Source of the DNA: a phage | Assembly (NCBI GenBank): GCA_021146965.1 | Contig: GCA_021146965.1_4847.1 | DNA: 46,431 nucleotides | Strand: one strand, 5' to 3' | Shown here: positions 1 to 46,431 of the stretch, one piece after another | Position numbering within the stretch: the stretch's first letter is position 1 | Layout: every line of letters begins with the position of its first letter | Notes under the pieces: model-generated | Told to the model about the DNA's origin: nothing | The model's database searches: none | What the model saw: only the letters and a program-made list of their open reading frames with translations | Program-made: the position numbers and the translations under genes

Positions 1-8
1 AAAAAAAA

Positions 9-401
9 ATGGCAGCACCAACACCTGAAGAATTAGTAAGCCAGATGGCATCACGTGGAATGACTATCACCACAACGGATGCGTCTGGTATTCTGTGCCT
101 TGTGGCATCAATCAGTGAATGCCTTGAGCTGAACTACCCCAATGATGAATGCCGGCAAAATGCGATCATGCTGTGGGCTTCCATCCTGATTAGCGCAAAT
201 ACCGCAGGGCGCTACGTCACCAGTCAGAGCGCACCATCTGGCGCATCGCAATCATTCGCTTATGGCAGCAAGCCGTGGGTGGCGCTATACAATCAGATGA
301 AACTACTGGATACAGCAGGATGCACTGGCGATTTAGTGGAAGACCCGGACGGCGGCGGCAAGCCGTGGTTTGCGGTTGTGCGTGGGAGTAAATGCAAATG
401 A
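9..401 (+). CDS. hypothetical structural protein (head-tail joining region)
   Basis: 130-aa ORF at start of a co-directional, tightly overlapping gene string preceding tail genes; no recognisable motif; start may be truncated by window edge. Confidence 0.45.
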   Translation: MAAPTPEELVSQMASRGMTITTTDASGILCLVASISECLELNYPNDECRQNAIMLWASILISANTAGRYVTSQSAPSGASQSFAYGSKPWVALYNQMKLLDTAGCTGDLVEDPDGGGKPWFAVVRGSKCK

Positions 402-739
402 CTTCACTGGCTAACTGGAGCTACACGCAACCATGCACCATCTGGCACAAAAGAGGCACTGACAAGTACGGCAAGCCAACTTTTGACGCGCCAGTGAGCA
501 TCATGTGCGATTATGGCTTTAACGATGATGTATCGACCGATGCGAAAGGCAATGAGATTGTGCAGAAAAATACATTCTGGACAGAATACACTGACGCTAA
601 TGTTGGTGATTACATCATGATTGGCACGGTGACAGAAGCTGACCCGCTGGCGGCTGGCGCAAATCAGATTCTGAATGTGATTAACTATGGCTCAACTTTC
701 AACAGGTCAGAGCCACCTGACTTTGCACTGGTGACATAA
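392..739 (+). CDS. putative head-tail adaptor / head closure protein
   Basis: 115-aa ORF overlapping upstream stop (ATGA coupling); size and position typical of head-tail connector proteins. Confidence 0.45.
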   Translation: MQMTSLANWSYTQPCTIWHKRGTDKYGKPTFDAPVSIMCDYGFNDDVSTDAKGNEIVQKNTFWTEYTDANVGDYIMIGTVTEADPLAAGANQILNVINYGSTFNRSEPPDFALVT

Positions 740-1137
740 TGCCAGCGAAATTAAGAGGCGTCCGACAGGCCGTAGAGAGAACATCGCAGATTGTGGATGA
801 GATAATCGCCACGAAAGCTGTGCGTGCAATTAAGTCAGCGACATACATCATCCGCACCGAATCAGCCACGCTAACGCCAATTGATACATCAACGCTAATT
901 AACAGTCAGTTTGATACCGTGGAAGTTAGCGGAACGCGAATCACTGGCAAGGTTGGCTACTCTGCAAAATATGCACTGTACGTCCACAATGCCAGCGGTA
1001 AACTTGCAGGGAAACCGCGCAGCAACGGCAACGGCACGTATTGGTCGCCGGGTGGTGAACCACAATTCCTGACCAAAGCAGCGCAACGCACAAAAGACCT
1101 TGTTGATAGCGTGATTAAGAAGGAGATGACACTCTAA
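739..1137 (+). CDS. putative HK97 gp10-like tail component
   Basis: 132-aa ORF; position between adaptor and tail genes; sequence style (YALYVHNASG...GTYWSPGGEPQFL) resembles HK97 gp10 family from memory. Confidence 0.45.
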   Translation: MPAKLRGVRQAVERTSQIVDEIIATKAVRAIKSATYIIRTESATLTPIDTSTLINSQFDTVEVSGTRITGKVGYSAKYALYVHNASGKLAGKPRSNGNGTYWSPGGEPQFLTKAAQRTKDLVDSVIKKEMTL

Positions 1138-1511
1138 TGAATATGCTTGAACTGGTTGATGCATATCTTCAGGATGCAGGATTGTACGATGGCTGGACTT
1201 CGCAGCTGCAGTTCTGGAATGACACCGGAGATGGAAGTGAGCAATTTATTGTTCTGCAATCCAACGGTGGCACTCAGGTTATGGATGGCCTCGGCGGTGA
1301 CTTCTATTTTTCGCTGTATGTTGTTGGCAAACAAGGCCAATACAATGTTGCTGATGTTGATTCGAAGGCCAATGAGATTATCGAATACATCAAAACACAC
1401 CCGATTGATTCATGCGTTAACTACATCCAGTTGCAAGCGCCACTTGGCAGGGCAATGCTGACGGAAGAAAAAAGACCAGTGCATGAACTGCTATTGCGTG
1501 TTGTGAAATAA
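1137..1511 (+). CDS. putative tail completion / tail terminator protein
   Basis: 124-aa ORF, start overlaps upstream stop; last gene before terminator and major tail gene. Confidence 0.4.
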   Translation: MNMLELVDAYLQDAGLYDGWTSQLQFWNDTGDGSEQFIVLQSNGGTQVMDGLGGDFYFSLYVVGKQGQYNVADVDSKANEIIEYIKTHPIDSCVNYIQLQAPLGRAMLTEEKRPVHELLLRVVK

Positions 1512-1514
1512 ATA

Positions 1515-1540
1515 AAGCCGCATGAAGCGGCTTTTAATTT
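1515..1540 (+). terminator. rho-independent terminator
   Basis: hairpin AAGCCGC-atga-GCGGCTT followed by T-rich run directly after stop of 1137..1511. Confidence 0.6.
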
Positions 1541-1616
1541 GGTGGACACGGACGAATTTGAACCTTCAATCAGCCGATTATTAGTCGGTTGCTTTAACCA
1601 ATTAAGCTACGCGTCC
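1540..1616 (-). tRNA. tRNA-like gene (77 nt, encoded CCA; anticodon loop CUAAUAA, anticodon reads AAU, identity uncertain)
   Basis: minus-strand sequence GGACGCG-TA-GCTT-AATTGGTTA-AAGC-A-ACCGA-CTAATAA-TCGGC-TGATT-GAAGG-TTCAAAT-TCGTC-CGTGTCC-A-CCA folds as cloverleaf: 7-bp acceptor stem (one G-U), 4-bp D stem with GG in D loop, T8/A9, U33, T-loop TTCAAAT; one mismatch each in anticodon and T stems. Confidence 0.45.
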
Positions 1617-2137
1617 ATAAGTGCTGGTTTAAGCATTGCCAGCGTGCTTTCTTAACATCCAGCCCCGTAACCCATACATACCCCTACATATGATTGCGAT
1701 AATGCTGGATATTAAGTGTTGTGGTGGCCGGTGCTGATCTCCGGCATAAGGCGCTTATTCGGCGGCGTCGAGCTTGCTTATTCGCTTGAGCCATCCTCGT
1801 GAGTCAGCCACGTCCCACTGCGCATCAGCCTGCGCATTCACCACAACGGAAAGAGCACTGATGCGCTCACTTGGGACTCCTTAGCCATAACCCACGGGCT
1901 TCTGGTACACCAATGCTCTTACCTGTTGTGTTCCCTGACTTATTAATCACACCTCAGGGACGCAGTGCGCCGAATTTGTTTACAAGGAATCGGAAGACCT
2001 TGCTGACTTACAGGCTATTACGTCGCCATCAGAACAACATCATCGTTTGCATTTATCTTTGTGGTCAGTTTCTAAAAAGTCCGCAAAGTCGCTCACGAAA
2101 ACTATCTGAAATACAATCTACACCACAAAATAATCGC

Positions 2138-2158
2138 TGTCAACACCTGTGATATAAT
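2138..2158 (+). promoter_or_regulatory. putative sigma70 promoter with extended -10 (TGaTATAAT)
   Basis: TGTCAACAC at 2138-2146, TGA+TATAAT at 2150-2158, 37 nt upstream of major tail gene ATG; same TGTCAACAC...TGaTATAAT arrangement recurs at 3531-3556. Confidence 0.45.
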
Positions 2159-2194
2159 CACCACGTTAGCAGCTAACACAATTCGGAGATCGAA

Positions 2195-2914
2195 ATGGCT
2201 ATTTGTGCAAATGATAAAGGCATTCTGGTCGGTCGCATGACCCGACTGTTCCTTGCTGAAGGGTGCGGCGACGCAGTTCCGGATGCAGGCGACTGGAAGT
2301 ATTTAGGCTCAACCACCAGTAAAGGCGTTGACTACTCGCCGCAGACCACTACGTCGGAAGCGGATACCGCTGGCGGCTTTGTTTCTACTCTCGTTACCAG
2401 CTCTGATATGACCATCAGTGCAGAGGTAGAAATCCGCAAGAATGACCCGAGCGATGAGTTTGGCTTCCATCGTCTTGTTGAGATTTACACCACTGAACTG
2501 AAGGCTCGCCGCCAGCCTTCCTTGTGGGTGCGTCAGGTGACTGGTGCAACTATCGTTACCGCGTATTGCAACATCACCAGCATCAGCTACGAAGGTGGCA
2601 CGAACGATATCGTTACTGGTAGCCTTGAGTTTAAGGTTTACGATTCTGACAGCGTTACCGTAGAAAGCCTTGAACCTCTGGCATTCACTACCTACCTGCA
2701 ATCAACTGGCACGGCCGGAAGCCCGTTAACCGTTGCTGTTGAAGGTGGCGTTGCTCCTTACACTTATGTATGGCGCAAAGATGGCGCAGTTGTTGATGGT
2801 GAGTCTGGCGCATCTCTGGCAAGCCCTACCGCTGGCGTGTATACCGTCACGGTAACTGATTCATCTACCGCCCCGGAAATTATCATCAGCACGGCGTGCA
2901 CGGTATCCCGATAA
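2195..2914 (+). CDS. major tail protein with C-terminal Ig-like (Big_2-type) domain
   Basis: 239-aa ORF with GGAGA RBS; C-terminal ~70 aa (TVAVEGGVAPYTYVWRKDGAVVDGESGASL...YTVTVTD) is a typical Ig-like decoration domain of siphovirus major tail proteins; followed by terminator. Confidence 0.6.
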   Translation: MAICANDKGILVGRMTRLFLAEGCGDAVPDAGDWKYLGSTTSKGVDYSPQTTTSEADTAGGFVSTLVTSSDMTISAEVEIRKNDPSDEFGFHRLVEIYTTELKARRQPSLWVRQVTGATIVTAYCNITSISYEGGTNDIVTGSLEFKVYDSDSVTVESLEPLAFTTYLQSTGTAGSPLTVAVEGGVAPYTYVWRKDGAVVDGESGASLASPTAGVYTVTVTDSSTAPEIIISTACTVSR

Positions 2915-2916
2915 AG

Positions 2917-2945
2917 AAAAGCCCCGAAAGGGGCTTTGTTTTATT
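2917..2945. terminator. rho-independent terminator (likely bidirectional)
   Basis: AAAAGCCCC-gaaa-GGGGCTTT hairpin followed by GTTTTATT; lies between convergent genes 2195..2914(+) and 2941..3141(-). Confidence 0.65.
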
Positions 2946-3141
2946 CTTGTGGTGGTTCTGGCAGATTGGCCCAGTGGGTAGCTGGAATTCCGTGACAGCA
3001 GTCCAATTCACTAACAAATATCTTGCTGCCAATATTATCGACAGCTTTACATGCCGCAGTTCTAACAACACCGCGAAATGCTGTAAGAACCATCGTTCCT
3101 TCTTCTGGCATTCGCTCACTACACTTAATCCACTGGCTCAT
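2941..3141 (-). CDS. DUF551-like protein
   Basis: 66-aa ORF MSQWIKCSERMPEEG...IPATHWANLPEPPQE matches the DUF551 pattern recalled from phage proteins; translationally coupled (ATGA) to upstream ORF. Confidence 0.5.
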   Translation of the reverse strand: MSQWIKCSERMPEEGTMVLTAFRGVVRTAACKAVDNIGSKIFVSELDCCHGIPATHWANLPEPPQE

Positions 3142-3281
3142 ATCACCTTGTCCTCATCAAAAATCACGCCAATAACGCGAAGTAAGTCTTTCGCCATGCG
3201 TTCCGCTTCCTCGTAGTCGTAACCTGCATCAACATACAAATCAGTGTAGAAAATCAGGTCAGCTTTTGTTTGTTCGTTCAT
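3138..3281 (-). CDS. small hypothetical protein (47 aa incl. stop)
   Basis: ORF MNEQTKADLIFYTDLYVDAGYDYEEAERMAKDLLRVIGVIFDEDKVI linking two flanking genes by ATGA overlaps at both ends; below ORF-track size cut-off. Confidence 0.4.
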   Translation of the reverse strand: MNEQTKADLIFYTDLYVDAGYDYEEAERMAKDLLRVIGVIFDEDKVI

Positions 3282-3472
3282 TTCTTGTCGCCACTGTTAA
3301 CTAATGCCCAAACAAGTGCCGCAACCCATCCAATAAAGCTCCACCCGACAAGAATATTCAGTACACAGATTGCTGTCGTGTTTGTGTGCTTGCGTTGCAA
3401 AGCCACAAATGATGGAAGAAGATAAACAAATATAACCAATCCAGCAAAAAGCAACAAAATAACAACATCCAT
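3278..3472 (-). CDS. superinfection-immunity-like small membrane protein
   Basis: 64-aa ORF with two hydrophobic helices; motif YLLPSFVALQRKHTNTTAICVLNILVGWSFIGWVAALVWAL resembles the Imm_superinfect family signature (LP..IA..R.H.N..aI...N...GWt.iGWv.AL.WA) from memory. Confidence 0.5.
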   Translation of the reverse strand: MDVVILLLFAGLVIFVYLLPSFVALQRKHTNTTAICVLNILVGWSFIGWVAALVWALVNSGDKK

Positions 3473-3530
3473 AACTCACCTCATTCATATCTCGTTTCGA
3501 TGATTTGAATCTACATCACCACCTCGCAGG

Positions 3531-3556
3531 TGTCAACACTACTGAGATGATATAAT
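3531..3556 (+). promoter_or_regulatory. putative sigma70 promoter with extended -10 (TGaTATAAT)
   Basis: TGTCAACAC 3531-3539 and TGA+TATAAT 3548-3556, ~30 nt upstream of 3586 ATG. Confidence 0.45.
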
Positions 3557-3585
3557 CAACATCAGTCAAATTCAGGATGCAAAAC

Positions 3586-4323
3586 ATGAGCAATCGCACG
3601 CCACTAACAGAAATCGGGGAGATGCGCATCTCGCTTTCTGACAGGAGTTTTTTCTTTAAGCCATCATTCCGTGCCATGAATGAAATTGGCACGCCAAAAG
3701 AAATCGTCGAGGTATACGCTAAGCTCAATGGCATTGATTATATTGCGCCGTTGCAGCACGTCGAATACCTGCCATTTGGCGCGCAGATGCAGGTTATGAA
3801 GACCATCAGCAAACCTGTGTATGGTCGCCATGTACTGAGCGCAGCCTATATCGTCATGCAATCATGCTGTGAAGATGATATTTCTGTGCTGATTGGTGGA
3901 TGGAAGCCAACACCGCGCGGTGTGCGATACGTGCCGGGAGTAATGCCAATTGGCGGCACTGGACATTTGCCAGGTGGAACAGGTGGAATTATTGAGATTG
4001 CCCGCTCATTAATGGAGCACGGCATTATTGGCAAATCACCACTCAAAGTGCCTGAGCGTCTGGAAGAGCAGGGTAAGAAAACCACAAATGAGTTTCATGC
4101 GTCGCAATACATCATCTCAGCGCGCACGCATTTCGACATGACGCGTGATGAGGCCGAAAACCTGTCCATGACAGAGTTTCAGATGATGATTAAAAATAAA
4201 TATCCAGAGCCGAAAGGGTTAACGAAAGAAGAGCGCGCGGCAGAGTACGATCAGGCTAAAGCAGACCGTGAGCGCATGAAGGCACTGGCTGAACGCAAAG
4301 CGAAAAAAGCGAGGAATACATAA
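3586..4323 (+). CDS. putative tail assembly chaperone
   Basis: ORF immediately upstream of tape measure gene (1-nt overlap TAATG); start moved from 3577 to ATG 3586 for AGGA spacing; basic C-terminus; function assigned mainly by position. Confidence 0.45.
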   Translation: MSNRTPLTEIGEMRISLSDRSFFFKPSFRAMNEIGTPKEIVEVYAKLNGIDYIAPLQHVEYLPFGAQMQVMKTISKPVYGRHVLSAAYIVMQSCCEDDISVLIGGWKPTPRGVRYVPGVMPIGGTGHLPGGTGGIIEIARSLMEHGIIGKSPLKVPERLEEQGKKTTNEFHASQYIISARTHFDMTRDEAENLSMTEFQMMIKNKYPEPKGLTKEERAAEYDQAKADRERMKALAERKAKKARNT

Positions 4324-6697
4324 TGGCTGAAGAAGTCGGCGGAATTGTCTATGAAGTCGGGATGGATGTTAAAGGCCTGAAGGCTGGCGCGACAACAGCC
4401 AATAAGACTTTAGGTGACCTTGAATCATCAACCAACAAAACCACAAGCGCCCTTGGCAAGCTGGATAAAAACGCCAGAAATGCTGGCAGCGGAATGAAAA
4501 ATGCTGGCGGCGCAGCTTCAGGGCTAAAAACGCAGATGACGGCTCTTGCTGGCGCAATATCCGTGTCACTGATTATCGAATGGGGAAAGCGATTCCTTGA
4601 TGTTGCCGATAACATGACACAACTTCAGGCAAGGATTGCTCGCTTGTCAACTGATGCGAAAACCGCGAACGAAACATTCAGTACACTGGCAAATATCGCC
4701 TCGACCACTGGCGCAAGTCTCAGCGACACCACGAAGCTGTGGGAAACATTGACGTCATCACTGAAAGAGGCTGGCGCGACAAATGCGCAGGTTCTTAACC
4801 TTACTGACACTCTGCAAAAGATAGGACGAATCGGCGGGTCATCAACAGAAGAAATGGCGAACGCCCTGCGTCAGTTCGGTCAGTCAATTGCTTCTGGCAC
4901 AATCCGCGCCGAAGAATTTAACTCCATCCTTGAACAGATGCCTGAACTTGCGCGCCAGATTGCAGCTGGACTTGGCATTTCAATGGGCGAACTTCGCGCC
5001 AGAATGCTTGACGGAAAGCTGACGGCAGAAGATGCACTGAATGCCATTCAGGACAGGACAAGCATCGTCAATGCTGAGTTTGAAAAACTTCCTCGCACAA
5101 TGGATCAGGCCGTTGGTTCTCTTGAAGTTTCATTCTCCAAACTTGTGGTTGCCGTTAACGATGCCACTGGCGCATCAAAAACAGCAGTAGAGATTATCGA
5201 CCAGCTGGCAAAATACATTGATTTCCTCGGCGACAAATCAACCAGCACGAGCGACAAGATTCTATCTCTCGCCACGGTTATCTCGAAGCTAAACCCAGGC
5301 GCATGGGCACAAATGGGGGTTGATGCGCTTTTCGGTGATGATGATATTGAGAAGCAAAAACAATATAACGATCAAGTCGAGCGATTCGTTAAGGCTTCAA
5401 AAGAAGGTTACGAGCAGACAAAGAAACAGGCTGAAGCAACAAAACACCTGAAGATTGCACAAGCACCAACCAAAGACAAGAAAGGCAAAGGAAAGGGCAA
5501 AAGCGCCGAAGAACGGCAAGCTGAGTCAGTTGCTGAAAAGCTGGAGAAATTACGCCAGCAAACCATGCTTAATGCCACATCTACCAGCGAACTCTCCCGC
5601 GATCAAGCCATCCTCAACGCGCAGCAATCGCTTGGCAAGGCTGCCACTCAGGAACAAATAAAACTGGCTGGCGAGTACGCTGCGAAGATTTGGGACCAGA
5701 GAAACGCGCTGAAGGAGCAGGCAGCAGCTGAGAAAGAAAAGCAGCGCGTAGAAAAATCATATCAGGGGTTGCGCGCCATTGCGTCACCAACATCTGGCAT
5801 TGATAGTGAATACCAGCAACGCATGGCTGACCTTGACGCCTACGCCGCAGCATATCCACAAAAAATCACGGAGATTGAGCAGACTCGCGCAGCAATTGAG
5901 GCACAGTACCGCCAGCAGAGAATGGACGCCATGTGGGCTGAATGGCAGCAGCAAAGCCTCGGGGCGCAATTGTTCGGCACGGCGCTTGATTCAGCGATGA
6001 GTACAGCATCAAACAGCATCACTGGATTGCTCACAGGCACAATGAGCGTTCAGGATGCAATGCGCAGCCTCGGCTCTACGGTGCTGAATTCTCTGGTAAA
6101 CAGCTTTGTTGAAATGGGCGTTCAGTGGGTTAAATCCGCCGTTATGGGGCAGACTGCGCAGGTTGCGGCAACAGCTACCACCACAGCGGCGCAAACGGCA
6201 GGACTCGCAACCACAACAGCAGCATCAACTGCAGCGGCAGCAACCACTACCGCAGCATGGACTCCAGCGGCAATCGTAGCATCAATCGGTTCATTCGGCG
6301 GGGCGGCTGCAATTGGTGTAGGTGCTGTTCTCGGGGCACTGGCAATGGGTATCGCTGGCAAGCGAAAAAATGGCGGCTCAGTTAGCGCCGGAAGTATGTA
6401 CGAAGTGGGCGAAAATGGCTTGCCTGAAATATTCCAGGCGTCCAACGGTCGCCAGTATATGATTCCCGGCAACGATGGCTCAGTTATCAGCAACAAAGAC
6501 ATTACCGGAAGTGGCAGTGGCGTTGTGGTTTATAATAACGTGATAAATAACAGCTCTGCTCAGGTTAGCAGCAGTGCCAGAGATAATGGTGATGGCAGTG
6601 TGACGATTGAGACTATCGTTAGTGATATCGAAAACAACGGCCCTATCGGGCAAAGCATTGGAAGAAACTACTCAGCAAGCCGGAGGGCAACTGAATA

Positions 6698-6698
<1 letters not shown>
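4323..6698 (+). CDS. tail tape measure protein
   Basis: 791-aa protein, long coiled-coil-like central region, Ala/Thr-rich hydrophobic segment (AQTAGLATTTAASTAAAATTTAAWTPAAIVASIGSFGGAAAIGVGAVLGALAMGIAG) typical of TMPs; largest tail gene. Confidence 0.8.
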
Positions 6699-10502
<3,804 letters not shown>

Positions 10503-10541
10503 TACAATATACATCAAATTCACAAAGGAGCATTTATTATA

Positions 10542-12809
10542 ATGGCTACCACACCAACCAATAAACCAATTCCGTCAGAAGACCCGCGCGACCTGAAGTT
10601 TAATGCTGGTAAAATTGACGAAGTTGTCAACTCTGACAATCACTACTACACCGATCGCTTTGGTCATCGCCGCTTTACAATTGCAGGATTCCAACACACC
10701 GCAGAAGAAGCAATTCGTAACTATGGCTACATCACAATGGATAGCTTCGAGGATGGCGCGACGCTGACGTTACCGAATCAGGTTTTGCGCTATGAAGCTA
10801 CTGGAGAATATTACCGCTGGGATGGTGAATTCCCTAAAACAGTCGCTTCTGGTTCAGCTCCTGCATCCGCTGGCGGTGTTGGAATTGGGAAATGGTTGAG
10901 TGTTGGTGATGCAGCCCTGCGCAGCCAGATTTCAGACCCGGATGGTGCGTCCAGTTACCCTGAATTGCAGATGGCAAGATGGCGTGATGAGGGTGATGTT
11001 CGAGGCTGGGGTGCTAAAGGGGATGGTGTAACGGATAGTACGGAGAATATAGCTGCTTCACTAAATTCTCAAAAAGCTGTCGTAGCATCAGACGGTGTAT
11101 TCTCTAGTTCTGGTATTAATAGTAATTACTGTAACTTAGACGGTAGAGGCAGTGGTGTACTAAGTCACCGTTCAAGTACAGGTAACTACTTAGTATTTAA
11201 CAATCTACGCTCAGGTCGCTTAAGTAATATTACGGTAGAAAGTAATAAGGCGACCGATACCACTCAAGGGAAGCAGGTATCTCTTGCTGGTGGTAGTGAT
11301 GTTACTATAAGTGATGTTAATTTCTCAAACGTTAAGGGCATTGGTTTCAGTTTAATCACATACCCTAATAATGCACCCTCTGATGGGCTTATGATTAAAG
11401 GCATTCGAGGTAGCTACTCCGGCTATGCTACTAATAAGGCGGCTGGATGCATACTTGCTGATTCCTCGGTTAACTCCCTCATAAATAACGTCATTGCTAA
11501 GAACTACCCTCAGTTCGGGGCTGTAGAACTGAAAGGTACAGCCAGTTATAACATAGTCAGCAATGTTATAGGGGCAGACTGCCAGCATGTAACTTACAAC
11601 GGTACAGAAGGGTCAATAGCTCCCTCTAACAACCTTATCAATGGGGTAGTGGCTAATAATCCTAAATATGCAGCGGTTGTTGCAGGCAAAGGTAGTGCCA
11701 ACTTAATCTCAGATGTGCTTGTAGATTTCTCAATCTCTGATGCTAGGCAGGCTCACGGTGTTACAGTAGAAGGTTCTGATAACGTCATAAATAATGTGCT
11801 TATGTCAGGATGTGATGGTAATAACTCTTTAGGGCAAGCTCAGACTGCTACAATTGCGCGCTTTATAGGTACAGCTAATAACAACTATGCGTCTGTATTT
11901 CCTAGCTACAGTGCTACAGGTGTTATTACTTTCGAATCAGGTTCTACCCGTAACTTCGTAGAGGTAAAGCATCCGGGAAGGAGAAACGACCTTCTCAGTA
12001 CTGCTAGTGCTATTAGCGGTGCAGATACTATTGACGGCACTAATAATAGCAACGTAGTGCACGCCCCTGCATTAGGGCAGTACATAGGCAGTATGTCCGG
12101 TAGGTTCGAATGGCGGATTAAGTCCATGTCACTTCCGTCAGGCGTTCTTACCTCGGCTGATAAGTACAGAATGCTTGGGGATGGTGCTGTGTCATTAGCT
12201 GTAGGAGGGGGTACTTCTTCTCAAGTTCGCCTATTTACTTCTAATGGTACTTATCGGACAGTATCACTCACCAACGGTAACGTGCGTCTTCCTACCAGTA
12301 GCACAGGTTATTTGCAGTTAGGTTCTGATGCAATGACCCCAGATAGTACTAATACATACGCATTAGGTTCCGCAAGTAGAGCATGGTCTGGCGGTTTTAC
12401 TCAATCAGCATTCACTGTTGTCTCAGATGCTAGGGATAAAACAGAGCCTCTTAATATCTCAGATGCTTTACTGGATGCTTGGTCTGAAGTTGACTTTGTG
12501 CAGTTTCAGTACTTGGACCGAATTGAGGAGAAGGGTGCAGACTCAGCTAGATGGCACTTCGGCATCATCGCTCAGCGAGCTAAGGAGGCATTCGAACGTC
12601 ACGGTATAGATGCACATCGCTATGGCTTCCTGTGCTTCGACAGTTGGGATGATGTATACGAGGAAGATGCCAATGGCTCTCGTAAACTGATTACACCAGC
12701 AGGTTCCCGCTACGGTATTCGTTACGAGGAAGTACTGATATTAGAGGCTGCGTTGATGCGGCGTACTATTAAGCGTATGCAGGAAGCATTAGCTGTTATG
12801 TCTAAGTGA
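10542..12809 (+). CDS. tailspike protein with pectate-lyase-like beta-helix and C-terminal intramolecular chaperone (peptidase S74-type) domain
   Basis: 755 aa; GWGAKGDGVTD motif typical of right-handed beta-helix depolymerases; C-terminal ~130 aa (SDARDKTEPL...WHFGIIAQRAKEAF...YGIRYEEVLILEAALMRR) matches the auto-cleaving chaperone domain of endosialidase/T5 L-shaped fibre type. Confidence 0.8.
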   Translation: MATTPTNKPIPSEDPRDLKFNAGKIDEVVNSDNHYYTDRFGHRRFTIAGFQHTAEEAIRNYGYITMDSFEDGATLTLPNQVLRYEATGEYYRWDGEFPKTVASGSAPASAGGVGIGKWLSVGDAALRSQISDPDGASSYPELQMARWRDEGDVRGWGAKGDGVTDSTENIAASLNSQKAVVASDGVFSSSGINSNYCNLDGRGSGVLSHRSSTGNYLVFNNLRSGRLSNITVESNKATDTTQGKQVSLAGGSDVTISDVNFSNVKGIGFSLITYPNNAPSDGLMIKGIRGSYSGYATNKAAGCILADSSVNSLINNVIAKNYPQFGAVELKGTASYNIVSNVIGADCQHVTYNGTEGSIAPSNNLINGVVANNPKYAAVVAGKGSANLISDVLVDFSISDARQAHGVTVEGSDNVINNVLMSGCDGNNSLGQAQTATIARFIGTANNNYASVFPSYSATGVITFESGSTRNFVEVKHPGRRNDLLSTASAISGADTIDGTNNSNVVHAPALGQYIGSMSGRFEWRIKSMSLPSGVLTSADKYRMLGDGAVSLAVGGGTSSQVRLFTSNGTYRTVSLTNGNVRLPTSSTGYLQLGSDAMTPDSTNTYALGSASRAWSGGFTQSAFTVVSDARDKTEPLNISDALLDAWSEVDFVQFQYLDRIEEKGADSARWHFGIIAQRAKEAFERHGIDAHRYGFLCFDSWDDVYEEDANGSRKLITPAGSRYGIRYEEVLILEAALMRRTIKRMQEALAVMSK

Positions 12810-12887
12810 GTAATACTAGTACGGTTAGATCAGTAGAGTTGGTTAACAGTAGCCTACGTACTACCAGGCTATTATTTATCAAGGTAT

Positions 12888-12915
12888 AAAACCCCGCCCA
12901 GGCGGGGTTTGTTTT
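12888..12915. terminator. bidirectional rho-independent terminator
   Basis: AAAACCCCGCC-cag-GCGGGGTTTGTTTT hairpin between convergent tailspike (+) and ssb (-). Confidence 0.65.
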
Positions 12916-12919
12916 ATCA

Positions 12920-13426
12920 TCAGAACGGAATGTCGTCGTCGAAGTCAATCGGCGGCTCATTGCCTCCTTGTGGGCTTTGTTGTTTTTGTGGCTGTTGTTG
13001 TTGCGGATTTGTCCCCCATCCACCTTGAGGTTGCTGTCCTGATTGCTGGCGTGGTTGTTGCTGATCAGAATCATCACGTCTACCACCAAGCATCTGCATA
13101 ACACCACCCATCTGCGGAATGACAATCTCAGTGGTGTATTTGTCCACGCCGTTGCTGTCAGTCCACTTACGAGTGCGTAGCTGGCCTTCGATATAAACCT
13201 GAGAACCTTTGCGAAGGTATTCGCCTGCAATCTCAGCAAGTTTCCCGAAGATGACCACGCGATGCCACTCGGTCTGTTCTTTCTTTTCTCCTGTCTGCTT
13301 ATCTTTCCACTGCTCAGATGTTGCAACAGAAAGGTTGGCAATTGAAGAGCCTGATGCTGAATATTTAACTTCAGGATCGTTTCCGAGGGTACCGACAATA
13401 ATTACTTTATTTACGCCGCGTGCCAT
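12920..13426 (-). CDS. ssb: single-stranded DNA-binding protein
   Basis: 168 aa; OB-fold N-terminus ([20 protein letters not shown]...WHRVV.FGKLAE), Gln/Pro/Gly-rich linker and acidic C-terminal tail DFDDDIPF. Confidence 0.9.
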
Positions 13427-13429
13427 TTA

Positions 13430-14470
13430 TTAAAATCCTTCAATTGGAGTTGGTTTATGTTCGGTTTTTGTTTCTTCCTGCTGTTCTGGCTGATGATGTT
13501 GCGGTTTAGCCAGTTTTGCAGGGTTGAAATTATCCTGTGGAGTTATTACCACAGGAGGTAATTGCTCATCATTGATAAAAGACTCAATGCGATCATATTC
13601 AGCAGCAGAAGCAGCGAGAGAAGGCCATATTGCACGAATCTTATCTTTCAGGTTATCAGGTATTGATTTCGCCTCTTCCTTCAGTCCTTCCATTCCTTTT
13701 GCTGCTGAAAGCTGAAGTCGTGAGCGCCATGATTCAAACTCTTCGTCAACTTTAACACCAGAGTCCACCCATTTGATGAGTCCTCGACCATGAGCCTCTC
13801 CAATATAGCCATGACGAACGCTTTCACGACCAGACTCAAAGAAGATGGGGCGTAGCTCTTCTGGTAATTTGGTGAACTCCTGAATTTTTCCTCCATCGTG
13901 CATCATCATGCTCACGGTCATCTCGAACATGAAATCTTTCTCGCACACTGGCTGTAACCCAAGTGATACAGGTTCCTTCGGGTTTGCGAAGTCAGTTTTC
14001 TGGCGAGCGCGAAGACAGACAATGATATGCATATTGCTTTGTAGCATGGCATTCATGAACTTCTTGTGTTCAGCTTTGGCGCGCTTCCAGTCAGCCATCT
14101 TTTTACCGTTAAGCAGCGGCTTTTCAGCAATCTCCGTGCAACTGCCTTCACCTTCCCATTCATGCGAACCTGAATCAATAACAAGAACCTTAACGCCGGC
14201 AGCCTGAAACTCTTCAATGGCCTGACGGTAACGGGCCGGGCTGAATGGAGCATACATATCAGCGTGCAGGAATTTGCCATCAAGGATGTTTGAGTACAGG
14301 CGACCGCGACCATTTTCAGTATCAAGGAATCCGATTTCTTCTGGTGAGTCAACCATCCCGCGAGCCAGCTTAAGTGCGCTGTATGTTTTTCCGCTACCAG
14401 ACTGGCCTGAAATACCGATGACTACACGAGAACCTGAACGCTCTGCTGGTTTAATATTGAGAATACCCAT
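13430..14470 (-). CDS. Sak4-like RecA-fold ATPase (ssDNA annealing/recombination)
   Basis: Walker A GISGQSGSGKTYSA near N-terminus, ~340 aa, adjacent to ssb; start placed at ATG 14470 (GAGGTG 6 nt upstream) rather than GTG 14479. Confidence 0.7.
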   Translation of the reverse strand: MGILNIKPAERSGSRVVIGISGQSGSGKTYSALKLARGMVDSPEEIGFLDTENGRGRLYSNILDGKFLHADMYAPFSPARYRQAIEEFQAAGVKVLVIDSGSHEWEGEGSCTEIAEKPLLNGKKMADWKRAKAEHKKFMNAMLQSNMHIIVCLRARQKTDFANPKEPVSLGLQPVCEKDFMFEMTVSMMMHDGGKIQEFTKLPEELRPIFFESGRESVRHGYIGEAHGRGLIKWVDSGVKVDEEFESWRSRLQLSAAKGMEGLKEEAKSIPDNLKDKIRAIWPSLAASAAEYDRIESFINDEQLPPVVITPQDNFNPAKLAKPQHHQPEQQEETKTEHKPTPIEGF

Positions 14471-14487
14471 TTTCATCACCTCACTAA

Positions 14488-15426
14488 TTATAAATTAAAC
14501 TGTTTTTTGAACCATTCAGGCGTTTCCATTTCTATGACAGGATTACCCATTGAATAACCGGGCCACGAATTGGCTTTTTTGCACGCCTTGTAAATTTCCA
14601 TAGCGCCATGCAACTGAATTCGACCGATGCGTAATTGCTCTTCAGTCAAGCGAATTAACGCAGGAATAAATGGTGCTTTCTTTTCCTGAACGAGAAGATT
14701 AACAGAGCGTGGCGCATGACCATATGCCGCAACAAACATGTCGTGCTGCATCGCCATTTTCATAAAGTACCCAAGTCTCGCAGCATGACGGAAAAACTCT
14801 TCTGGCTTGGCGCTCACCGCTGTTTTGTAGTCGATTATGTCGCCACCTTTGGTAAGGCAGTCAAAGCGAACTTTTGCCTTCTCTCCGTTAAGTTCACCTA
14901 GAATTGACACTTCAGCATAAGCACCAGCGAGAAGACTGCTGTAATAGCTGTTTGCGTGGATTACAGCACGCATTTGCTGAATAGCGTCATAATCACCACC
15001 TTCCAGCATTTGCTTTCCTACAGCAGCTTTTTCAGCCTCTTCACGGATGACATCGTAAATTTTCACTGGCTCGCCAGTCGCCTGGATGATTTTGATCACC
15101 TCAGCTTTCGACTTTCCTGAAAGTCCTTTGATGCCTCGTTCTTTTGCCCATGAGTTCATATCACTTACAGTAACAAGCAGGTCATCACCAAAATCTTCTT
15201 TGGTTGGCATTCGTGCATATTCAGCATCAAAACGCTCTGGTTCAAGCAACGCAGTATGGCTACCTGTACCGAATATAAGAGCTTTTGATTGCTCATCCTC
15301 TTCGTCTTTGTATCGCCATGCTGCCGGGCATCTGTCAAGTATATTCCATAATCCAGAACCATTAATGTGCTCTGTGTCAGCATGATAATCCTGATTGCTT
15401 AATTCATTGTTGAAATAAACTCTCAT
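14488..15426 (-). CDS. PD-(D/E)XK family exonuclease (RecB/Cas4-like)
   Basis: ~310 aa with D...D-x-K-type nuclease signature (GGDIIDYKTAVSAKPEEF) and position in recombination module; start ATG 15426/15429. Confidence 0.6.
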   Translation of the reverse strand: MRVYFNNELSNQDYHADTEHINGSGLWNILDRCPAAWRYKDEEDEQSKALIFGTGSHTALLEPERFDAEYARMPTKEDFGDDLLVTVSDMNSWAKERGIKGLSGKSKAEVIKIIQATGEPVKIYDVIREEAEKAAVGKQMLEGGDYDAIQQMRAVIHANSYYSSLLAGAYAEVSILGELNGEKAKVRFDCLTKGGDIIDYKTAVSAKPEEFFRHAARLGYFMKMAMQHDMFVAAYGHAPRSVNLLVQEKKAPFIPALIRLTEEQLRIGRIQLHGAMEIYKACKKANSWPGYSMGNPVIEMETPEWFKKQFNL

Positions 15427-15428
15427 CA

Positions 15429-16055
15429 TCACTCTCCGTGGTTACAGAATTCTTTATGCATCTTTTCTCTGAATTTCATCACAGACAACCTCGCTCTCTC
15501 AATATCATTGAATAACCCAAGATGGTATCTTTTCCCGTTAACATCACAGTAAGCATGCCACTTTTTAACCTGTTTTTGCCAATACACACCTTTAACTCCT
15601 GATGTGTTATTTTTTGGTTTTTTAGCGTTATACTGGTTCTGCATATTTGTTGCGATTCTTAAGTTGCAAATCCTGTTATCGTCACGCACACCGTTAATGT
15701 GATCAATTTGACCTTCAGGCCAGAAACCATAATAAATCAACCATACCAAGCGATGCGCGTAGTATCTTTTATTATTTATGCTTATCTCTATGTATCCGTT
15801 ATGTTTTTTCCTGCCAGCGACACTACCCTTTCTTACACCTCCACCCGTCTTATTTCTAATGAAAACCCCTGTTTCATGGTTGTAATTTAAGCTATCCAAA
15901 ACAACATAACGTGGTATTCTTTTTCTTCTTCCTATGGTGTTTGACTCTGCACTTCCCTGAGCAAAATCTTGCTTTTGCAGTTCCGATAAACTCATTTCCA
16001 CAAACCTCGCACTTCTTAACGGTGATAGCCATTTCTTACCCTCTATTGTAATCAT
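15429..16055 (-). CDS. HNH homing endonuclease with AP2 DNA-binding domain (paralog 1 of 4)
   Basis: IDHINGVRDDNRICNLR HNH motif plus AP2-like SGVKGVYWQKQVKKWHAYCDVNGKRYHLGLF; paralogous to 25547..26059, 34748..35260, 36012..36542. Confidence 0.8.
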   Translation of the reverse strand: MITIEGKKWLSPLRSARFVEMSLSELQKQDFAQGSAESNTIGRRKRIPRYVVLDSLNYNHETGVFIRNKTGGGVRKGSVAGRKKHNGYIEISINNKRYYAHRLVWLIYYGFWPEGQIDHINGVRDDNRICNLRIATNMQNQYNAKKPKNNTSGVKGVYWQKQVKKWHAYCDVNGKRYHLGLFNDIERARLSVMKFREKMHKEFCNHGE

Positions 16056-16100
16056 TTTCCGTTACATTGCAAGTAACTTTTATTTGTTACTAACGATACA

Positions 16101-16526
16101 TTAATCTACGTCATCCAGCAAGCCAAAATAGAAAAGCGTGGCTTTTTTTAATTCATCAAGCCCATAAGCTATGGCAGCATAATGACCAAGCCTGCACATC
16201 TCTGTTAGCACTGCTGATTGATCCTTGCTCACCCTGCTTTTGCTTTTATCGCGGCGCTTTGCTTCAATCATCCCACAACTGTGATTTACCCCCGGAGTCA
16301 TTATCACATTGTCGCCTATACCAGCCTTAACCCCCATCTTCTGGCGCTTCAGCACAAACTGCACCCTGCTTGATGTGCCAGTTTCGTTGGGTACATGAAA
16401 CCACAGAACATCAGGGAAGCGGTGTTGCATCCATGTTCCATAACCCATCTGGTCAGTCTCCTCTTTTGGGCATTCTCCTCGATAACCGCTATCAAATACC
16501 CATATACCGCTATCAAGCTGCTTCAC
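16101..16526 (-). CDS. VRR-NUC domain nuclease
   Basis: 141 aa; GMIEAKRRDK...SKDQSAVLTEMCRLGHYAAIAYGLDEL fits VRR-NUC (D..EAK then Q..w...G) pattern; adjacent to SF2 helicase as commonly seen; GTG start with AAGGA RBS. Confidence 0.6.
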   Translation of the reverse strand: MKQLDSGIWVFDSGYRGECPKEETDQMGYGTWMQHRFPDVLWFHVPNETGTSSRVQFVLKRQKMGVKAGIGDNVIMTPGVNHSCGMIEAKRRDKSKSRVSKDQSAVLTEMCRLGHYAAIAYGLDELKKATLFYFGLLDDVD

Positions 16527-16536
16527 TTTGTTATCC

Positions 16537-18435
16537 TTAAAATTCTTTTCGGTGGATTATGTCGCGACCTTTATCATTAATGCGATGCGTGATGCGTTTT
16601 GGCGCTTTAATCAACCCCGCATACATCATGAACTGCTTGGCGTTCTGGCATTTCAATATTTTCCCAGCCATTGACTTATCATCAAGGTGTGGGAATACAG
16701 CCTTTGCCTTGAACATGTTTTTCATGTGAGTTGCGCCGTCATAAGGGTAGAAAACTTCATTAGCCCAGCCTTCTTTGCCATCACAACGGTTAATCCAGTA
16801 GCGATATAAAATCCCCTCTCCGTCCTTCGTTAGTTGAACCTTGAAATCCATAACATCAGCCCACTCGTTATCTGTATAAGCACGCTCATTCAGTGCCGAA
16901 TTAGGGTCGCGCAACACGTGATCGCAATGTCTGCAATAGCGCGCAGTGGGGTCGTTTTTAGTGCCGCAACCATCATCAAAAATCCGGATTCCGTGCTTAT
17001 CAAAACCGCAACGGATGTAACTGAAAAATTCTTCGCAGCGACCATCTGGAGATAGCGGGTCTTTCCCTATGCATCGACGCGCATATGGGCTGTTCATTGT
17101 TCCACATGTATGACACGGAACTTGTTCGCCACTGCGTTTTGAACGTTGCGCTTCAGCCTCTTCCAGAATCGGGTCTTCATACAGCTGACCAAGCTCAAAC
17201 ATCGTGCCAGAGAAATCAAGAACCAGATGGTCTTCTTTATGATACCCGGCATCAATTTGCTCTTTCTTCAGTAGGCGCATTCCGCGACCAAGAAGCTGGA
17301 CAAGGAGAGTTAGCGACATTATTTTTCGCAATATGCAGCTCGTATCCCATAACGGTATATTTACGCCAGTGGTAAGGGCGGCTATCTGGAATGTGAATTT
17401 TTTACGCCCGGTGTATGCATCTTTTAGAGCCTTCCTTCTGGCTTTTGACCCCATATCTTCTGTAACTATTGAATAACTTCCTTCGGGTAGGTATTTTGCC
17501 GCCTCCTGACAATGTTTTTTACCAGCACATGTAATCAGTACGCCGTTTCTGTTTTTAGTCAACTCCATAACCTTGAGCATGATTTTCTGCGTCAACGTAC
17601 CTTGCTCAAGAATTTCTTTCTGCATCTGCTTGAGCTGCTCGGCGGTAAAGTCCTGAGTACCATCAACATCTGAACCATGAAAATCCGAAAGGTCATAATG
17701 CAGACTATCAACATCATGAAGACCAAAAATTGTTGGAACAAGAAAACCGTTTTCAACCATGTACTTGGTGTCTATGTTGATAATCTCTTTCTTCCAGAAA
17801 GCGCCTTTTATTGATGTAGTTCCGCGAAACGGTGAGCCTGTATAACCTATTATTCTCAACTCATGGCCATGCTTATCTTTACACCTTTTCATTAGCTCAT
17901 TAATTATCACTGCATACTGCGTATCACCATTATTAACAACATCAATGTCATTAACCATATGATTTTCATCGATCAGCAGGAATCTTGGGCAAAAGTCAGA
18001 GAGCGCACCTTTTGCAATAACATTCCCATGCTCATCTTTTTTATCAAACAAAGCATTTACAACAGTACCCTCAGAACCACAGATTATTGGGTACGTAGAA
18101 CTTTTCCTACCCAACGAAGCACTGAATAGCGAGTTTCTAACACCAAGCAACCATAGCTCTTCCGCATCTTGCTCCACTATTTCGCCCTGTCTTGATAAAA
18201 TCATCCCTGAATAGCCCATCTCCTGAAAACGCTTTGCTATCATGGCAATCATCAGTGACTTTCCGCTACCGACACTTGCTGTTACATAGCTTGGGCCAAC
18301 ATAATGACGAATCACATCGCCAGTTAACTTATATATCAACCACTGATAGGGTCTTGGCTCGATATCACCAGTATCCAGATAAGATTTCAGCAGATTAATA
18401 TCAATCTCTGAAATCATTTTGTCGATTTTATGCAT
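16537..18435 (-). CDS. SF2 DNA helicase (DEAD/DEAH-type) with C-terminal zinc-ribbon region
   Basis: motif I ASVGSGKSLMIAMIA, motif II LLIDENH, Cys-rich C-terminal segment (CHTCG...CRHCDH); start at ATG 18435. Confidence 0.8.
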   Translation of the reverse strand: MHKIDKMISEIDINLLKSYLDTGDIEPRPYQWLIYKLTGDVIRHYVGPSYVTASVGSGKSLMIAMIAKRFQEMGYSGMILSRQGEIVEQDAEELWLLGVRNSLFSASLGRKSSTYPIICGSEGTVVNALFDKKDEHGNVIAKGALSDFCPRFLLIDENHMVNDIDVVNNGDTQYAVIINELMKRCKDKHGHELRIIGYTGSPFRGTTSIKGAFWKKEIINIDTKYMVENGFLVPTIFGLHDVDSLHYDLSDFHGSDVDGTQDFTAEQLKQMQKEILEQGTLTQKIMLKVMELTKNRNGVLITCAGKKHCQEAAKYLPEGSYSIVTEDMGSKARRKALKDAYTGRKKFTFQIAALTTGVNIPLWDTSCILRKIMSLTLLVQLLGRGMRLLKKEQIDAGYHKEDHLVLDFSGTMFELGQLYEDPILEEAEAQRSKRSGEQVPCHTCGTMNSPYARRCIGKDPLSPDGRCEEFFSYIRCGFDKHGIRIFDDGCGTKNDPTARYCRHCDHVLRDPNSALNERAYTDNEWADVMDFKVQLTKDGEGILYRYWINRCDGKEGWANEVFYPYDGATHMKNMFKAKAVFPHLDDKSMAGKILKCQNAKQFMMYAGLIKAPKRITHRINDKGRDIIHRKEF

Positions 18436-18698
18436 TACCAAATCCTCGCACCAAGACGTTCAATTGTTTGTTTCTTTGTTTCATCATCTATTCCGCTATA
18501 AAAATACATATAACTAAGATTCCATAGATAATCTTCTGGTCGCTCATCGGCAAACAAATCATCCCACTCAAAAATCCATTCTCCAGTTCTCTGTCTTCTG
18601 TATATGGTTAGCCATGTATTGCTTCGTGGCGGGTATCCGAAGGAAACAGGGATTGGCTTGCCATGAAAAATCCTCTTAAAAATGCTATCAAGGAACAC
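18435..18698 (-). CDS. hypothetical protein
   Basis: 87-aa ORF, GTG start with upstream AGGA; first gene of leftward transcript from 18699-18773 intergenic region. Confidence 0.4.
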   Translation of the reverse strand: MFLDSIFKRIFHGKPIPVSFGYPPRSNTWLTIYRRQRTGEWIFEWDDLFADERPEDYLWNLSYMYFYSGIDDETKKQTIERLGARIW

Positions 18699-18713
18699 TG
18701 CTATATCCTTTTA

Positions 18714-18742
18714 TTGATGTTTCTACGTCAGTTAGCTTATAC
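18714..18742 (+). promoter_or_regulatory. putative sigma70 promoter for primase gene
   Basis: TTGATG (18714-18719) - 17 nt - TTATAC (18737-18742); spacer contains TCTACGTCA motif copy. Confidence 0.4.
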
Positions 18743-18773
18743 TCAATCTACACCAACAATCAAGGGTAAATTT

Positions 18774-19727
18774 ATGAGATACGACTGGAAAGACATTGAG
18801 CCAAAAATGATCGGAAATTGGCAAGCTGCCATCATGTCTATCGTCAATGTGGATAGCAGAGTTTTCAATGGCAAGCACCAGCCATGCCCGTCATGCTCAG
18901 GAAAAGACAGGTATCGCTTTGATGACAACTTCGAAACAAAAGGCGATGGCGGCGCAATCTGCAATCAGTGCGGTTCCGGCAGCGGCATGAATTGGCTGAT
19001 GAAACTCTCCGGAATGAGCTTTCCTGAAGCGCTGGAGGCACTTGGTGGATTCCTGAATATGCACCCGCGTGAAAAGCTGGAGGCAATCAGGAAAGAGCTA
19101 CCGAAGATAAATCACAGCGATGACTTCATCACCGAGCAGGAAGTCGCAGCAATCATGGCTAAAACGACTCGTGTCGCGATGAATGAGTGGACTTTGATAA
19201 ATGGTATTGGTTGCGACGTTAACGTCACCAGAGGCAAATCTGGAGAACTTATTGCGGTTGAGATGATGCGAGCTGACACAATGAAACTGTGCAACGTGGC
19301 ATTCATTGGCATGGATGGTGATTCAATCAGAACGTTTTTCCGCGCAGGATACAACAAGGACTCAGCCATCAACGGCAAACTCACGCGCGGCGCGATAAGC
19401 CCAATCGGAGAAGACAACGGGAAGTTCATTTACCTGGTATCTGATTATGCCGATGCGTGGAAATGCCACTACTTCACTGGCGCTCATGCCTGGTGCTGCT
19501 GGTCGCCGGAAAACATGTGGGAGGTTGTGCGCTCGGTTAGCGATGAAACGAAGGCGAGATTGCGCTGCATAGTTAATTATAAATTCGACGAACTTTGCGC
19601 TGCGGAAAATGCAGGGCTTCCGGTGATGCTTCCTGATGATGCTGAAACAATAAGGATGGCAAAGAGAATCAGGAGAAAGATTTATGACGCTGGCGAGCTG
19701 ATAGAGAAAATGCCAGTAAGCAGATAA
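18774..19727 (+). CDS. putative DNA primase (P4-alpha-type zinc-binding domain plus toprim-like region)
   Basis: HQPCPSCSGKDRYRFDD...GGAICNQCGSGSGMNWLMKLSGMSFPEALEAL is the classic primase zinc-binding signature; start at ATG 18774 with AAGGG RBS; encoded opposite to surrounding replication genes. Confidence 0.65.
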   Translation: MRYDWKDIEPKMIGNWQAAIMSIVNVDSRVFNGKHQPCPSCSGKDRYRFDDNFETKGDGGAICNQCGSGSGMNWLMKLSGMSFPEALEALGGFLNMHPREKLEAIRKELPKINHSDDFITEQEVAAIMAKTTRVAMNEWTLINGIGCDVNVTRGKSGELIAVEMMRADTMKLCNVAFIGMDGDSIRTFFRAGYNKDSAINGKLTRGAISPIGEDNGKFIYLVSDYADAWKCHYFTGAHAWCCWSPENMWEVVRSVSDETKARLRCIVNYKFDELCAAENAGLPVMLPDDAETIRMAKRIRRKIYDAGELIEKMPVSR

Positions 19728-19755
19728 AATAAACCCTCCGACTGGAGGGTTTTTG

Positions 19756-20061
19756 TTATGCTTTGATGTTAACTTTTATTGCGAACACTTCCACCGGGTC
19801 AGGACCGAAGTGTGGGTGGGTGATGGTCTTAACCGTCCATCCATCGTATGGGATATCAATACGCCTGGATTTATCGTCCTTCTTTGGATATCCTTTTGTG
19901 ATAATTAACCTTTCGTACTTCCTTCCAATCTGTCCGCTGTCTTTAAAGTTAATAAGGCGCTTCTTCCAGTAGTCATTAAAAAGGCGATACTCTTCCGTTT
20001 TCTCTCCGCGAATCATGGCATCGAAGTATTCACCTTTGACAGCAAGTTGCAGGTTAGCCAT
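19756..20061 (-). CDS. ASCH-domain-like protein
   Basis: N-terminus MANLQLAVKGEYFDAMIRGEKTEEYR resembles ASCH/PUA-like fold signature; start at ATG 20061. Confidence 0.45.
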   Translation of the reverse strand: MANLQLAVKGEYFDAMIRGEKTEEYRLFNDYWKKRLINFKDSGQIGRKYERLIITKGYPKKDDKSRRIDIPYDGWTVKTITHPHFGPDPVEVFAIKVNIKA

Positions 20062-20318
20062 TACCGCGCCTCCAGTCTCCATACCGCCTGACCAATCCGG
20101 CTGGCATAGGTGTCTTTGGATACCGCTACGTCTTTAGCCAGCTTCATAAGAATTTTTCGCAAATCTGCCGAACGCCATTCTTCATCAGGAAATTCCTTCT
20201 CCATTGCCAACCGCAAATTCCATGTTGCTATCCTGAATGGATATTCCCCGCCGAGAGCTTTCTCTTGCAGGGCAGCCCGGGAACGCATCACCTGCAAAAC
20301 CTTCTCTTTTACATCCAT
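20061..20318 (-). CDS. hypothetical protein
   Basis: 85-aa ORF in leftward operon, ATG start. Confidence 0.45.
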   Translation of the reverse strand: MDVKEKVLQVMRSRAALQEKALGGEYPFRIATWNLRLAMEKEFPDEEWRSADLRKILMKLAKDVAVSKDTYASRIGQAVWRLEAR

Positions 20319-20328
20319 TTCCTTACCC

Positions 20329-20520
20329 TCACTTAATCATCAATTTTGAAATGTCAACATAACCAACAGAAAATCTGTGCCAGTAATCATCAAGTACGTG
20401 GTAATTAGATCGAATCCATACTTTGTTAATCCCAGACCAGAAAAACCACGTCGAATAACCATACGGTCTGAAATTCCATGAGCCTTCTGAGCGGCAAAGT
20501 TCGCCTGATATTGTTATCAT
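20329..20520 (-). CDS. hypothetical protein
   Basis: 63-aa ORF, ATGA-coupled to upstream gene. Confidence 0.4.
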   Translation of the reverse strand: MITISGELCRSEGSWNFRPYGYSTWFFWSGINKVWIRSNYHVLDDYWHRFSVGYVDISKLMIK

Positions 20521-22073
20521 TTCAACCTCGGATTTATGTGAACAGTGTTTCCGATAAATACGCAGTAACCATCCTCTTCAAGTGATGGCAATACACTTGA
20601 TCTGAGTCGGTCATAAATTTTAGGTATCCCTTTGAATGGTCGCACGTTTTTAAGTGAATCATAAAGCCACTTCACCGTTACGCTATTTTTCCCTTTCTGA
20701 GCGGCGGAGCGTAGTTTTTCGGCAACAACATCAAACTCAGATCGTTCACCAGCATACCCATTTGATTCAACAGCATCAGTGAACGTTTTTGTCAGTGCGT
20801 CATAAACACTGATGGCGCGACTAATTTCATTTTCACCGATAATCTTTGAACGCTTTCCTCCATCGCACCAGTTTTCAGCAGCGTGAAATATTGCTGCCAG
20901 ACGTATTATTTGCTTATCAGCTTTACCCATCGCGCCACGAAGAAGAACGTGGTCCCACTTACCGCCGGGAAGGAAGTTTTTCTCCCACTGATTTCGTAAC
21001 AGGCCGATCATTCTTGCTGAGTCATTGTGAAGCGTCAGTTTTGTTTTTTCTGCTGACACAACATTATGTATAAATCTTGCATATTCCGACCTCAAGCTGT
21101 CTGGCATTGGCTTGCTTACAGGGCAATCATTAACCATGTCCCAGTGTTCGCGATAGCCAAGCATTGATTGCTCTCGCAACATCAGGAAACGTTCAGAAAG
21201 ACCGTTCCCCCTGTCGCCAGCGGCAAGAATGGCATCAATACTTTCATCCTGCGCAATCACACTTATGTTTCCAAGCACGTAACCAGATGAAACGCCACGA
21301 CCAACACGAGCAGAGCCAATGAATCCGCCATCCCATCCCTTCAGGATGACTTCGGCGTTTGCCTTTCCACCTTCCTTTCCGTAAGAGAGGCCAAGACATG
21401 TGTTAAGAACGCTTGCCTCGTCACTTATCAGATTAAAAAAGCCACCTTCATGGATTGCCTGATGCTGAACAGCCTCCGGCGTTGCGTCAGTAAGTGGGTA
21501 TGTAATCGTATAAAGCTCTTCCAGCTTCTCCTTTTCCCGAGCAATATCGTCGCCGATTAGTGCCTTTGCATTCTGATTGCTGGCCTCTTTATATGCCTTC
21601 ATCAATTCTTCAATGCGAAGATTTATTTTTATGATCTGCTTTTCCATCTTTTTGGAAAGGTTGTCATATTCAATCTTCACCGGATTCATGTGCATTGAGT
21701 TGATAGCGGTTTTCCCTGCTGATGGAGGCTGAGAAGTAACCACGTAAAGAGAAACTGGAAGCTCTGAATGGTAATACTCAACGCTAAAGTTTCTCGTCAT
21801 TGCGCTGGCGACGCAACCAAGTAAATGCATGAACGATGTATTTATTGGGAACTGAACTGCGCGAGCTGCAGCGATTGCATAACGAGACAGCAAATCAGTC
21901 CTGTGCTCACTGGTCAGTTCTGTTTCTGAATACGTTACATCACGCTCCTTACCTTCCTTGATGTCCAGCCACATATTTGAGCTTGGTATCATGCCATAAT
22001 GGAAGGCAACGCGAGCCGGAGATACTTTCAATTCCCTTGCTTCGTTGAAGATGTCTTGAGCTGTGATCATCAT
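20517..22073 (-). CDS. putative replication protein with degenerate P-loop (DUF3987-like)
   Basis: 518 aa; YVVTSQPPSAGKTAIN P-loop-like motif; sits next to primase and origin-like region; family assignment from memory only. Confidence 0.4.
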   Translation of the reverse strand: MMITAQDIFNEARELKVSPARVAFHYGMIPSSNMWLDIKEGKERDVTYSETELTSEHRTDLLSRYAIAAARAVQFPINTSFMHLLGCVASAMTRNFSVEYYHSELPVSLYVVTSQPPSAGKTAINSMHMNPVKIEYDNLSKKMEKQIIKINLRIEELMKAYKEASNQNAKALIGDDIAREKEKLEELYTITYPLTDATPEAVQHQAIHEGGFFNLISDEASVLNTCLGLSYGKEGGKANAEVILKGWDGGFIGSARVGRGVSSGYVLGNISVIAQDESIDAILAAGDRGNGLSERFLMLREQSMLGYREHWDMVNDCPVSKPMPDSLRSEYARFIHNVVSAEKTKLTLHNDSARMIGLLRNQWEKNFLPGGKWDHVLLRGAMGKADKQIIRLAAIFHAAENWCDGGKRSKIIGENEISRAISVYDALTKTFTDAVESNGYAGERSEFDVVAEKLRSAAQKGKNSVTVKWLYDSLKNVRPFKGIPKIYDRLRSSVLPSLEEDGYCVFIGNTVHINPRLK

Positions 22074-22309
22074 GAAATCCTTTTTACGTAAACCATGTCT
22101 TTATCAGGGTATCCAACCTTTGTTGAGAATTTCATTCCTTCATTCCTGCGCATGAAGTAGTTTAATGCGTTCCTCAGGTTTGCAATTCCTCCAAACCTCT
22201 TCGAGTTAATCATCACAGTCTCACCTACTGAAACCGCCGACAACCCAGAAAGAGCTGCATTCTTTTTGCCGTACTTGTCAAGTTTCACAAAAGCCTCCAA
22301 CAGCAACAA
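22070..22309 (-). CDS. hypothetical protein (first gene of leftward early operon)
   Basis: 79-aa ORF with TTG start per track; ATGA-coupled to downstream gene. Confidence 0.35.
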   Translation of the reverse strand: MLLLEAFVKLDKYGKKNAALSGLSAVSVGETVMINSKRFGGIANLRNALNYFMRRNEGMKFSTKVGYPDKDMVYVKRIS

Positions 22310-22362
22310 ATTATAATTGAATCATATCATAACTATTGAATCATGCAACATCAAATACGACT

Positions 22363-22671
22363 CACGTGGGTAGCGTGGGGCAGCCGTGGGGAACATCACC
22401 TTCCCCACGAAGTTTCACTCTAAGTATATGTAATATAATATAATTATTATTATTTGGGTTAATGGGTAATATTATTATTCATATTATAGATAGTAATTAA
22501 CATAATATTAACAAATGGATTATTTGAATATATTTATAAGGGGATGGGTATGAAATCTTCCCCTTTTTACCCACGAAAAATAAAAACATTAAAATCAATT
22601 ATTTACGATGAAAAACGTGGGGCAACTGACCTTCCCCACGACCTGCCCCACGGGTAAAAATTTACCCCACG
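22363..22671. repeat. iteron-like CGTGGGG/CCCCACG heptamer clusters flanking a ~200-bp AT-rich core (putative origin of replication / divergent control region)
   Basis: left cluster: CGTGGG(G) at 22363-22370, 22374-22380, 22384-22391 plus inverted CCCCACG 22403-22409; right cluster: CGTGGGG 22616-22622 plus inverted CCCCACG 22634-22640, 22646-22652, 22665-22671; core 22411-22610 is very AT-rich. Confidence 0.6.
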
Positions 22672-22694
22672 AGCACGTTTTTAACGCATTCATG

Positions 22695-22723
22695 TTGACG
22701 TAGAATCACAACTGATGTAGATT
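22695..22723 (+). promoter_or_regulatory. putative rightward early promoter
   Basis: TTGACG (22695-22700) - 17 nt - TAGATT (22718-22723), 30 nt upstream of first rightward ORF. Confidence 0.55.
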
Positions 22724-22753
22724 GAACTCATAGGAACAAACGAGGGTGAAGAG

Positions 22754-22900
22754 ATGAGAATCAAAGACCGTGAAGAATTTGAAGATGCACAGACTATGGC
22801 GCGCATTGCAGTTAACCGCACAAACAACAGCATTCCTGCAGAAGCATTCTGGAACGCAGCGATGCAGGCTTTAATCTCAGCGTATGGACTCAGCAAATGA
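22754..22900 (+). CDS. small hypothetical protein (48 aa)
   Basis: ATG with GAGGGTG RBS; first of a string of ATGA-coupled small early ORFs. Confidence 0.4.
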   Translation: MRIKDREEFEDAQTMARIAVNRTNNSIPAEAFWNAAMQALISAYGLSK

Positions 22901-22992
22901 CAGGCGCAACACTCGAACTTATCGCCAGTCTGGTTATCGTTGCTGGCATCATTATCGCAGTGGCAGTTTCCAAATCAGGGTATAAGGAGTGA
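22897..22992 (+). CDS. small hydrophobic protein (31 aa)
   Basis: MTGATLELIASLVIVAGIIIAVAVSKSGYKE; single TM helix; ATGA-coupled. Confidence 0.3.
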   Translation: MTGATLELIASLVIVAGIIIAVAVSKSGYKE

Positions 22993-22996
22993 CAAG

Positions 22997-23077
22997 ATGA
23001 GCAACTGGCATAACGAACACATCATGCAATGGTATCGTCGCCGCATTAAGGCAATCATTAACTCTTATGAGGTTTAA
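22997..23077 (+). CDS. small hypothetical protein (26 aa)
   Basis: short ORF with AAGGAG RBS; very low confidence. Confidence 0.2.
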   Translation: MSNWHNEHIMQWYRRRIKAIINSYEV

Positions 23078-23081
23078 CAAG

Positions 23082-23240
23082 ATGAACAACAAGCCAATTC
23101 AGCCAACAGAAGAAATGATTGAAGCAGGTATCCGTGAGCTTATGGAAAACATTGATGTTGAGTGTATGACAGATGATGAGATGAGTGACACCGTGGTTTT
23201 CATCTGGCAAGCAATGTATCAGGCGCACACGGAGAAATAA
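23082..23240 (+). CDS. small acidic hypothetical protein (52 aa)
   Basis: ATG ORF in early region. Confidence 0.35.
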   Translation: MNNKPIQPTEEMIEAGIRELMENIDVECMTDDEMSDTVVFIWQAMYQAHTEK

Positions 23241-23243
23241 CAA

Positions 23244-23426
23244 ATGGCAAAGACTATCTATCGTCGCGAGAAGCTGGAGCCTGAACTCGGTCACGTTGGC
23301 GCACAGAACTTTATGAGTAAGCAGGCACGCAATGCAATGGAATCTATCCGCGTGAATCGCGTTGTGCGCGTGTTTAATGGTGAAGGTAAGCGAAGAGTAA
23401 TGGATGAGCTGATTATCGTATTTTGA
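23244..23426 (+). CDS. hypothetical protein
   Basis: 60-aa ORF from track, ATG start. Confidence 0.4.
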   Translation: MAKTIYRREKLEPELGHVGAQNFMSKQARNAMESIRVNRVVRVFNGEGKRRVMDELIIVF

Positions 23427-23462
23427 CATCGATTCAGCAGGCTTATTTCTAATGGTGATGAT

Positions 23463-23696
23463 ATGGAAAAAGTAAAAACATATGAGTTCTGGTTTATGCA
23501 GAACAAAATGTATGCAAGCAGGACAATCAAGCGAGTGCACTGGTGGAATAAGTGGCTAATCATTTTCGGCTGCATGGTGCTGGCAAAGTGCAAATTCAAA
23601 GCGATTGACATTACGGATGAGGATGCGCTCAAAATCGCAAAGATTGAGTTTGAAGAAGATGGTTATTACGAAGAAATTATGGGGGTTAGGGTATGA
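23463..23696 (+). CDS. hypothetical membrane-associated protein
   Basis: 77-aa ORF with hydrophobic segment WWNKWLIIFGCMVLA. Confidence 0.4.
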   Translation: MEKVKTYEFWFMQNKMYASRTIKRVHWWNKWLIIFGCMVLAKCKFKAIDITDEDALKIAKIEFEEDGYYEEIMGVRV

Positions 23697-23983
23697 GTGA
23701 AGTGAAGATATACACATTGGTTATGGGAGAAAAAGAGATTCTTAATTTTAAGCATGGAGAAGAGCTGAGGATCGGGCAGTTCGTTAAATACAAGGACTAT
23801 GCAGAACTCGAAACTAAATGCGATGAGCTACTTAAAGAAATTAAAAACATGCAGGACCAAGCCATTGATGATGGATGCCGAATTGCAGAGCTTGAAGAAG
23901 CCTTGCGAGATAAGCAGGCACTAATTCCTGATGAGCACGACACGACAGCACGGCAATTCGAAAGCCTGGCTAAAAGTGAATAG
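23693..23983 (+). CDS. hypothetical coiled-coil protein
   Basis: 96-aa ORF, ATGA-coupled. Confidence 0.45.
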   Translation: MSEVKIYTLVMGEKEILNFKHGEELRIGQFVKYKDYAELETKCDELLKEIKNMQDQAIDDGCRIAELEEALRDKQALIPDEHDTTARQFESLAKSE

Positions 23984-24046
23984 CTACCCGTTCATATTAA
24001 TTATCAGTGCGCTCTATGTGGCGCACGTTTTAGTGGAGGCACATCA

Positions 24047-24154
24047 ATGAACAACCACCAACGACGCCGATACACCACTGGTGCTAAAATTTTCCTTACT
24101 GTTTATGTGCTTGCACTGGTAGCAGCTATCGCAGGAGTTGTGCATTATGTTTAA
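24047..24154 (+). CDS. small membrane protein (35 aa)
   Basis: GTGGAGG RBS; basic N-terminus followed by one TM helix. Confidence 0.35.
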   Translation: MNNHQRRRYTTGAKIFLTVYVLALVAAIAGVVHYV

Positions 24155-24326
24155 CGATATCAGTGACGCAATGCAAAACATGCGGGAACGCTACTGGGAT
24201 GGCGGTATGATGTGTCATTACATGATGGTGCAGCTCAGCAATCGCATTGAGGTTGTGCCTGACAATGGCGTGCATGACATTAAGTGCATGTGCTCAACGA
24301 GGGCTTTCGCAAATGCAAACCACTAA
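24147..24326 (+). CDS. hypothetical Cys/Met-rich protein
   Basis: ORF in track (24138..24326); ATG at 24147. Confidence 0.35.
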   Translation: MFNDISDAMQNMRERYWDGGMMCHYMMVQLSNRIEVVPDNGVHDIKCMCSTRAFANANH

Positions 24327-24480
24327 ACAGAAAGTCTGGCAACTCGCAAAGCAGCACGAATTAGACGATTTCATCGAGAAGGTTGCAAAGACATTCCCTG
24401 ACGCGCTTGAAGTCGTTCATGTGCAGACGCGAAATGAAAATGCATGGTGCTACACAAAAAATCATACAAATGGTAGATGA
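24313..24480 (+). CDS. hypothetical protein
   Basis: internal ATG of track ORF 24247..24480; overlaps neighbours as in coupled operon. Confidence 0.3.
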   Translation: MQTTKQKVWQLAKQHELDDFIEKVAKTFPDALEVVHVQTRNENAWCYTKNHTNGR

Positions 24481-24907
24481 AATGAAGCTAACAAAAAAAC
24501 AACGCGAAGAGCTACGCATGAAGTTCGGTGGTCGCTGTGCTTATTGTGGGTGTGAGCTACCCGAGAAAGGTTGGCATGCAGACCATGTTGAACCAGTGCT
24601 ACGTAAATCTGAGCAGTGCATGAAGGCAGCGGCGAAAGGGATTTTCAAGCTGAAGGCAACCGGTGAGCTATATCGACCAGAAGCCGAGCGACTGGAAAAC
24701 CTTTACCCTGCGTGCGCCCCCTGCAATCTGATGAAAACTTCCTATTCCCTGGAAATGTTCAGGAAGCAGGTATCTCTTCAGGTTGCTCGTGGGCGCAAAA
24801 GCAGCATGAATTTCCGCACTGCAGAGCGTTTCGGTCTTATCGCCGTGGTGGAGAGACCAGTTGTTTTCTGGTTTGAGAAATACCAGGAAGAGAACGAAAA
24901 AAAATAA
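24470..24907 (+). CDS. HNH endonuclease (classical zinc-finger HNH, packaging-associated type)
   Basis: CAYCGCEL...WHADHVEPV...NLYPACAPCNLMK; located just upstream of terminase genes as for cos-phage HNH proteins; start uncertain (24434/24470). Confidence 0.7.
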   Translation: MVDEMKLTKKQREELRMKFGGRCAYCGCELPEKGWHADHVEPVLRKSEQCMKAAAKGIFKLKATGELYRPEAERLENLYPACAPCNLMKTSYSLEMFRKQVSLQVARGRKSSMNFRTAERFGLIAVVERPVVFWFEKYQEENEKK

Positions 24908-25003
24908 ATGTGTTTATGATGCTCTGTTGGCAAGCGCGATAATGATGGTGTACAATAAACGCACAACCACCATTTGTGAGTTACTCAAAGAACACGAAAA
25001 GAC

Positions 25004-25444
25004 ATGGCGAATCCAAATCCAAAACACAAGTTTTCCTCTACAAATCAACCGCCTCCGCGCGGTAAGAGTTATCGCACAGTGCTGCTTGAGGCGCTTCGTG
25101 CTGCAAATACACCGATGAATGAGATTGAATTCGTCACGTATTACATCAATAGGGCCATGACATGCGAAGACGCTCAGGCAACTGGTATGCTTCGAGAGAT
25201 ATTCCTGCGGCTCAACCCAATTCCTAAGCCTGTAGCTCCTCCTGTGGAGTTTGACTTCCCTGCTGACGGAACTCCGGTTCAGAAAATGGATGCAATCATC
25301 AAGGGTGTCTCCACTGGCGTCGTGCCTGCTGACATCGGCAAGATGATGGCTGACATTATCAAGTCTGGCCTTGATATTCAGGAAATCACCGAACTCGCAG
25401 CGCGACTTGAGCGACTGGAGAAATTGCTGGAACAGCAACAGTAA
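25004..25444 (+). CDS. terS: putative terminase small subunit
   Basis: 146-aa ORF immediately upstream of terminase large subunit region; assigned by position and size. Confidence 0.4.
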   Translation: MANPNPKHKFSSTNQPPPRGKSYRTVLLEALRAANTPMNEIEFVTYYINRAMTCEDAQATGMLREIFLRLNPIPKPVAPPVEFDFPADGTPVQKMDAIIKGVSTGVVPADIGKMMADIIKSGLDIQEITELAARLERLEKLLEQQQ

Positions 25445-25546
25445 CTGATTTATAATAATTAATGCGGCAAAGGGTAGCTCCCTGCCCGGATTGGTCTCCG
25501 GGCTGCCGCATCCATCCAGTGACCGCCTTTAACCGAGGATTCAATA

Positions 25547-26059
25547 ATGCGACCCTTAAAAGAAGAAAAACTCACGCAAGACAGGCTGAAAGAGTTGCTG
25601 CATTATAACCATGATACTGGTATTTTCACATGGGTTCAGCGCGCCTCAAAAAGCGTAAGAGTTGGTAATTCAGCTGGCAGTAAGAATAAGTCAGGCTATA
25701 TAGATATACGCATCGATAAGTCTTTACACAAAGCTCATCGGCTTGCGTGGCTTTACATTTATGGTGTGTGGCCCAATGGGAAAATAGATCACATCAATAA
25801 CGTGAAGACAGATAACAGAATCTGCAACCTGAGAGAAGCAAGCAATAATGAAAACGGATGGAATGCTGGTAAACCATCGACAAATACGTCAGGAGTAAAA
25901 GGTGTGAGTTGGGATGCAGAGAAAAATAAATGGAAGGCGCATTGCAGGGTTTTTGGGAAAAAATATACAGTAGGTAGGTTTTCATCAAAAGAATATGCTG
26001 AGAGAGCCGTGGCGGAGTTCAGAGAGAAACATCACGGGGAGTTTTTTAATCATGGCTAG
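25547..26059 (+). CDS. HNH homing endonuclease with AP2 domain (paralog 2 of 4), inserted between terS and terL
   Basis: IDHINNVKTDNRICNLREA motif plus AP2-like SGVKGVSWDAEKNKWKAHCRVFGKKYTVGRF; 3' end overlaps terL start. Confidence 0.8.
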   Translation: MRPLKEEKLTQDRLKELLHYNHDTGIFTWVQRASKSVRVGNSAGSKNKSGYIDIRIDKSLHKAHRLAWLYIYGVWPNGKIDHINNVKTDNRICNLREASNNENGWNAGKPSTNTSGVKGVSWDAEKNKWKAHCRVFGKKYTVGRFSSKEYAERAVAEFREKHHGEFFNHG

Positions 26060-27476
26060 AAAAAGACTCTCAAGTGTGGCAATCGAAAAACTTGAACAGG
26101 CGGTTGGAAACTCAACTTCAAAGCCTGAGTCTGCTGTATTTGGCATTGTTAACAAACTGCTTGCCGATGGTACGCCTAATGTTATAAAGCGCCTAAAAAT
26201 GACATCAACAGGCGTATCTGAAACAAACGAAGAACCAACAATCCTCATTCCCGAGAGAATGGAATTACTGCTTTATCCTCGTCGTTTCAAAGTGTTCTAT
26301 GGTGGTAGGGGGAGCGGAAAGACGGCTAACGTTGTTTCTTACCTCATCGAAAAGGCAAGATTCCGTAACAGTCGCGTCGGATGCTTTCGTGAGATACAGA
26401 ACTCAATCAAAGAATCAAGCTATGCCGAACTGGTTGATGAGATAAACAGGAAAGGACACACTCAGGAATATCGTTGCGTGGATGGTGAAATAACCCACCA
26501 TTCAACGAGGTCAAAGTTTGTTTTCCGTGGTTTGTGGCGAAATATAACCGCCATTAAGGGTATGGCTGGCCTTACAGATGTATTCTGTGAAGAATCAGAA
26601 AATATCAGCCAGGTTTCATGGGATACGCTAATCCCAACAGTCCGCGCCGCTGGCTCTGAAATTATTATTGTTTTTAACCCAAACAAAGAGACGGACCCGA
26701 CATGGACTAACTTTGTTGCGCCTTATATTGACAAGATGGTTGACGGCATATATCAGGATGATGACATCGTTGTTGTTAATGTTAATTACATCCACAACCC
26801 GTGGTTCACGGAAGAACTTAAGCAGCACATGAACCAGATGAAAGCTGTGGATTATGATCGCTACCTTTGGGTGTATGAAGGCTTATTCAACAAGCGGTCT
26901 GACGAAGCTGTTCTCGGGGGGAAATGGCAAACACTCGACTTTGAACCATCTCCTGAGTGGGGTGGGCCTTACTACGGCATTGACTTTGGTTTTTCTCAGG
27001 ATGCAACAGCAGCAACTGAATCATATGTAGAAGATTTGGGTGATGGACGAAGAAACCTGTATATCTATCGTGACTTTGCAAAGGTTGGCCTTGAGATAAC
27101 TGACACGCCGGAAGCGATGCGCTCAGCATTCCCAAATTCAGAGAAGTACAGATGGTATGGGGATTGCGCAAGACCTGAAACAATAAGCCATATACGACGC
27201 TCTGGATTCGATATTCATCCGTGCGCAAAATGGCCGGGGAGCATTGAGGACGGTATTACGTGGCTGCGTGGGTGTGACAGGATTTACGTGCACTCAAGAT
27301 GCAGGCACGTCATTGAAGAGATGACAATGTACAGCTATAAGGTGGACAAATTAACAGGTAACATACTCCCTGATATAGTTGATAAATACAATCACGCGAT
27401 TGATAGTTTACGCTATGGACTTGGAGATCACATCGTTCAACGCGGTAGCGGGATGCTAATCCGGCGCAGGCGATAA
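26052..27476 (+). CDS. terL: terminase large subunit
   Basis: Walker A FYGGRGSGKT; ~475 aa; start placed at ATG 26052 (track ORF begins 25995 inside HNH gene). Confidence 0.85.
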   Translation: MARKRLSSVAIEKLEQAVGNSTSKPESAVFGIVNKLLADGTPNVIKRLKMTSTGVSETNEEPTILIPERMELLLYPRRFKVFYGGRGSGKTANVVSYLIEKARFRNSRVGCFREIQNSIKESSYAELVDEINRKGHTQEYRCVDGEITHHSTRSKFVFRGLWRNITAIKGMAGLTDVFCEESENISQVSWDTLIPTVRAAGSEIIIVFNPNKETDPTWTNFVAPYIDKMVDGIYQDDDIVVVNVNYIHNPWFTEELKQHMNQMKAVDYDRYLWVYEGLFNKRSDEAVLGGKWQTLDFEPSPEWGGPYYGIDFGFSQDATAATESYVEDLGDGRRNLYIYRDFAKVGLEITDTPEAMRSAFPNSEKYRWYGDCARPETISHIRRSGFDIHPCAKWPGSIEDGITWLRGCDRIYVHSRCRHVIEEMTMYSYKVDKLTGNILPDIVDKYNHAIDSLRYGLGDHIVQRGSGMLIRRRR

Positions 27477-27492
27477 ATCCGCATCACCACAC

Positions 27493-27524
27493 TTGACCAA
27501 TCTACACCGAGCGCATAGTATAAT
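27493..27524 (+). promoter_or_regulatory. putative promoter for accessory cassette
   Basis: TTGACC (27493-27498) - 17 nt - TAGTAT (27516-27521), overlapping TATAAT 27519-27524; contains CAATCTACACC motif copy. Confidence 0.45.
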
Positions 27525-27552
27525 CTACATCAGGCTTATCGGAGATATCACT

Positions 27553-27759
27553 ATGCGCAGCTATGCAGGGTTCACACAGGAGGAGAAAGAGCAGGTTTAT
27601 TCACTGGCTCGGGCTGGTGTGCCAGATGAGGTGATTTGCCGTCGGTATGACATCGACGAGGATTTCCTGCTGCGCGTTATTGATGATGTCTTCGTTAACC
27701 TGCAAGAGAAGCGCGGATATAAAGGTATCTGCTGCAAGAATGATTTTTTGAGAGGGTGA
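27553..27759 (+). CDS. hypothetical protein
   Basis: ATG with GGAGA RBS; internal start of track ORF 27493..27759. Confidence 0.4.
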   Translation: MRSYAGFTQEEKEQVYSLARAGVPDEVICRRYDIDEDFLLRVIDDVFVNLQEKRGYKGICCKNDFLRG

Positions 27760-27763
27760 TGTG

Positions 27764-27958
27764 ATGATTAAGATGAGCAAGATGAGCAACAGAAGCAAGG
27801 TTTGCAGGATTGCTTTATTGCCAATCTTCCTGCCTGTGTGGTTGTTATGGGTTTTATTTTCTGGGGCGAGAAATCTATTTGAGTATCTTGAATTTTGTCA
27901 GGCAAAGGTTATACGAAAATTCCATAATGTCATTGATAAGTGGTTTCCGCTTGGTTGA
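27764..27958 (+). CDS. small membrane protein
   Basis: hydrophobic segment IALLPIFLPVWLLWVLF; ATG 27764 after GAGGGTG. Confidence 0.4.
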   Translation: MIKMSKMSNRSKVCRIALLPIFLPVWLLWVLFSGARNLFEYLEFCQAKVIRKFHNVIDKWFPLG

Positions 27959-27967
27959 GGTGATGTG

Positions 27968-28135
27968 ATGAAAATTGAAGAAACAGTTAACTGCATGGCG
28001 ATTAATGTGTTCACGGATTGCGATACCATTTGCGTGCAGGATTTCACTGGCGATTATGTCAGGATTGACAAACACCAAGCCGCGCAGCTAATCGAAGTCC
28101 TGCAACGCTGGGTTAATGGTGAGGAAATTGAGTGA
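27968..28135 (+). CDS. small hypothetical protein (55 aa)
   Basis: ATG with GAGGTG RBS; below track cut-off. Confidence 0.35.
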   Translation: MKIEETVNCMAINVFTDCDTICVQDFTGDYVRIDKHQAAQLIEVLQRWVNGEEIE

Positions 28136-28320
28136 TGAGTGTTTATTTCATTCATGGTGAAGTGCTTGATGGTGGTGATGTTGTTACCAAGGTTTGCGCG
28201 ACATCTACGGCATCAAACGCCAGTGAAGCGTTTGATTGGTTTTTGGGTTGCGAATTGGTTGTAAAGTACGAAATAAAAGGCTACGACGTCATCATTGATA
28301 AACTGGAAAAGGTGGAGTGA
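28135..28320 (+). CDS. hypothetical protein
   Basis: ATG 28135 overlapping upstream stop. Confidence 0.4.
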   Translation: MSVYFIHGEVLDGGDVVTKVCATSTASNASEAFDWFLGCELVVKYEIKGYDVIIDKLEKVE

Positions 28321-28523
28321 TGGACAGAAAACATCTTCACGATATGGCAGTTGAACTTAGAAAAAAGTTTGAAGGCATCTGGTTTGATAGTCATGATGAA
28401 TTCAATAATAAGCAGTATCAGGTTTACGCAAAATGCAGGGGATTGGTTCTTGGTGATAGGATGGAAAATGCCGTATTCCATCACAGCAACGACACGATGC
28501 ACAGGCGAGCTTTCGACTACTGA
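28320..28523 (+). CDS. hypothetical protein
   Basis: ATG 28320 overlapping upstream stop (ATGA). Confidence 0.4.
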   Translation: MDRKHLHDMAVELRKKFEGIWFDSHDEFNNKQYQVYAKCRGLVLGDRMENAVFHHSNDTMHRRAFDY

Positions 28524-28528
28524 TACCA

Positions 28529-28563
28529 TGCTATAATCCCTCCATCGTGAGGGATTTTTTATT
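28529..28563 (+). promoter_or_regulatory. hairpin with T-run (terminator-like) overlapping an extended -10 element TGcTATAAT
   Basis: TGC+TATAAT at 28529-28537; AATCCCTC-catcgt-GAGGGATT hairpin 28535-28556 followed by TTTTTATT; 9 nt upstream of portal ATG. Confidence 0.4.
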
Positions 28564-28568
28564 GGTGA

Positions 28569-30915
<2,347 letters not shown>

Positions 30916-30998
30916 GGGCTTGGTTTTGTCTTGTGAGCATACACAGAACAAATATTATTATCGCATAGCACAATATCTCTACGATGCTGAATATTGTT

Positions 30999-31643
30999 TT
31001 AATCATCCAGTTTCACGCCTGGAATTTTTCCTACTGCAATGGCTTCATAAATTAGCTTGGCCTCGTCCTCGCGCCTGTAATCTTGAGCTGCCATTTCTAA
31101 CACCGCGCAGATAGACTCAAGTACAGCCTCATGCTTCTTTTCTGCTTCTGTGCGTAGTGGTTTTAGGCTTTCCGGTACGAAGCAGCATGACCGACCAGCA
31201 CCACCTTCATCCCAATAGCAAACAGCCACATCGTTTCCGTCCGTTGTTGTCTTGTGCGCTACAACTTCCATTTCAGTGCCAGCATCAGGAATCCAGTCAT
31301 TGCAGTATCCTAACTTTGGATTAAAGAAGAATTCTACTTTTGCACCAACTGGCGGCAGGCCTTCTCCATTCCATGTCTGCTTTTGCAATGCTGCTAGCGC
31401 GGATTCATACAAGTCGCGAGTTATCATACAATAATCCGTGGCTACGCTGACATAGCGACCGGGTATGGGGATTGCCACGGTGTACTGAAATGGCACATCA
31501 AAACCATCGCTATATCCCTTTGGGAAACAAAAAGCAATTGTGATACTGTCACCATTGAAATCACCAACTCGACACCTCTCAGCACCATCAGGCCACCCAC
31601 CACGCTTAGGTAATTCTTGAACTAACAGGTCGATAAGTTTCAT
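30999..31643 (-). CDS. hypothetical protein
   Basis: 214-aa ORF on opposite strand to flanking morphogenesis and lysis genes; no recognised motif. Confidence 0.5.
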   Translation of the reverse strand: MKLIDLLVQELPKRGGWPDGAERCRVGDFNGDSITIAFCFPKGYSDGFDVPFQYTVAIPIPGRYVSVATDYCMITRDLYESALAALQKQTWNGEGLPPVGAKVEFFFNPKLGYCNDWIPDAGTEMEVVAHKTTTDGNDVAVCYWDEGGAGRSCCFVPESLKPLRTEAEKKHEAVLESICAVLEMAAQDYRREDEAKLIYEAIAVGKIPGVKLDD

Positions 31644-31942
31644 TTTGTTTCTCCCAATGCTTTATTAACCGCGGCACGTGCATTATCCAGAGCGCGACGC
31701 TTGCTTGATGTTGTCCAGCATTTTCCGGAGTGGTCGTCGTAGATTTCCAGAAGTTGCTGGAGTGCTGATAACAGGTCAGGAGATGCCGCTATTAGCCTTG
31801 CGTTATGCCATTGCTCGGTTTTATCACCGTTATATGTTGGAGTGAATGCAACCTCGACACCAATATCCGAGATAACATCTGGCGCGTTATCATCACCAAC
31901 AACAACTTCCCATTTTCCATGCGTACCTTTAAATTCTTTCAC
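31640..31942 (-). CDS. small protein, paralog of 45127..45468 (Ead/Ea22-like?)
   Basis: shares KEFKGT.G.W N-terminus and AA(S/A)P(D/E)LL.ALQ..L / NKALG C-terminal motifs with 45127..45468; probable GTG start 31942 preceded by GAGGT; 5' ends of the two paralogs share 19 identical nt. Confidence 0.5.
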   Translation of the reverse strand: MKEFKGTHGKWEVVVGDDNAPDVISDIGVEVAFTPTYNGDKTEQWHNARLIAASPDLLSALQQLLEIYDDHSGKCWTTSSKRRALDNARAAVNKALGETK

Positions 31943-31950
31943 ATCCAACC

Positions 31951-32094
31951 TCACTTAATATACTCAACAATCTCAACTTCACGCATCTGCACCAGGCCAA
32001 ATGGTGCAACCACCTTACCGCACGGACGGATTTTGATTTGCTCAAGGTTGAACACTCCGCAGCGTCCGTTTTCTTTGAATTTGACCATTACCAT
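31951..32094 (-). CDS. small hypothetical protein (47 aa)
   Basis: ATG ORF MVMVKFKENGRCGVFNLEQIKIRPCGK...; below track cut-off. Confidence 0.3.
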   Translation of the reverse strand: MVMVKFKENGRCGVFNLEQIKIRPCGKVVAPFGLVQMREVEIVEYIK

Positions 32095-32096
32095 AA

Positions 32097-32267
32097 TTAA
32101 TACCCGTTTTTCTTGGCTAATTGTTGCGCACGTTTCTTCGTGTACCCACAGGCCATCAGGCGCTTGACCTCGTTGCGGCGCCTTGCGAAATGGTACTCAC
32201 GAGAATTAAATGCACATTCGTTGCTAAAGTTAACATTACGTGGATTCATCTTCATCACCTCATTCAT
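32097..32267 (-). CDS. small basic hypothetical protein (56 aa)
   Basis: ORF MNEVMKMNPRNV...KRAQQLAKKNGY; internal ATG 32249 has better RBS spacing. Confidence 0.3.
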   Translation of the reverse strand: MNEVMKMNPRNVNFSNECAFNSREYHFARRRNEVKRLMACGYTKKRAQQLAKKNGY

Positions 32268-32353
32268 CACTTGATGTAGATACTATGCACCACCAACCAA
32301 TCTACGTCAACACCATTGTGATAGAATTAATCATTATTTGAACTGGAGGCAGA
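32268..32353. promoter_or_regulatory. divergent promoter/operator region with inverted motif pair
   Basis: TTGATGTAGAT (32271-32281) and inverted CAATCTACGTCAACA (32298-32312) between divergent operons; GGAGG RBS at 32345-32349. Confidence 0.45.
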
Positions 32354-32632
32354 ATGAAACTATCGCAACGAGGCGTGGAGACGTTTGGAATTACCGATGC
32401 CGTGAATATATCGCCTTACATCACTACCGAGACAACGCAGAATCAGTTCGACGCGCTGGCAAGTCTTGCCACCGACATTGGCATTTACGCGTTCCGTAAA
32501 TCAACGCTTCTGAAGAAGCACAACCTCCGCTGCTTCTCATGTGCTGTTGCGCATTTCATCGCGTGGGGCGAGAAGACTGGCGACAAAGCAAAACGCAAAG
32601 CTGAAAAAGAGGTTTACTGGTATGGCTATTAG
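32354..32632 (+). CDS. GH24 (P22 gp19-type) lysozyme-like protein lacking the catalytic N-terminal core (probable gene remnant)
   Basis: 92 aa; C-terminal part TTQNQFDALASLATDIGIYAFRKSTLLKKHNL matches the conserved Q.Q.DAL.SL..N.G..AF..ST.L..LN segment of P22-type lysozymes, but the E/D/T catalytic region and ~55 aa are absent; 3' end overlaps endolysin start. Confidence 0.5.
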   Translation: MKLSQRGVETFGITDAVNISPYITTETTQNQFDALASLATDIGIYAFRKSTLLKKHNLRCFSCAVAHFIAWGEKTGDKAKRKAEKEVYWYGY

Positions 32633-33086
32633 TAAAAACATGAAGGCGTTTCTGGATATGCTGGCGTACAGCGAGGGCACTGATAACGGGCGGCAGAAAA
32701 CCAATAATCATGGTTATGATGTGATTGTTGGCGGCTCACTGTTTACCGACTATTCCGACCACCCGCGCAAGCTGATTAGCCTGCCAAGGCTGGGCATTAA
32801 ATCCACCGCCGCCGGTCGCTATCAGGTACTGGCTAAGTTTTATGATGCGTACAAAAAGCAATTGCGTTTACCGGACTTCTCCCCCGCATCGCAGGACGCC
32901 ATTGCAATGCAGCTAATCCGTGAATGCAAGGCCACCGCTGATATTGAGGCTGGTCGCATTGCTGATGCCATCCATAAATGCCGCTCCCGCTGGGCCTCAT
33001 TGCCGGGCGCTGGGTATGGTCAGCATGAGCAGAAGCTGGATAAGCTGATTCAGGTATACAAAGAGGCTGGCGGAGCTGTGGCATGA
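32622..33086 (+). CDS. endolysin, lambda R-type lytic transglycosylase
   Basis: KAFLDMLAYSEGTDNGRQKTNNHGYDVIVGG.LFTDYSDHPRK...AGRYQ...WASLPGAGYGQ.E.K...L...YKEAGG aligns along its length with lambda R as recalled. Confidence 0.85.
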   Translation: MAISKNMKAFLDMLAYSEGTDNGRQKTNNHGYDVIVGGSLFTDYSDHPRKLISLPRLGIKSTAAGRYQVLAKFYDAYKKQLRLPDFSPASQDAIAMQLIRECKATADIEAGRIADAIHKCRSRWASLPGAGYGQHEQKLDKLIQVYKEAGGAVA

Positions 33087-33322
33087 AAAAGCTAAGCAAC
33101 TGGCTGCTCGCCGCGTGGATTTCATTCTGCTCGCTGTTACAACTATGGCCTGATGCAATGATACATGTGTGGGTAATGATGCCGGATGACCTGAAAGCAG
33201 CGCTACCGCTAATCGTGGTCAAAGGTGTGAGTTACTCAATTATGCTTGTCGGCATCCTCGGCAAAATGCACGGCATGAGGAAGGAAAACCGGAGGCTGCG
33301 CAATGATGTCGATTCTCGTTAA
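33083..33322 (+). CDS. putative holin (two-TMD small membrane protein)
   Basis: 79 aa, two hydrophobic helices and charged C-terminus (RKENRRLRNDVDSR); ATGA-coupled to endolysin; unusual position downstream of endolysin. Confidence 0.4.
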   Translation: MKKLSNWLLAAWISFCSLLQLWPDAMIHVWVMMPDDLKAALPLIVVKGVSYSIMLVGILGKMHGMRKENRRLRNDVDSR

Positions 33323-33794
33323 ATACTGGCGACCGCTGGCAATTATTATAATTGTTGCCGCTGGCGCGTTGTGGGTGGCAAATAAAGTGTCCGGTTATGG
33401 CGAGCAACAATATGCCGCCGGATACGCGAAGGCAGTCGCAGAACAGAAGGCCGCAGACGAACAAGAGGAGCAACGACGCAATGCAGAACTGCAAAAGATT
33501 CAGGCCGACGCACAGCAAAGGATTGATGCTGCGCGCAATGATGCTGTTAATGCTGCCGCTAAGTCTGGCAGGTTGCAGCAACAACTCACCAGTATCCGCA
33601 AGCAGCTCGTCGGATATTCCACCGCTGAGTCCATTGGCAACCCAGCCGCAGAAACCGGAGTTTTGCTTGCAGACGTGCTCCGCAAATCTGTCGAAAGAAA
33701 TCAACAGCTGGCAGATTACGCTGACAGGGGGAGAGAGGCAGGATTGACGTGTGAGGCACAGTATAATTCTCTGCGTAATAAAAAAGCCCCGTGA
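33303..33794 (+). CDS. Rz-like inner-membrane spanin (i-spanin)
   Basis: N-terminal TM helix (WRPLAIIIIVAAGALWVA) followed by coiled-coil periplasmic domain; contains embedded +1-frame lipoprotein ORF. Confidence 0.7.
   Translation: MMSILVKYWRPLAIIIIVAAGALWVANKVSGYGEQQYAAGYAKAVAEQKAADEQEEQRRNAELQKIQADAQQRIDAARNDAVNAAAKSGRLQQQLTSIRKQLVGYSTAESIGNPAAETGVLLADVLRKSVERNQQLADYADRGREAGLTCEAQYNSLRNKKAP
33526..33747 (+). CDS. Rz1-like outer-membrane lipoprotein spanin (o-spanin), embedded in Rz
   Basis: MLRAMMLLMLPLSLAGC lipobox signal peptide, Pro-rich mature region, entirely inside Rz in another frame (lambda-type embedded architecture). Confidence 0.65.
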   Translation: MLRAMMLLMLPLSLAGCSNNSPVSASSSSDIPPLSPLATQPQKPEFCLQTCSANLSKEINSWQITLTGGERQD

Positions 33795-33808
33795 TGGGGC
33801 TTTGTTTT
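33783..33808. terminator. bidirectional rho-independent terminator
   Basis: AAGCCCC-gtgat-GGGGCTTTGTTTT hairpin between convergent Rz (+) and 33829..34206 (-). Confidence 0.65.
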
Positions 33809-33828
33809 AACCTTCTCCGTAGCCAATG

Positions 33829-34206
33829 TCACGCATAAAGCGCCTCCATCTTGTACCCAAACATAATTGCATTCTGATGCTCAGTGCTACCAGAAAACAC
33901 CAGATAGCGTTTACCTCGATTATCCGTAACGATGTAGGCAGCTGGTGAGTTTTCCTTCCTAAATCTGGCTTCGTCATCACTCCCTTCATACATCCTCCCA
34001 CTCGCTGGCAGATACAAATCGAATGTTTGAATTTCCGTTCCGCTGCATTCATTGCTACGTTCATTGAACAGGATAGCCAATCTTGGGTTGCCATTGGAAT
34101 GCTTTGCAGGGAATGCGATTCTCCAGCCATCGTACATATACTGACTTGGGTAGGATAGCCATGACTTACCGCGCCTACCCTCCGTAAGAATCGGCTTACT
34201 CGCCAT
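33829..34206 (-). CDS. hypothetical protein
   Basis: start at ATG 34206 with GGAGGA RBS (track ORF extends to 34254). Confidence 0.45.
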   Translation of the reverse strand: MASKPILTEGRRGKSWLSYPSQYMYDGWRIAFPAKHSNGNPRLAILFNERSNECSGTEIQTFDLYLPASGRMYEGSDDEARFRKENSPAAYIVTDNRGKRYLVFSGSTEHQNAIMFGYKMEALYA

Positions 34207-34471
34207 TATGATCCTCCACAATCCGCACCAGTGAGCACTCAAGATTCGGTGCATTGTAATTACCAGCCAGAAACAGCACGCTACCAGTGCTAATAAGCAC
34301 CTGCTTCTCGTTCGCCTGCGACAGATTCTGCACGATGAATTGCGCTGTTTCTGTGCCGATTTTCAGCACTGCGCTGCCGTCGCTGTTCAGTGATACAAGT
34401 TGTGCGGAAGTGTCAGTAATGTTGGTGAAGTTCGCGTTTCGCTGCGCGATTGTGATGTCGCAAAAAGACAT
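34196..34471 (-). CDS. hypothetical protein
   Basis: 91-aa ORF in leftward cassette. Confidence 0.4.
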   Translation of the reverse strand: MSFCDITIAQRNANFTNITDTSAQLVSLNSDGSAVLKIGTETAQFIVQNLSQANEKQVLISTGSVLFLAGNYNAPNLECSLVRIVEDHNGE

Positions 34472-34773
34472 TATTTAATCTCTCCGTTCAGTTCATTAAC
34501 AATTAACGTTGCATAGCCAGCAATATCTTTCCAGCTGTCATCATAAGTCGGGTCGCCATTCAGAATGCGCCCAATCTTGTGCTGAATCATGTCGAGCGCC
34601 TCGCGTTGACTTGGTGTGAGATTGCGCCAGCCATCTACCTTGCGCATCACATCTTTCAACTCCTGCATAATTTCAGCGCCGTCTTTGAATTTACCGTATC
34701 GACTACCGCGTTCGGTGATGAGTCGCTCTGTTGCGTCAGTATGGCGCTTATCGCCCGTGATTTGTGAACTCAT
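34471..34773 (-). CDS. hypothetical protein
   Basis: 100-aa ORF, ATG start. Confidence 0.45.
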   Translation of the reverse strand: MSSQITGDKRHTDATERLITERGSRYGKFKDGAEIMQELKDVMRKVDGWRNLTPSQREALDMIQHKIGRILNGDPTYDDSWKDIAGYATLIVNELNGEIK

Positions 34774-35260
34774 TGTGATGCATTCTCCTGAATTCTTTTA
34801 TTTTTGCTTCTGCTTCTCTTATGTCGGAAAAGTAACCAACTGTGAATCTTTTGCCATTTACTCCAACTCTTGCATGCCACTTGTTGTGCGATGAACTCCA
34901 GTTAACCCCCTTGATACCGCTAGTGTTGTTTTTGTTCATTGCTTTGTTGTGGCTATTCTCAAATTTGCTGGCCTCCCTTAAATTGCACGCCCTGTTGTCA
35001 TTGCGAATGCCATTAATGTGGTCAATCATTTCACTTGCTGGCGCGCCATGAATGCATATCCATGCCAATCTGTGAGCAAGAAAAGCCCTACCGCAAAGAA
35101 TTATTTGCACATATCCATCTGGCTTTAAGTAGCCAGCCACACTCCCTTTTTCTGCAATCCTATTCCTTGTCTTTAGCCATTTAAATTCCCCAGTTAGTGG
35201 ATTGTAGTAAAGGTAACTCAATATAAACTCCCTACTCGGCTCATCTCTCCTATGCCTCAT
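34748..35260 (-). CDS. HNH homing endonuclease with AP2 domain (paralog 3 of 4)
   Basis: IDHINGIRNDNRACNLREA plus AP2-like SGIKGVNWSSSHNKWHARVGVNGKRFTVGYF. Confidence 0.8.
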   Translation of the reverse strand: MRHRRDEPSREFILSYLYYNPLTGEFKWLKTRNRIAEKGSVAGYLKPDGYVQIILCGRAFLAHRLAWICIHGAPASEMIDHINGIRNDNRACNLREASKFENSHNKAMNKNNTSGIKGVNWSSSHNKWHARVGVNGKRFTVGYFSDIREAEAKIKEFRRMHHNEFTNHGR

Positions 35261-35463
35261 TTCTCATCCTCTTTCATTGTCACCCTATTATTCTCGTCAA
35301 CACTGAAGTTGGCCCGAATCAAATCATACATATCTTCCTTAGGCATATCAGCCAGCGCCACATAGCAACGGGCGAAGTAGCGAACATCACGGAGTGTCAG
35401 CGGTTGTCGCTTCTCCACAATGCTGGTGATAATGTCCATCGGCTCGCGTCGTGGTCTTGGCAT
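35257..35463 (-). CDS. hypothetical protein
   Basis: 68-aa ORF, ATGA-coupled to HNH gene downstream. Confidence 0.4.
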   Translation of the reverse strand: MPRPRREPMDIITSIVEKRQPLTLRDVRYFARCYVALADMPKEDMYDLIRANFSVDENNRVTMKEDEK

Positions 35464-35490
35464 ATTTACTACTCCTTCTCGAAAAACATC

Positions 35491-35535
35491 TTGACGTTTC
35501 TACATCATTTAGTCAATACTTGTTGACGTAGATTG
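35491..35535. promoter_or_regulatory. divergent promoter/operator region with tandem TTGACG... motif copies
   Basis: TTGACGTTTCTACATCA (35491-35507) and TGTTGACGTAGATTG (35521-35535) between divergent genes 35257..35463(-) and 35563..35760(+). Confidence 0.45.
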
Positions 35536-35562
35536 TACCACAACGGAAAAGGTGATGTGGAA

Positions 35563-35760
35563 ATGCGATACAAAGAAATAGCAGCGAGATACCAGAAGGA
35601 AGTTCGCGAGGTTATGGAAATCCTTAACGTTCGCGAGGATACCATTAAGTTTGTGGAAACCGCCATGTGTTCACTGGCGCTTGAAGCGGAGGTTGCGGGT
35701 CGTGAAAAGGCTGACGAACTTATATCTGCGGTGGTTTATAGTTCAACCAGTAACGGTTGA
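35563..35760 (+). CDS. hypothetical protein
   Basis: internal ATG of track ORF 35533..35760 with AAAGGTG RBS. Confidence 0.4.
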   Translation: MRYKEIAARYQKEVREVMEILNVREDTIKFVETAMCSLALEAEVAGREKADELISAVVYSSTSNG

Positions 35761-35820
35761 AGATGAAGGTTATCTGTGCGTTGAGCACGTTGTTATCAAA
35801 TTCTACGGGAGAAATTATAA

Positions 35821-36015
35821 ATGGCGCATGACGAACTGTACGAAGAATCGTTAATCCAGAGGTTGAATGAAGTTGAGCGCACTCGCGAATGGCTGGAGTG
35901 CGAGTTACGAGAAGTGCGCAACCGCCTGCAACGCAAGCGCAGTCAGCAAAGAGATGTCATCGACTGGTCTGGGGGTACACCTAAATTTAACAATCTGGGA
36001 GAATGGTTGAAATGA
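35821..36015 (+). CDS. hypothetical coiled-coil protein
   Basis: 64-aa ORF. Confidence 0.4.
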   Translation: MAHDELYEESLIQRLNEVERTREWLECELREVRNRLQRKRSQQRDVIDWSGGTPKFNNLGEWLK

Positions 36016-36542
36016 GCAACATTAGTAAGGAAAGCATTTTAAAGTTCCTCCAGCATGATGAAAATACAGGAAACTTTCTATGGATTGATAATTTCTCAAG
36101 AAAATCAAAGAAAGGGAAGGTGGCTGGAGGTATTACATCGCATGGGTATTGGAGAATTCAACTCCCCATCGGGAGGTTTTACGCACACAGAATGGCGTGG
36201 ATTGTTTGCAATGGAGATATACCAAACGGATATGAGATTGATCACATAAATGGGAACAAGAAAGATAATCGCATCAGCAACCTAAGATTGGTCACAAGAG
36301 GTCAAAATGTTATGAATGTAGGCGTGAAAAACAATAATACAAGCGGAGTTAAGGATGTTGTTTGGGACTCTTCGCGAGAAAGGTGGAGGGTTCAAATTAC
36401 AGCCAATGGCAAGCATTATTATGGAGGTAGATTCTCGTCAATAACACAAGCAAAAGAGGAGAGGAACAGGCTCATAAAGATGGTTCACGGGAAATTTTTG
36501 AATACAAAAGGTGAGCAATATGACACTACTAATGAACGATGA
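36012..36542 (+). CDS. HNH homing endonuclease with AP2 domain (paralog 4 of 4)
   Basis: IDHINGNKKDNRISNLRLV plus AP2-like SGVKDVVWDSSRERWRVQITANGKHYYGGRF; ATG 36012 with GGGAGA RBS. Confidence 0.8.
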   Translation: MSNISKESILKFLQHDENTGNFLWIDNFSRKSKKGKVAGGITSHGYWRIQLPIGRFYAHRMAWIVCNGDIPNGYEIDHINGNKKDNRISNLRLVTRGQNVMNVGVKNNNTSGVKDVVWDSSRERWRVQITANGKHYYGGRFSSITQAKEERNRLIKMVHGKFLNTKGEQYDTTNER

Positions 36543-36756
36543 GAAATTACTTGAATGCCCGTTTTGTGGTTGTGATGACGTAAGTGTTATTGATGACGGC
36601 GAATGGTTGCACGTTGAGTGCGGAGATTGTTTTTGCCGCACTGACTCGTATTGCTGCGCATCCACGGCAATGAAGAAATGGAACACAAGAGGTGGACACC
36701 TCTACACTTCCGACGACTTCAATCAGGCAGCAGAGGAGCGTGATTATGGACTATAA
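36520..36756 (+). CDS. Lar-family restriction alleviation protein (zinc ribbon)
   Basis: LECPFCGCDD...HVECGDCFCRT...AMKKWNTR pattern matches the Lar restriction-alleviation family as recalled; start 36520 or 36532. Confidence 0.5.
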   Translation: MTLLMNDEKLLECPFCGCDDVSVIDDGEWLHVECGDCFCRTDSYCCASTAMKKWNTRGGHLYTSDDFNQAAEERDYGL

Positions 36757-37234
36757 ATCACAAATCATGCGCGTGATTATGAATCACCCCGGAGCAACGC
36801 GCGCATACATTGAGAAGCATTGCGGAGGTAAGCATTCAAGCACCACAACGCATCGCTTACATGAGATGCTTGCTCTTGGATTCATTCGTCGCGAGAAGTC
36901 AGTGATTCGCGGCGGCAAGTGGCAGTATAAATATTTCATCTCTGATGATGCAGCCGGTATTGATGATGCTATTAAGTGCCATTTGCTTGATAACGCTGGC
37001 GCGGAAGTGAAAGAAATCAGTACCACCACTGGCATTGATTATCGCATCGTGAAAAGCCGCATCCGCATTATGTTTCATAACGGTGATGTGACGCGAAGCT
37101 ATGACCACCACAAGAAGCTGTGGCGTTATTCATGGAAGGAGAAGGAAGTCAATGTAAGCAATCTATTTAATTCACTTCTTCGCAGCGTAAGGGGTCAGCA
37201 TGGGAAAAGCCAAACGCAAGAAGCAAGAGTATGA
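36746..37234 (+). CDS. hypothetical protein with two tandem winged-helix-like repeats
   Basis: internal ATG with GAGGAG RBS; two similar ~55-aa repeats; C-terminal end uncertain. Confidence 0.4.
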   Translation: MDYKSQIMRVIMNHPGATRAYIEKHCGGKHSSTTTHRLHEMLALGFIRREKSVIRGGKWQYKYFISDDAAGIDDAIKCHLLDNAGAEVKEISTTTGIDYRIVKSRIRIMFHNGDVTRSYDHHKKLWRYSWKEKEVNVSNLFNSLLRSVRGQHGKSQTQEARV

Positions 37235-37372
37235 ACCTCTACCGCCATGCGAAATGTCAGGAATGCCGCAGCAGGAGGATGTGATTCTCACCGAGGCTGA
37301 GTGGCGCAAGGTGGCAAGAGTGCAAATCATGTTCCGCAAACTTGCTGAGGATGTACTAAATGAAATGGGCTA
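37199..37372 (+). CDS. small basic hypothetical protein (57 aa)
   Basis: ORF MGKAKRKKQEYEPLPPCEMSGMPQQEDVILTEAEWRKVARVQIMFRKLAEDVLNEMGY in alternative frame bridging flanking genes; below track cut-off. Confidence 0.3.
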
Positions 37373-37713
37373 TTAAGCATAAATCCGGCAGAACTCTGTT
37401 TGTAACATCGGATGAGTTTATTGCCAATAACCGTAGAAAGATGGGCTGGATAGTAGAGGAAGTGAAGATGACGAGTAGAGAGCAGTTTGAGCTCCAATGC
37501 AGAAATGGGTTGATCAATGGCGGATTAGCAGTGTTTGAAAATGGTGTTTACGCTTCCGAATTAACAAGAGCTGTCTGGGCTGGATGGAAAGCATCGCGCG
37601 CAGCAATTGAAATTGAATTGCCAGAGGAAGAAAGTTTGGGATGCCACGCTATTTACTATGCAGAAGATGTTATTGAGGCAATTGAACAATCAGGCTTAAA
37701 GGTGAAAAAATGA
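37360..37713 (+). CDS. hypothetical protein
   Basis: 117-aa ORF. Confidence 0.45.
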   Translation: MKWAIKHKSGRTLFVTSDEFIANNRRKMGWIVEEVKMTSREQFELQCRNGLINGGLAVFENGVYASELTRAVWAGWKASRAAIEIELPEEESLGCHAIYYAEDVIEAIEQSGLKVKK

Positions 37714-38036
37714 TTATCCAACTAAACGACATTATGAAAGCAGACATCATTCAGCTTGAAGATTATGACGTGCAACTGGCGTTTGAAATCGAAACAGTTG
37801 AGCGTCAGCTGCAGTATGCTGATAAGAAGAATGATCGTGTCTGGCACGAGAAAGCACTTAAGGCGCGCGACCACATGAAACGCACGCGAGCGCTTATCAA
37901 AACGCGACTCGACAAGCTGTATTTTGGTGAAGAACGCATGTTGCATGGCGCGATACTGGCGCAAATCCGCAAGGAAATGCCAATTGGCAAGTTTATGTCA
38001 TACGTTCACCGCGCAAAGCAGGAGGCCGGGTTATGA
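37710..38036 (+). CDS. hypothetical protein
   Basis: 108-aa ORF, ATGA-coupled. Confidence 0.45.
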   Translation: MIIQLNDIMKADIIQLEDYDVQLAFEIETVERQLQYADKKNDRVWHEKALKARDHMKRTRALIKTRLDKLYFGEERMLHGAILAQIRKEMPIGKFMSYVHRAKQEAGL

Positions 38037-38221
38037 GCGAACCAAAATTTCCAGAGCTGCCTGTTGAGGTTCAGGTTGCATTGATCAATGCGGCAAGTGC
38101 AATGGCGACAAAGAAGATTGAGGCAATAGGCAGTGATTACAACAGGAGCATAGACTGGTTTCAGAGGGAGTATCAAAAAATCTGCGACGCACTCTACAAA
38201 GAAAACAGAGGTAGATCATGA
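38033..38221 (+). CDS. hypothetical protein
   Basis: 62-aa ORF, ATGA-coupled. Confidence 0.4.
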   Translation: MSEPKFPELPVEVQVALINAASAMATKKIEAIGSDYNRSIDWFQREYQKICDALYKENRGRS

Positions 38222-38364
38222 TTTCATTGCTTTGGATATTATCAGCATATGCATTTGCGAGAGTATTTGAGGCCGACACTCTGTACCAGATGATTTGCTA
38301 TGGCGCTCTGTTCTGTCTCTCTGGTGCTGCGCTCGCATTCATTGATGATGTGATTTCAGAATAA
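38218..38364 (+). CDS. small membrane protein (48 aa)
   Basis: two short hydrophobic helices; ATGA-coupled; below track cut-off. Confidence 0.35.
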   Translation: MISLLWILSAYAFARVFEADTLYQMICYGALFCLSGAALAFIDDVISE

Positions 38365-38558
38365 CTCCGTATATCTTTTGTTCATCATGGGCTGCTATCA
38401 TTTAATCAGGAAGTAGCCCATGAACATAATCCCTATCACTTACTTTCTCACGCTATACGCACTCACCAATTCGCCATTGTTTGCACTGGCTACCGCCTCG
38501 TGGTGCTATATCTCCCTGTGTTATAATTCGACCACAAACTAACCGTGGAGAGTTAACC

Positions 38559-40452
<1,894 letters not shown>

Positions 40453-40453
<1 letters not shown>

Positions 40454-41526
40454 TGGAAAAGATTATTTTTACCAAAGACTTGGTAGCCAACTCCGCAGTG
40501 GTGGCTGACCAGTGGAAACATCTCACCATCGACCGCAAGGTGTTCTGCAATGCAGAAGCTGAACTGGCGAAAACATACGGTGTTAACGCCACCGCGCTGG
40601 TAACGAAAGATTACTGGCGCGACGTGGATAACGTCACCACCCGTGTTTTCCGCAACGAAGCTGGCCAGGACATGATGGCTGACCTGATGGGTATCGCGGC
40701 AAACATTAACATTGGTAAGACTGTGGCAATCAGCCGCATTGCTTCCGATGCTGGCAAGGTAGTCCGCACTCTGTCTGGTCAGGAGCCGGAAGACTTGGAT
40801 AAAACTCGCTACGATTACACTGGCGACGTGATTCCAATCTTCAAAACTGGCTACAGCCGCGAATGGCGCGAACTGCTGGGTATGCAGTCTGAAGGTTTTG
40901 ACCCCCTGCTGGACGATCAGGCTAACGTCACCTTTAACCTACGTTCCGACATGGCGCAGTATCTGCTGACCGGCGACCAGACTCTGAACGTGAACGGCGT
41001 TTACACTGGCTACGGTATCACCAACCACCCGAACACCATTCAGGTCAACCTGAACGTTTCCGATGGCGGCCTGAATATCGACCTGCAAACCGCAACGCCA
41101 GATGAAATCGTGAAATTCTTCAATCAGGATTTCCAGGCTATTCTGGATGCGCAGAACGTATTTGAGCAGGTGACTCTGTGGGTTTCCCCGGCAGTGCGTC
41201 GCAGTTTCATGCGTCCGTATTCTAATGCGGCTGGCTTCAAAGGCGGCACGGTTGAGCAGTACATCACGCAGTTCGGTAATGGTCGCATTGGTAAGATTGG
41301 CACCAACTTCCTGCTGACTGGCAACCATTTCGTTGGTTACGTTCGCAACGACATGTACATCCGTCCGCGTGTTGCTCAGCCTGTCTCCACCTATGCGGCA
41401 GCTCGCACCAACCCGCACGATAACTTTAACTTCCTCGTATGGTCTGCTTTCGGTCTGCAGATTCGCAAGGATGCCGCTGGAAAAAGCCGCGTCTTTAATG
41501 GCTATGGTAGCCAGAAAGCTAAATAA
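40453..41526 (+). CDS. major capsid protein (HK97-fold)
   Basis: 357-aa ORF in canonical position after protease/scaffold and decoration genes, followed by strong terminator; size and composition typical. Confidence 0.65.
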
Positions 41527-41529
41527 TAA

Positions 41530-41556
41530 AAAAGGGGGTTTATCCCCCTTCTTTGT
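41530..41556. terminator. bidirectional rho-independent terminator
   Basis: AAGGGGG-tttat-CCCCCTT hairpin flanked by A-run and T-rich tract, between convergent MCP (+) and 41540..42346 (-). Confidence 0.6.
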
Positions 41557-42346
41557 ATCTAATTTCACCGTAAACCATGTACTGTAACATGTAACAAAAC
41601 TCCCATTCCGTCATATCTGTCCGTAGCCACTTCCTGTTCTTCTTGTAATTGTACTCCGCCAGCTCCGCTTTTAAATTGTGAAGAGCATTAACCAGTTCTG
41701 GATATACGAGGTTATTCTTAACAAACCAGTTGACAGATAAAATATGGTCAATATGCCAATTATTGCGGTCATCAAAACTCATCCATGGAAGCATGGTTGA
41801 TTTTATATGCTTAATGAAATCATCCTTTGAGTACCCGAGAACATCATCTACTGTTCTATCAAGCGCAATGTCAGATACTCTCATATCAAGCCGCTCAAGC
41901 ATTTTTCTTAGGAACACGTGGTGTGGGTGCTTCTTTTGCCATTGCCTGACATTATCCAGAGCCTTTTTATTGCCTTTCTCTGAGTAGTACCATCTGCGAT
42001 AAGCTTCCCTTTTCTTTTGTAAAAACTCCTCCTTTTTCTCTGGATTCTCGTTAAGCCTTTGCATCTTCCTTTTGTTGTACTCCTGTTGTGATTGTTTTCT
42101 TTTCTTTTTGTACTCGCTGTTATCCTTGTTTTTCTGCCACTCCTTTTTTCTGTACTCACTTTCCTTGCGTTTGCGCTCCTCTGTTGTTCTCTGCTTCCTT
42201 GTTCTTTCGTATACGCAATGCTTGCATCCGCCTGATGCTGTAAAAAACACAGTTCCACCACATACAGAGCATGGAATCCATTCACACACAAATTGCTTCA
42301 GTCCAGCAACCCTTGCTTCTTGCGCGGCTTCTTTTCTTGTTTTCAT
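41540..42346 (-). CDS. zinc-ribbon protein with Lys/Glu-rich low-complexity region and C-terminal HNH-like motif
   Basis: N-terminal CEWIPCSVCGG...CKHC zinc ribbon; ~100-aa K/R/E-rich segment; C-terminal NWHIDHILSVN...NALHNL reminiscent of HNH core; AGGAG RBS. Confidence 0.5.
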   Translation of the reverse strand: MKTRKEAAQEARVAGLKQFVCEWIPCSVCGGTVFFTASGGCKHCVYERTRKQRTTEERKRKESEYRKKEWQKNKDNSEYKKKRKQSQQEYNKRKMQRLNENPEKKEEFLQKKREAYRRWYYSEKGNKKALDNVRQWQKKHPHHVFLRKMLERLDMRVSDIALDRTVDDVLGYSKDDFIKHIKSTMLPWMSFDDRNNWHIDHILSVNWFVKNNLVYPELVNALHNLKAELAEYNYKKNRKWLRTDMTEWEFCYMLQYMVYGEIRYKEGG

Positions 42347-42432
42347 AAAGTCACTCCTAATTTGGTTTTATATTACCACGAGTGTAACTAGTGTGCTACA
42401 ATTAACCAGCATTAACTCATGAGGATATTTAA

Positions 42433-42630
42433 ATGGCTAAATACGAAGTGATTGCGCGAGGCATCTTTGTCAAAGAAAAAGGCAAGATTCGTGAGTTGCA
42501 GCTTGGCGAGGTGATTACCGAACCTGCTGATCATCTGATGTCAAAGCTGCGCGTTATGCCAGAACTGGAAAAATCTTTCGAAGTCGCAACCCCGCAAGAA
42601 AAGACGACAAAGAAAAAGAAAGCAGAGTAA
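42433..42630 (+). CDS. hypothetical protein
   Basis: 65-aa ORF with GAGGA RBS followed by terminator. Confidence 0.45.
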   Translation: MAKYEVIARGIFVKEKGKIRELQLGEVITEPADHLMSKLRVMPELEKSFEVATPQEKTTKKKKAE

Positions 42631-42635
42631 ACTGA

Positions 42636-42660
42636 ACCCGCATAATGCGGGTTTTTTATT
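42636..42660 (+). terminator. rho-independent terminator
   Basis: ACCCGCAT-a-ATGCGGGT hairpin followed by TTTTTTATT. Confidence 0.65.
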
Positions 42661-42670
42661 GGGGGTTTCT

Positions 42671-43489
42671 ATGGCTGTCAGGTACGAAATAAACACAACT
42701 CCGGCTGACGGAGAGGTTTTGCTTAGCGAAACCATGTCTGCGGACTGGTCAGCATTACAGGTGCAGATTGTGCCGCTAAATTCTTCCGGTGGCTATGTGC
42801 CATTAACAAGCGGGTCTGTTTACGTAATGGTATCGCCGTTTGCGTCTGGTGATTTCTGGATTGACGTCAACAATAATAATTATTATGGCGTAGCGCTGCG
42901 GCTGAAGGTGATCAAGTCCCAAATACCTGCTGGCATTGCATCTCTGAAAGTCCTTGTATGGCGAGCAGCTACATCAGTGCCATCAAGTCAGGTTGTGGCA
43001 CAGTCCTATGCAGAGTTTGCTAACAAGCAAGGGAAGTTATTCACTGCGTCGCGCAGAGTAACTGATGTCGCTGGCAGCTCAAACCTTGACAGCATATTTA
43101 TCACCGGAACAAAGCAGGTGATATTCAACCAGCGCATTATTGGTTACACGGGGAAAGGTGTTGTTGCATCAATCTATCGCGGCGCAGTTGCCACTGGCGG
43201 TACGACGGCAGAGATTAACAACCCAAACGACATAACGCCACAAGCAGCTACGGCGCAGTTAATTACTGGCGCTACCGTGACAAACATCGGGCAGCTGACG
43301 GTGGCGGCAACATACAGTGAGGGTAACGCATCGAATCAGGGGCAGGGTAACTCGCAGGCGAAGCTCGGCGAGCAGATTATCATGGCACCGAATACGACGT
43401 ACTTACTTCGCATAACATCACTAGATACTGCGGCGCAGAATATCAATGCGTACGTTTCATGGTTTGAGGATGATACTTATCTGGCGTGA
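42671..43489 (+). CDS. hypothetical protein (possible structural/decoration protein)
   Basis: ATG 42671 (track starts at TTG 42659); Ser/Thr/Gly/Ala-rich beta-like composition. Confidence 0.45.
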   Translation: MAVRYEINTTPADGEVLLSETMSADWSALQVQIVPLNSSGGYVPLTSGSVYVMVSPFASGDFWIDVNNNNYYGVALRLKVIKSQIPAGIASLKVLVWRAATSVPSSQVVAQSYAEFANKQGKLFTASRRVTDVAGSSNLDSIFITGTKQVIFNQRIIGYTGKGVVASIYRGAVATGGTTAEINNPNDITPQAATAQLITGATVTNIGQLTVAATYSEGNASNQGQGNSQAKLGEQIIMAPNTTYLLRITSLDTAAQNINAYVSWFEDDTYLA

Positions 43490-43495
43490 TAAAAG

Positions 43496-43522
43496 AAAAG
43501 CCCCGCAAGGGGCTTTTTATTG
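43496..43522. terminator. bidirectional rho-independent terminator
   Basis: AAAAGCCCCG-caa-GGGGCTTTTT hairpin between convergent genes. Confidence 0.65.
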
Positions 43523-44059
43523 CTACAGACGCATAGGCATAACAACAATCTTCGCAGTCTCTCCAGATGGCGCACTAAGACAGCAAACAGCGGCATCTGT
43601 GTTTCCATTTAGTTCAAATTTAACGCAACAGAATCTTGGGTTAAACAGCTTTGCCACCTTCTCGATATCAACAAGGTAGCCAGCATTGAAGCCAATTTTC
43701 TCTGCCGGCAAGGTCTGATTCGGAATGACGCGATCAATATCAGGGAATCGACCATCAATCTCTTCGCAGATACCTGCTCCAACCATCGCGCCGGCTTCAT
43801 CATGATACGTTGCAATTTTCGACTTTGTATCAATGATGGCGTGCTCATAACGCTTTGTTGGTGACTTGCCAATCTTGATGATTACATTTTCTGTCAGCTT
43901 ATTGTCATGGTTGCCACCAATAAATGCGCGATGACCGTCAGTTGAGGCAATGCGACCATCTTGCATAAAGCAAATACCATTCAGGTAGTAGCGCACATCA
44001 TTGCGAGCCTGAAAGATTAATGCTGATTCAAGTAATAATTTGCTGATTTTTAGTTTCAT
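43523..44059 (-). CDS. truncated DnaN (DNA polymerase III beta sliding clamp)-like protein
   Basis: ~178 aa; N-terminal ~115 aa align with E. coli beta clamp domain II (NDVRYYLNG, STDGHRAF, EEIDGRFPDIDRVIP vs QDVRYYLNG, ATDGHRLA, KLVDGRFPDYRRVLP); C-terminal ~60 aa align with the end of domain III and finish with VVMPMRL, identical to the DnaN C-terminus; start at ATG 44059 (AGGTG RBS). Confidence 0.7.
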   Translation of the reverse strand: MKLKISKLLLESALIFQARNDVRYYLNGICFMQDGRIASTDGHRAFIGGNHDNKLTENVIIKIGKSPTKRYEHAIIDTKSKIATYHDEAGAMVGAGICEEIDGRFPDIDRVIPNQTLPAEKIGFNAGYLVDIEKVAKLFNPRFCCVKFELNGNTDAAVCCLSAPSGETAKIVVMPMRL

Positions 44060-44232
44060 CACTTCACCTTAATCATGTGTTGTTTTGCAACCTTCAGGCA
44101 TTCTTCAAAAATGCCACCATTCTTTGCGCTCTGATTGCGCTTGTAATACTGAATTGCCGCATCAATTGCCATCTGGTCGATTTCAGGCAGTTTTGCGCGC
44201 AGCTGTTTTTCGATGAATTGTTCGGCGTTCAT
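44059..44232 (-). CDS. small hypothetical protein (57 aa)
   Basis: ORF MNAEQFIEKQLRAKLPEIDQ...; stop overlaps start of DnaN-like gene; below track cut-off. Confidence 0.4.
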   Translation of the reverse strand: MNAEQFIEKQLRAKLPEIDQMAIDAAIQYYKRNQSAKNGGIFEECLKVAKQHMIKVK

Positions 44233-44317
44233 TTTTCAACCTATTTGCAGTATGGGCACGTTGATTTCGTTCCGCTACCACCATGTCGTGGGCAACATAT
44301 TTTCTCTATTGGTGTCA

Positions 44318-45127
44318 TCACATCTTCTCCAGAATTGCCATAACCTCGTGAATGTCAGCAACAGGAATCTGAATAAATTCCTCATCCTCTGCCACCACAT
44401 GACCAGCAGGGAGAATTACATGGTCAGCTGGCTTCAGTAACTCAATCAGGCGGTCTACTGGCTTAATCTTTTTCGACTTCAGCACTTTGGCTGTGACCTT
44501 ATCCTTGCCTTGCGCCTTCGCTTCTTCGACCGCTTCGTCGATAACTTTTACCGCATCATCTCCATGTTCGCGCGTTACCGCTACGGCATTTGCATAGCTG
44601 ATCTGTCCGGCACTGATTCGCGCTTTTACTTCCGCAGGCACATCACCCAACGACAGGTGCATTTGCACGTCAGATACTGAGCGGCCTACCTTCTTGGCGA
44701 TTTCCTCGTTTGTCCAGCCAAAACCTTTCAGACGCGTGTAAGCCTTTGCGCGTTCAAACGGGTCAAGTTGCTTGCCCTGACTTGATGACACCATGAATGC
44801 GATTTTGTCAGCCTCGTCGCCAGTAAAATCCTTACACTCAATGCGAACGATTGGTGCGCCGCGCTCAATGGCTCGCAATGCGCCGAGGTAGCGATGCTGC
44901 CCATCAAGAATGCGGATACCTTTATCGTCAGGAATAACTGTTAATGCTGGCAATGGCTGACCTGACTCCCAGCACTGCGCGAAATATTCCACATGCTGCT
45001 CATCTGCTTCACGGATGTTGTATCCCGGCTCCAGATAGATTTGCTCTACTGGCACGAGGTAGGTTTTGTTAACAGCGATACCGTTACGCGTTTCTTTGTC
45101 TGAATAGATTTTGCTTAGTGTTTTCAT
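44318..45127 (-). CDS. ParB-like protein (ParB/Srx N-terminal domain plus HTH)
   Basis: ILDGQHRYLGALRAIERGAPIVRI matches ParB/sulfiredoxin-fold core; central TNEEIAKKVGRSVSDVQMHLSL resembles ParB HTH. Confidence 0.6.
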   Translation of the reverse strand: MKTLSKIYSDKETRNGIAVNKTYLVPVEQIYLEPGYNIREADEQHVEYFAQCWESGQPLPALTVIPDDKGIRILDGQHRYLGALRAIERGAPIVRIECKDFTGDEADKIAFMVSSSQGKQLDPFERAKAYTRLKGFGWTNEEIAKKVGRSVSDVQMHLSLGDVPAEVKARISAGQISYANAVAVTREHGDDAVKVIDEAVEEAKAQGKDKVTAKVLKSKKIKPVDRLIELLKPADHVILPAGHVVAEDEEFIQIPVADIHEVMAILEKM

Positions 45128-45468
45128 TATTTCTTTCCTAATGCTTTATTGATAGATTCTTCAGCTAACAGCAATTCATCTGGGTATTGTTCATTCCAGT
45201 TTTGTTTGTATGCCTTGCTAAGCATTTTTTGCAGAGCTTCAAGCAACTCAGGTGCTGCTGCCATTAAATTAAAGTCATGCTCAACACTGCTATCAATCTC
45301 CCAATGCATCCCGTTGTATTTAGCACCCTTGCTAGAGAAGGCAATATTTCTGTCATCGTCGTGGTGACAGCCAGGTGTGTCATCAGTTCGACAAGACGGG
45401 TAAATAGCTGCGCAACCCCCGCGAATGTCTGCGACCCACGGCCCGGGCGTACCTTTAAATTCTTTCAT
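45127..45468 (-). CDS. small protein, paralog of 31640..31942 (Ead/Ea22-like?)
   Basis: MKEFKGTPGPW N-terminus and AAAPELLEALQKML / NKALG C-terminal motifs shared with 31640..31942; start ATG 45468 with GAGGTG RBS. Confidence 0.5.
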   Translation of the reverse strand: MKEFKGTPGPWVADIRGGCAAIYPSCRTDDTPGCHHDDDRNIAFSSKGAKYNGMHWEIDSSVEHDFNLMAAAPELLEALQKMLSKAYKQNWNEQYPDELLLAEESINKALGKK

Positions 45469-45492
45469 TTTCATCACCTCTAATATTTATTG

Positions 45493-45554
45493 TTGTTTCT
45501 ACGTCACTAACTATAAACGCACCACCAATCTACGTCAACAGGAATATGCTAAAA
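45493..45554. promoter_or_regulatory. divergent promoter/operator region with two motif copies
   Basis: TTTCTACGTCA (45497-45507) and CAATCTACGTCAACA (45526-45540); on minus strand these give TTGACG - 17 nt - TATAGT; TAAAAT at 45549-45554 for rightward genes. Confidence 0.45.
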
Positions 45555-45585
45555 TCATGCTAATCAAACAACAGGAGATTTAAAC

Positions 45586-45705
45586 ATGGGTTCAACCAAC
45601 TCACCATCTCGTTCGCGCGCTACTGGCAACACAAAAACTGGCGGCAAAACTGGCGTGGTGAAGCCAAACGGCTCTACCCGTTCACCATCGCGCGGTAAAA
45701 AATAA
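45586..45705 (+). CDS. small basic Ser/Thr/Gly-rich protein (39 aa)
   Basis: ORF MGSTNSPSRSRATGNTKTGGKTGVVKPNGSTRSPSRGKK with AGGAGA RBS; TAATG-coupled to next gene. Confidence 0.35.
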   Translation: MGSTNSPSRSRATGNTKTGGKTGVVKPNGSTRSPSRGKK

Positions 45706-46142
45706 TGTTCGGCGCAGATGTTGCCATCATGATCATGTATGTGCTTGGATTTGCCTGCACGGGCATGGTTGCGTTTCTGGTGTTCATTCCGGCAATGGTG
45801 ATGTCTGTGTATCTTGGATGGGTGCTTGTTGATTCATTTCCCGCCGAATATCTGTATTACCTTGCGCAGTGTATGGTCTGGTTGTTTCCGGCTATTGCGC
45901 TGCGTAAAAGTACAAAGATGGCGCTCTGCGTGCTGACGATGAGCCTTTACGAATGGCTGGTTGCGATAGAGTCATTCGTATGGGAATTTATCACGCCTGT
46001 AGCAACGCCGCTTCATGCGCAGTACGCATTTATTATCGGCATCCATCTGTTCATCCTTTTCATCACTTTTAAATGGGGCGGCGAAATTGGACATTATTCT
46101 TGGCGTGGTTGCCATCGTTTTTTCGCTGATTCAAATCTATAA
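45705..46142 (+). CDS. polytopic membrane protein
   Basis: 145-aa ORF with at least four hydrophobic helices; C-terminal end uncertain because an overlapping frame encodes a TM-plus-basic-tail peptide. Confidence 0.45.
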   Translation: MFGADVAIMIMYVLGFACTGMVAFLVFIPAMVMSVYLGWVLVDSFPAEYLYYLAQCMVWLFPAIALRKSTKMALCVLTMSLYEWLVAIESFVWEFITPVATPLHAQYAFIIGIHLFILFITFKWGGEIGHYSWRGCHRFFADSNL

Positions 46143-46174
46143 GTGCTGGAAACATATTATCAGCGAGACTCGCA

Positions 46175-46431
46175 ATGAACGAAACACTAAGACAGGCCGC
46201 AGAGCAAGTTATAAGCGGGACGACGGGGCAGGTGATTGACAAGGCTGGATATGCCTCCATTGGTACTGGTATTGGACTGAAAGTTGCAGAGCAAACGCCT
46301 GTCACGCAGTCTTATTTTGAGGCTATGATTCCACACAGTCTGACAGAGTTGGCGGCAGTAGCGTCAATCCTCGGCGCCCTGTCTCTGGTAATAAAGAACC
46401 TCTTTGAAATGTGGTGGAAGGTACGGGAGTC
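46175..46431 (+). CDS. holin-like small membrane protein (3' end beyond window)
   Basis: hydrophilic N-terminus, Gly-rich ASIGTGIG segment, TM helix LAAVASILGALSLVI followed by KNLFEMWWKVRE; architecture recalls small phage holins; open to window end. Confidence 0.3.
   Translation, partial: MNETLRQAAEQVISGTTGQVIDKAGYASIGTGIGLKVAEQTPVTQSYFEAMIPHSLTELAAVASILGALSLVIKNLFEMWWKVRE

Follow-up and report, generated by a model that had tools for sequence, protein, structure and literature searches.

The locus raises the question of what a phage keeps in a gap between two of its tail genes. Within the 46,431-nt stretch of phage DNA analyzed here as a whole (the window), this gap spans positions 1512-2194 and, as the original prediction had stated, lies inside the tail module, flanked by a gene at 1137-1511 (plus strand, phrog_782) and the major tail protein gene at 2195-2914 (plus strand, phrog_853). 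The region is a self-contained non-coding cassette (a moron) oriented opposite to the tail genes, and its signals point to transcription from the minus strand. A transcript would run from a promoter (2143-2115) through a ~175-nt tmRNA-derived module, a spacer hairpin, a B-C domain and a tRNA with an AAU anticodon to a terminator (1534-1514). The putative sigma-70-like promoter (TTGACA-17-TAGATT, 2115-2143, minus strand) matches at 10 of 12 positions and places the predicted transcription start near 2107, 3 nt ahead of the antisense arm described below. An identical cassette at 3508-3536 would drive the neighboring minus-strand moron. At the other end, a bidirectional intrinsic terminator hairpin (1514-1534) marks the end both of the cassette on the minus strand and of the plus-strand operon upstream, and in the window's cassette the next strong terminator after the promoter-like site comes only past the tRNA. 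Back to back with the minus-strand promoter, an extended -10 element of the major tail gene (TGATATAAT, 2150-2158, plus strand) was read from the sequence and is unchanged in 10 relatives. A second copy of this element is present at about 3548-3556.

The RNA module of ~175 nt occupies 1932-2104 (minus strand), in a stretch earlier treated as filler. BLAST located it in 519 phage records from at least seven unrelated phage groups, with carriers among the Skate-like and Klebsiella siphophages, Schitoviridae, the P22-like HK620, Ackermannviridae, Ounavirinae, P1/P7 and Chaseviridae, although these groups differ by 20-30% elsewhere. In HK620, it sits within the pR'-tQ leader. The module is the core of a mobile element at the head of phage tRNA operons: where tRNAs occur (60 of 113 loci), they always lie downstream of it on its own strand, never on the opposite one. 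At least 120 IMG/VR contigs carry it, as do 653 of 5426 complete E. coli genomes (about 12%). Among the phage matches listed, the module is unannotated or at most covered by a hypothetical protein, and among the E. coli matches listed, most show no annotation and a few a hypothetical protein. A full-text search of the published literature, the P1 genome paper lying outside it, returned no description of the module. It escapes tRNA and tmRNA finders, Rfam and NCBI annotation, and it is missed by those tmRNA surveys that demand a tRNA-like domain.

The center of the module holds a tmRNA-like tag frame (2015-2050, minus strand), recognized by its codon constraints: GCA AAC GAU GAU GUU GUU CUG AUG GCG ACG UAA UAG, read as ANDDVVLMAT followed by two stops. 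As in tmRNA, the short frame opens on Ala, has no start codon and closes with hydrophobic-Ala-Ala and a stop; relatives end in ...MAA plus two stops, and the terminal Thr of the window's tag is a variant seen in 1 of 135 copies. The tag is 10 codons long in 131/131 copies and follows the pattern AN[D/E]...AA (for example ANDDLMMVAA, ANDDVVLMAA, ANEEMYLAVA, ANDEQFLAVA and ANDNTFLAVA). Codon 1, the Ala resume codon, is GCA or GCT, codon 2 is AAC or AAT, codon 11 is always TAA, and codon 10 is GCC, GCG, GCT or GCA in 35 of the 37 distinct sequences. The frame shows synonymous codon variation, with an entropy of 0.64/0.42/0.96 by codon position. Upstream, an in-frame stop lies 8 codons before the Ala codon (6 in one copy), and no ATG, GTG or TTG occurs between the two in any of 131 copies. 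This part belongs to a conserved linker (GAAACUGACCACAAAGAUAAAU, 2051-2072, minus strand), which carries the in-frame UAG at codon -8 and AUAAAU before the resume codon. The same tags were selected by ARAGORN under relaxed settings. Since its last codons form part of a hairpin, structure could account for some of the frame's conservation. A separate ARAGORN tmRNA call in swi2 (1640-2014, tag AKAVRLRKCSFRCGECAG) was rejected as a false positive that takes in the tRNA's 3' half and reads a different, unconserved frame.

That hairpin, resembling helix 5 of tmRNA (H5; CUGA...UCAG, 2003-2032, minus strand), encloses the last tag codons and the stop codons and is supported by covariation, its pair 107/130 being GC in 26 and AU in 16 sequences. 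After it come two pseudoknots of the H type, as in a tmRNA, both with compensatory changes. Pseudoknot a (CAAGG[UCUUCCGAUU]CCUUG ... UCGG, 1970-2002, minus strand), which the beta_tmRNA model aligns, has six pairs changed on both sides in two helices. In pseudoknot b (CGCAC[..UCCCUGA..]GUGUG-AUUAAUAA-..UCAGGGA, 1932-1969, minus strand), the pairing of loop and downstream strand is preserved in nine differing sequence versions. Candidate PK1-like helices in the 5' part (AGUUUU/AGAAACU and CUUUG/CAAAG) were 88-93% paired but showed no double changes and no compensatory support, in a stretch that is occupied by the antisense arm. The Rfam models tmRNA_permuted, beta_tmRNA and tmRNA match exactly the module stretch in every relative, with best scores below the gathering scores (30.4 vs 47, 18.1 vs 84 and 13 vs 47, respectively). 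In the sense orientation, similarity of the module to E. coli ssrA was not significant (local alignment score of 21 vs 19.6 ± 2.8). The proposed kinship with tmRNA rests on the tag-frame features together with these sub-threshold Rfam matches.

The 5' arm of the module (UAGUUUUCGU-GA-GCGAC-UUUGCGG-A-CUUUUUA, 2073-2104, minus strand) is related to the host tmRNA in the opposite sense. Four blocks of the arm (10+5+7+7 nt) form a collinear complement of E. coli ssrA nt 68-106, a target that takes in the 3' strand of PK1 together with the resume codon and codons 3-6 of the host tag. With RNAduplex, the arm reached -35.1 kcal/mol, compared with -33 to -37 for other 42-nt windows of the locus, and since this energy alone does not discriminate, gapped alignment with shuffles was used. 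Local alignment of the arm with the reverse complement of E. coli ssrA scored 36 vs 15.0 ± 2.5 in shuffles (z=8.5, 0/300), and when the whole 200-nt block was shuffled, 1 of 1000 shuffles reached the score of the arm. The blocks coincide with invariant columns of the module alignment, with complementarity at z = 6-8.5, and the arm is preserved in 40/40 distinct variants and in the Chaseviridae copies. In some variants, 18/19 target bases are retained; in Sf17 and Faunus, the sub-blocks kept are different ones from this target. It is the host tag (ACGAAAACUA) that the arm matches and not the module's own. The two variable segments V1 and V2, the pre-tRNA leader and the tRNA were within chance similarity to ssrA, which leaves the arm as the only related segment of the locus. 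The arm complements one defined target more closely than chance would allow and does so across homologues, as a trans-acting antisense RNA should, and it would be expected to pair with host tmRNA in vivo. Co-variation between arm and host tmRNA is uninformative, because the target is almost invariant across Enterobacterales. In the Yersinia phage PYps16T, an additional stretch fits the Y. pestis-type tag (z about 2.5), a suggestive, possibly host-matched change. An inverted duplication of a captured ssrA fragment could have left the arm behind as a relic.

With regard to function, our preferred reading, to which we give a probability of roughly 40%, is that the module is a parasitic "coding piece" that pairs with the host tmRNA, covers up the tag template there and puts forward one of its own. 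Base-paired to the target described above, the arm would silence the host tag template. Directly after the arm, the module would present an AUA motif, the Ala resume codon, a 10-codon degradation-type tag, H5 and two pseudoknots. Host tmRNA-SmpB would supply the tRNA-like domain and the docked phage RNA the template, and rescued proteins would therefore receive a phage tag instead of ANDENYALAA. It is from the observed conservation, tag-frame constraints, pseudoknots and complementarity that we infer this re-templating, and these features suggest that phages tamper with ribosome rescue through a tmRNA-complementary RNA. In its full extent, the proposal would be that Enterobacterales phages carry a mobile template lacking a tRNA-like domain that makes a hybrid host-phage two-piece tmRNA and rewrites the rescue tag (ANDDVVLMAA, ANEEMYLAVA, ANDDLMMVAA and others), which we put forward tentatively. 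Several points count against the coding-piece reading. To our knowledge, no known tmRNA uses a template supplied in trans by pairing to the host MLD, and the template would be tethered at its 5' side only. Further points are the PK1-like helices without covariation, the non-discriminating RNAduplex energy, the 1 of 1000 block shuffles that reached the arm's score, the possible structural share in the tag-frame conservation, the possible relic origin of the arm, the only suggestive change in PYps16T, the Thr end of the window's tag and the viability of Skate, which lacks the module.

The same complementarity, and the lack of a tRNA-like domain in cis, would also be expected of an anti-tmRNA sRNA or decoy whose phage tag is never translated. 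Here, the arm would block or destabilize host tmRNA, or the mRNA-like body would titrate SmpB, S1 or RNase R, the tmRNA-like shape being kept because it mimics the natural ligand; the TLD-only molecule of phage DS6A provides a precedent (PMC4131195). However, the use of all four Ala codons at codon 10, the 3-nt periodicity, the fixed length and the invariant TAA point to a translated peptide, and a pure antisense RNA needs neither a resume-codon context nor H5 and two pseudoknots. We regard this alternative as rather unlikely, while it is the best placed of the rivals.

Less likely still is that a captured tmRNA-gene fragment now serves only as the leader and processing scaffold of a mobile tRNA operon, providing a promoter, RNase sites and spacers, with tmRNA features that are merely historical. 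This would fit the position of the module ahead of tRNAs and the conserved spacer hairpins that part modules and tRNAs. In the window, this spacer hairpin (GGUAAGAGCAUU-[variable V1, 1860-1909]-AGUGCUCUUUCC, 1848-1931, minus strand) has a conserved stem and a loop that differs in every lineage, and in P1/P7 this motif likewise lies between modules and tRNAs. Imprecise excision is known to leave ssrA fragments in prophages (PMC9004378). The module is absent from the viable Salmonella phage Skate and is therefore dispensable in the laboratory. Yet 52 of the 113 loci have the module without any tRNA, and in Pollock it stands alone as a terminated unit, followed by a strong terminator and with no tRNA-like domain. 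A relic would also not retain a synonymously varying 10-codon frame, covarying pseudoknots and host-matched antisense blocks across seven phage groups, and what imprecise excision would capture is the ssrA 3' end and not the part encoding the tag.

A further alternative, which we consider improbable, is a self-contained and newly permuted phage tmRNA with the order template, pseudoknots, tRNA-like domain. The acceptor would lie in cis, formed by the B-C domain here and by aberrant tRNA-like domains in Skate, CBA120, Faunus and Sf17, and the arm would only shut off the host competitor. The B-C domain (1718-1859, minus strand) is tRNA-shaped in the predicted fold, with a closing helix GUUGUGGUG/CACCACAAC, the variable segment V2 (1746-1819) and two invariant hairpins (UGCGCA-GGCUGA-UGCGCA and GCCGG-AGAUCAGCA-CCGGC); because it is nearly invariant, it shows no covariation. 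The closing helix (UGUGGUG/CACCACA) with its two flanking hairpins resembles a cloverleaf, and Skate, Akira and ST1UNAM have a replacement version with canonical D and T arms. CBA120 has a 68-nt acceptor and T-arm element with a CCA end 30 nt past the module, and Faunus carries GCGGGAG...GCAGGUUCGAAUCCUGC-CUCCCGC. None of these candidates, however, has the G3:U70 pair, most lack an encoded CCA, and neither distance nor sequence is conserved. Pollock has no such domain before its terminator, Sf17 and P1 carry ordinary tRNAs instead, and RNase P would sever the template. At normal thresholds, ARAGORN and Rfam detect no such domain, and in the window ARAGORN calls no tmRNA and no Rfam tmRNA model matches at threshold. 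The B-C domain itself has U3-A70 in place of G3:U70, no CCA, no Rfam match and no ssrA similarity in either sense, and it was rejected as the tRNA-like domain of a tmRNA. Next to it, a conserved pre-tRNA leader of 101 nt (1617-1717, minus strand) with a 13-bp hairpin (1651-1663/1704-1716), recognized by comparison and folding, is kept even in the tRNA-less relatives Bas77 and ST1UNAM.

The last element before the terminator had been predicted as a 77-nt tRNA-like gene at 1540-1616 (minus strand), and ARAGORN calls a tRNA-Ile(aat) at exactly these coordinates. Rfam RF00005 matches with 56.3 bits against a gathering score of 29, with four "v" columns marked by cmscan, and relatives score 47.5-64.4 bits. 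Direct reading confirmed the encoded CCA, the T-loop TTCAAAT, the D-loop GG and the AAU anticodon on an Ile-type body, whose complete cloverleaf includes a 7-bp acceptor stem with one G.U and the discriminator ahead of CCA. The two stem mismatches noted before are the non-Watson-Crick pairs A27.C43 and A51.G63, both common to the whole tRNA family; a G53.U61 wobble (window base 1555) is private to the window's tRNA. The gene differs at only 1-4 positions in many related phages. The anticodon is CAU in 5 of 8 aligned family members, and IMG/VR holds 11 contigs with the CAU allele and 3 with the AAU allele, the latter being fixed in several independent phage isolates from E. coli and Salmonella. 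By its sequence, this is a genuine phage tRNA that occurs throughout the family, with an Ile-type body, a usual CAU allele and a minority AAU allele; the CAU allele probably reads AUA after lysidine modification, a class (tRNA-Ile2) outside which the window's tRNA falls by its AAU anticodon. The Ile identity set of E. coli, reportedly defined by Nureki et al. in 1994 as A73, C4-G69, U12-A23 and C29-G41, is present at 4/4 positions in conventional numbering. The closest outside relative is the tRNA-Ile(GAU) of PAK_P4 (79% body identity), and ARAGORN and Rfam revealed no second tRNA-like RNA anywhere in the 46-kb window.

Of the possibilities originally raised for this element, a functional phage tRNA is supported by its near identity in relatives, its score well above threshold and its position before the terminator. 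A decaying pseudogene or a leftover attachment site is very improbable: the odd anticodon, the two stem mismatches and the window-specific wobble would fit decay, but the mismatches are family-wide, independent isolates from two host genera share the AAU allele, and the gene combines 56-63 bits with a complete cloverleaf and an encoded CCA. A tRNA-derived recombination target found no support either, as comparison with host tRNAs gave no common segment at BLAST level. Phage tRNAs for rare codons are well known from ileZ/argN/argO of Stx phages and the T4 tRNA-Ile, and the present locus resembles them in that the same slot holds Arg(UCU) or Ser(GCU) tRNAs in relatives; phage codon usage per 1000 is 10.9 for AUA, 8.9 for AGA and 7.6 for AGG. 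The window's tRNA differs from these and from PAK_P-type tRNA-Ile(GAU) in having AAU where the family majority has CAU. As far as we know, bacterial Ile tRNAs do not normally have the anticodon AAU (A34), and the A34 allele poses a separate, smaller question of Ile-codon decoding by an unmodified A34 in bacteria.

That the gap instead holds small protein-coding genes, with the tRNA as the sole RNA gene, is hardly credible: plus-strand ORFs are annotated here in GenBank records (Bas80, Bas77, Skate and KFSST1) and ORF 1871-2152 matches phrog_26260, but they start with TTG or CTG, one DNA is read in differing frames among phages with no conserved frame behind a canonical start, indels break the ORFs, Pfam matches are absent and stems on the opposite strand covary. 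ORF 1871-2152, which the original prediction had called non-coding, indeed has a TTG start, no Pfam match and other frames in relatives, and is antisense to the covarying stems; phrog_26260 is best explained, from these sequence comparisons, as a protein family built from spurious ORFs that overlie the RNA module, which is currently mis-annotated as small hypothetical proteins. The suggestion of a structured ncRNA was right in that a conserved, covarying RNA exists, at 1932-2104 (minus strand) beneath this ORF, but wrong as to the hairpin that had been pointed out; the tmRNA-like tag frame and the arm's complementarity had gone unnoticed. The hairpin's inverted repeat (1812-1828 / 1858-1877) is real, pairing GTCCCA and GCGCATCAG (6+9 = 15 bp) around a 2/5-nt internal loop, and is omitted by the repeat tool because it is interrupted. 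However, the repeat (1812-1877) spans V1, Block B and V2, is absent from the centroid fold and is not conserved, its segments varying between relatives. The GC-rich character of this DNA was confirmed locally, with 60% GC at 1726-1875 vs about 45% in the flanks.

Two-piece (permuted) tmRNAs are known from Alpha- and Betaproteobacteria and cyanobacteria (RF01849, RF01850, RF04321) and also from phage Melnitz (PMC9004378). Like their coding piece, the module is a separate RNA with an Ala resume codon, a tag of ~10 codons ending in Ala-Ala, a stop in a hairpin and pseudoknots after it; it would be held to its partner by base pairing alone, as predicted here, and the beta_tmRNA model aligns its tag and first pseudoknot. 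It differs in lacking a 5' acceptor strand, a P2 strand and an acceptor piece in the genome, in a pairing surface antisense to the partner's template instead of the acceptor stem, and in scores below the gathering thresholds (22.8-30.4 vs 47). Complete phage-encoded tmRNAs, as in mycobacteriophage cluster C1 and Bacillus phage G (PMC4131195), likewise place a trans-translation RNA sequence beside tRNA genes, but their tRNA-like domain is complete and ARAGORN finds them, whereas the module lacks this domain and every annotation pipeline overlooks it. Mycobacteriophage DS6A carries a TLD-only tmRNA fragment proposed to inhibit tmRNA (PMC4131195, PMC11915505). In both cases, a partial tmRNA is all that the phage retains, and an effect on trans-translation in the host is proposed; the module is the mirror image of DS6A, with tag, pseudoknots and antisense arm in place of a tRNA-like domain without a tag. 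Pathogenic E. coli are said to carry the prophage-encoded anti-sRNAs AgvB and AsxR, reportedly described by Tree et al. in 2014. The module would resemble these as a phage RNA acting by pairing with a host non-coding RNA, but they are short sponges of Hfq-dependent sRNAs, whereas its target would be tmRNA and it carries a template as well.

The tmRNA-SmpB system is the universal ribosome-rescue and protein-tagging system of bacteria, and several phages depend on it. We know of no description of a viral factor that rewires it. If our preferred reading of the module as a parasitic coding piece is true, it would be the first instance in which a virus rewrites the tag used in ribosome rescue and a natural example of a tmRNA template supplied in trans. 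The carriers include model and therapy-candidate phages, namely P1/P7, HK620, CBA120/Vi01-like phages and members of the BASEL collection. Should the pairing with host tmRNA be real, these phages would exert a testable control over stalled ribosomes and truncated proteins during infection.

The gap at 1512-2194 is flanked by a conserved 124-aa gene (1137-1511; phrog_782) on one side and the major tail protein gene (2195-2914; phrog_853) on the other. The 901 bases around it are 99.4-99.7% identical to the E. coli phages vB_Eco_ZCEC08, HC6, 6947 and HC8A. Identity is 90-96% to a large group of siphophages (approximately 46-48 kb) from Escherichia, Salmonella and Shigella, including Bas80, STGO-35-1, swi2, Akira, Sf11, KFS-SE2, Skate and Vi II-E1 relatives. 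In a MAFFT alignment of ten relatives, near-identical blocks are broken up by wholesale-replaced segments. The original prediction of a non-coding gap was borne out, as the ORFs that some records place on the plus strand begin with TTG or CTG, lack a Pfam match and are called in frames that differ for one and the same DNA. A sigma-70-like promoter on the minus strand (TTGACA-17-TAGATT, 2143-2115) is directed towards the tRNA, and a hairpin at 1514-1534 forms a terminator on both strands. From these ORFs, the promoter and the terminator, it can be concluded that the gap is an antisense-oriented non-coding cassette. The 46-aa family phrog_26260, which matches the plus-strand translation at 1934-2059 opposite the RNA module, was probably built from spurious ORF calls. 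The GC-rich DNA described earlier was found as well (60% GC vs approximately 45% in the flanks); the inverted repeat at 1812-1828/1858-1877 is present as 6 + 9 bp with an internal loop, bridges variable segments and is not conserved.

At 2918-3560, a second antisense-oriented moron separates the major tail gene from the tail gene that follows. It carries a membrane/Imm-like small gene (3472-3278) and two further small genes (3281-3138 and 3141-2941), all on the minus strand, and ends at a bidirectional terminator (2918-2937); gene content in this slot differs among relatives. Its promoter (TTGACA-17-TAGATT, 3536-3508, minus strand) belongs to the same cassette as that at 2143-2115. Both copies of this back-to-back cassette (2106-2165 and 3500-3560) combine the minus-strand TTGACA...TAGATT with a plus-strand extended -10 TGATATAAT ahead of tail genes, and share the motifs AATCTACA, TGTCAACAC and TGATATAATCA.

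The predicted tRNA at 1540-1616 (minus strand) was called tRNA-Ile(aat) by ARAGORN and scored 56.3 bits with the Rfam tRNA model (threshold 29), the only family at or above threshold in the 46-kb window. The encoded CCA, the T loop TTCAAAT, the GG in the D loop and two non-standard stem pairs are all seen. Decay, which had been considered, is not supported: the stem mismatches occur in every family member compared and are therefore family traits. Across eight family members, the gene differs only at the first anticodon base and one to four other positions, with AAT in this window, ZCEC08 and Skate and CAT in Bas80, STGO-35-1, swi2, Akira and KFSST1. IMG/VR contigs hold 3 AAT and 11 CAT alleles, and GenBank phages with AAT infect Salmonella (Skate, Seszw, PJN025) and E. 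coli (6947, HC6, HC8A, ZCEC08). The closest tRNA outside the family is a tRNA-Ile(GAU) of Pseudomonas PAK_P-type phages (79% identity). Since the tRNA body carries A73, C4-G69, U12-A23 and C29-G41, which we take to be the E. coli isoleucine identity set, the family was read as Ile-type. The CAU allele is then most likely a lysidine-dependent AUA reader, which fits the phage use of AUA, AGA and AGG (10.9, 8.9 and 7.6 per 1000; about 4-5, 2 and 1 in E. coli) and the presence of Arg(UCU) and Ser(GCU) tRNAs in this slot in relatives. A34 is unusual in bacteria, and TadA is specific for tRNA-Arg(ACG), so that A34 of the phage tRNA probably stays unmodified. It probably reads AUU, perhaps more codons, and one may speculate that A34 frees the tRNA from TilS. 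A C61 to U change (base 1555), found in this window alone, turns the near-universal G53-C61 pair into a G53.U61 wobble and reduces the score to 56 bits from 62. The tRNA is already known, being annotated in the closest GenBank relatives. Slot contents vary among relatives (Met; Met+Arg; Ser+Arg; Ile; none), making the slot a hot spot for cassette exchange, and in swi2, Akira and KFSST1 HNH homing endonuclease genes are inserted beside it, just upstream of the locus. A conserved 101-nt segment (1617-1717; 13-bp hairpin 1651-1663/1704-1716) immediately precedes the tRNA and is kept even in the tRNA-less relatives Bas77 and ST1UNAM.

Weak but persistent sub-threshold matches to the Rfam tmRNA models recurred at one stretch of the window and of every relative. 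On the minus strand (2050-2015 for the tag frame), it reads AUAAAU GCA AAC GAU GAU GUU GUU CUG AUG GCG ACG UAA UAG, i.e. ANDDVVLMAT (...MAA in most relatives), compared with ANDENYALAA for the E. coli tmRNA tag. The frame spans 10 codons in all 131 readable copies, with tags such as ANDDLMMVAA, ANDDVVLMAA, ANEEMYLAVA, ANDDLMLMAA, ANDEQFLAVA and ANDNTFLAVA. In the 37 distinct sequences, codon 1 is GCA/GCT, codon 2 AAC/AAT and codon 11 TAA without exception, and codon 10 is GCC, GCG, GCT or GCA in 35; the entropy per codon position is 0.64/0.42/0.96. In all copies, an in-frame stop precedes the Ala codon by 8 codons (6 in one copy), with no ATG, GTG or TTG in the interval. At the sequence level, these comparisons establish a tag frame without start codon and under peptide-level constraint, for which initiation is predicted to be impossible and resumption the sole route, as on tmRNA. 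The window has a private GCG to ACG change at codon 10 (base 2023, Ala to Thr; 1 of 135 copies). Relaxed selection, laboratory passage and sequencing error are possible causes of its two private changes, at 2023 and 1555.

The module was compared with E. coli K-12 ssrA. Its first 32 nt (2104-2073), UAGUUUUCGU-GA-GCGAC-UUUGCGG-A-CUUUUUA, form an arm that runs collinearly antisense to tmRNA nt 68-106, UAAAAAG CCGCAAA [AAAUA] GUCGC [AAACG] ACGAAAACUA, a target spanning the PK1 3' strand, the resume codon and codons 3-6 of the tag. Gapped alignment gave a score of 36, vs 15.0±2.5 for arm shuffles (z = 8.5, 0/300), and the rest of the locus showed no relationship to ssrA in either orientation. All 40 distinct arm versions retain the relationship (scores 29-44), some matching 18 of 19 target bases, and the invariant alignment columns are the complementary blocks. 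The Sf17 copy and that of the Chaseviridae member Erwinia phage Faunus retain different sub-blocks of the same target, which hardly varies among the ssrA genes of Escherichia, Citrobacter, Enterobacter, Raoultella, Serratia, Erwinia and Providencia. It is the host tag codons (ACGAAAACUA) that the arm matches, and not those of the module. Base by base, complementarity to the host tmRNA template region is thus evident; an extra piece in Yersinia phage PYps16T matching the Y. pestis-type tag is no more than suggestive.

Across 42 diverse aligned copies, covariation is seen in the hairpin that encloses the final tag codons together with the stop codon (GC in 26 sequences, AU in 16). Double changes occur at three pairs of the next hairpin, CAAGG/CCUUG, whose loop pairs with a downstream UCGG through three covarying pairs, forming an H-type pseudoknot. 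The following CGCAC/GUGUG hairpin covaries too, with its loop pairing with sequence 3' of the conserved AUUAAUAA in nine different versions. The module (1932-2104) is a conserved, structured RNA element, and its order of tag, helix 5 and pseudoknots is that of tmRNA. No tRNA-like domain is present in cis: none was found for the module, ARAGORN made no tmRNA call at normal settings, and the window held nothing besides the tRNA at Rfam threshold. Downstream follow a spacer hairpin with conserved stem and variable loop and a tRNA-shaped domain ("B-C", 1718-1859) without G3:U70 and without CCA. Aberrant tRNA-like domains also lie 3' of the module in CBA120 (~1710-1778), Faunus (~889-975), Skate (~2818-2944) and Sf17 (~1785-1900); these have good acceptor and T arms, odd or absent D/anticodon regions and in some cases a terminal CCA, and are not called by normal tRNA finders. 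The tRNA region of P1/P7 contains a copy of the spacer/Block B motif, beside which P7 has a near-threshold Rfam match to the Salmonella sRNA family STnc100 (2747-2862; 43 bits vs 47); the motif AGUGCUCUUUCCGUUGUGGUGAA occurs three times in that region.

A BLAST search with 176 nt from the module matched 519 phage records from groups sharing nothing else: Skate-like and Klebsiella siphophages, Schitoviridae (Pollock, 94%), HK620, Ackermannviridae (CBA120, Vi01), Ounavirinae (Sf17), P7 and Chaseviridae. None of the phage matches listed has more than a hypothetical protein annotated at the module, if anything at all. In IMG/VR, a pattern scan found the module in at least 120 contigs. It is also present in 653 of 5426 complete E. 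coli genomes, where it sits in lambdoid prophages (Q-S intergenic region) and on P1-like plasmids; most of the matches listed have no PGAP annotation at this place, and a few have a hypothetical protein. tRNA genes lie downstream on the same strand in 60 of 113 loci, on the opposite strand in 0, and 52 have no tRNA. Pollock has a strong terminator and no tRNA-like element after the module, HK620 carries it within the pR'-tQ leader, P7 places it between the C1-controlled ban operator and tRNA-Asn plus tRNA-Thr, and in Sf17 two tRNAs flank it. From these varied contexts, the universal unit comprises arm, linker, tag, H5 and two pseudoknots. Skate retains the AAU tRNA and lacks the whole module (deletion equivalent to about 1950-2114), which is therefore dispensable for plaque formation and not essential in the laboratory. 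Separately, four Pollock tRNAs (Pro, Met, Arg, Leu; NC_027381, 566-895) are annotated opposite to the ARAGORN/Rfam strand (70-75 bits), probably a strand error in the record.

With a probability of about one third, we read the module as the phage half of a hybrid host-phage two-piece tmRNA. We infer that its RNA would dock on host tmRNA, mask the host resume codon and tag, and place the phage resume codon at the point where the host codon would emerge from PK1. The phage-specified tag would then be added through the tRNA-like domain of the host tmRNA and SmpB. A pure inhibitor or decoy is possible though rather unlikely. That the module is a relic serving now only as operon leader seems doubtful. 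A self-contained permuted tmRNA using the downstream tRNA-shaped domain, itself without G3:U70 and CCA, is improbable. Alongside the two-piece reading, the module was filed as a tmRNA-derived element that lacks the defining tRNA-like domain and is combined with an antisense arm.

Neither a description of the module nor its tag peptides and nucleotide strings were found in the literature searched, the coverage of which was incomplete, and an earlier description is possible. Surveys of tmRNAs name mycobacteriophages, Bacillus phage G and the TLD-only DS6A, and no other phages (PMC4131195; PMC11915505), and a later ARAGORN survey put the number of phages with complete tmRNAs at 402 (PMC9004378). 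The default-ARAGORN "tmRNA" of swi2 (1640-2014) proved to be a false positive that reuses the tRNA 3' half and an unconserved frame. ARAGORN-based literature counts of phage tmRNAs may include false calls of this kind.

Follow-up and report, generated by a model that had tools for sequence, protein, structure and literature searches.

How is transcription restarted ahead of each structural module of a phage when the DNA preceding these modules carries well-formed -10 elements and no good -35 hexamers? This question is raised by the sequence TGATATAAT, found at positions 2150..2158 just upstream of the major tail protein gene, and by related sequences ahead of other modules in the window, that is, the whole stretch of 46,431 nucleotides analysed here. 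The preliminary description of this DNA had proposed a set of -35-independent promoters, possibly late promoters under the control of an activator, and had pointed to a second sequence, TGTCAACAC, shared by two of them. On the basis of position, conservation in relatives and RNA folding, it will be argued here that four motifs are most probably extended -10 promoters used by the host sigma-70 polymerase, without need of a -35 box or of an activator, and that they would restart the rightward structural modules.

Phage and relatives

The window (46.4 kb) is the nearly complete, rotated genome of a virulent siphovirus. A tested segment of 4 kb is ~98% identical to Escherichia phages HC6 and 6947, and 91-96% identical to ZCEC08, ST1UNAM and Shigella phage Sf11. 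The phage belongs to the HC6/ZCEC08/Sf11 group, which consists of unclassified Caudoviricetes with Cedarrivervirus and Swiduovirus relatives and is near to, but distinct from, the T1 family; Sf11 itself is classified in the genus Cedarrivervirus, with no family. Since this group was described in the ZCEC08 paper as a lineage separate from the Drexlerviridae (PMC12001532), T1 is used below as a distant comparator only. The comparison extends to a Klebsiella clade, whose tail protein is only ~54% identical to that of the present phage. The literature on T1-like, Drexlerviridae and Cedarrivervirus phages yielded no transcription start site or transcriptome data.

The four motifs are numbered site 1 (2150), site 2 (3548), site 3 (28529, portal) and site 4 (38519, head). 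Among the relatives, 34 sequences covering both site 1 and site 2 were collected, along with 34 full-length loci at site 3 and 73 loci at site 4, and the gene starts used in the positional test are 69 HC6 starts mapped onto the window. The genome also contains three paralogous homing-endonuclease-like genes with HNH_3 and AP2 domains, at 25547-26059(+), 34748-35260(-) and 36003-36542(+), as well as a further HNH gene at 24383-24907, all four being scattered over the genome.

Extended -10 motifs ahead of the structural modules

At site 1, TGATATAAT (2150..2158, +) precedes the major tail protein gene (2195-2914), with a predicted start of transcription near 2165. The same sequence is found at site 2 (3548..3556, +), ahead of the tail operon (3586-12809). 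The first gene of this operon (3586 onward), for a DUF6246/phrog_791 protein, occupies the tape-measure-chaperone position and is succeeded by those of the tape measure and of the tail. At site 3, TGCTATAAT (28529..28537, +) lies ahead of the portal gene (28572-29984) and the head-morphogenesis gene, which together span 28572-30915. The presence of these three motifs, all on the + strand, had been reported previously and is confirmed; a fourth perfect match, TGTTATAAT at 38519..38527 (+), had been overlooked. This fourth motif is located inside the 3' end of a small ORF (38421-38543), 32 nt before an ATG at 38559 that is provided with a GGAG ribosome-binding site. The product of this last gene is a 471-aa phrog_760 head-module protein, and decoration-like and capsid genes come next. 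The lack of good -35 hexamers is equally real. At spacers of 16-18 nt the best match to a -35 hexamer is limited to 1-2/6 positions (2/6 at the 2150 site, 1/6 at the 3548 site), and the -10 hexamer matches at 6/6 positions at the four sites and at 5/6 at seven further gene-proximal sites.

Short A/T-rich motifs of this kind could be chance matches in A/T-rich intergenic DNA, devoid of function, and their raw number would be compatible with such an origin: four perfect TGnTATAAT are present in the window against 1.86 expected, and at least four are obtained in 10/100 shuffles, a count that is not significant alone. Their strand and position argue otherwise. The four perfect motifs (4/4) all end 30-37 nt 5' of a start codon on the same strand (P ~6e-6 for uniform placement), and, of the 35 relaxed motifs (TGn with at least 5/6 of the hexamer), 11 are located 10-75 nt 5' of a start on their own strand where 1.74 would be expected (binomial 6e-7), both figures coming from a positional test that leaves the A/T-richness of intergenic DNA out of account. 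When the conservation of the motifs is also considered, a chance origin appears hardly credible.

Conservation of the motifs

The sequence TGNTATAAT is kept at sites 1, 2, 3 and 4 in 34/34, 34/34, 34/34 and 73/73 relatives, respectively, and the TG dinucleotide (-15/-14) is invariant in the same numbers (34/34, 34/34, 34/34 and 73/73). At sites 1 and 2, conservation among close relatives is ~100% over the entire intergenic block, so that the motif is inseparable from its surroundings there; the discriminating evidence is provided by site 3, site 4, the Klebsiella clade and two pairs of loci, L010/L023 and L032/L033. At site 1, the motif is kept as TGATATAAT in 39/40 Klebsiella-clade loci, and CTGTGATATAAT is still present in L032/L033 where the upstream sequence is wholly different. 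At site 2, variable bases flank the motif on both sides among the 34 relatives.

The situation is most informative at the portal. In the 34 relatives, R-TG-N-TATAAT is invariant at site 3 with N being C, A or T, even if part of the conservation of the hexamer's three final bases is explained by their additional pairing in a terminator stem. Directly 5' of about -17, identity drops to 30-60% and at least eight unrelated sequences adjoin the motif; in the 34 full-length loci, neither a -35 box nor an activator site is retained upstream. At site 4, TGTGTTATAAT is invariant in 73/73 relatives with variable flanks and a downstream protein that is 75-94% identical, a count to be read with the caveat that the motif lies within the small ORF. 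It encodes there the last codons of this ORF (Cys-Tyr-Asn), and the three wobble positions are all fixed as T. In the leader that follows (38528-38558, with equivalents in L100-L146), an inverted repeat overlapping the ribosome-binding site, CCAC...GTGG, was seen by eye only; in the Klebsiella clade it reads CCGGGC...GCGCGG, and this repeat may be a covarying 5' stem.

Klebsiella phage YX3973 reproduces every junction. In this genome TGATATAAT is found ahead of the tail protein gene, TGGTATAAT ahead of the tail operon, TGCTATAAT with its hairpin ahead of the portal gene, TGTTATAAT ahead of the head genes, TGATAAAAT before the endolysin gene and TGATACAAT before the fiber gene.

With a motif that is invariant in relatives when its N and its flanks vary, and with conservation ending at about -17 at the portal site, the idea of a -35-independent extended -10 set ahead of structural modules is supported. 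The polymerase would recognise the TG motif together with the consensus -10. Transcription is predicted to start ~7 nt downstream, near 28544 at site 3 and 38534 at site 4, to give a leader of ~24-30 nt and to require no upstream activator site.

Putative divergent leftward promoters

As previously described, TGTCAACAC does precede the first two motifs (2138-2146 and 3531-3539), though its spacing to the TG motif is unequal, 3 nt in one case and 8 nt in the other. If the rightward promoters were activator-dependent late promoters, this shared element would be the site at which a phage activator substitutes for the -35 contact. Such a proposal can call upon the identity of TGTCAACAC at the two sites, the strongly non-random distribution of its family in the genome and the nature of the genes served, which are structural and typically late. 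The opposite strand, however, offers a different picture. Indeed, TGTCAACAC is the reverse complement of GTGTTGACA, which contains a consensus -35 located at both sites exactly 17 nt from TAGATT. Two putative leftward sigma-70 promoters of the form GTGTTGACA-N17-TAGATT can be delineated in this way, the first at 2115..2146 (- strand, -35 at 2143..2138 and -10 at 2120..2115) and the second at 3508..3539 (- strand, hexamers within 3536..3508). Both are located in divergent intergenic regions, have hexamers separated by the 16-18 bp of sigma-70 promoters, and are followed by genes, a tRNA or terminators.

The 2115..2146 promoter faces ~490 nt (1617-2108, -) without a convincing ORF, then a tRNA-Ile gene (1616..1540) and a terminator. 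The 1617-2108 slot (-) has no annotation in HC6 and is occupied by at least four unrelated sequences among the relatives. An Rfam search of 1400-3700 returned only the tRNA-Ile, tmRNA-like matches falling far below the gathering score. The 3508..3539 promoter is oriented toward three small leftward genes, a superinfection-immunity-like gene (3472..3278) followed by 3281..3138 and 3141..2941, which end at a strong bidirectional terminator (2918..2937, both strands) between the major tail protein gene and this leftward cargo. The hairpin of this terminator folds at -18.2 kcal/mol (z -4.2), and 0/200 shuffles fold as well. Because of this terminator, the tail operon would need its own promoter at 3548.

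The relatives retain the leftward hexamers and their 17-18-nt spacing while the spacer itself varies or is swapped outright (L010/L023, YX3973 and the Klebsiella clade); in L010/L023, for instance, both hexamers are kept at site 2 around an unrelated 18-nt spacer. To the left of AATCTA at site 1, at least four unrelated classes of sequence are found in the close relatives and at least six in the Klebsiella clade. The distance between TGTCAA and the TG motif amounts to 6, 11, 0 or 2 nt across sites and relatives. With no fixed helical phase, this variation fits two independent back-to-back promoters and not an activator site. Moreover, sites 3 and 4 lack the TGTCAACAC element, as does site 1 in L032/L033. 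Finally, the core elements supposed to be too weak by themselves are perfect TGnTATAAT sequences, with which both the -35 and CRP/CII-type activation were dispensable in the cases studied (PMC2613000). The activator-dependent scheme is consequently very improbable, and the role thereby implied for TGTCAACAC has to be abandoned: judged from its sequence context, this element is the -35 box of a second, opposite-facing putative promoter and not an activator site. A reading of AATCTAC as part of a rightward -10 (TACAAT, with the TAC that precedes at 2112) was also tried and discarded, as it is not consistent elsewhere.

The predicted starts of the two back-to-back promoters are ~57 bp apart at site 1, near 2165 and 2108, and ~62 bp apart at site 2, near 3563 and 3501. 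Given an RNA polymerase footprint extending from -55 to +20 (PMC2613000), we infer that one polymerase probably excludes the other. At strand switches, the putative extended -10 promoters stand back to back with a leftward promoter-like sequence of the -35 type (TGTTGAC[A/G], 17 nt, then TAGATT, CATAGT or TATAGT).

Two further observations concern these intergenic regions. The sequence CACCACC (GGTGGTG when read leftward) is present in 12 copies against 3.85 expected (0/100 shuffles), for example at 3517-3523, 32288-32294 and 45520-45526; several leftward -10 hexamers have it directly on their 5' side, and the Klebsiella clade retains it too. In addition, unrelated cargo sequences are joined, in mosaic fashion, precisely where the conserved promoter or terminator elements end on their outer side, at ~2114 for site 1 and ~28526 for site 3 (L002-L071, L184-L222), which suggests that these short conserved blocks may serve as recombination linkers for cargo exchange.

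A probable promoter fused to a terminator at the portal junction

The motif at 28529 overlaps a terminator hairpin, a feature absent from the preliminary description. This intrinsic terminator, composed of the arms AATCCCTC / GAGGGATT and a T6 run, occupies 28535..28562 (+), and the end of the -10 hexamer is shared with its left arm. The hairpin at 28535-28562 is GC-rich, is directly followed by the U-run and has its pairing maintained in the course of evolution: the stem arms covary, with three compensatory types being observed (CCCTC/GAGGG, CCCATC/GATGGG and CCCC/GGGG). Folded in a context of 67 nt, it reaches -17.7 kcal/mol (z -2.07). When the variants were folded one by one, the hairpin of the read-through RNA was found at -10.9 to -16.1 kcal/mol in 7/8 of them, versus 0 to -2.2 kcal/mol for an RNA begun 7 nt after the -10. 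The latter starts in the loop, so the hairpin cannot form. A MAFFT alignment of the site-3 region submitted to RNAalifold led to no predicted structure, the unequal loops putting the arms out of register.

These properties point to a simple sorting of transcripts. A read-through RNA coming from the upstream cargo would form the portal hairpin and stop there, and an RNA initiated at the promoter would begin inside the hairpin, be unable to form it and restart the portal module. The logic of the portal junction is likely an insulation from variable upstream cargo transcripts.

For this site only, TATAAT (28532-28537) might not belong to a promoter and might instead form the A/T-rich foot of the terminator stem, with the portal gene being expressed by read-through or from a promoter located farther upstream. 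It is true that the stem is closed at its base by pairing of AAT with ATT, that hairpin and T-run together make a good terminator, and that the annotation of T1 at its portal junction mentions a terminator only. Nevertheless, TG and TAT are outside the stem and yet invariant in 34/34 relatives, while N and all upstream positions vary. The hairpin can even be replaced entirely: L046 and the T1 terminase-to-portal junction keep the -10 element despite different, shifted hairpins. An efficient terminator 10 nt before the portal ribosome-binding site would also leave this gene without a promoter, the upstream DNA being unrelated cargo. A mere stem base is therefore improbable, and the extended -10 promoter is retained at site 3 as at the other sites.

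A palindrome at the predicted start of the major tail protein transcript

A perfect palindrome of 13 bp, GTTAGCAGCTAAC, is located at 2165..2177; for the major-tail-protein promoter this position would be +1..+13. Another sequence, GTTTAGCTAAAC, takes its place in the Klebsiella clade (393-404 in L149), with an identical offset and an equally perfect dyad symmetry. The palindrome is single-copy and shows no enrichment in the window; it might function as an operator or fold into a stem at the 5' end of the transcript. Comparable sequences are known as operators of plasmid RK2, namely OB of KorB, TTTAGC(C/G)GCTAAA, and OA of KorA, GTTTAGCTAAAC (PMC2680271). The agreement is 10/13 between GTTAGCAGCTAAC and OB and 12/12 between the Klebsiella-clade GTTTAGCTAAAC and OA, a likeness that was noticed after the domain match of a phage protein. 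This ParB-family HTH protein is encoded at 44318-45127(-), such a protein being present in both phage clades, and it is far closer to Spo0J (4e-13) than to KorB (0.004). The putative KorB operator is accordingly kept as a lead only.

Two putative promoter classes along the genome

Motifs of the extended -10 type are not limited to the four perfect examples, and the five that follow have a single mismatch. The lysis module (ATG near 32354) is preceded by TGATAGAAT (32319..32327, +), with one mismatch in the hexamer, and the head-tail connector module (start at 45586) by TGCTAAAAT (45547..45555, +). Both are back to back with a leftward promoter-like sequence, TTGACG-17-CATAGT (32310..32282) in the first case and TTGACG-17-TATAGT (45538..45510) in the second. 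Three additional examples are TGCTACAAT (42394..42402, +), 31 nt before the ATG at 42433; TGATACAAT (10500..10508, +), internal to the tail operon and located 34 nt upstream of the distal tail/fiber gene (10542-12809, 755 aa); and the one-mismatch TGCTATCAT, starting at 38393, for the small ORF at 38421. The rightward structural and lysis genes are split into modules by leftward accessory cassettes and terminators, and each rightward module would be restarted by an extended -10 promoter, either TGnTATAAT or a one-mismatch variant. From the genes served, a late timing of these rightward promoters is plausible.

The -35 type has its own signature. A third copy of the promoter type containing TGTCAACAC, here in the rightward orientation, is found at 22692..22723 (+) as ATGTTGACG-N17-TAGATT, at the head of a region of small, presumed early genes, and is conserved in YX3973 5' of gp17. 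The 9-mer TGACGTAGA is present in 7 copies against 0.22 expected (0/100 shuffles), at 16105-16113(-), 18722-18730(-), 22696-22704(+), 32301-32309(-), 35524-35532(+), 45498-45506(-) and 45529-45537(-). All these copies are intergenic and face a downstream gene, and most of them consist of the -35 (TTGACG) with the first bases of the spacer. Two copies, read as TGACGTAGAAAC, are instead near the predicted +1, away from the -35 position, which hints at an operator-like role. For a 14-mer, AATCTACGTCAACA, 7 matches with no more than two mismatches were counted, the expected number being 0.28. The copy number of the TGACGTAGA family is equal at the equivalent junctions of HC6 and YX3973, and is 0 in T1.

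As far as sequence can tell, extended -10 promoters would thus head the structural and lysis modules, and promoters of the -35 type (TGACGTAGA family) the accessory or early modules. This rule is imperfect, as extended -10-like motifs are also found at two leftward modules (22321-22329 and 35532-35540). A promoter-like site with TTGACC-17-TAGTAT / TATAAT was noticed at 27493-27528 between two AATCTAC copies 23 nt apart, directly after the large-terminase gene and ahead of an ORF (27493-27759).

The existence of two classes, largely segregated by gene type, raises the possibility of a promoter-class switch. The extended -10 promoters would be constitutively competent and held down early in infection, until a phage factor disabling -35 recognition lets them take over at the late stage. 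At the back-to-back cassettes, where starts 57-62 bp apart have to be compared with a footprint of -55 to +20 (PMC2613000), such a factor would also free the extended -10 promoter from being occluded by its strong leftward neighbour. There are precedents for this mode of regulation: the extended -10 middle and late promoters of Thermus phage P23-45 are spared by gp39, a protein that prevents the recognition of -35 elements (PMC3950348), and AsiA of T4 likewise spares TGn/-10 promoters (PMC2613000). The segregation of the two classes is nevertheless imperfect, and Pfam scans of 30 ORFs revealed no AsiA- or gp39-like protein, even if such factors are small, diverse and poorly conserved, so that this negative result weighs little. 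The same scans, inspected for sigma or RNA polymerase modulators, returned none, and only HNH-AP2 endonucleases, DUF6378, the ParB-like HTH protein and a sub-threshold MarR-like match (36692-37234). The switch is attractive, yet considered doubtful. An extended version combines several of the elements described above. In this version, two classes of host sigma-70 promoters would be arranged in overlapping back-to-back cassettes throughout this widespread group of virulent enterobacterial siphoviruses, a -35 class (TGTTGACGTAGA family) for accessory and early genes and a 'pure' extended -10 class for structural and lysis genes. The changeover would be produced by a factor that either disables -35 recognition or clears the leftward promoter, and the covarying palindrome at +1, possibly bound by the ParB/KorB-like protein of the phage, might add an extra layer. 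Taken as a whole, this version is considered unlikely, and extended -10 promoters that need no activator remain the preferred explanation.

Significance

What is found here is a clear, well-conserved case of a known promoter class in a modular arrangement. Its practical value lies in annotation and engineering. These sites escape standard promoter finders in which a -35 is mandatory; in TLS, a member of the T1 family, a search for TTGACA-N15-19-TATAAT gave only three intergenic promoters (PMC11447400). The annotations of HC6, ZCEC08 and the Klebsiella phages are therefore devoid of promoters for the structural genes, in a group of phages that is used therapeutically. The comparison of relatives is also a natural experiment of uncommon clarity, in which, at the level of sequence, all the DNA beyond about -17 on the upstream side would be dispensable, and it shows that the edges of promoters and terminators coincide with the points of accessory-cargo exchange. 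If the two classes were temporally separated, this group would provide an E. coli model for promoter-class switching; the general interest is modest unless such a temporal switch is established.

Comparison with known systems

The closest parallel is provided by the extended -10 promoters of E. coli, such as the galP1 derivatives, lambda Pre* and cysG (PMC2613000), in which a TG at -15/-14 and a consensus -10 are likewise found and a -35 cannot be recognised. The mechanism expected to be shared is a contact of sigma region 3.0/2.4 with the TG, replacing the contact of region 4 with the -35. The present sites differ in having a perfect TATAAT at all four positions and, at the portal, a -35 region that is unconstrained in sequence, with at least eight unrelated versions. 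According to the statement of Kumar et al. (1993) quoted in PMC2613000, there was no clear natural example of a 'pure' extended -10 promoter. By their sequence, the sites described here appear closer to this pure form than the known E. coli examples.

Phage P23-45 with gp39 and phage T4 with AsiA share with the present phage the assignment, predicted here, of structural or later genes to extended -10 promoters without -35, other promoters being of the -35/-10 class. In contrast to P23-45, the host here is E. coli or another enterobacterium.

In T1, the late modules are described as 'transcriptons' that have rho-independent terminators at their borders and are served by RpoD-dependent promoters, according to the account given in PMC11447400, which cites the T1 genome paper. 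As in the present phage, the structural region is modular, a terminator directly precedes the portal ribosome-binding site and a -10-like element precedes the terminator. The portal junction of T1 (L147, 10530-10585) has indeed the same layout as site 3, T-run included: aGaTATAAT, a t, the hairpin, TTTTTATT, GGAGG and the ATG. Several other T1 'terminator' junctions have -10-like elements directly on one side or the other of the hairpin, e.g. TGGTAATAT at 28556. T1 differs in that it is devoid of the TGACGTAGA family and 0/4 of its TGNTATAAT matches are found at these junctions. Conversely, the 21-nt repeat of TLS and T1, ATAGCACnnnTTGnTAAAA, has 0 matches in the window with 3 mismatches allowed.

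The cassettes finally recall the morons, accessory genes lodged between structural genes and equipped with a promoter and a terminator of their own, as well as divergent overlapping promoter pairs, which use upstream DNA in common. In the present phage, however, the cassettes run opposite to the structural genes, the same compact two-promoter cassette is found at several junctions, and the cargo is swapped precisely at the edge of the promoter.

Follow-up and report, generated by a model that had tools for sequence, protein, structure and literature searches.

An antisense operon within the tail module

The window, by which we mean the whole stretch of 46,431 nucleotides that was analysed, belongs to a virulent Skatevirus-like siphophage of E. 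coli/Salmonella. Between two plus-strand genes of its tail module, three genes are found on the minus strand. The first gene of this operon, imm (3278..3472), codes for an Imm_superinfect protein of 64 aa, the second, p47 (3138..3281), for a peptide of 47 aa, and not of 46 aa as given in an earlier note on this DNA, and the third (2941..3141) for a stand-alone DUF551 domain of 66 aa. As that note had described, the three ORFs are chained by ATGA overlaps: ATGA is present on the minus strand at either junction, with AAATGAAC at 3283..3276 between imm and p47, and ATATGAGC at 3143..3136 between p47 and the DUF551 gene. A strong Shine-Dalgarno (SD) sequence, GAGGTGAG, is located on the minus strand at 3475..3482, 5 nt upstream of the imm ATG. 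In the window p47 has no SD sequence of its own, and the DUF551 gene has an AAGGTG-type site. When searching phages in which imm does not overlap p47, an SD-like AAGG/AAGGAG was found for p47, a pattern that would fit translational coupling in the window.

The operon is preceded on the plus strand by the gene of the major tail protein (2195..2914; phrog_853, 289 bits), which carries a C-terminal Ig-like domain, so that this side of the location proposed earlier holds. On the other side, the gene named there as the tail assembly chaperone (3577..4323, plus strand) encodes a DUF6246 protein (PF19759, 225 bits; phrog_791); its chaperone role is assigned by position, because the tape measure gene follows it immediately. 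That gene (4323..6698, plus strand) encodes a protein of 791 aa that is annotated as tape measure in relatives. It has a single strongly hydrophobic segment (residues 648-680) that appears suited to membrane insertion, and distant similarity to the tape measure of Jerseyvirus SETP7 was found over its last 115 aa.

Both ends of the operon carry predicted transcription signals, in agreement with the earlier description of a bidirectional terminator and a divergent promoter region. Directly downstream of the operon lies an intrinsic terminator (2918-2937), AAAGCCCC-GAAA-GGGGCTTT, with an 8-bp stem containing 5 GC pairs, a loop of 4 and T-runs on both strands. It is common to the major tail gene on the plus strand and the antisense operon on the minus strand, and it was kept in 10/10 Skatevirus-like genomes examined, window included. 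Upstream of imm, a sigma-70-like promoter was predicted on the minus strand at 3508..3536 (TTGACA-17-TAGATT; 10/12 matches in a consensus scan). A longer motif, TGATGTAGATT, contains its TAGATT -10 element, and TGAYGTAGATT occurs at 15 sites in the window with at most one mismatch, against 1.6 expected, mostly where blocks of genes begin. On the plus strand, a sequence match to an extended -10 element, TGATATAAT, at 3548-3556 predicts a divergent promoter for the chaperone-position and tape measure genes. Exact TGATATAATC sites were found only twice in the window, in the 3548-3556 region and at 2150, ahead of the gene for the major tail protein. The two predicted promoters thus form a back-to-back pair (3508-3556) within the 104-bp gap between imm and the plus-strand gene 3577..4323.

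These signals were compared in 13 genomes from several genera, window included. TTGACA and TAGATT on the minus strand and TG(A/G)TATAAT on the plus strand were invariant in 13/13, with an inter-hexamer spacer that varies by lineage, and the leader and ribosome-binding site of the operon were unchanged whichever gene comes first. The invariant hexamers are good comparative evidence for functional divergent promoters. The whole bidirectional module was also observed in duplicate at 2115-2159, with the major tail gene on one side and another antisense unit, which bears a tRNA, on the other.

Relatives and existing annotation

In a DNA search, the region matched 152 phage records. Nearest were the Escherichia phages vB_Eco_ZCEC08 and HC6 (96-97% identity), followed at ~90% identity by Skatevirus, Swiduovirus and Deseoctovirus phages of Salmonella, Shigella and E. 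coli hosts. No match to the region was found in 5,426 complete E. coli genomes, by which a prophage origin was ruled out. In addition, no integrase and no repressor is annotated in swi2, a relative annotated in full, and the literature describes relatives in the group as lytic.

More than 100 public genomes already carry annotated near-identical operons, and in the deposited records the three genes are labelled 'superinfection immunity protein', 'hypothetical protein' and 'DUF551 domain-containing protein'. The record of phage Skate also has two annotated terminators and a comment on the absent ribosome-binding site of p47. Since nothing in the window departs from what the records of the phage group already annotate, the cassette is already known.

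All three genes are under purifying selection

We compared the orthologous region of eight relatives. In the minus-strand frames, pooled pN/pS was 0.10 for imm, 0.047 for p47 and 0.165 for the DUF551 gene (the latter calculated within its own allele class). In the flanks, the major tail protein gave 0.062 and the chaperone-position gene 0.048. Apart from the nearest relative, ZCEC08, dS was 0.4-0.9 in all comparisons. The three genes are protein-coding and under purifying selection, and the overlapping plus-strand ORFs are shadows. That the minus-strand ORFs would instead be chance frames in a spacer, or shadows of the plus-strand ORFs 2896..3216 and 3270..3425 (106 aa and 51 aa), the first annotation of phage E1 having indeed placed a wrong-strand ORF over p47, is refuted to practical certainty by pN/pS values of 0.05-0.17 with abundant synonymous change, by strong Pfam and PHROG matches of the minus-strand ORFs and by the conserved start contexts and overlaps.

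Imm is a relative of T4 Imm

The Pfam search proposed earlier for 3278..3472 was positive. Imm matched the full 42-position model of PF14373 (Imm_superinfect) over residues 16-57 with 67.1 bits (cut-off 27.9), and phrog_1039, 'immunity to superinfection', with 87 bits. In a BLASTP comparison with T4 Imm (from NC_000866), 34% identity was found over 62 aa (E 1e-12). On these scores imm is a clear relative of T4 Imm and a member of PF14373. In the alignment of the two proteins, T4 R33 corresponds to R27 and T4 W50 to W44. W44, as well as G43, P20 and N39, was invariant in 28 homologues, and R27 was present in most of them but not in all.

A two-helix membrane protein had been proposed, and the Kyte-Doolittle profile calculated over 19 residues showed two hydrophobic peaks, of 2.77 (residues 1-19) and 2.16 (residues 40-58). 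The AlphaFold2 model (pLDDT 78) contains helices at residues 2-26, with a kink at P20, 32-42 and 46-57, and places G43-W44-S45 in an inter-helix loop. Among viral models, all structural neighbours of Imm are annotated superinfection immunity proteins. Imm is predicted to be a small integral inner-membrane protein.

A sequence search of the PDB found no meaningful match to Imm or to the DUF551 protein. NCBIfam and PADLOC likewise gave no significant match for Imm, p47 or the DUF551 protein, the best hit of Imm being '2TM-TIR' at 15.9 bits. In the literature we found no experiment on any siphophage PF14373 protein, the Imm of the window included. Among the three products of the operon, only Imm has any link to exclusion.

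p47 and the DUF551 protein

The second protein, p47, is acidic (12 D/E and 5 K/R) and soluble. It matched only phrog_17424, a family of unannotated function, with 125 bits over 47/47 positions. An exhaustive HMMER search against 1.84 billion representatives returned 7 clusters and a word-indexed search 10 close clusters; all of the relatives are unannotated short proteins from phages or metagenomes. By these searches p47 is a member of a tiny phage-only family. It was found in 205 phage records, every Skatevirus-like record included, and for the 152 Skatevirus-like records of the DNA search the genus breakdown was identical in the p47 search.

The third protein had been described as DUF551-like, and it indeed aligns with positions 1-68 of the 68-position PF04448 model (52 bits, cut-off 22). 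Its predicted model is a small all-beta domain with a weak Tudor/SH3-like resemblance. At least three alleles were found, which are less than 45% identical and share the termini MSQWIKCSERMPEEG... and ...THW(M/A)xxPEPPQE. In the literature, DUF551 is an uncharacterised portable module of lambdoid ea/nin-region proteins. In the operon it is probably a dispensable accessory domain, the alleles of which can be swapped.

The contents of the slot vary around p47

In all relatives examined, an antisense unit of varying content occupies the slot that separates the major tail gene from the DUF6246/tape measure genes. The order imm - p47 - DUF551 of the window is also found in ZCEC08 and in swi2, where Imm is N-terminally extended. 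In BS5 a 91-aa gene is located upstream of imm, and in Skate a gene for a 97-aa signal-peptide protein (phrog_2315). KFS-SE2 and C1 have the 97-aa gene upstream of imm and in addition a NinX/DUF2591 gene between p47 and DUF551. The NinX/DUF2591 gene is in the same position in AB4P2, where imm is preceded by no more than a short ORF of 37 aa. Seszw_1 carries the 97-aa gene, p47 and DUF551 without imm, and E1 only an exported protein and p47, followed by a 3' remnant of DUF551. In the Roufvirus and Klebsiella relatives, p47 occurs with or without imm and is followed by HNH or other small genes.

The 97-aa signal-peptide protein is absent from the window. It was considered as a possible analogue of T4 Spackle, to which it corresponds in length and periplasmic location, but it matches phrog_2315 only, the function of which is unannotated.

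p47 is the only gene present in every relative examined, and imm, DUF551 and the others behave as gene-sized indels. p47 stays fixed in the slot, whereas imm and DUF551 each vary on their own, so that the three genes do not form a single mobile element. The absence of imm is clear in Seszw_1 and E1, and single-piece matches to the 97-aa-p47 arrangement suggest that it is also absent from several other isolates. In an alignment of Skate with Seszw_1, the match is perfect as far as the stop codon that ends the 97-aa gene and resumes at the p47 ATG. The sole difference between these points is a 32-nt spacer plus imm in Skate versus 9 nt in Seszw_1. imm is therefore an accessory gene that is gained or lost as a clean indel, and many natural relatives are without it. 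Across ~70 seszw records, comprising wild-type and genome-reduced phages, the 97-aa gene and p47 were present in all, even at 36,991 bp, and DUF551 was missing in at least one mutant (seszw_220S).

Among relatives whose tape measures span ~790 to ~1,100 aa, the conservation of Imm is 89% or higher. Because it is conserved despite the varied tape measure length, its target, if this is the tape measure, must be a conserved sub-region. Tape measure length itself does not track imm, being 2913 nt in C1 (with imm) and 2910 nt in Seszw_1 (without imm).

These data also bear on the term moron that the earlier note had used for the cassette. A promoter and terminator of its own are part of the HK97/HK022 definition, and both are predicted from the sequence here. 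The GC content is lower than the 46.5% of the window, being 40.5% in imm, 42.4% in p47 and 45.8% in DUF551, although the shift is modest. As extra DNA, imm and DUF551 are absent or reduced in some relatives, and p47 is found in every record. Expression from a repressed prophage for the benefit of the lysogen, which also belongs to the classical definition, is inapplicable because the phage group is virulent, with no integrase or repressor annotated in swi2 and lytic relatives. The term thus holds by analogy only.

A probable role of Imm in exclusion

Considering all data, the explanation that we favour, and which we regard as probable, is that of a self-contained antisense imm-p47-DUF551 operon in which Imm, as a member of the T4 family, is an exclusion protein. 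The promoter at 3536..3508 would drive a transcript of ~0.6 kb ending at the hairpin 2937..2918. A strong ribosome-binding site is present at imm only, and translation would reach p47 and DUF551 via the ATGA stop-start overlaps. Imm would then be inserted into the inner membrane of the infected cell.

T4 Imm blocks DNA injection by later-arriving phages. According to a 2026 preprint, it co-purifies with the T4 tape measure protein gp29, the binding being a result obtained at ~6 Å resolution, and the substitutions R33A and W50A weaken exclusion. In HK97, the inner-membrane moron protein gp15 (YebO-like) blocks DNA entry with a specificity that is set by the incoming tail. Because of the T4 Imm-gp29 contact, the aligned residues in Imm, the hydrophobic segment of the tape measure protein and the HK97 gp15 precedent, we infer that Imm may stop genome entry of later-arriving phages of the same or a related type by engaging their tape measure protein. 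By the same analogies, exclusion is probably tail- or tape-measure-specific and directed at related rather than unrelated phages. Against this explanation speak the shortness of Imm, which has neither of the terminal extensions of T4 Imm, its conservation across tape measures of differing length, and the many natural relatives without imm. Early expression of imm is not claimed: the promoter looks sigma-70-like, but the only transcriptome found, RNA-seq of Kagunavirus K1B4, in which the gene arrangement is as in the window, puts the imm homologue in the late class.

A different view of the locus, which we judge to be possible but the less likely one, is that the slot is primarily the home of p47. 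In that case p47 would be needed for the lytic programme of the phage, imm and DUF551 would be passengers on its promoter and exclusion would be a side function; p47 might, for example, control host or phage transcription close to the divergent tail promoters. This is compatible with our favoured explanation for Imm itself. The presence of p47 in all 205 slot records, from Skatevirus, Macdonaldcampvirus, Roufvirus and Klebsiella phages, speaks for it, as do its pN/pS, the lowest of the three, its retention in every seszw record, including the minimal genome, and the conservation of promoter and leader whatever the first gene is. On the other hand, p47 showed no homology to anything of known function in Pfam, PHROG, NCBIfam, PADLOC or HMMER searches, and its retention in the seszw phages could reflect inefficient targeting and not essentiality.

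More speculatively, and on balance unlikely, imm could be linked by selection to the tape measure gene as that of its target, with p47 as an essential small regulator that shares the divergent promoter. If true, the head-to-head layout of imm with the chaperone and tape measure genes would keep matched immunity-target pairs together through recombination. Immunity genes similarly adjoin the genes of pore-forming colicins. In the six lineages sampled for this comparison, the head-to-head layout was found in Skatevirus/Roufvirus-type phages and in Guernseyvirinae and is echoed by HK97 gp15, whereas in actinophages imm is located elsewhere.

It is rather improbable that Imm provides broad defence by excluding unrelated phages, on which the earlier note had proposed to test it. 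As this would suggest, members of PF14373 do occur in phages of very different kinds, with T4-likes, Guernseyvirinae and actinophages among its 1,811 phage records. However, T4 Imm works by directly contacting the tape measure of T4, and the specificity of HK97 gp15 is determined by the tail. Moreover, a virulent phage would gain little from guarding a doomed cell against phages with which it does not compete. A slightly poorer prospect still is that of an Imm-like protein with another membrane role, for example in the timing of lysis or in resistance to lysis from without. The K1B4 transcriptome paper puts the homologue in the late class and also mentions lysis, and Imm overlaps weakly with further families of small two-TM proteins (DUF3302, 23 bits, below the cut-off). 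Against this, the holin, endolysin and spanins are ~15 kb away on the swi2 map, and the residues aligned with the T4 exclusion residues are conserved.

The window alone matters little, as its genes are near-identical to deposited and labelled ones and the function predicted for Imm is the textbook function of its family. Its comparative value is modest: a T4-type Imm is present in a virulent siphophage group, in which it is gained and lost as a gene-sized cassette. In this group imm also adjoins the gene of its probable target, and these phages offer a tractable siphophage system for asking whether the mechanism of T4 Imm and tape measure is general. In addition, phages of Skatevirus and Jerseyvirus are in popular use for biocontrol, and a phage cocktail would lose efficacy if its members excluded one another.

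Comparison with known systems

Among the closest systems are the deposited relatives. Skate (NC_054639), BS5 (NC_054646), swi2 (NC_054649) and ZCEC08 (PP213477) share the core gene order, overlaps, terminator and promoter with the window, and the ZCEC08 cassette has 97-98% amino-acid identity. Among the deposited Skatevirus-like phages, some add the 97-aa, 91-aa or NinX genes, while others are without imm or DUF551.

In Guernseyvirinae (Jerseyvirus SETP7 and Kagunavirus fPoEco01), a 39% identical imm is likewise the first gene of an antisense cassette, which is located between the tail tube and the chaperone/tape measure genes and divergent from the chaperone gene. However, the tail tube protein is not detectably homologous to that of the window, the tape measures are similar only in the C-terminal 115 aa, and the chaperone genes belong by annotation to different families with no detectable homology. 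The downstream genes of the cassette also differ (a metallophosphoesterase and others), and p47 is absent.

The DUF551 domain is shared with P22 EaA, Stx-phage Ea22 variant 2 and CPS-53 YfdS, where it is portable and has a mosaic distribution. In those systems it is part of lambdoid ea/nin-region proteins, whereas here it stands alone as a 66-aa protein encoded in the tail module of a virulent phage.

HK97 gp15 resembles the predicted arrangement of imm in being a small inner-membrane protein whose gene has its own transcription signals and lies in the tail operon near the tape measure gene. It belongs to an unrelated protein family, and HK97 is temperate with gp15 made from the prophage. The position differs as well: the gp15 gene lies between the chaperone and tape measure genes, whereas the operon of the window is antisense and lies between the major tail and chaperone-position genes.

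T4 Imm, finally, is detectably homologous to Imm and belongs to the same Pfam family; both are small, hydrophobic, helical proteins encoded by virulent phages, and the counterparts of T4 R33 and W50 are conserved, although R27 is not found in every homologue. T4 Imm is longer (83 aa versus 64 aa), with N- and C-terminal extensions that are absent here, and T4 is a myophage whereas the window is from a siphophage. Moreover, T4 imm is located in an early region between genes 42 and 43, while imm of the window is in the tail module, head-to-head with the chaperone-position and tape measure genes.

Duplicated promoter module and the second antisense unit

The window holds two copies of a back-to-back promoter module, at 2115-2159 and 3508-3557, each placed between one antisense unit and one plus-strand tail gene. 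When read on the minus strand, the layout is GATTATATCA, 3 to 9 nt, GTGTTGACA, 17 nt and TAGATT. Exact TGATATAATC sites occur only twice in the window, and both belong to the two copies. At the slot, the antisense unit faces the chaperone-position gene (DUF6246; 3577-4323, plus strand), whose product has 248 aa in the window and in swi2 but 238 aa in the remaining relatives compared.

The second TTGACA-17-TAGATT promoter (2143..2115, minus strand) is separated by about 500 nt from a tRNA-Ile gene with anticodon AAT (1540-1616, minus strand), which was predicted by ARAGORN, matched the Rfam tRNA family with 56 bits and is followed by its own terminator (1534..1514, minus strand). A34 is unusual in a bacterial-type tRNA-Ile. 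The AAT anticodon is common to the window, ZCEC08 and Skate, and the equivalent gene in swi2 and the Roufvirus relatives has CAT. No substantial ORF was found between the promoter and the tRNA (1617-2143, minus strand), and Rfam returned only sub-threshold tmRNA-like matches for this stretch. In swi2, ARAGORN predicts a 'tmRNA' that spans both the equivalent stretch and the tRNA (L020, 12047-12421). The stretch may represent either a long leader or a structured RNA that has escaped recognition.

Throughout the window, the 11-mer TGAYGTAGATT is in strong excess, with 15 sites at no more than one mismatch (seven of them exact) compared to 1.6 expected. Sites were found, for example, at 16103, 22696/22713, 27522, 32272/32299, 35524 and 45527, and they are frequently paired at a distance of 17-30 nt. 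At many of the sites in the window no recognisable -35 was present. The 11-mer could represent a phage-specific promoter class or the binding site of a regulator.

Probable exchange of genes within the antisense slot

At least three alleles of DUF551 (window 2941-3141, minus strand; L003; L009), less than 45% identical to each other, are found among genomes that are otherwise about 90% identical. Conservation is confined to the N-terminal ~15 and C-terminal ~12 residues of the alleles, which suggests that they were replaced via recombination within these conserved ends. In Salmonella phage E1 (L019), a short 3' remnant of DUF551 (…PQPPQEQ) is retained just before the terminator. In the E1 record (NC_010495; L019, 1495-1674), a 'hypothetical membrane protein', VIP0030, is annotated over p47 on the wrong strand. 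In the window, the 3' end of the p47 coding sequence contains a terminator-like hairpin followed by TTTTTGATGA (3164-3180, minus strand), directly preceding the start of DUF551, which could attenuate DUF551 expression or be due to chance.

In BS5 (L002), a 91-aa gene has been inserted, carrying along a promoter of the Klebsiella phage type. Downstream of this gene and immediately upstream of imm, the promoter -10 and leader occur once more in degenerate form (…GTGATGTAGATCCAAGTC…AATGAGGTGAGTTATG). This arrangement is a record of a slot rebuilt through insertion.

Comparison with known systems

In many relatives the first gene of the operon encodes a signal-peptide protein of 97-112 aa (phrog_2315; L003, 2821-3114, minus strand; L009, 1358-1651, plus strand; L019, 1150-1488, plus strand), which is absent in the window. 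Spackle of phage T4 is a periplasmic protein of 97 aa, and the phrog_2315 protein can be likened to it in its equal length and putative periplasmic site.

Homologues of imm are also present in the Guernseyvirinae phages SETP7 (L015, 3486-3665) and fPoEco01 (L016, 3354-3683). Although the flanking tail genes have no detectable homology to those of the window, the imm homologue likewise comes first in its cassette, which runs antisense and separates the tail tube gene from the chaperone and tape-measure genes.

Follow-up and report, generated by a model that had tools for sequence, protein, structure and literature searches.

The locus analysed here raises the question of whether a phage tailspike gene has been assembled from parts with separate histories and, if so, where these parts were joined, what the exchanged part does and from which kind of genome it came. 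The gene lies in a phage contig of 46,431 nucleotides (GCA_021146965.1_4847.1), which in its entirety is referred to below as the window. The original prediction described a mosaic tailspike, in which a conserved N-terminal anchor is joined to an exchanged enzymatic domain and a C-terminal auto-chaperone; homology, DNA junctions and the Peptidase_S74 match support this reading, and all three elements hold. Its gene span, 10542-12809, agrees exactly with the open reading frame list (plus strand, 755 aa). Considered as a whole, the prediction was confirmed in part, since the chaperone and the codon shift held up, but the strength of its claim on bulk composition did not. The product is very probably a trimeric tailspike by which a lytic siphovirus of the Sf11/HC6 type depolymerises the capsule of its target, E. 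coli with the K5 (heparosan) capsule. The features of the locus are the following:

6698-7171, plus strand: distal tail protein, 157 aa, predicted docking partner of the anchor (homology to Sf11 gp17)
10525-10530, plus strand: Shine-Dalgarno-like AAGGAG, 11 nt 5' of the ATG at 10542 (read from the letters)
10542-12809, plus strand: tailspike gene, 755 aa, 80.6-kDa precursor (open reading frame list)
10542-10721, plus strand: siphovirus-specific helical anchor, aa 1-60 (homology to Sf11 gp13)
10722-10913, plus strand: Tail_spike_N domain (PF18668), aa 61-124, with a conserved W(L/V)SVGD motif at its end (Pfam match)
10914-11027, plus strand: neck/linker ALRSQISDPDGASSYPELQMARWRDEGDVRGWGAKGDG, aa 125-162 (identity profile; analogy to the Sf11 hinge)
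11028-12425, plus strand: K5 (heparosan) lyase beta-helix and C-terminal intertwined stalk, aa 163-628 (PDB 2x3h match)
11526-11534, plus strand: codons Glu329-Leu330-Lys331 (VELKG), candidate catalytic pair (aligned to Glu206 and Lys208 of KflA / K1-5 gp46)
12423-12440, plus strand: predicted autoproteolytic site, Ser628-Lys633 (VVS/DARDK), cut after Ser628 (structure-chain alignments)
12426-12806, plus strand: intramolecular chaperone (Peptidase_S74), aa 629-755, 127 aa, 14.7 kDa, predicted to be released (Pfam and PDB matches)
12810-12888, plus strand: 3' untranslated stretch that moves with the cassette, common to UE-S5b and contig L006 and absent from HC6
12889-12910, no strand assigned: GC-rich hairpin terminator between the convergent spike and SSB genes, right-hand joint (terminator scan)

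The N-terminal part of the spike is specific to its lineage, and the anchor was correctly predicted to be conserved: residues 1-134 are 80% identical to Sf11 gp13 (PDB 9occ_G, E 3e-69, aligned to residues 1-135), and the HC6 spike shares 88% identity over aa 1-60 and 80% over aa 61-124. Residues 4-59 of Sf11 gp13 bundle as helices with the adaptor helix of gp17, with Arg16 and Lys19 as contacts (PMC12724387), and the counterparts of both are kept in the tailspike anchor. The distal tail protein (6698-7168) is 94% identical to residues 1-155 of Sf11 gp17; of the four acidic contact residues in its adaptor helix, which were taken from PMC12724387, E129, E136 and E147 are conserved, and position 152 has D instead of E. 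By analogy with Sf11, the anchor helices are predicted to bundle with this adaptor helix. Next to the anchor, Pfam recognises the Tail_spike_N domain (aa 63-123) with an E value of 2.5e-16 and a score of 59.9 bits, the cutoff being 25; the K5 lyase spikes of Gamaleyavirus and Kayfunavirus have a diverged version of it (47-55% identity). Identity over the linker is 100% with UE-S5b, 89% with IME177 and 16% with K1-5 gp46. The stretch ARWRDEGDVRGWGAKGDG terminates at aa 162, that is at nt 11027, and in gp13 of Sf11 a hinge has been placed near residue 162 (PMC12724387); by this analogy, the linker is likely to be a hinge between anchor and enzyme.

The central part aligns over aa 155-628 to crystallised KflA (PDB 2x3h, E 1.2e-277), and the full spike of PDB 9vvr aligns to aa 61-755. 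Within aa 163-628, identity reaches 92% to K1-5 gp46 and 96% to UE-S5b. By these alignments, the enzyme belongs specifically to the KflA type of K5/heparosan lyase, and it may cleave -4)GlcA-beta(1,4)-GlcNAc-alpha(1- by beta-elimination. The probable fold of aa 163-628 is a trimeric right-handed parallel beta-helix with an intertwined triple-stranded element; this assignment rests on the match to the solved KflA structure and on PMC8822698, where KflA is described as a trimeric lyase with a beta-helical body and a triple-stranded element behind it. In the proposed search for a pectate lyase-like beta-helix, no pectate-lyase or beta-helix Pfam family (e.g. PF12708, PF13229) matched the central domain at E values up to 1, the only families matched in the tailspike at this threshold being Tail_spike_N and Peptidase_S74, but the solved homologue is a trimeric beta-helix (PMC8822698), and the resemblance to pectate lyases is limited to the level of fold and mechanism. 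As a separate observation, one database record names a cluster member of identical length 'Pectate lyase superfamily protein'.

At the C-terminus, Peptidase_S74 (PF13884) matches aa 628-688 (E 4e-14, 53 bits against a cutoff of 22) and chaperone domains from the PDB cover aa 628-750 (3gud, E 1.7e-23; 3gw6, 5e-21; 4uw8, 6e-10). The claim that the last ~130 residues form an intramolecular chaperone is borne out by these matches, the predicted piece being 127 aa long. The chaperone is 100% identical to those of UE-S5b and IME177 and 95% identical to that of K1-5 gp46. At the predicted cleavage site, the mature KflA chain (2x3h) has as its last residue the one aligned to Ser628, the phi29 gp12 chaperone chain (3gud) has the aligned Ser as its first residue, and the endoNF chain (3gw6) carries Ala at the Ser628 position and Lys at the Lys633 position; this Ala presumably represents the non-cleaving S911A mutant. 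The conserved pair, Ser628 with a Lys five residues downstream, is present in the tailspike, and autoproteolytic release of aa 629-755 is predicted. Alignment mapping found all key residues of the protein in place, namely R16, K19, E329, K331, S628 and K633.

Two alternatives concern the function of these domains. Thompson et al. are said to have identified, in 2010, Glu206 and Lys208 of KflA as catalytic residues, and Glu329 and Lys331, the candidate pair of the tailspike, align to them. The spike might nevertheless bind the capsule without catalytic activity, or act on a substrate other than K5, through the 36 substitutions (of 466 lyase positions) that separate it from K1-5 gp46; these include a cluster at aa 487-501, and DNA identity dips to 83-87% around 11980-12040 in every comparison. 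However, none of the aligned K5 lyase alleles departs from E329, K331 or the VELKGTASYNIVSNVIG block around them, and an identity of 92-96% lies in the range covered by alleles that have been annotated, and used, as K5 lyases, which makes an inactive or shifted enzyme very unlikely in our judgement. The other alternative, that the C-terminal domain stays in the virion as a distal receptor-binding knob instead of acting as a cleaved chaperone, draws on PDB 9vvr, which lists the full 843-aa sequence including the domain, although such a listing gives the sequence and not the modelled extent. Conservation of Ser628 and Lys633 and the end of mature KflA at the aligned Ser argue against retention, as does the reported maturation of K1-5 ORF46, a trimeric heparosan lyase, in which its mass falls from 67 to 52 kDa (PMC5380687); we consider a retained knob hardly probable and favour an active K5 lyase with a cleaved chaperone.

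DNA comparisons locate the joints between the parts. Gamaleyavirus UE-S5b shares 97.5% identity over 10888-12915, Kayfunavirus IME177 shares 93% over 10802-12825, rising to 98% from ~10985, and Vectrevirus K1-5 shares 92% over 11031-12813. The flanks of the spike, in turn, follow the HC6 backbone: HC6/6947 is 94.8% identical over 1-10541 and 100% over ~13600-16400, and the centre of its spike is unrelated. This pattern bears out the proposed horizontal replacement of the enzymatic domain. At the level of nucleotide sequence, horizontal exchange of the lyase and chaperone is directly demonstrated by the 92-97.5% identity to the spikes of three other phage families together with the sharp junctions. 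Homology of the HC6 type stops at 10912 and restarts at 12889, identity to UE-S5b starts at 10888-10916, and identity to contig L006 passes from ~70% to 100% at ~10722, which marks a module joint. The left joints are nested, at about 10722, 10890-10916, 10985 and 11031; the boundary predicted at 10985-11030 falls within this range, but it is one of several joints between 10722 and 11031 and not a single point. The right joint lies within the shared terminator (12889-12910), which has a 9-bp stem, 6 of its pairs being GC, and then a T-run. The stem, AAACCCCGC...GCGGGGTT, is common to the window, UE-S5b, HC6 and L006, and the homology to UE-S5b ends at 12915, just past it. The lyase, chaperone, 3' untranslated region and terminator form a portable cassette exchanged among four phage lineages, with crossovers at domain boundaries within the N-terminal 166 codons and in the shared terminator.

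Base composition had been said to change abruptly around 10985-11030, with ~1.4 kb downstream much more AT-rich. GC content is 0.504 in aa 1-162, 0.436 in aa 163-628 (1398 nt) and 0.475 in aa 629-755, and the best single GC change-point within the gene, at 11027-11046, agrees with the predicted location but is weak and not significant (2*LLR 5.8, matched by 114 of 500 within-gene codon shuffles). The 1.4-kb lyase stands at the 13th percentile of GC among same-size stretches of the window, the most AT-rich part of which (~15250-16250, GC 0.377) lies outside the spike gene. The terms 'abruptly' and 'much more AT-rich' therefore overstate the bulk signal. The change in codon usage, on the other hand, stands. 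In an analytical test that controlled for amino-acid content and took its reference codon usage from the window's tail genes, lyase GC3 was 0.341 against 0.496 expected (z = -6.8, or -5.7 against all reference genes), below every 466-codon window of the reference genes (minimum 0.358). Neither aa 1-162 (GC3 0.426, z = -1.8) nor the chaperone (0.441, z = -1.3) is significantly deviant, and anchor against lyase GC3 is borderline by a two-proportion estimate (z ~1.9). The composition signal is a synonymous-codon signal without a striking change in bulk GC; the chaperone moves together with the lyase, yet it is not AT-rich.

These values bear on two further alternatives, on the cause of the shift and on the direction of transfer. 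The shift could be a by-product of the amino acids of a beta-helix (Ser, Asn, Thr, Gly), carrying no signal of horizontal origin. The lyase part contains 14% Ser, 10% Asn and 8% Thr, and its amino acids alone (rich in Ser, Asn, Gly and Thr) lower the expected GC from 0.530, the value for aa 1-162, to 0.494, about half of the bulk drop; the non-significant GC change-point is also in favour of this account. However, the GC3 deviation persists with amino acids held fixed, and the high DNA identity to the spikes of other families, with its sharp junctions, stands against it as well. Amino-acid make-up as the sole cause is refuted by the codon test and the DNA junctions, and an origin of the shift without any horizontal signal is extremely improbable. 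As for direction, GC3 in the flanks of the spike gene is 0.372 in K1-5, 0.386 in UE-S5b and 0.529 in IME177, and 0.500 in the tail genes of HC6. Import of the lyase from a podovirus-type genome is what these values point to, since its GC3 of 0.34 fits Vectrevirus and Gamaleyavirus (0.37-0.39) and not the siphovirus backbone (~0.50). GC3 is also lowish in the spikes of HC6 (0.405) and Sf11 (0.386); low GC3 is therefore partly a general trait of spike genes in this siphovirus group and does not prove a single donor. The latest event could also have run in reverse, with the siphovirus donating the cassette (linker aa 117-162, lyase, chaperone, 3' untranslated region and terminator) to the N4-like Gamaleyavirus lineage of UE-S5b. 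This would agree with the sharing of 10888-12915 by UE-S5b, together with the 3' untranslated region and a terminator that has its stem in common with HC6, a siphovirus without the lyase, and with a linker (aa 125-162) that is fully identical to that of UE-S5b and adjoins a Tail_spike_N domain common in the siphovirus group. Set against it are the lyase GC3, which matches Gamaleyavirus and Vectrevirus flanks and not siphovirus tail genes, and the GC3 of 0.340 in the N-terminal part of UE-S5b's own spike; we regard this reversal as possible but rather unlikely. Both directions can hold at different depths: an origin in podoviruses long ago, and shuttling more recently.

The comparison with known systems separates the parts in the same way. 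KflA and K1-5 gp46 (coliphages K5A and K1-5) share the catalytic beta-helix, the C-terminal stalk and the S74 chaperone, and the equivalents of E206/K208 and the cleavage serine are conserved in the tailspike. The N-terminus of K1-5 gp46 is only a short peptide of ~40 aa that binds a separate podovirus adaptor protein (PMC5380687), whereas the lyase in the window carries a 162-aa siphovirus anchor with Tail_spike_N and linker. The spikes of UE-S5b (Gamaleyavirus, Schitoviridae) and the 843-aa spikes of Kayfunavirus (IME177; PDB 9vvr) have the same lyase, chaperone and neck and also a Tail_spike_N domain, but their particle-binding N-termini are lineage-specific (5-20% identity to aa 1-60), that of Kayfunavirus being of the T7 gp17 type (PF03906). 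Conversely, Sf11 gp13 (Cedarrivervirus; PDB 9occ) and the spikes of HC6/6947, Skate, swi2, IME207 and related siphoviruses resemble the spike of the window in anchor and Tail_spike_N (80-88%); in Sf11/HC6-type siphoviruses the spike gene likewise lies directly 3' of an 829-aa hub gene, and the partner helix of the distal tail protein is conserved. In the receptor-destroying body, the spikes of the closest backbone relatives have no relationship to that of the window (22% and 20% identity across aa 163-628), Sf11 gp13 lacks an S74 chaperone, and the Sf11 distal tail protein has a 300-aa appendage absent from the 157-aa protein of the window. K1F endoNF (PDB 3gw6), phi29 gp12 and T5 pb1 share the S74 chaperone, the Ser-Lys site and an upstream triple-beta-helix stalk; the catalytic domains and substrates of the endoNF-type endosialidase tailspikes, phi29 gp12 and T5 pb1 differ from those of the spike described here.

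For assembly, docking geometry, enzymatic activity and host, we infer the following course. The S74 chaperone would assist trimerisation of the precursor, and cleavage by Ser628 and Lys633 after Ser628 would free the 14.7-kDa fragment and leave a mature spike of 65.9 kDa. The N-terminal helices (aa ~4-59) of each trimer would form a bundle with the distal tail protein's adaptor helix, placing six spike trimers around the tail tip as in Sf11, with the enzymatic body swinging on the hinge near aa 162. The beta-helix (aa 163 to ~560) would then bind heparosan and cut it by beta-elimination through the candidate pair, opening a tunnel along which the virion would cross the capsule and reach the outer membrane.

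The identical 755-aa chimera is present in public assemblies, with the exact protein on a 46461-bp Logan contig; in the August 2025 collection, no phage record from GenBank spans the gene in full. The complete chimera was found only in assemblies, on two different siphovirus backbones, and a literature search for a K5-lyase siphovirus gave nothing relevant. In our view there is an even balance for and against this being the first described siphovirus lineage with a K5 heparosan lyase, borne as six trimers on the distal tail protein ring, with a cassette that shuttles among Schitoviridae, two Autographiviridae subfamilies and siphoviruses through the W(L/V)SVGD end of Tail_spike_N and the shared terminator hairpin as recombination hooks. 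The feature itself is ordinary, opens no new biological question and has modest practical value. It illustrates cleanly how receptor-binding proteins of four phage lineages recombine at nested domain boundaries, and it places a long-tailed phage beside the short-tailed ones known to carry K5 lyase. The phage is predicted to be specific for K5-capsulated E. coli, including UPEC lineages and the probiotic Nissle 1917, and the 3' joint, lying as it does in a shared terminator, could be of help in designing swapped spikes.

With respect to expression, the promoter scan gave no convincing promoter within or just before the spike gene, the two sites found lying on the opposite strand and below the shuffled expectation; the spike is probably transcribed as the final gene of the tail operon. 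Matches in the Rfam scan were to tRNA only.

The spike gene is a single long open reading frame of 755 aa at 10542-12809 on the + strand, exactly where the original prediction had placed it, and it is the final gene of a rightward tail operon comprising the tape measure, distal tail, 156-aa hub and 829-aa hub genes. The features of this region are as follows:

4323-6698 (+), tape measure gene
6698-7171 (+), distal tail protein, 157 aa
Same operon (+), hub protein, 156 aa
8013-10502 (+), hub or central tail protein, 829 aa
11 nt before the spike ATG (+), Shine-Dalgarno-like AAGGAG
12889-12910, between the spike and SSB genes, GC-rich hairpin terminator
12920-13426, leftward and convergent with the spike gene, SSB gene

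Within the spike protein, Pfam searches located Tail_spike_N at aa 63-123 (59.9 bits; cutoff 25) and, bearing out the anticipated C-terminal chaperone domain, Peptidase_S74 at aa 628-688 (53 bits; cutoff 22), with no further Pfam family even at E values up to 1. Residues 1-135 align with gp13 of the siphovirus Sf11 (9occ_G, E 3e-69), residues 61-755 with the 843-aa tail spike 9vvr, and residues 155-628, along their whole length, with the crystal structure of the K5 lyase KflA (2x3h, E 1.2e-277), while at the C-terminus the matches are to chaperone domains, those of phi29 gp12 (3gud), endosialidase NF (3gw6) and T5 pb1 (4uw8). These alignments identify the enzymatic domain as the familiar lyase that acts on heparosan, the K5 capsule of E. 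coli.

The proposal that this spike is a mosaic, with a conserved anchor joined to an exchanged enzymatic domain, is supported and can be refined, as pairwise DNA comparison reveals nested joints on the left side of the cassette.

Left side of the spike cassette, by compared genome
L006 (metagenomic siphovirus contig, different backbone): 100% identity from ~10722 (aa 60, where the anchor helices stop)
Gamaleyavirus UE-S5b: identity climbs from 68% to 100% across 10890-10916 (aa 117-125, the W(L/V)SVGD motif closing Tail_spike_N)
Kayfunavirus IME177: 98% reached at ~10985 (aa ~148)
Vectrevirus K1-5: match begins at 11031 (aa ~164)
HC6-type backbone: ~80% identity stops at 10912

On the right side, UE-S5b homology spans the stop codon, the 80-nt 3' UTR and the terminator and stops at 12915, and HC6 homology restarts at 12889. 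The terminator stem (AAACCCCGC...GCGGGGTT) at 12889-12910 is common to the window, the N4-like podovirus UE-S5b, the lyase-free siphovirus HC6 and contig L006, lying downstream of the spike in each of the latter three, which places the right-hand crossover in the terminator. Protein identities follow the same division: UE-S5b shares 5% with the anchor (aa 1-60), 100% with the linker (aa 125-162), 96% with the lyase (aa 163-628) and 100% with the chaperone (aa 629-755), the corresponding values for HC6 being 88%, 32%, 22% and 46%. No GenBank phage record spans the entire spike gene, the best covering 85-89%.

Bulk GC is 0.504 for aa 1-162, 0.436 for aa 163-628 and 0.475 for aa 629-755. The abrupt shift to AT-rich sequence originally described proved correct in place and direction, the best single change-point lying at 11027-11046, but was overstated as a bulk signal: the gain is small (2*LLR 5.8, matched by 114 of 500 codon shuffles), the 1.4-kb AT-rich part reaches only the 13th percentile of window GC, and amino-acid content (rich in Ser, Asn, Thr and Gly) accounts for about half of the drop. 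The codon-level signal is nevertheless real. In a synonymous-site test with amino acids fixed and the codon usage of the window's tail genes as reference, lyase GC3 was 0.341 against an expected 0.496 (z = -6.8), below every 466-codon window of the reference genes (minimum 0.358) and deviant in each half of the domain (z = -5.7 and -3.8); neither the anchor (z = -1.8) nor the chaperone (z = -1.3) was deviant in this test.

GC3 of the lyase domain and of comparison genes
Lyase domain, window: 0.341
K1-5 flanking genes: 0.372
UE-S5b flanking genes: 0.386
HC6 tail genes: 0.500
Kayfunavirus IME177 flanking genes: 0.529
HC6 spike: 0.405
Sf11 spike: 0.386

The lyase value fits the K1-5 and UE-S5b flanks but neither the Kayfunavirus flanks nor the tail genes of the siphovirus. 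Because the related HC6 and Sf11 spikes are also lowish, low GC3 is in part characteristic of such exchangeable genes in general.

The lyase retains E329 and K331, which correspond to the proposed catalytic residues E206 and K208 (K1-5/KflA numbering), and would use this candidate pair. S628 and K633 occupy the Ser-Lys site of S74, and the mature chain of KflA terminates at the aligned Ser; the predicted maturation is from 80.6 kDa to 65.9 + 14.7 kDa. For K1-5 ORF46, a 67-kDa protein giving a 52-kDa mature form has been reported (PMC5380687), and KflA is described as a trimer in which a triple-stranded element follows the beta-helical lyase (PMC8822698). A substitution hot spot (TASAISGADTIDGTN) was observed at ~11980-12045 (aa 487-501), where DNA identity falls to 83-87% in most allele comparisons, with neighbours at 95-100%; this stretch may form a surface loop that is under pressure to diversify.

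The gp13 spike of Sf11 attaches to the distal tail protein gp17 through its residues 4-59, three chains of which form a bundle with a single gp17 adaptor helix; the gp17 hexamer bears six gp13 trimers, and a hinge lies near residue 162 (PMC12724387). The distal tail protein encoded in the window shares 94% identity with residues 1-155 of gp17 and keeps E129, E136 and E147, with D replacing E152, and the spike anchor keeps R16 and K19; by analogy, the anchor probably docks as in Sf11. Unlike gp17, which carries a ~300-aa C-terminal appendage of unknown function, the 157-aa protein has no appendage.

An identical spike protein is already public on a 46461-bp Logan contig. Its cluster has 72 members, among them other 755-aa proteins with NCBI accessions, under the labels 'tail fiber domain-containing protein [Escherichia coli]' and 'MAG: Pectate lyase superfamily protein [Bacteriophage sp.]'. 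A 97.3% identical locus, L005, has the same backbone, and in L006 and L007 a spike of 756 aa occurs on a different siphovirus backbone. A literature search found no published description of a K5-lyase siphovirus.

Judged from its sequence, the window backbone is that of an Sf11/HC6-like siphovirus of the 46-48 kb class, with 94.8% identity to Escherichia phages HC6 and 6947 over 1-10541 and 100% over ~13600-16400. Mosaicism also extends to the genome scale, the recombination/replication genes (~13600-16400) being 100% identical to HC6 and the tail genes (1-10500) only ~90-95%; the SSB gene is ~85% identical, including one patch at 66%. A tRNA-Ile gene with the unusual anticodon AAT lies within the tail-gene block on the opposite strand (1540-1616, -; ARAGORN; Rfam 56 bits) and is also annotated in HC6. 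AT content in the window peaks at ~15250-16250 (GC 0.377-0.381), a stretch holding a gene at 15429-16055 (-) that may be a homing endonuclease insertion, since its HC6 counterpart is annotated 'HNH endonuclease motif protein'. Finally, the 829-aa hub gene contains a hypervariable patch at ~9000-9400, where identity to HC6, Sf11, L005 and L006 drops to 64-87% (64-81% with HC6 excepted) compared with ~90-100% on both sides, and which may be a second region of receptor contact, likewise exchangeable, at the tip of the tail.

Follow-up and report, generated by a model that had tools for sequence, protein, structure and literature searches.

A conserved block of coliphage replication and recombination genes from sewage includes a primase-like protein with non-canonical TOPRIM residues

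Results

Organization of the block

The window, which is the entire 46,431-nucleotide stretch of phage DNA that was analyzed, is from a sewage coliphage and contains, at 12920–22309, an ordinary block of replication and recombination genes that is already annotated and represents a known system. All open reading frames (ORFs) are present in the ORF list of the window at the coordinates and on the strands given in an earlier note, so that its description of leftward genes interrupted by one rightward gene agrees with the strand assignments. Twelve genes lie on the minus strand and one on the plus strand. They form two leftward units, 22309 to 19756 and 18698 to 12920, which are separated by the single rightward gene (18774–19727). 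The domains that the earlier note had named and left to domain searches (SSB, Sak4-like, PD-(D/E)XK, HNH-AP2, VRR-NUC, SF2, primase and DUF3987) are supported by HMM, profile or fold searches; VRR-NUC falls below the Pfam cut-off, yet profile and fold agree.

The block belongs to a ~46-kb siphophage of the HC6/Vi II-E1/IME207/C1 group. It is matched by 356 phage records, and HC6 is 98.2% identical in nucleotide sequence across 99% of its length. The records of Vi II-E1, IME207, ST1UNAM, Bas79 and C1 show an identical annotated gene order, with the primase gene inverted as well, and this arrangement is also present in metagenomic relatives in which primase identity is only 35–40%. The dN/dS ratios of block genes (0.02–0.13) indicate strong purifying selection. 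We found no ORF with the size of a DNA polymerase or with similarity to one, and the annotation of phage C1 likewise lacks such a gene.

SSB, annealase and exonuclease

The second leftward unit ends with genes for recombination proteins, all on the minus strand. The SSB (12920–13426; PF00436, E = 1.4e-38) is E. coli-like, with a TIGR00621 score exceeding the family cut-off, and its translation ends in ...DFDDDIPF, which includes the E. coli-type DDDIPF tip. Adjacent to it, a gene extending from 13430 to about 14476–14479 encodes a Sak4-like AAA_24 (RecA-core) ATPase (E = 4e-12; 46.8 bits against a gathering score of 27). In PHROG searches this protein matches phrog_124, "Sak4-like" (2.3e-9), and its top match is phrog_1366 (2.7e-83). 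Walker A (GSGKT) and Walker B (VLVID) motifs can be read from the translation, and there is a C-terminal extension of ~180 amino acids. In Vi II-E1, IME207 and C1, this exact slot is filled by Erf, a known annealase family, and the last 34 residues are common to the Sak4-like protein and the Erf of these sister phages (85% identity). The ATPase is presumed to be the single-strand annealing protein. Sak4 proteins are ATP-dependent annealases that are stimulated by the C-terminal tip of the adjacent SSB (PMC5928155).

The third gene (14488–15426; ORF to 15432) encodes a RecE/exonuclease VIII-like PD-(D/E)XK exonuclease (DUF3799, E = 6e-25; phrog_412, exonuclease VIII, 1.2e-93). Its start at the ATG at 15426 agrees with both the HC6 annotation and a break in homology to sister phages.

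An HNH-AP2 cassette

That break marks one edge of a 670-bp mobile cassette (15427–16096) carrying a minus-strand gene for an HNH-AP2 homing-type endonuclease (ORF 15429–16055; HNH_3, E = 1.5e-16; AP2, 26 bits, under the gathering score of 33). As the earlier note had proposed, this gene is inserted between the VRR-NUC and exonuclease genes, since homology to Vi II-E1, IME207 and ST1UNAM stops precisely at 15426/15427 and 16096/16097. The two flanks are separated by just 33 bp in Vi II-E1, and a different ORF of ~90 amino acids occupies the site in IME207 and ST1UNAM. The cassette matches 44 phage records but is complete in only 9 of them. At its 5′ end it shares 85% identity with an HNH gene that lies elsewhere in Vi II-E1. 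The endonuclease gene is free-standing and occupies a single intergenic gap.

VRR-NUC nuclease and RadD-like helicase

The VRR-NUC nuclease gene (16101–16526, minus strand) was assigned from a profile comparison and a predicted fold, since its product scores only E = 0.058 against Pfam VRR_NUC. When a 20-sequence profile was compared with PDB sequences, the sole match was the VRR-NUC protein 4qbl (E = 9.5e-5). The AF2 model (pLDDT 86) has 4qbl as its top six Foldseek matches (probability 1.0, TM 0.68–0.76), and D72, E88, K90 and Q103 are invariant. The nuclease is probably a Holliday-junction resolvase. The 4qbl protein is of the junction-cleaving stand-alone VRR-NUC type (PMC4103454).

The neighboring minus-strand gene (16537 to about 18435–18441) encodes a RadD-like SF2 helicase with C-terminal zinc ribbons (Helicase_C, ResIII and Zn-ribbon matches). 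Its single PDB match is E. coli RadD (6jde, E = 1e-31), and it scores 181 bits against NCBIfam RadD, where the equivalog cut-off is 720.

Phage nucleases can degrade host DNA, and the exonuclease, VRR-NUC and RadD-like genes could mainly serve host DNA breakdown or anti-defense instead of phage replication and recombination. VRR-NUC domains are also described as antibacterial toxins (PMC9635880). However, synteny with annealase and SSB genes is as in classical recombination modules, the exonuclease is RecE-like, the only solved homologue of the helicase is the repair helicase RadD and the modeled VRR-NUC fold fits junction-cleaving 4qbl. We consider such a role very improbable.

Small ORFs and intergenic elements

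A conserved 87-amino-acid ORF (18435–18698, minus strand; phrog_5903, 7.6e-14), annotated in HC6, IME207 and ST1UNAM, heads the second leftward unit. The 75-bp divergent spacer between it and the primase-like gene (18699–18773) has promoter-like motifs on both strands. According to the earlier note, the primase gene has its own promoter. A plus-strand candidate, TTGATG-18-TATACT (18714–18743), does match 9 of 12 consensus positions, and a minus-strand TTGATT-16-TATAAG (18763–18736) was found by eye as a motif-level match. However, the 17 promoter-like sites in the region compare with 19.1 expected from shuffles, so that there is no enrichment and the call is a consensus-level guess.

Between the convergent primase-like and ASCH-like genes lies a strong bidirectional intrinsic terminator (19731–19752), with a 9-bp stem, a T-run on each strand, a ΔG of −16.3 kcal/mol and a z score of −5.1. 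The ASCH-like small protein (19756–20082, minus strand; phrog_625, 3.4e-44) matches Pfam ASCH at only E = 0.15; its RefSeq relatives carry the ASCH annotation. It is followed by two small conserved minus-strand ORFs of 85 and 63 amino acids (20061–20520), both annotated in relatives, of which the former matches phrog_2814 (1.3e-48) and the latter had no match in the PHROG search. A 79-amino-acid ORF (22070–22309, minus strand), also annotated in relatives, heads the first leftward unit and matched neither PHROG nor Pfam.

A primase-like protein with non-canonical TOPRIM residues

The only plus-strand gene of the block (18774–19727) is identical in HC6 and encodes a Zn-ribbon primase-like protein with a DnaG/T7-type fold (Zn_Ribbon_Prim, E = 4e-12; PHROG DNA primase, 3e-81). 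In line with the earlier note's designation as a zinc-binding primase, a zinc ribbon and a primase fold are present, but the standard TOPRIM catalytic residues are not. Pfam Toprim gave no match, even at E ≤ 10. When homologues were aligned with the H..TG and N motifs in common as anchors, the positions of the canonical E, D and D (the TOPRIM Glu and DxD) were taken by S223, N268 and K270. The protein also lacks the "HPYL..K" motif found in canonical relatives. The E/D/D residues occur in 69 of 231 aligned homologues, including 26 of 33 fused proteins (>360 amino acids), and are missing from the other 162, nearly all of which are short stand-alone proteins. All four zinc cysteines are nevertheless retained in 237–239 of 239 sequences. 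A primase fold without the standard catalytic residues is the one oddity of the block. Since purifying selection is strong (dN/dS 0.06–0.13), the gene has a function.

What might that function be? One possibility is that the protein keeps the zinc ribbon and fold but synthesizes no primers. It would instead load the DUF3987 helicase or serve as its adaptor, or else recognize the template or origin, and priming would fall to host DnaG, perhaps recruited through the E. coli-type tip of the phage SSB. Beyond the residue changes, zinc-site retention and selection described above, the top structural matches include Twinkle from human and fish. The primase-like domain of metazoan Twinkle is not known to have primase activity. 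For T7, primase-domain residues are described as required for helicase loading (PMC9198812), which also counts in favor. However, the non-canonical clade keeps acidic residues of its own: D227 in 138 of 162 members, D/E272 in 131, D/E278 in 143 and an acidic residue at 223 or 224 in 120, with a D-x-D shifted two residues downstream in some members. Such residues might make up a rewired metal site. Moreover, no phage-encoded route for recruiting DnaG is evident. Loss of primer synthesis is therefore possible, but we regard it as doubtful.

DUF3987 helicase and an AT-rich repeat region

In the first leftward unit, a further gene (20517–22073, minus strand) encodes a DUF3987 P-loop protein (E = 1.3e-34; phrog_2373, "DNA helicase", 8e-193), with Walker A (PPSAGKT) and Walker B (VIAQDE) motifs read from the translation and a dN/dS of 0.02–0.04. 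The DUF3987 family is predicted to comprise replicative SF6/MCM-like helicases, often located beside primases (PMC4889955), and one member is a demonstrated 5′-3′ helicase that binds its own primase (PMC11724360). The protein is probably a replicative (SF6-type) helicase.

In remote homologues of the primase-like protein, one polypeptide joins Zn_Ribbon_Prim and Toprim_3 to DUF3987 or to DUF927. As these domains are fused, the separate primase-like and DUF3987 genes are linked at the level of domain families. The argument holds at that level only, since BLASTP revealed no direct similarity between the DUF3987 protein of the window and the DUF3987 domain of the fused homologue P0206. Beside the DUF3987 end of the block lies an AT-rich region flanked by CGTGGGG repeats (22365–22672), a putative replication origin as judged solely from this repeat and AT-rich layout.

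Discussion

We propose, with a probability of roughly 0.75, that the block is a conserved early replication, recombination and repair set that combines an origin-dependent primosome with annealing recombination. The DUF3987 helicase and primase-like protein would form a split primase-helicase primosome that initiates at the AT-rich, CGTGGGG-flanked region, with DNA synthesis carried out by host Pol III. The exonuclease, Sak4-like annealase and SSB would support single-strand-annealing recombination, repairing broken forks and ends and aiding concatemer formation, and the RadD-like helicase and VRR-NUC nuclease may migrate and resolve branched intermediates. The HNH gene would be a selfish passenger. 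As the primase-like protein lacks the TOPRIM Glu, the DxD and a Pfam Toprim match, "primosome" may overstate its role. T1-like relatives that have the primase-like gene show no DUF3987 gene within the 15 kb covered, which counts against the proposal.

The earlier note had read the block as a module for recombination-dependent replication, with a zinc-binding primase transcribed from its own promoter. On this reading, replication would be essentially recombination-dependent, with Sak4, SSB and exonuclease driving initiation, and the primase would be genuine. A full SSB, annealase and exonuclease set is indeed present, together with junction-processing enzymes and a promoter-like motif ahead of the primase-like gene, and S. 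aureus phage replication is described as requiring Sak/Sak4 recombinases (PMC5499656). By analogy, the phage may have a recombination-dependent replication phase. However, recombination is not the whole picture: since a replicative-type DUF3987 helicase adjoins the repeat-flanked AT-rich region and has a primase-like partner, initiation appears to be origin-dependent. Further, recombination is encoded at the far end of the block, one annealase is swapped for another in sister phages, the promoter prediction does not exceed chance expectation and catalysis by the primase-like protein is doubtful. As a full account, this reading is unlikely. What our analysis adds is the finding of non-acidic residues at the TOPRIM sites and of Erf in the Sak4 slot of sister phages, joined to the common 34-residue tail.

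Comparison with known systems

The closest blocks are those of the Escherichia phages HC6 (OL362274), 6947 and HC8A and of ST1UNAM, in which gene order and strands are as in the window. HC6 also carries the HNH-AP2 cassette, but it differs from the window by an additional HNH endonuclease gene, located between the SSB and Sak4-like genes, and by an SSB gene of only 85% identity. In the Salmonella phage ST1UNAM, a 91-amino-acid ORF replaces the cassette.

Vi II-E1 (Macdonaldcampvirus, Salmonella), IME207 (Shuimuvirus) and C1 (Deseoctovirus, Escherichia) share the order SSB, annealase, exonuclease, VRR-NUC, SF2 helicase, inverted primase, DUF3987 and repeat region, with most genes 80–95% identical to those of the window. 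The Vi II-E1 record already annotates the GTGGGGCAAC...CCCCACGA repeats. Unlike the window, these phages encode Erf as annealase, with just the last 34 residues in common, and have no HNH gene between exonuclease and VRR-NUC; that of Vi II-E1 lies instead between the helicase and primase genes.

The replication genes resemble those of T1-like phages (Drexlerviridae; for example BEK1-1, TLS and T1), which encode a short Zn-ribbon primase-like homologue (35% identity). In BEK1-1, an SF2 helicase–VRR-NUC pair is divergent from a plus-strand primase gene, as in the window. BEK1-1 also has Erf and a DUF3799 exonuclease, but their order differs, genes for a Cro-like and an HNH protein lie ahead of the primase gene and, unlike in the window, there is no DUF3987 gene within the 15 kb examined. 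For phage TLS, the absence of a DNA polymerase is reported, and its primase and helicase genes are described as oppositely oriented (PMC11447400).

In T7 gp4 and the fused Zn-ribbon/Toprim_3/DUF3987 (or DUF927) primase-helicases of mobile elements, one protein contains what the window encodes as separate genes on opposite strands. In the window protein, S223 and N268/K270 take the place of the TOPRIM Glu and DxD, and the DUF3987 protein of the window is only distantly related to the DUF3987 of the fusions.

Finally, the Sak4-SSB pair of HK620 resembles that of the window: the ATPase has an AAA_24 RecA core and both Walker motifs (A and B), its gene adjoins ssb, and the ssb product has an acidic-aromatic C-terminal tip (PMC5928155). 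Compared with HK620 Sak4, the window protein (348 amino acids) has a long C-terminal extension, and its top PHROG match, phrog_1366, is a separate family with no assigned function. The SSB of the window is classical and E. coli-like, whereas that of HK620 is of the distant DUF669 type (PMC5928155).

Gene content and conservation of the block

The replication and recombination genes at 12920-22309 (12 minus-strand ORFs and one plus-strand ORF) form a known system with existing annotation in public records. Escherichia phages HC6, 6947 and HC8A are 98.2% identical to the block over 99% of its length, and 356 phage records match it in all. Gene order and strands are identical in the records of HC6, Bas79, Vi II-E1 (Macdonaldcampvirus), IME207 (Shuimuvirus), ST1UNAM and C1 (Deseoctovirus), the inverted primase gene included, and RefSeq homologues carry the names 'VRR-NUC domain-containing protein', 'DEAD/DEAH box helicase', 'exonuclease VIII', 'DNA primase' and 'DNA helicase'. 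The whole layout is also kept in two metagenomic contigs (L010 and L011) at 35-40% primase identity. There, leftward genes for Erf, exonuclease, VRR-NUC and SF2 helicase, with an SSB gene too in one of the two contigs, are followed by the rightward primase gene, a leftward DUF3987 gene and then rightward early genes.

Searches of the block proteins against Pfam, PHROG and NCBIfam backed nearly all of the domain labels proposed in the earlier note; the sole HMM failure was VRR-NUC, which was rescued by profile and fold comparisons. When the primase, DUF3987, Sak4-like and exonuclease sequences were each searched singly against PDB sequences, no useful match emerged. From overlaps with neighboring genes and the annotation of relatives, start codons were re-placed at 15426 (exonuclease), 18435 (helicase) and 14476 or 14470 (Sak4-like gene). 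Rfam, run in E-value mode over 12500-23300, identified no known RNA element, as its two matches both fell far under their gathering scores.

Upstream of the block, a plus-strand gene at 10542-12809 encodes a 755-aa tail spike or tail fiber. The ST1UNAM gene at this position is annotated as endo-N-acetylneuraminidase, which hints at a K1-capsule-specific phage. ARAGORN also called a tRNA-Ile with the unusual anticodon AAT at 1540-1616 (minus strand), a call that may be spurious.

The SSB gene and the adjacent annealase slot

The SSB gene (12920-13426, minus strand) is firmly assigned by PF00436 (E = 1.4e-38; 131.6 bits against a cut-off of 26) and TIGR00621 (183.9 bits against 53.95). Its product ends in ...IDFDDDIPF, an acidic tip, of the kind on which partner proteins dock, that matches the DDDIPF of E. 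coli SSB (PMC5928155). Three nucleotides away, in the recombinase slot of the module, a minus-strand gene at 13430-14479 encodes an AAA_24 ATPase (46.8 bits against a gathering score of 27) with GSGKT and VLVID motifs, which matches phrog_124, 'Sak4-like ssDNA annealing protein', at 2.3e-9. The best PHROG for this protein is phrog_1366, a family of unknown function; the Pfam match spans residues 19-168 of 349, and the other ~180 residues match phrog_1366 only.

The same slot is occupied by Erf in Vi II-E1, IME207, C1 and two remote contigs and by AAA_24 in the window, HC6, ST1UNAM and Bas79. Since Erf, a known annealase, lies in exactly that position, and since Sak4 carries out ATP-dependent annealing that is stimulated via the last six residues of the adjacent SSB (PMC5928155), position and analogy support the AAA_24 protein as the probable annealase of the module.

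The last 34 residues of the Sak4-like protein (window 13430-13531, minus strand) are 85% identical to the tail of Vi II-E1 Erf (...FNPAKLAKPQ..EETKTEHKPTPIEGF). In a Klebsiella phage, an AAA_24 core of 98.8% identity lacks this 34-residue tail, so that the tail travels with the SSB side of the junction. The presence of one tail on two unrelated annealases beside the same SSB gene suggests a portable docking peptide; the tail may be such a peptide, or it may merely mark a recombination breakpoint.

Exonuclease, VRR-NUC nuclease and RadD-like helicase

The gene at 14488-15432 (minus strand) encodes a RecE/exonuclease VIII-like PD-(D/E)XK nuclease (DUF3799, 88.8 bits against 26; phrog_412, 1.2e-93) that contains an ...IIDYK... 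motif. For the VRR-NUC protein, the match to Pfam PF08774 was 13.9 bits, under the gathering score of 23.8 (E = 0.058), and a word-indexed search for homologues returned only close relatives (51-93% identity), none with a Pfam label. Three further lines of evidence bear on this assignment. D72, E88, K90 and Q103, which make up a D...ExK...Q signature, are invariant in 20 of 20 homologues that are 51-93% identical. A profile of these homologues, searched against PDB sequences, matched only the VRR-NUC crystal structure 4qbl (E = 9.5e-5). Lastly, the six best Foldseek matches of an AlphaFold2 model (pLDDT 86) were all 4qbl chains (probability 1.0, target TM 0.68-0.76), followed by the VRR-NUC structures 4qbn and 4qbo and by FAN1. 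Given the invariant signature, the profile match and the fold, the VRR-NUC label stands. Stand-alone VRR-NUC proteins form dimers and cut four-way junctions (PMC4103454).

Outside the block, putative endonuclease VII-like, RusA-like Holliday-junction resolvase and ParB-like genes are present (loci listed at 41540-42346, 43523-44062 and 44318-45127, all on the minus strand). If the RusA-like call is right, the phage would encode two putative junction resolvases, the VRR-NUC and RusA-like proteins.

The SF2 helicase (16537-18441, minus strand), which has GSGKS and DENH motifs, matched a single protein among PDB sequences, E. coli RadD (6jde; E = 1e-31, residues 28-516), and its residues 30-628 align to positions 4-565 of the 573 in the NCBIfam RadD model. 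As it scores 181 bits against an equivalog cut-off of 720, we class the helicase, from these comparisons, as RadD-like and not as a RadD ortholog.

HNH genes as mobile occupants of the block

Between the VRR-NUC and exonuclease genes lies a gene for an HNH endonuclease (15429-16055, minus strand; HNH_3, 60.1 bits against 24.8; phrog_99, 1.1e-69). The insertion of an AP2-HNH gene at this site, as previously proposed, is borne out by exact breakpoints and sporadic presence, with the AP2 domain sub-threshold (26.1 bits, under the gathering score of 33.3; E = 1.1e-5). Alignments with Vi II-E1, IME207 and ST1UNAM break off precisely at 15426/15427, immediately after the exonuclease start codon, and pick up again at 16096/16097, just beyond the VRR-NUC stop codon. 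Between these breakpoints, Vi II-E1 has 33 bp, and IME207 and ST1UNAM have an unrelated ORF of ~90 aa. Of the 44 phage records with a match to some part of the 670-bp cassette, only 9 contain all of it.

Other HNH genes begin with a stretch 84-91% identical to the first ~160 bp of the cassette, among them one located in Vi II-E1 between the genes for the helicase and the primase. In HC6, an additional HNH gene, absent from the window, separates the SSB and Sak4-like genes (3523-4023 in HC6, equivalent to window ~13385-13398), and the HC6 SSB gene beside it is 85% identical to ours, compared with 98% for the rest of the block. HNH genes have landed in at least three intergenic gaps of the block. 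The pattern is the usual one for free-standing homing endonuclease genes.

A primase-fold protein with a non-canonical TOPRIM

The single plus-strand gene (18774-19727) encodes a zinc-ribbon primase-like protein (Zn_Ribbon_Prim, 46.5 bits against 23). The cysteines of its Cys4 zinc site (C38, C41, C63 and C66) are invariant, and the four are kept in 237-239 of 239 sequences. Pfam recognized only the zinc ribbon, with no match to a Toprim family at E<=10. An AlphaFold2 model built from 27 homologues (pLDDT 85) had primases as its best structural matches, and Foldseek concurs; on the model, assignment of a DnaG/T7 gp4-type RNA-polymerase domain with a TOPRIM fold is a sound prediction.

Since a profile of the primase-like family found no match among PDB sequences, and hhalign, run with this profile against T7 gp4, recovered an alignment of the zinc ribbon alone (8% probability), the TOPRIM residues were mapped via intermediate homologues. 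These came from an exhaustive profile search, which reached longer proteins in which Zn_Ribbon_Prim and Toprim_3 are joined to DUF3987 or to DUF927, and the alignments were anchored on the common H..TG and N motifs. The longer homologues read hhhhEG[YF]ATG...H..TG...N...hhhhDND and the window protein reads IYLV-S223-D-Y-A-D...H232..T235-G...N247...RCIV-N268-Y-K270, which places S223, N268 and K270 at the canonical E, D and D. Residues 265-275 contain no [DE]x[DE], and the 'HPYL..K' motif of the canonical group is missing as well. The E/D/D triad is found in 69 of 231 aligned homologues, and 26 of these 69 come from the 33 homologues exceeding 360 aa in length. It is absent from the other 162, nearly all of them short stand-alone proteins, which read ANN, AND, SNN, SND or DRD at these positions (SNK in the window).

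Is this simply a decayed TOPRIM? That reading is softened by acidic residues specific to the non-canonical clade (n = 162), namely D227 (138/162), D/E272 (131/162), D/E278 (143/162) and an acidic residue at either 223 or 224 (120/162), and by a possible shifted D-x-D, two residues downstream, in some members of the clade; the window protein has K-F-D there. The gene as a whole is not decaying, since its dN/dS is 0.06-0.13 against four relatives. From the model and the alignments, the product is a predicted primase-fold protein with a non-canonical TOPRIM, and primer synthesis by it is putative.

A bolder proposal, tentative and on balance rather unlikely, is that the annotated 'DNA primase' of this group and of the T1-like phages is a widespread pseudo-primase that would act as a helicase loader or adaptor, with host DnaG supplying the primers. 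Retention of the zinc ribbon and primase fold under strong purifying selection, with non-acidic residues at the TOPRIM Glu and DxD positions, is what suggests it. A loader or adaptor role has precedents in T7 and in Twinkle. For T7, residues of the primase domain are required for helicase loading (PMC9198812). Our search of the available literature on the requirement of phage T1 for host dnaB or dnaG found nothing. In metazoan Twinkle, the primase-like domain is inactive, and a pseudo-primase, if real, would be a parallel in bacterial viruses. That canonical TOPRIM residues are lacking in the annotated primase of a large enterobacterial siphophage clade also matters for the question of which enzyme primes phage DNA synthesis.

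In the remote relatives L011 (7438-8004) and L008 (6938-7423), the primase-like gene is preceded on its own strand by a Cro/YdaS-like HTH gene, which overlaps the primase gene in L011 and is separated from it by an HNH gene in L008; the corresponding spacer in the window is just 75 bp long. The primase ORF becomes longer if it starts at an in-frame ATG further upstream, at 18663, and the primase genes annotated in Bas79 and C1 are longer than that of HC6.

The DUF3987 protein, a probable helicase, and a candidate origin

The P-loop protein encoded at 20517-22073 (minus strand) belongs to DUF3987 (120.5 bits against 27; phrog_2373, 8e-193) and has PPSAGKT and VIAQDE motifs. DUF3987 proteins are predicted to be SF6/MCM-related replicative helicases with a C-terminal winged helix, typically encoded beside or fused to AEP or DnaG-type primases (PMC4889955), and the only member with demonstrated helicase activity is a PriCT-DUF3987 protein, which works 5′-3′ and binds its primase (PMC11724360). 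A distance of 790 bp separates the primase-like gene from the DUF3987 gene, a pairing kept in both metagenomic contigs, and Zn-ribbon/Toprim_3/DUF3987 fusions occur among remote homologues of the primase-like protein. These fusions connect the two genes in the window only at the level of domain families. We considered and rejected a recent split of one such fusion as the source of the two genes, as the window DUF3987 protein showed no significant BLASTP similarity to one fused homologue (P0206).

A repeat region adjoins the start of the DUF3987 operon. Seven of the eight copies of CGTGGGG in the window fall within 300 bp, at 22374-22671, compared with 2.4 expected for the whole window, and at 22365-22672 two clusters of imperfect 25-bp palindromes flank a very AT-rich core (about 22420-22560). 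The CGTGGGG repeats already feature in the annotation of Vi II-E1, and L011 has the same layout at 11614-11905, made from a different repeat, TTTAGGGC. Positions 22365-22672 are likely to be an origin and/or operator region. Promoter-like motifs there point outward on both sides.

Transcription units

A hairpin (19731-19752) fills the 28 bp that separate the primase gene from the convergent ASCH-like gene. It has a 9-bp stem, T-runs on both strands and a folding energy of -16.3 kcal/mol (z = -5.1 against shuffles), which is good structural evidence for a bidirectional terminator. A terminator here divides the leftward genes into two units, 22309 to 19756 and 18698 to 12920, so that a separate promoter is required for the second, either within the 75-bp spacer at 18699-18773 or beyond it. 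Within the spacer are TTGATG-18-TATACT on the plus strand, found by scan, and TTGATT-16-TATAAG on the minus strand, found by eye, both of them motif matches only. The 17 promoter-like sites in the region, against 19.1 expected in shuffled sequence, neither support nor refute any specific promoter. The earlier note had the primase gene transcribed rightward from its own promoter. The gene is indeed on the plus strand, but with motif counts at chance level, the promoter stays a reasonable guess and not a finding. A second hairpin terminator is found at 12889-12910, in the convergent gap between the tail spike or fiber gene and ssb.

How might the phage replicate?

The phage encodes no DNA polymerase. 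The most economical reading is that initiation is origin-dependent and that the host replisome performs synthesis. The DUF3987 helicase and its primase-like partner would initiate at the origin and the host replisome would carry out synthesis, while the SSB, annealase and exonuclease set and the RadD-like/VRR-NUC pair would function in recombination, fork repair and processing of branched intermediates. What the earlier note observed holds, and its interpretation holds in part. The block had been described as a recombination-dependent replication module; although the recombination genes are present, DUF3987, the primase-like partner and the repeat region favor an origin-dependent start. A recombination-dependent phase would nonetheless be plausible by analogy with other phages (PMC5499656).

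Comparison with known systems

The gene block itself offers nothing new, as the same module and product names have been deposited for dozens of phages. The practical value of our analysis is a cleaner annotation, in which the VRR-NUC label goes to the 141-aa nuclease, the RadD-like label to the SF2 helicase and the Sak4-like label, not Erf, to the 'recombinase', with the DUF3987 protein as the likely replicative helicase. The non-canonical TOPRIM, the common annealase tail and the several HNH slots add modestly to what is known and do not amount to a discovery.

In the T1-like phage BEK1-1, a homologous primase-like gene is divergent from an SF2 helicase-VRR-NUC pair, and Erf and exonuclease genes are also present. 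In the T1-like phage TLS, the primase and helicase genes are oppositely oriented and no DNA polymerase is encoded (PMC11447400). Together with the synteny in relatives and remote contigs, this precedent indicates that the arrangement is old, conserved and already described, the opposite orientation of primase and helicase genes having been remarked upon for T1-like phages.

Follow-up and report, generated by a model that had tools for sequence, protein, structure and literature searches.

A predicted iteron-type replication origin beside the DUF3987 helicase gene of a Skate/Vi II-E1/Akira-like Salmonella phage

SaPI origins consist of 6-12 penta- or hexanucleotide iterons beside the rep gene, with an A+T-rich centre and with opposite repeat orientation on its two sides (PMC9371898). 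The SaPI Rep protein is self-loading, its C-terminal winged helix has been shown to bind the iterons, and a primase gene is adjacent; in the model that has been put forward, two hexamers are loaded on either side of the A+T region (PMC9371898). The SaPI helicase that was characterised earlier is a DUF927 protein. The A+T core of the SaPI origins is about 80 bp long.

The ori and crr regions of satellite phage P4 carry octamer repeats that are bound by the C-terminal DNA-binding domain of the alpha protein, which is both helicase and initiator. In alpha a primase is joined to an SF3 helicase, and the second repeat region, crr, is needed although it lies about 4.5 kb away. The origins of SV40/polyomaviruses (large T) and of papillomaviruses (E1) belong to eukaryotic viruses and are compact (about 64 bp), with inverted short G-rich repeats beside an A+T tract, between divergent early and late promoters; the initiator of this type is the replicative SF3 helicase, which forms a head-to-head double hexamer, and the same sites autoregulate the early promoter. 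In iteron plasmids (F, R6K, pPS10, RK2) and at lambda ori, direct repeats of 17-22 bp lie beside an A+T-rich unwinding element, on one side of it only, and a dedicated Rep or O protein recruits the host DnaB. Inverted copies of the plasmid repeats are operators for autoregulation, and lambda ori is located inside the O gene.

The DNA considered here (the window, 46,431 bp in all) is 99.8% identical to Salmonella phage vB_SenS_ST1UNAM, the whole record of which represents a lytic Salmonella/E. coli siphovirus of about 47 kb belonging to the Skate/Vi II-E1/Akira-like phages. Relatives are classed in or around Skatevirus, Macdonaldcampvirus (Vi II-E1), Akiravirus, Deseoctovirus and Shuimuvirus, and headful packaging and circular permutation have been reported for members of the group. 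Such phages have been isolated in large numbers for biocontrol of Salmonella, E. coli and Klebsiella, and they have been proposed as synthetic-biology chassis. Full-text searches for the repeat sequence described below, and for an origin in these genera, returned nothing relevant; no open-access description of the repeats and no defined origin for Skate/Vi II-E1/Akira-like phages was found in the literature. To our knowledge, the recruitment and loading of DUF3987/MCM-like helicases in bacteria is essentially unstudied. We consider it probable, from the sequence comparisons set out here, that positions 22365-22671 of the window are the origin of vegetative replication, of a predicted iteron-plus-unwinding-element type. 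Such an origin is familiar in kind.

The locus resembles the SaPI origins in having repeats beside a helicase gene, an A+T centre, a winged-helix helicase and a nearby primase. It contains at least six clustered, non-coding repeats, an easily melted A+T centre with flanking repeats, at least two oppositely oriented repeats per side, and a linkage to the helicase gene that is kept in relatives. SaPI Reps, however, are not DUF3987 proteins, whereas the window helicase is a DUF3987/SF6, MCM-like protein; SaPI Reps unwind 3'-5' and the proven DUF3987 member 5'-3'. The window repeats, moreover, are heptamers with a run of four G residues, the core of about 200 bp holds conserved weak internal sites, and the module usually lies 5' of the helicase gene between divergent promoters, in a lytic phage rather than a satellite. 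By analogy, then, the resemblance to the SaPI Rep families (Rep1, Rep2, PriRep5) is a functional one that does not extend to membership. P4, SV40/papillomavirus and the iteron plasmids are more distant functional analogues than SaPI, again as far as analogy goes. In contrast to P4, no second heptamer cluster was found elsewhere in the window; the window repeats are shorter than those of iteron plasmids and lambda and lie on both sides of the core; and the likeness of the module to the SV40/papillomavirus origins implies no homology.

The module between two divergent operons

The repeats and the A+T-rich DNA that they enclose are situated in a 440-bp gap between two divergent operons, of which the following genes are pertinent here:

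16537..18441, minus strand: SF2 helicase (ResIII / Helicase_C) of the same replication module, from profile matches
18663..19727, plus strand: DnaG-type primase with a Zn ribbon of the primase-helicase type (Pfam PF08273, E=4.5e-12; PHROG 510)
20517..22073, minus strand: DUF3987 / SF6 MCM-like AAA+ helicase of 518 aa, the candidate initiator (Pfam PF13148; PHROG 2373 'DNA helicase')
22070..22288, minus strand: small ORF between the module and the helicase gene, 72 aa from GTG 22288, with a GGAGG ribosome-binding site
25004 (start): putative TerS
25995 (start): TerL

The leftward operon includes the small ORF, the DUF3987 protein, more small ORFs, the SF2 helicase, nucleases, a recombinase and SSB; no match to a DNA polymerase was obtained among the leftward replication operon genes examined. 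An earlier note on this DNA described the adjoining leftward replication genes as encoding a primase, a DUF3987-like protein and a helicase. This is borne out for the latter two, both on the minus strand, but the primase gene, embedded in the same operon, is on the opposite (plus) strand. The rightward operon comprises small early genes and, about 2.3 kb on, leads to the terminase genes. Many small early ORFs of unassigned function are found on both sides of the module. The cumulative minimum of GC skew, a check proposed in the earlier note, does fall in 22001-23000, as would suit an origin, but it coincides with the switch in gene orientation and is hence confounded.

The gap and its edges contain these features:

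22326..22354, minus strand: leftward early promoter-like site, TTGATG-17-TATGAT (or TTGCAT-16-TATGAT), a consensus match only, 11 bp outside the proximal cluster
22365..22409: helicase-proximal repeat cluster, with CGTGGGT at 22365-22371(+), CGTGGGG at 22374-22380(+) and 22385-22391(+), and CCCCACG, a minus-strand copy, at 22403-22409
22410..22615: A+T-rich core, a putative DNA unwinding element, with the least stable 100 bp at 22425-22524
22455..22469, plus strand: internal tandem pair of weak repeat-like motifs, TGGGTTAA-TGGGTAA, with G runs invariant in the alignment of relatives
22511..22483, minus strand: internal conserved promoter-like site, TTAATA-17-TATAAT, a consensus match kept in the alignment
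22540..22575: second internal G-run group, with GGGGATGGGTAT at 22540-22551(+), TTCCCC at 22558-22563 and ACCCACG (minus-strand CGTGGGT) at 22569-22575, its G runs likewise among the invariant positions of the core
22616..22671: helicase-distal repeat cluster, with CGTGGGG at 22616-22622(+) and minus-strand copies CCCCACG at 22634-22640, 22646-22652 and 22665-22671
22695..22723, plus strand: predicted rightward early promoter-like site, TTGACG-17-TAGATT, 23 bp outside the distal cluster

Exact CGTGGGG occurs eight times on the two strands of the window, and seven of these copies lie within 22374-22671, at 22374(+), 22385(+), 22403(-), 22616(+), 22634(-), 22646(-) and 22665(-), with the eighth at 32562. 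Shuffles give an expectation of 2.4 copies per window, and the Poisson chance of at least seven in any 310-bp stretch is about 8e-15, or roughly 1e-14; for the seven copies in 22374-22671 a chance of about 1e-16 is obtained. Two copies that match at six of the seven positions, CGTGGGT at 22365-22371(+) and at 22569-22575(-), bring the total to nine sites over 22365-22671, and the copy at 22569 stands inside the A+T-rich core. When a weight matrix was built from the other sites, the best eight matches of the whole window were all inside the module, and CGTGGGTAA at 22566-22577(-), which had not been used in building the matrix, ranked eighth. The left cluster had been thought to hold three exact direct copies and one inverted copy; the inverted copy is present, while the direct copies comprise two exact ones and the 6/7 copy CGTGGGT at 22365-22371. 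The right cluster has the one direct and three inverted copies that were claimed for it.

The orientation of the sites, + + + - on the left and + - - - on the right, gives the array a two-fold symmetry, with the outer copies directed inward; relatives show this pattern too. Each cluster contains a 25-bp palindrome, CGTGGGG-N11-CCCCACG, once (22385-22409 and 22616-22640), and the two palindromes are spaced by 231 bp, or about 22 helical turns. The layout of the proximal cluster is kept in 10 aligned relatives despite varying flanking bases. Klebsiella phages lack the CG prefix of the repeat, so that its conserved core reduces to TGGGG(C/A)A.

The roughly 200 bp of very A+T-rich DNA reported between the clusters is real and contains the least stable duplex of the window. 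The 100 bp at 22425-22524 are 86% A+T and have a nearest-neighbour dG of -97.8 kcal/mol, 5.6 sd off the window mean of -138.4 (sd 7.2); the second-least stable 100-bp stretch in the window has a dG of -119.0. The A/T-tract periodicity that had also been proposed is not upheld, as AA/TT spectral power at 10 and 10.5 bp was reached by 13% and 72% of shuffles, respectively. Tract starts in the right half of the core, 22513-22611, are placed at roughly 10-bp steps.

When ten relatives were aligned and the segments scored, 22410-22540 was the best conserved intergenic segment, at 94-98.5% in close relatives. The figure for Klebsiella phages is 78.8%, compared with 50-64% for the flanking repeat/promoter segments and 76% (nucleotide) for the helicase gene. 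The position of the internal tandem pair is occupied by full-strength repeats in Vibrio phage D93 (GGGGGTAATGGGGGTAT) and in the more distant locus L023 (TGGGGTGGTGGGGTAAT), and the CCC-TTTTT-ACCC arrangement of the second internal group is found again in D93. Segment 22578-22615 is mosaic, having been replaced in HC6, STGO-35-1 and C1; IME207, DS8 and Vi II-E1 have other DNA in place of the leftward promoter, the outer left repeats and the small ORF. Despite these mosaic segments, G-run sites are retained in the same number and orientation. Simple or passive melting is an insufficient account of the core, because it is conserved in sequence and not in composition only, and because it contains the internal promoter-like site. 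That site (22511..22483), together with the conservation of the core sequence, might point to an origin-activating or primer transcript. A structured RNA was also considered for the region, and was rejected when the sole match of an Rfam search scored 16.9 bits against a gathering score of 100, which is not credible.

The predicted rightward promoter heads the operon that starts at ATG 22754. Its -35 hexamer, TTGACG, is invariant among the aligned relatives, and is seen also after the module in D93 and, as TTGACT, in Pectobacterium phage Ymer. The predicted leftward promoter heads the operon of the small ORF and the helicase. The small ORF, which has an alternative start at TTG 22309 (79 aa), has no Pfam or PHROG match. 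In Akira (as annotated) and in KlebP_265 (AP2-like, as read by eye) it is replaced by an AP2-domain protein and the repeats are unchanged, so that the small ORF product is ruled out as a general binder of the repeats.

Linkage of the module to the DUF3987 helicase gene

In an unbiased scan, the densest cluster of any G+C-containing 6-mer at each locus was compared with the least stable 100 bp. Cluster and stability minimum coincide, with a TGGGG-type word, in the window, D93, L023, L024, L025, L027 and Ymer. The IMG/VR loci number 80, of which 31 are Skate-like (helicase 61-99% identical), 26 of them with a complete upstream flank. In all 26, the largest TGGGG cluster (6-10 copies per 400 bp) is found upstream of the helicase gene, at a distance of 285-331 bp, and it overlaps the least stable 100 bp of the locus in every case. 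More distant relatives, with the identity of their helicase, are as follows:

L023, helicase 62%: 11 of 11 TGGGGT copies are in the module
Pectobacterium phage Ymer, helicase 49%: TGGGG-type module, the record being cut in the core
L024, helicase 42%: module directly 3' of the helicase gene
Vibrio phage D93, helicase 39.5%: TGGGG-type module beside the helicase gene
L025, helicase 39%: module about 1 kb downstream of the helicase gene
L027, helicase 39%: variant repeat TGGGAT
L089, helicase 38%, and L095, helicase 37%: TGGGG cluster coincides with the stability minimum

About 370 bp of D93 align with the window at a score of 64 (shuffles give a mean of 28 and a maximum of 46), and the aligned part covers the two internal tandem motifs as well as the CCC-TTTTT-ACCC element and the TTGACG box. 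Vibrio phage 1.105.O, whose helicase is 26% identical, has the same architecture built on another repeat, GATGACACGG. The module is present in every complete relative examined and in at least seven distant lineages (helicase 37-62% identical), and it lies within about 1.3 kb of the helicase gene in D93, L022-L025, L027, L089 and L095. The modules of L024 and L025 are located between co-directional genes, that of L024 after a terminator-like hairpin read by eye. Hosts of the module-bearing phages extend from Vibrio to Salmonella and Pectobacterium. Across these lineages the DUF3987 helicase gene is the only one that stays near the module, whereas gene order, transcription layout, small-terminase family, host and flanking small ORFs all vary; no HTH gene common to all module-bearing lineages, and no small ORF consistently linked to the module across them, was found. 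In T1-like Drexlerviridae (helicase about 34-39% identical) no TGGGG cluster was found near the helicase gene, and an A+T-rich inverted-repeat region with other motifs is present upstream, at a distance of about 3.5 kb in Webervirus loci and of about 2 kb in JeanPiccard. The T1-like set neither supports nor refutes the origin reading.

The helicase itself matches Pfam PF13148 at 120.5 bits (cut-off 27, E=1.3e-34), and homologues number more than 1,100 in deposited phage genomes, with 72 clusters in the protein collection. Published profile analyses place the DUF3987 family in SF6, related to MCM, with a C-terminal wHTH and a predicted role as replicative helicase, and for one PriCT-DUF3987 protein, ATP-dependent 5'-3' helicase activity and binding to its primase have been demonstrated. 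Among 51 homologues, G120 and K121 of the Walker A motif (PPSAGKT) are invariant, with S or T at 122, as are S217 and E219 of Walker B (ISDEA). The AlphaFold2 model, made from the 51-sequence alignment, has a pLDDT of 90 and a pTM of 0.86. In this model residues 443-518 form a C-terminal winged helix of order H-S-H-H-S-S, as assigned by DSSP (H443-459, E464-466, H467-474, H486-500, E504-507, E510-513), with block-mean pLDDT of 86-94. The best Foldseek matches in the PDB are MCM5, MCM6, MCM7 and archaeal MCM 4r7y (probability about 1.0, best E 8e-5), the TM of only about 0.35 against the MCMs being due to the multi-domain nature of the protein; SaPI5 PriRep (7ola) is a weak match at rank 25 (probability 0.66, TM 0.23), and a PDB sequence search with the helicase gave no match.

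A C-terminal winged helix, as modelled here, is what a self-loading initiator would be expected to need. For AAA+ cores of about 39-45% identity, the winged helix is 39-41% identical in TGGGG-type phages and 26-32% identical in T1-like phages and the TGGGAT phage, which suggests, from a small number of sequences, that divergence of the winged helix tracks repeat type by co-variation.

Origin, operator array or packaging site

The origin reading, which the earlier note had offered together with an operator as an alternative, is favoured by the comparative evidence, because the module and the DUF3987 helicase gene stay together in phages that differ in all else. The helicase is put forward as the binder of the repeats because of this gene linkage and of its domain content, and the predicted origin is probably loaded by the helicase itself. 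Binding of the heptamers by the helicase is a prediction, and it is conceivable that an origin at this site is served by another initiator, a small early protein or host factor that binds the heptamers and recruits the DUF3987 helicase, much as lambda O/P recruits DnaB. The many unassigned small early ORFs on both sides offer candidates for such a role. SaPI1 Rep is poor at telling origins apart in vitro, and an additional factor that confers specificity has been suggested in that system (PMC9371898). Against this, the small ORFs are not consistently linked to the module, hosts as different as Vibrio, Salmonella and Pectobacterium are involved, and winged-helix divergence follows the type of repeat; we judge a separate initiator to be quite unlikely.

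A module that serves as an operator array only, its heptamers binding a phage regulator of the divergent early promoters with replication starting elsewhere, would account for the position of each cluster just upstream of an outward promoter-like site and for the invariant rightward -35 box beside one of them. The 25-bp palindromes are in helical phase and of a kind that suits dimeric regulators, and a regulator might loop the A+T DNA between them across their 231 bp, or 22 turns. None of the sites, however, overlaps a -35 or -10 hexamer of the predicted promoters (the gaps to the -35 boxes are 11 bp on the left and 23 bp on the right), no conserved regulator gene accompanies the module, the AP2 swap of the small ORF leaves the repeats as they are, and the helicase gene is the sole gene always nearby. 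At least nine sites and an extreme unwinding-prone core also exceed the known needs of early-promoter operators. Because the sites are off the promoter hexamers and the module is found also between co-directional genes (L024, L025), the operator alternative is weakened, and as an exclusive function it appears unlikely. A secondary role of the sites in early-promoter regulation or autoregulation is possible, and fits equally well in the Skate-like phages since the module there lies between divergent early promoters.

In phage P1, pac consists of hexamer repeats on both sides of the cleavage region, and the present repeats could by the same token be small-terminase sites flanking the first headful cut. 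The group packages by the headful mechanism, the Skate-like terminase genes are about 2.5-3.3 kb downstream of the module, and the records of Akira, ZC2, KpV2811 and Ymer, as well as two IMG/VR genomes, end inside the A+T core. These record ends could reflect physical ends, but coverage dropout at 86% A+T is the simpler cause, because the ZC2 record is a Nextera/SPAdes contig that was left unedited; the records are cut at different positions, Akira lacks a terminal repeat, and PhageTerm detected no termini in KlebP_265. D93 (79 kb) lacks an annotated terminase gene in the 24 kb from the module to the end of its record, and the small terminases of phages that share the TGGGG module belong to different families, Terminase_2 in L024, GP3_package in L025 and one with no Pfam match in the window. 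A packaging site is therefore regarded as very improbable.

A possible initiation pathway and its context

If the origin reading is correct, initiation could be envisaged as follows. Early transcription from the two outward promoters would lead to production of the DUF3987 helicase and the primase, and the C-terminal winged helix of the helicase would recognise the TGGGG(C/A)A repeats. The strong outer sites would nucleate two opposed oligomers, one per cluster, with the weak internal sites guiding their spread into the core, and melting of the core would be aided by negative supercoiling from divergent transcription between the promoters. Helicase rings would then self-load on the single strands, the phage DnaG-type primase would prime, and a host polymerase would extend. 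Replication would be bidirectional at first, and the Erf/exonuclease/SSB genes of the leftward operon would later support the formation of concatemers for headful packaging. More speculatively, occupancy of the sites beside the -35 boxes may damp early transcription.

A bolder proposal, which we hold only tentatively and think rather doubtful as a whole, is that the two-fold symmetric platform allows an MCM-like (SF6, DUF3987) helicase to license itself as two opposed hexamers. The module would in that case be a minimal, one-protein counterpart of archaeal/eukaryotic MCM double-hexamer loading, and the core, with its weak sites and internal promoter-like site, would be a specific assembly and priming track rather than a passive unwinding element. 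Symmetric loading, if true, would provide a simple bacterial-virus model for MCM-like helicase loading at an origin. With a predicted origin of about 340 bp and a named candidate initiator, recruitment and loading of DUF3987 helicases becomes approachable, and both a swap of origin specificity through the winged helix and phage-dependent plasmid amplification become testable.

The module has left some traces in public records. In Vi II-E1 the distal cluster bears the annotation 'repeat of sequence GTGGGGCAACCAACCTGCCCCACGA', and in Akira it is a 'repeat_region', with no function given. Assemblies of these genomes seem to break repeatedly at the 86% A+T core. An identity of the region as genome termini or terminal repeats was rejected: the Akira record is opened at the equivalent of window 22510/22511 without redundancy, other cuts are elsewhere in the core, and the group is circularly permuted. 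A 37-aa ORF at 22544-22657 was likewise dismissed as a gene, being broken after 12 codons in VLCpiS13a and lying in a segment that is replaced in HC6, STGO-35-1 and C1. Spurious ORFs are drawn over the repeats in some records, and this 37-aa ORF is annotated in AB4P2, Bas79 and DS8.

Elements within and beside the A+T core

The 25-bp palindromes at 22385-22409 and 22616-22640 are separated by 231 bp, or about 22 helical turns. When the spacing was compared with that in comparison loci L002, L011 and L095, values of 231 bp in Vi II-E1, 223 bp in VLCpiS13a and 227 bp in the distant L095 were obtained, a similarity suggesting that helical phase or distance is constrained. Two further elements were recognized between the palindromes:

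22483-22511, minus strand: promoter-like site, TTAATA-17-TATAAT (10/12 matches), within the A+T core
22593-22605, plus strand: IHF consensus match, WATCAANNNNTTR, with the internal G-run motifs on one side and the distal repeat cluster on the other

The -10 element of the promoter-like site does not vary across ten relatives; its predicted transcript would run leftward over the proximal repeats, and the site could provide an origin-activating or primer RNA. The segment around the IHF match (22578-22615) is occupied by other sequence in HC6, STGO-35-1 and C1.

Record ends within the core

In several genome records and metagenomic contigs of these phages the sequence breaks off within the 86% A+T core (22425-22524), at points that differ between records. 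Cuts fall there in the loci from Akira (L017/L001), ZC2 (L018) and Ymer (L022), and in L040, L051 and L054; in 4 of 31 Skate-like IMG/VR loci the end lies upstream of the helicase gene at a distance of 365-496 bp. These cuts could represent physical DNA ends. They are probably coverage or assembly breaks, and the ZC2 record is itself a raw Nextera/SPAdes contig.

Reading frames around the module

Short reading frames lie on the helicase side of the module and over its distal repeats:

22070-22309, minus strand: small ORF, 72 aa, with a likely GTG start at 22288 and a GGAGG ribosome-binding site
22544-22657, plus strand: 37-aa ORF overlapping the distal repeats; its ribosome-binding site is plausible

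The position of the small ORF, between module and helicase gene, is mosaic across phages. It is taken by an annotated AP2-domain DNA-binding protein in Akira (L017 223-495) and by AP2-like sequence, read by eye, in KlebP_265 (L016 2261-2500). The ST1UNAM record carries a 108-aa CDS here that would extend into the repeats; the window lacks an open frame for it. CDSs are annotated at about the position of the 37-aa ORF in AB4P2, Bas79 and DS8, and this ORF is probably spurious because it is disrupted or replaced in other relatives.

The terminase region contains these genes:

25004-25444: putative small terminase, no Pfam match
25547-26059, plus strand: homing-endonuclease-like gene (HNH_3 + AP2), lying between the terminase genes and overlapping the start of the large one
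25995-27476: large terminase

Repeats elsewhere and the T1-like arrangement

Outside the module the window holds one exact CGTGGGG, isolated at 32562-32568; with 2.4 copies expected per window, chance can account for it. Vibrio phage 1.105.O has a second cluster (L019 10198-10528) of six copies of CACGGA, part of its predicted origin repeat. This cluster coincides with the 100-bp stretch of lowest stability in that phage, lies about 37 kb away from the module near the helicase gene, and might act as another origin or as an enhancer resembling P4 crr.

TGGGG clusters are missing from T1-like phages, whose helicase is homologous; their divergent region, 2-3.5 kb upstream of the helicase, instead has an A+T-rich segment between other inverted repeats, either GTATAC-type or a 36-nt inverted repeat:

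40523-41231 of L021 (JeanPiccard)
1150-1520 of L083, another T1-like locus

This region may be an equivalent origin of different specificity.

Follow-up and report, generated by a model that had tools for sequence, protein, structure and literature searches.

A probable homing endonuclease cassette with a structured leader at the terS/terL junction of a Skatevirus-like phage

The 46,431-nucleotide stretch of phage DNA analyzed here (hereafter, the window) is the genome of a Skatevirus-like siphovirus. We find that positions 25438-26078 of the window very probably form a free-standing, intron-less homing endonuclease gene (HEG) cassette that occupies the terS/terL junction of this headful-packaging phage and has no role in packaging. 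As we reconstruct it, the cassette would consist, in order, of a -10-like box, a structured 5' leader, a Shine-Dalgarno sequence, a gene for an I-HmuI-like HNH nuclease with an AP2-type domain, and a rewritten version of terL codons 1-9. The HEG belongs to an already known kind, the HNH-AP2 homing endonucleases at hot spots near terminase genes; of the whole cassette, only the leader may be new. The records nearest to the window are those of E. coli phages ZCEC08, HC6 and 6947 and Salmonella phage ST1UNAM (~98-100% identity in the HEG region); farther relatives include the BASEL phages Bas77-79, KFS-SE2, Skate and Klebsiella phages. The window also carries a tRNA-Ile with the unusual anticodon AAT (1540-1616, minus strand; ARAGORN). 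The cassette and its surroundings contain the following features:

25004-25444, plus strand: putative terS, 146 aa, named from position only
25438-26078, plus strand: whole HEG cassette, ~640 bp in place of ~38 nt (Seszw_1) or ~190 nt (Bas78, C1); bounds from alignment A1 and extracted junctions
25451-25456, plus strand: -10-like TATAAT box, read from the sequence, 5 nt upstream of leader helix P1
25462-25511, plus strand: Y-shaped leader (minimum free energy fold) with helices P1 (25462-69/25504-11), P2 (25471-74/25480-83, loop UAGCU) and P3 (25484-90/25497-503)
25535-25539, plus strand: HEG Shine-Dalgarno sequence GAGGA, read from the sequence
25547-26059, plus strand: homing endonuclease gene (HNH_3 and AP2-like), 170 aa, ATG start
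26036-26041, plus strand: GGGGAG, likely terL Shine-Dalgarno sequence, within the HEG 3' end and ten nt before the terL ATG
26052-26078, plus strand: terL codons 1-9, presumed target-site immunity tract; codons 3-9 are recoded in HEG-containing alleles (ATGGCTAGAAAAAGACTCTCAAGTGTG)
26052-27476, plus strand: terL, 474 aa, PBSX/Sf6-gp2-type with an RNaseH-like nuclease domain; ATG at 26052-26054

The endonuclease gene and its neighbors

A first-pass annotation of this DNA had placed a homing endonuclease gene exactly between terS and terL and overlapping the terL start. Its coordinates and the overlap were confirmed, as the stop codon of the HEG (TAG, 26057-26059) lies within the terL start ATGGCTAG, giving an overlap of 8 nt. 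The protein matches Pfam HNH_3 with 51.1 bits (cut-off 24.8) and phrog_99 ('HNH endonuclease', 1e-67), and has a C-terminal AP2 match of 22.1 bits, which is under the Pfam cut-off of 33.3; searches of PDB sequences and NCBIfam returned no match. An AlphaFold (AF2) model built on the four HNH-AP2 paralogues of the window (pLDDT 77) contains two domains. The best Foldseek PDB match of this model is I-HmuI (1u3e, probability 1.0), which covers the N-terminal ~96 residues, and there are weaker matches to the AP2 domains 3igm and 7et5, with probabilities of 0.8-1.0 but E values of 0.1-0.5. The C-terminal part is modeled as three strands (120-123, 128-135 and 138-145) followed by a helix (148-164). 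The HNH motif residues D81-H82, N90, N94 and N103 are invariant across the four paralogues. The HEG is more AT-rich than its surroundings (GC 0.42, compared to 0.465 for the genome and 0.45-0.50 for neighboring genes), and GenBank records of relatives already label it as an HNH or homing endonuclease.

The same annotation noted a separate, classical HNH gene upstream of terS and regarded two different HNH enzymes flanking terS as unusual. The second gene is indeed present at 24470-24907, with matches to PF01844 (26 bits, cut-off 21.4) and phrog_2118 (2e-58). The arrangement is not exceptional, however, because five HNH genes are found in the 46 kb window (four HNH-AP2 paralogues, located by tblastn, and the classical HNH gene); relatives have further HNH genes in front of the portal gene and behind the head-morphogenesis gene, and the clustering of HEGs near terminase genes is documented as hot spots (PMC10448857). 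The additional HNH loci of the window are:

24453-24924, plus strand: second, independent HEG insertion, a clean ~472 bp that holds the classical HNH gene
15429-15995, minus strand: HNH-AP2 paralogue, 54% amino acid identity, overlapping the start of a downstream nuclease-like gene
34748-35260, minus strand: HNH-AP2 paralogue, 44% amino acid identity
36003-36542, plus strand: HNH-AP2 paralogue, 36% amino acid identity

In Seszw_1, Sf11 and KFS-SE2, the site of the second insertion is empty, with ...GCATGGTGCTA joined directly to TGCTGGCAAGCG... (alignment A4). Only 9 records hold this second insert, and homologues that are 73-84% identical occur in unrelated phages. Between this insert and terS, at ~24973/24974, the window is without an ~84-bp segment that is present in Seszw_1, Bas78, Sf11 and KFS-SE2 (L001 ~1700-1790, L017 ~560-650). 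The segment lies between a promoter-like TTGGCA-18-TACAAT (24927-24956) and the terS ATG and contains a terminator-like hairpin (AACCCGCCTTGTGCGGGTTCTTTTT); a promoter, ~70 nt and a terminator ahead of the relatives' packaging operon look like an antitermination leader or a small RNA.

The gene upstream of the cassette is called terS by position because no library recognizes its product: Pfam, NCBIfam and the PDB gave no match, and its PHROG, phrog_9747, is of unknown function. Its C-terminus is EQQQ* in the window, with its own stop at 25442-25444, compared to EQQNGS* overlapping terL in Seszw_1. Downstream, the terL product matches Terminase_3 and Terminase_3C (Pfam) and PBSX-family TerL (NCBIfam); its homologues of known structure include Sf6 gp2 (4idh, 2e-35) and the nuclease domain of SPP1 G2P (2wbn, 4.5e-8).

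As the HEG ends over the terL start, the first-pass annotation proposed that terL depends on the HEG transcript. We found no plus-strand terminator-like site between 25445 and 26060, and the sole promoter-like match in this interval is a weak GTGACC-18-AATAAT (25519-25548) upstream of the HEG ATG. Expression of terL through the HEG transcript is therefore plausible, and the proposed dependence of terL on that transcript appears reasonable. In HEG-less phages, the stop codon of the upstream gene overlaps the terL start. Since insertion destroys this native coupling (terS-terL or small-ORF-terL), the cassette itself appears to restore it: the last HEG codons, with the GGGGAG ribosome-binding site and a TAG that overlaps the terL ATG, would re-create translational coupling. 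The last ~30-40 nt of the HEG are kept even between different HEGs at this site, as in phage Sf11, where gp34 is a different HNH gene that has only its last 31 nt, all identical, in common with the window HEG. Two of the paralogues likewise run into the beginning of the gene that follows, by 4 nt (15429-15432) and 26 nt (34748-34773), so HNH-AP2 cassettes may restore translational coupling as a rule. Both of these overlapping paralogues carry a C-terminal ...H(H/K)xEFxNHG motif.

Alleles of the terS/terL junction

Comparison with relatives revealed several alleles of this junction. In Salmonella phage Seszw_1, a terS-like gene overlaps terL by 11 nt with nothing in between, while Bas78, C1 and many other natural isolates have an ORF for a 52-aa membrane-like protein there. 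This hydrophobic ORF (L017 1106-1264 in Bas78; L018 ~5975-6135 in C1, where it is unannotated) is coupled to both neighbors by overlapping start and stop codons and has no family match. It is absent in Seszw_1 and replaced by the HEG in the window, so it appears dispensable. The cassette is absent from Seszw_1, Bas77-80, C1, BS5 and others, and an HNH-AP2 gene with the leader is found at the terS/terL site in ~20 distinct phages of Salmonella, Escherichia and Klebsiella. HEG-less junctions occur in 135 related records, a per-record count inflated by the ~70 of these that are laboratory-derived seszw genomes (PMC9825161). Diverged HEG variants occupy the same site in INT55 and in an IMG/VR contig (L012). 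The first-pass annotation had named conserved presence of the gene in all related phages, with packaging dependent on it, as evidence for a core packaging factor; the absence of the gene from Seszw_1, Bas78 and C1 instead bears out the annotation's identification of a homing endonuclease-type gene inserted precisely between terS and terL.

The cassette and its flanks differ in their similarity to other phages. When the window was compared with four HEG-containing phages (KFS-SE2, KpnS_VR6602, VSt472 and ZX4), identity was 92-96% in the leader, 97-98% in the HEG body and 100% over terL codons 1-9 (the first 27 nt), compared to 68-83% in terS and 82-83% in terL nt 28-500. Conversely, the window terS is 97-100% identical to that of the HEG-less phage Bas78, and Bas77-79, which do not contain the cassette, have the same terS allele as the window. 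A cassette of 92-100% identity in flanks of 68-83% identity, next to a terS like that of HEG-less Bas78, indicates that the cassette moved between genetic backgrounds. Within the HEG, the first ~85 nt (25547-25631) are only ~71% identical to KFS-SE2-type copies, compared to 97-98% for the remainder, so the window copy is a recombinant. This recombinant 5' end is common to the window lineage (ZCEC08, HC6 and 6947).

The terL start also differs systematically with the presence of the HEG. TerL begins MARKRLSSV/I in 5/5 HEG-containing alleles and MARKRLSAL in 3/3 HEG-less alleles examined, the latter with the codons CGT AAA CGM CTM TCC GCR CTG; in the HEG-containing alleles, AGA at codon 3 creates the TAG stop of the HEG. 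The 3' end of terS likewise differs systematically between the 5 HEG-containing and 3 HEG-less alleles. Recoding of this kind would be expected with a target that extends across the start of terL and an immune carrier, cleavage presumably being blocked by the changed codons. We looked for a long co-conversion tract in terL and did not find one; in KFS-SE2-type phages the shared tract stops after ~27 nt.

From these observations, we infer active homing by the following route. When a relative with a HEG-less junction allele infects the same cell, the enzyme would nick or cut that allele, probably near ...ATGGCTCGTAAACGMCTMTCCGCRCTGGCAATC, a site proposed from allele differences only. Nicking by I-HmuI-type enzymes often occurs at a distance from the insertion point. 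Recombinational repair from the HEG-containing genome would then copy the cassette into the cut allele, and the recoded terL 5' end and altered terS 3' end would render the carrier immune. An undamaged reading frame that keeps its HNH residues need not mean that the element still homes today.

A structured RNA ahead of the endonuclease gene

The 102-nt stretch before the HEG contains the TATAAT box, a three-way junction and the GAGGA Shine-Dalgarno sequence. A promoter scan found no full sigma-70 promoter at the 25451-25456 box. A TAnAAT or extended -10 box is present at the same place in other type-A leader copies, 3-8 nt before the outer helix in copies of the enterobacterial type; the box may thus act as a promoter, and this spacing would place the structure at the very 5' end of the transcript.

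The leader has an invariant hairpin, AGGG-UNGCU-CCCU (AGGG-U[A/C]GCU-CCCU), preceded by A-rich nucleotides, and helices P1 and P3 that covary. Among 11 close copies (alignment A3), compensatory changes are found in two P1 pairs. Among 20 diverse copies (alignment A6), 14 of 19 pairs show compensatory changes, compared to 8.5 in shuffles; 70 cells are changed on both sides, compared to 19 in shuffles; and standard pairs fill 90.8% of cells, compared to 30-44% when the partners are slid, all in an alignment that is model-guided and fitted to the structure and so favors it. RNAalifold independently recovered the same three helices, with 10 of 14 pairs covarying.

The same leader, 83-100% identical, is found before different genes at different places. 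In ST46, Segz_1 and ECO95 it precedes a further HNH-AP2 gene, located behind the head-morphogenesis gene, and in Klebsiella phage VLCpiS13e a T5orf172-type endonuclease gene that is flanked by tail genes and encoded on the opposite strand. When IMG/VR was scanned for the hairpin core AAAGGGTNGCTCCCTG, 53 loci were returned. At ~30 of these an outer helix encloses the hairpin, usually followed by a second hairpin of differing but pairing sequence; the remainder are probably chance matches, as by our estimate a 15-base pattern is expected tens of times by chance in a collection of that size. Copies include those at L004 (2510-2560), L005 (2497-2547), L106, L109, L110, L113, L116, L118, L124, L127, L137, L141 and L143. 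Genes 20-45 nt downstream of leader copies, which occur in diverse phages, encode HNH_3, Endonuclease_7, LEM-3-type GIY-YIG, T5orf172/MUG113 and KilA-N proteins; one copy precedes an integrase gene and another lies directly before a terminator. Metagenome and genome collections scanned with the strict core yielded just six matches; L020, the one inspected, proved to be a chance occurrence in a contig of high GC content. The leader does not follow the protein family: with models R1 and R2 it is found at only 2-4 of the best 80 HNH-AP2 loci and before none of the other three HNH-AP2 genes of the window, and folds upstream of the other window HEGs did not exceed shuffled controls. Its presence at so few HNH-AP2 loci indicates a separate module and not a trait of the protein family.

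Rfam 15 gave no match to the leader at E<=1 (window 24000-26400 and 8 further motif loci), and no occurrence of its core sequence turned up in the searchable literature; the leader may be one of the unnamed RNA candidates of PMC10690425. We rejected several identities for it. An ORF of 48 aa (25462-25608) spans the leader and is in frame with the HEG in ST46 and VLCpiS13e, but no start codon is kept from copy to copy, a stop interrupts it in KFS-SE2, and changes at variable positions compensate each other in the helix instead of being synonymous. The lack of a CUGANGA box in the junction and the G that follows the AGGG/CCCU helix in all A6 copies argue against a hammerhead, the Rfam result against another known ribozyme or an intron remnant, and ARAGORN, which returned only the unrelated tRNA-Ile mentioned above, against a tRNA-like gene. 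A pac or cos site is unsupported, as HEG-less relatives do not have the leader. Several GenBank records open in or just after the leader (Skate ~25494, CECAV_048 ~25500, BUCT541 ~25516 and HC6 25524), which is probably the annotators' choice. The Skate genome was closed by PCR, and no termini were reported (PMC6606912).

Genes behind leader copies thus encode nucleases of at least four unrelated families and one KilA-N protein, and sometimes the leader may stand alone as a small RNA. We tentatively propose, at a little less than even confidence, that it is an undescribed, widespread cis-acting RNA module at the 5' end of selfish phage genes, portable and exchanged between HEG cassettes, that controls expression or stability via a factor shared by many hosts or phages. 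Our best guess at its role, offered with low confidence, is a 5'-terminal stability or translation-control element or an attenuator, recognized by a widely shared factor.

Other leaders were seen in the course of this analysis. A second type keeps the arms of the outer helix (AUGCGGC...GCCGCAU, with covariation to AUGCAGC...GCUGCAU) but has another interior and a shared CCCUGAUGAGGAAUC stretch before the ATG; it is found before other HNH-AP2 genes elsewhere, at L019 2364-2463 (Sf11), L046 1424-1527 (Seszw_1), L047 (SB28) and L001 4435-4537. A third Y-shaped variant precedes the pre-portal HNH gene of Seszw_1. The IMG/VR contig that holds the L141 leader copy also contains a DUF2815 RNA (Rfam RF03084, 65 bits, 3198-3258), which is unrelated to the leader.

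Alternative roles and relation to known systems

The first-pass annotation asked which of the two HNH enzymes might be the packaging-associated nuclease, and our comparisons indicate that neither is. The candidate model would be HK97 gp74, with the AP2-HNH protein or the upstream HNH protein serving as a dedicated cofactor that stimulates terminase cleavage and belongs to the core of the packaging module. As in gp74-type systems, the HNH genes adjoin terminase genes, the upstream HNH matches PF01844, the type of gp74-like proteins, and homing and packaging roles need not exclude each other (PMC10448857). However, gp74-type genes are conserved in HK97-like cos modules, whereas the two window HNH genes are insertions that a headful PBSX/Sf6-type module can do without. 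Neither gene is present in viable relatives whose terL is ~85-92% identical: both are absent from Seszw_1, which was kept through hundreds of laboratory transfers (PMC9825161), and the AP2-HNH gene is also absent from Bas77-79. Neither gene is conserved throughout its packaging-module lineage, and unrelated genes occupy the same terS/terL site. Nor does the partner look like an HK97-type cos terminase with a neighboring cos site, as TerL is of the Terminase_3/PBSX/Sf6 gp2 type and itself has a nuclease domain like those of Sf6 and SPP1. Among relatives, headful packaging is reported for STGO-35-1 (PMC8954984) and full permutation for KlebP_265 (PMC11769527). Because both genes are absent from viable relatives, TerL is of the headful type with its own nuclease and relatives are reported as headful or permuted, we conclude that neither HNH gene is required for packaging, and we consider a gp74-like cofactor very unlikely.

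It is also improbable, though less so, that the gene is a former HEG which no longer homes and is kept because it supplies the ribosome-binding site and start of terL, perhaps with a promoter, its protein being inactive or a DNA-binding regulator. The terL start context lies wholly inside the cassette, the 3' end of the gene is kept even between different HEGs, the window copy has a mosaic 5' end, and AP2 domains are DNA binders that have been co-opted repeatedly (PMC10448857). The invariance of the HNH motif in the four paralogues argues against such retention, as do the 97-98% identity across divergent backgrounds, which indicates recent spread, and the turnover of several distinct HEG variants at the same site. 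Most improbable of all is that a self-splicing intron or intein, located within a packaging gene, carries the HEG. In other phages, introns with HEGs next to them do split terL (PMC10448857), and the structured leader could have been what is left of such an intron, but terS has its own stop, the TerL N-terminus is complete and homologous, Rfam gave no intron or ribozyme match at E<=1, and the leader also precedes intergenic HEGs, including those on the opposite strand to neighboring genes.

A free-standing mobile cassette, which we favor, agrees with what is known of the HNH-AP2 HEGs of phages, cyanobacteria and protists (Magnani et al. 2004, cited in PMC10448857) and of the related 'IPA-HNH' genes of ICP1. 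Like HNH-AP2 HEGs, the window gene has an N-terminal HNH domain, joined here to a candidate C-terminal AP2-type domain with a sub-threshold match, is free-standing and present in multiple copies per genome, and is sporadic in relatives beside essential genes that include terminase. Unlike the IPA-HNH genes of ICP1, its protein matches canonical HNH_3 directly, and unlike the HNH-AP2 family at large, of which only a few per cent of members have one, it carries a structured leader. With I-HmuI of phage SPO1, the protein shares an HNH_3-type beta-beta-alpha-metal nuclease of a phage homing endonuclease; I-HmuI, a strand-specific nickase, differs in being located in a group I intron and in its other C-terminal DNA-binding modules.

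The free-standing seg and mob HEGs of phage T4 are known for intron-less homing and marker exclusion, with the seg proteins belonging to GIY-YIG, a different family from that of the window HEG. They share with the window cassette intergenic insertion between conserved genes and, presumably, a target in the HEG-less allele of a related phage and immunity of the carrier through target differences; their expression is checked by upstream RNA hairpins and phage promoters. In comparison, the window leader is a three-way junction conserved in sequence across nuclease families and distant phages and not a gene-specific hairpin that hides a ribosome-binding site. A structured RNA directly 5' of an HEG ORF is also seen in the GIR1 lariat-capping ribozyme before I-DirI, which shapes the 5' end of its mRNA (PMC2219692). 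GIR1 is a ~190-nt, group I-derived ribozyme in a eukaryotic twin-ribozyme intron, whereas the window leader is ~50 nt long, has no similarity to GIR1 and gives no indication of catalysis.

In itself, the HEG matters little, as it adds another documented case of selfish nuclease genes crowding phage terminase genes. It does caution annotators that an HNH gene next to terminase is not automatically a packaging factor. The junction is also a natural experiment, with at least three alleles (empty, small ORF and several HEGs) at one site in near-identical, culturable phages of E. coli and Salmonella. With these alleles, and with Bas77-79 carrying the terS allele of the window, homing, immunity by recoding and the restoration of coupling are directly testable. 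If the leader is functional, it would represent a new regulatory RNA class associated with mobile nuclease genes, and a useful marker of their cassettes.
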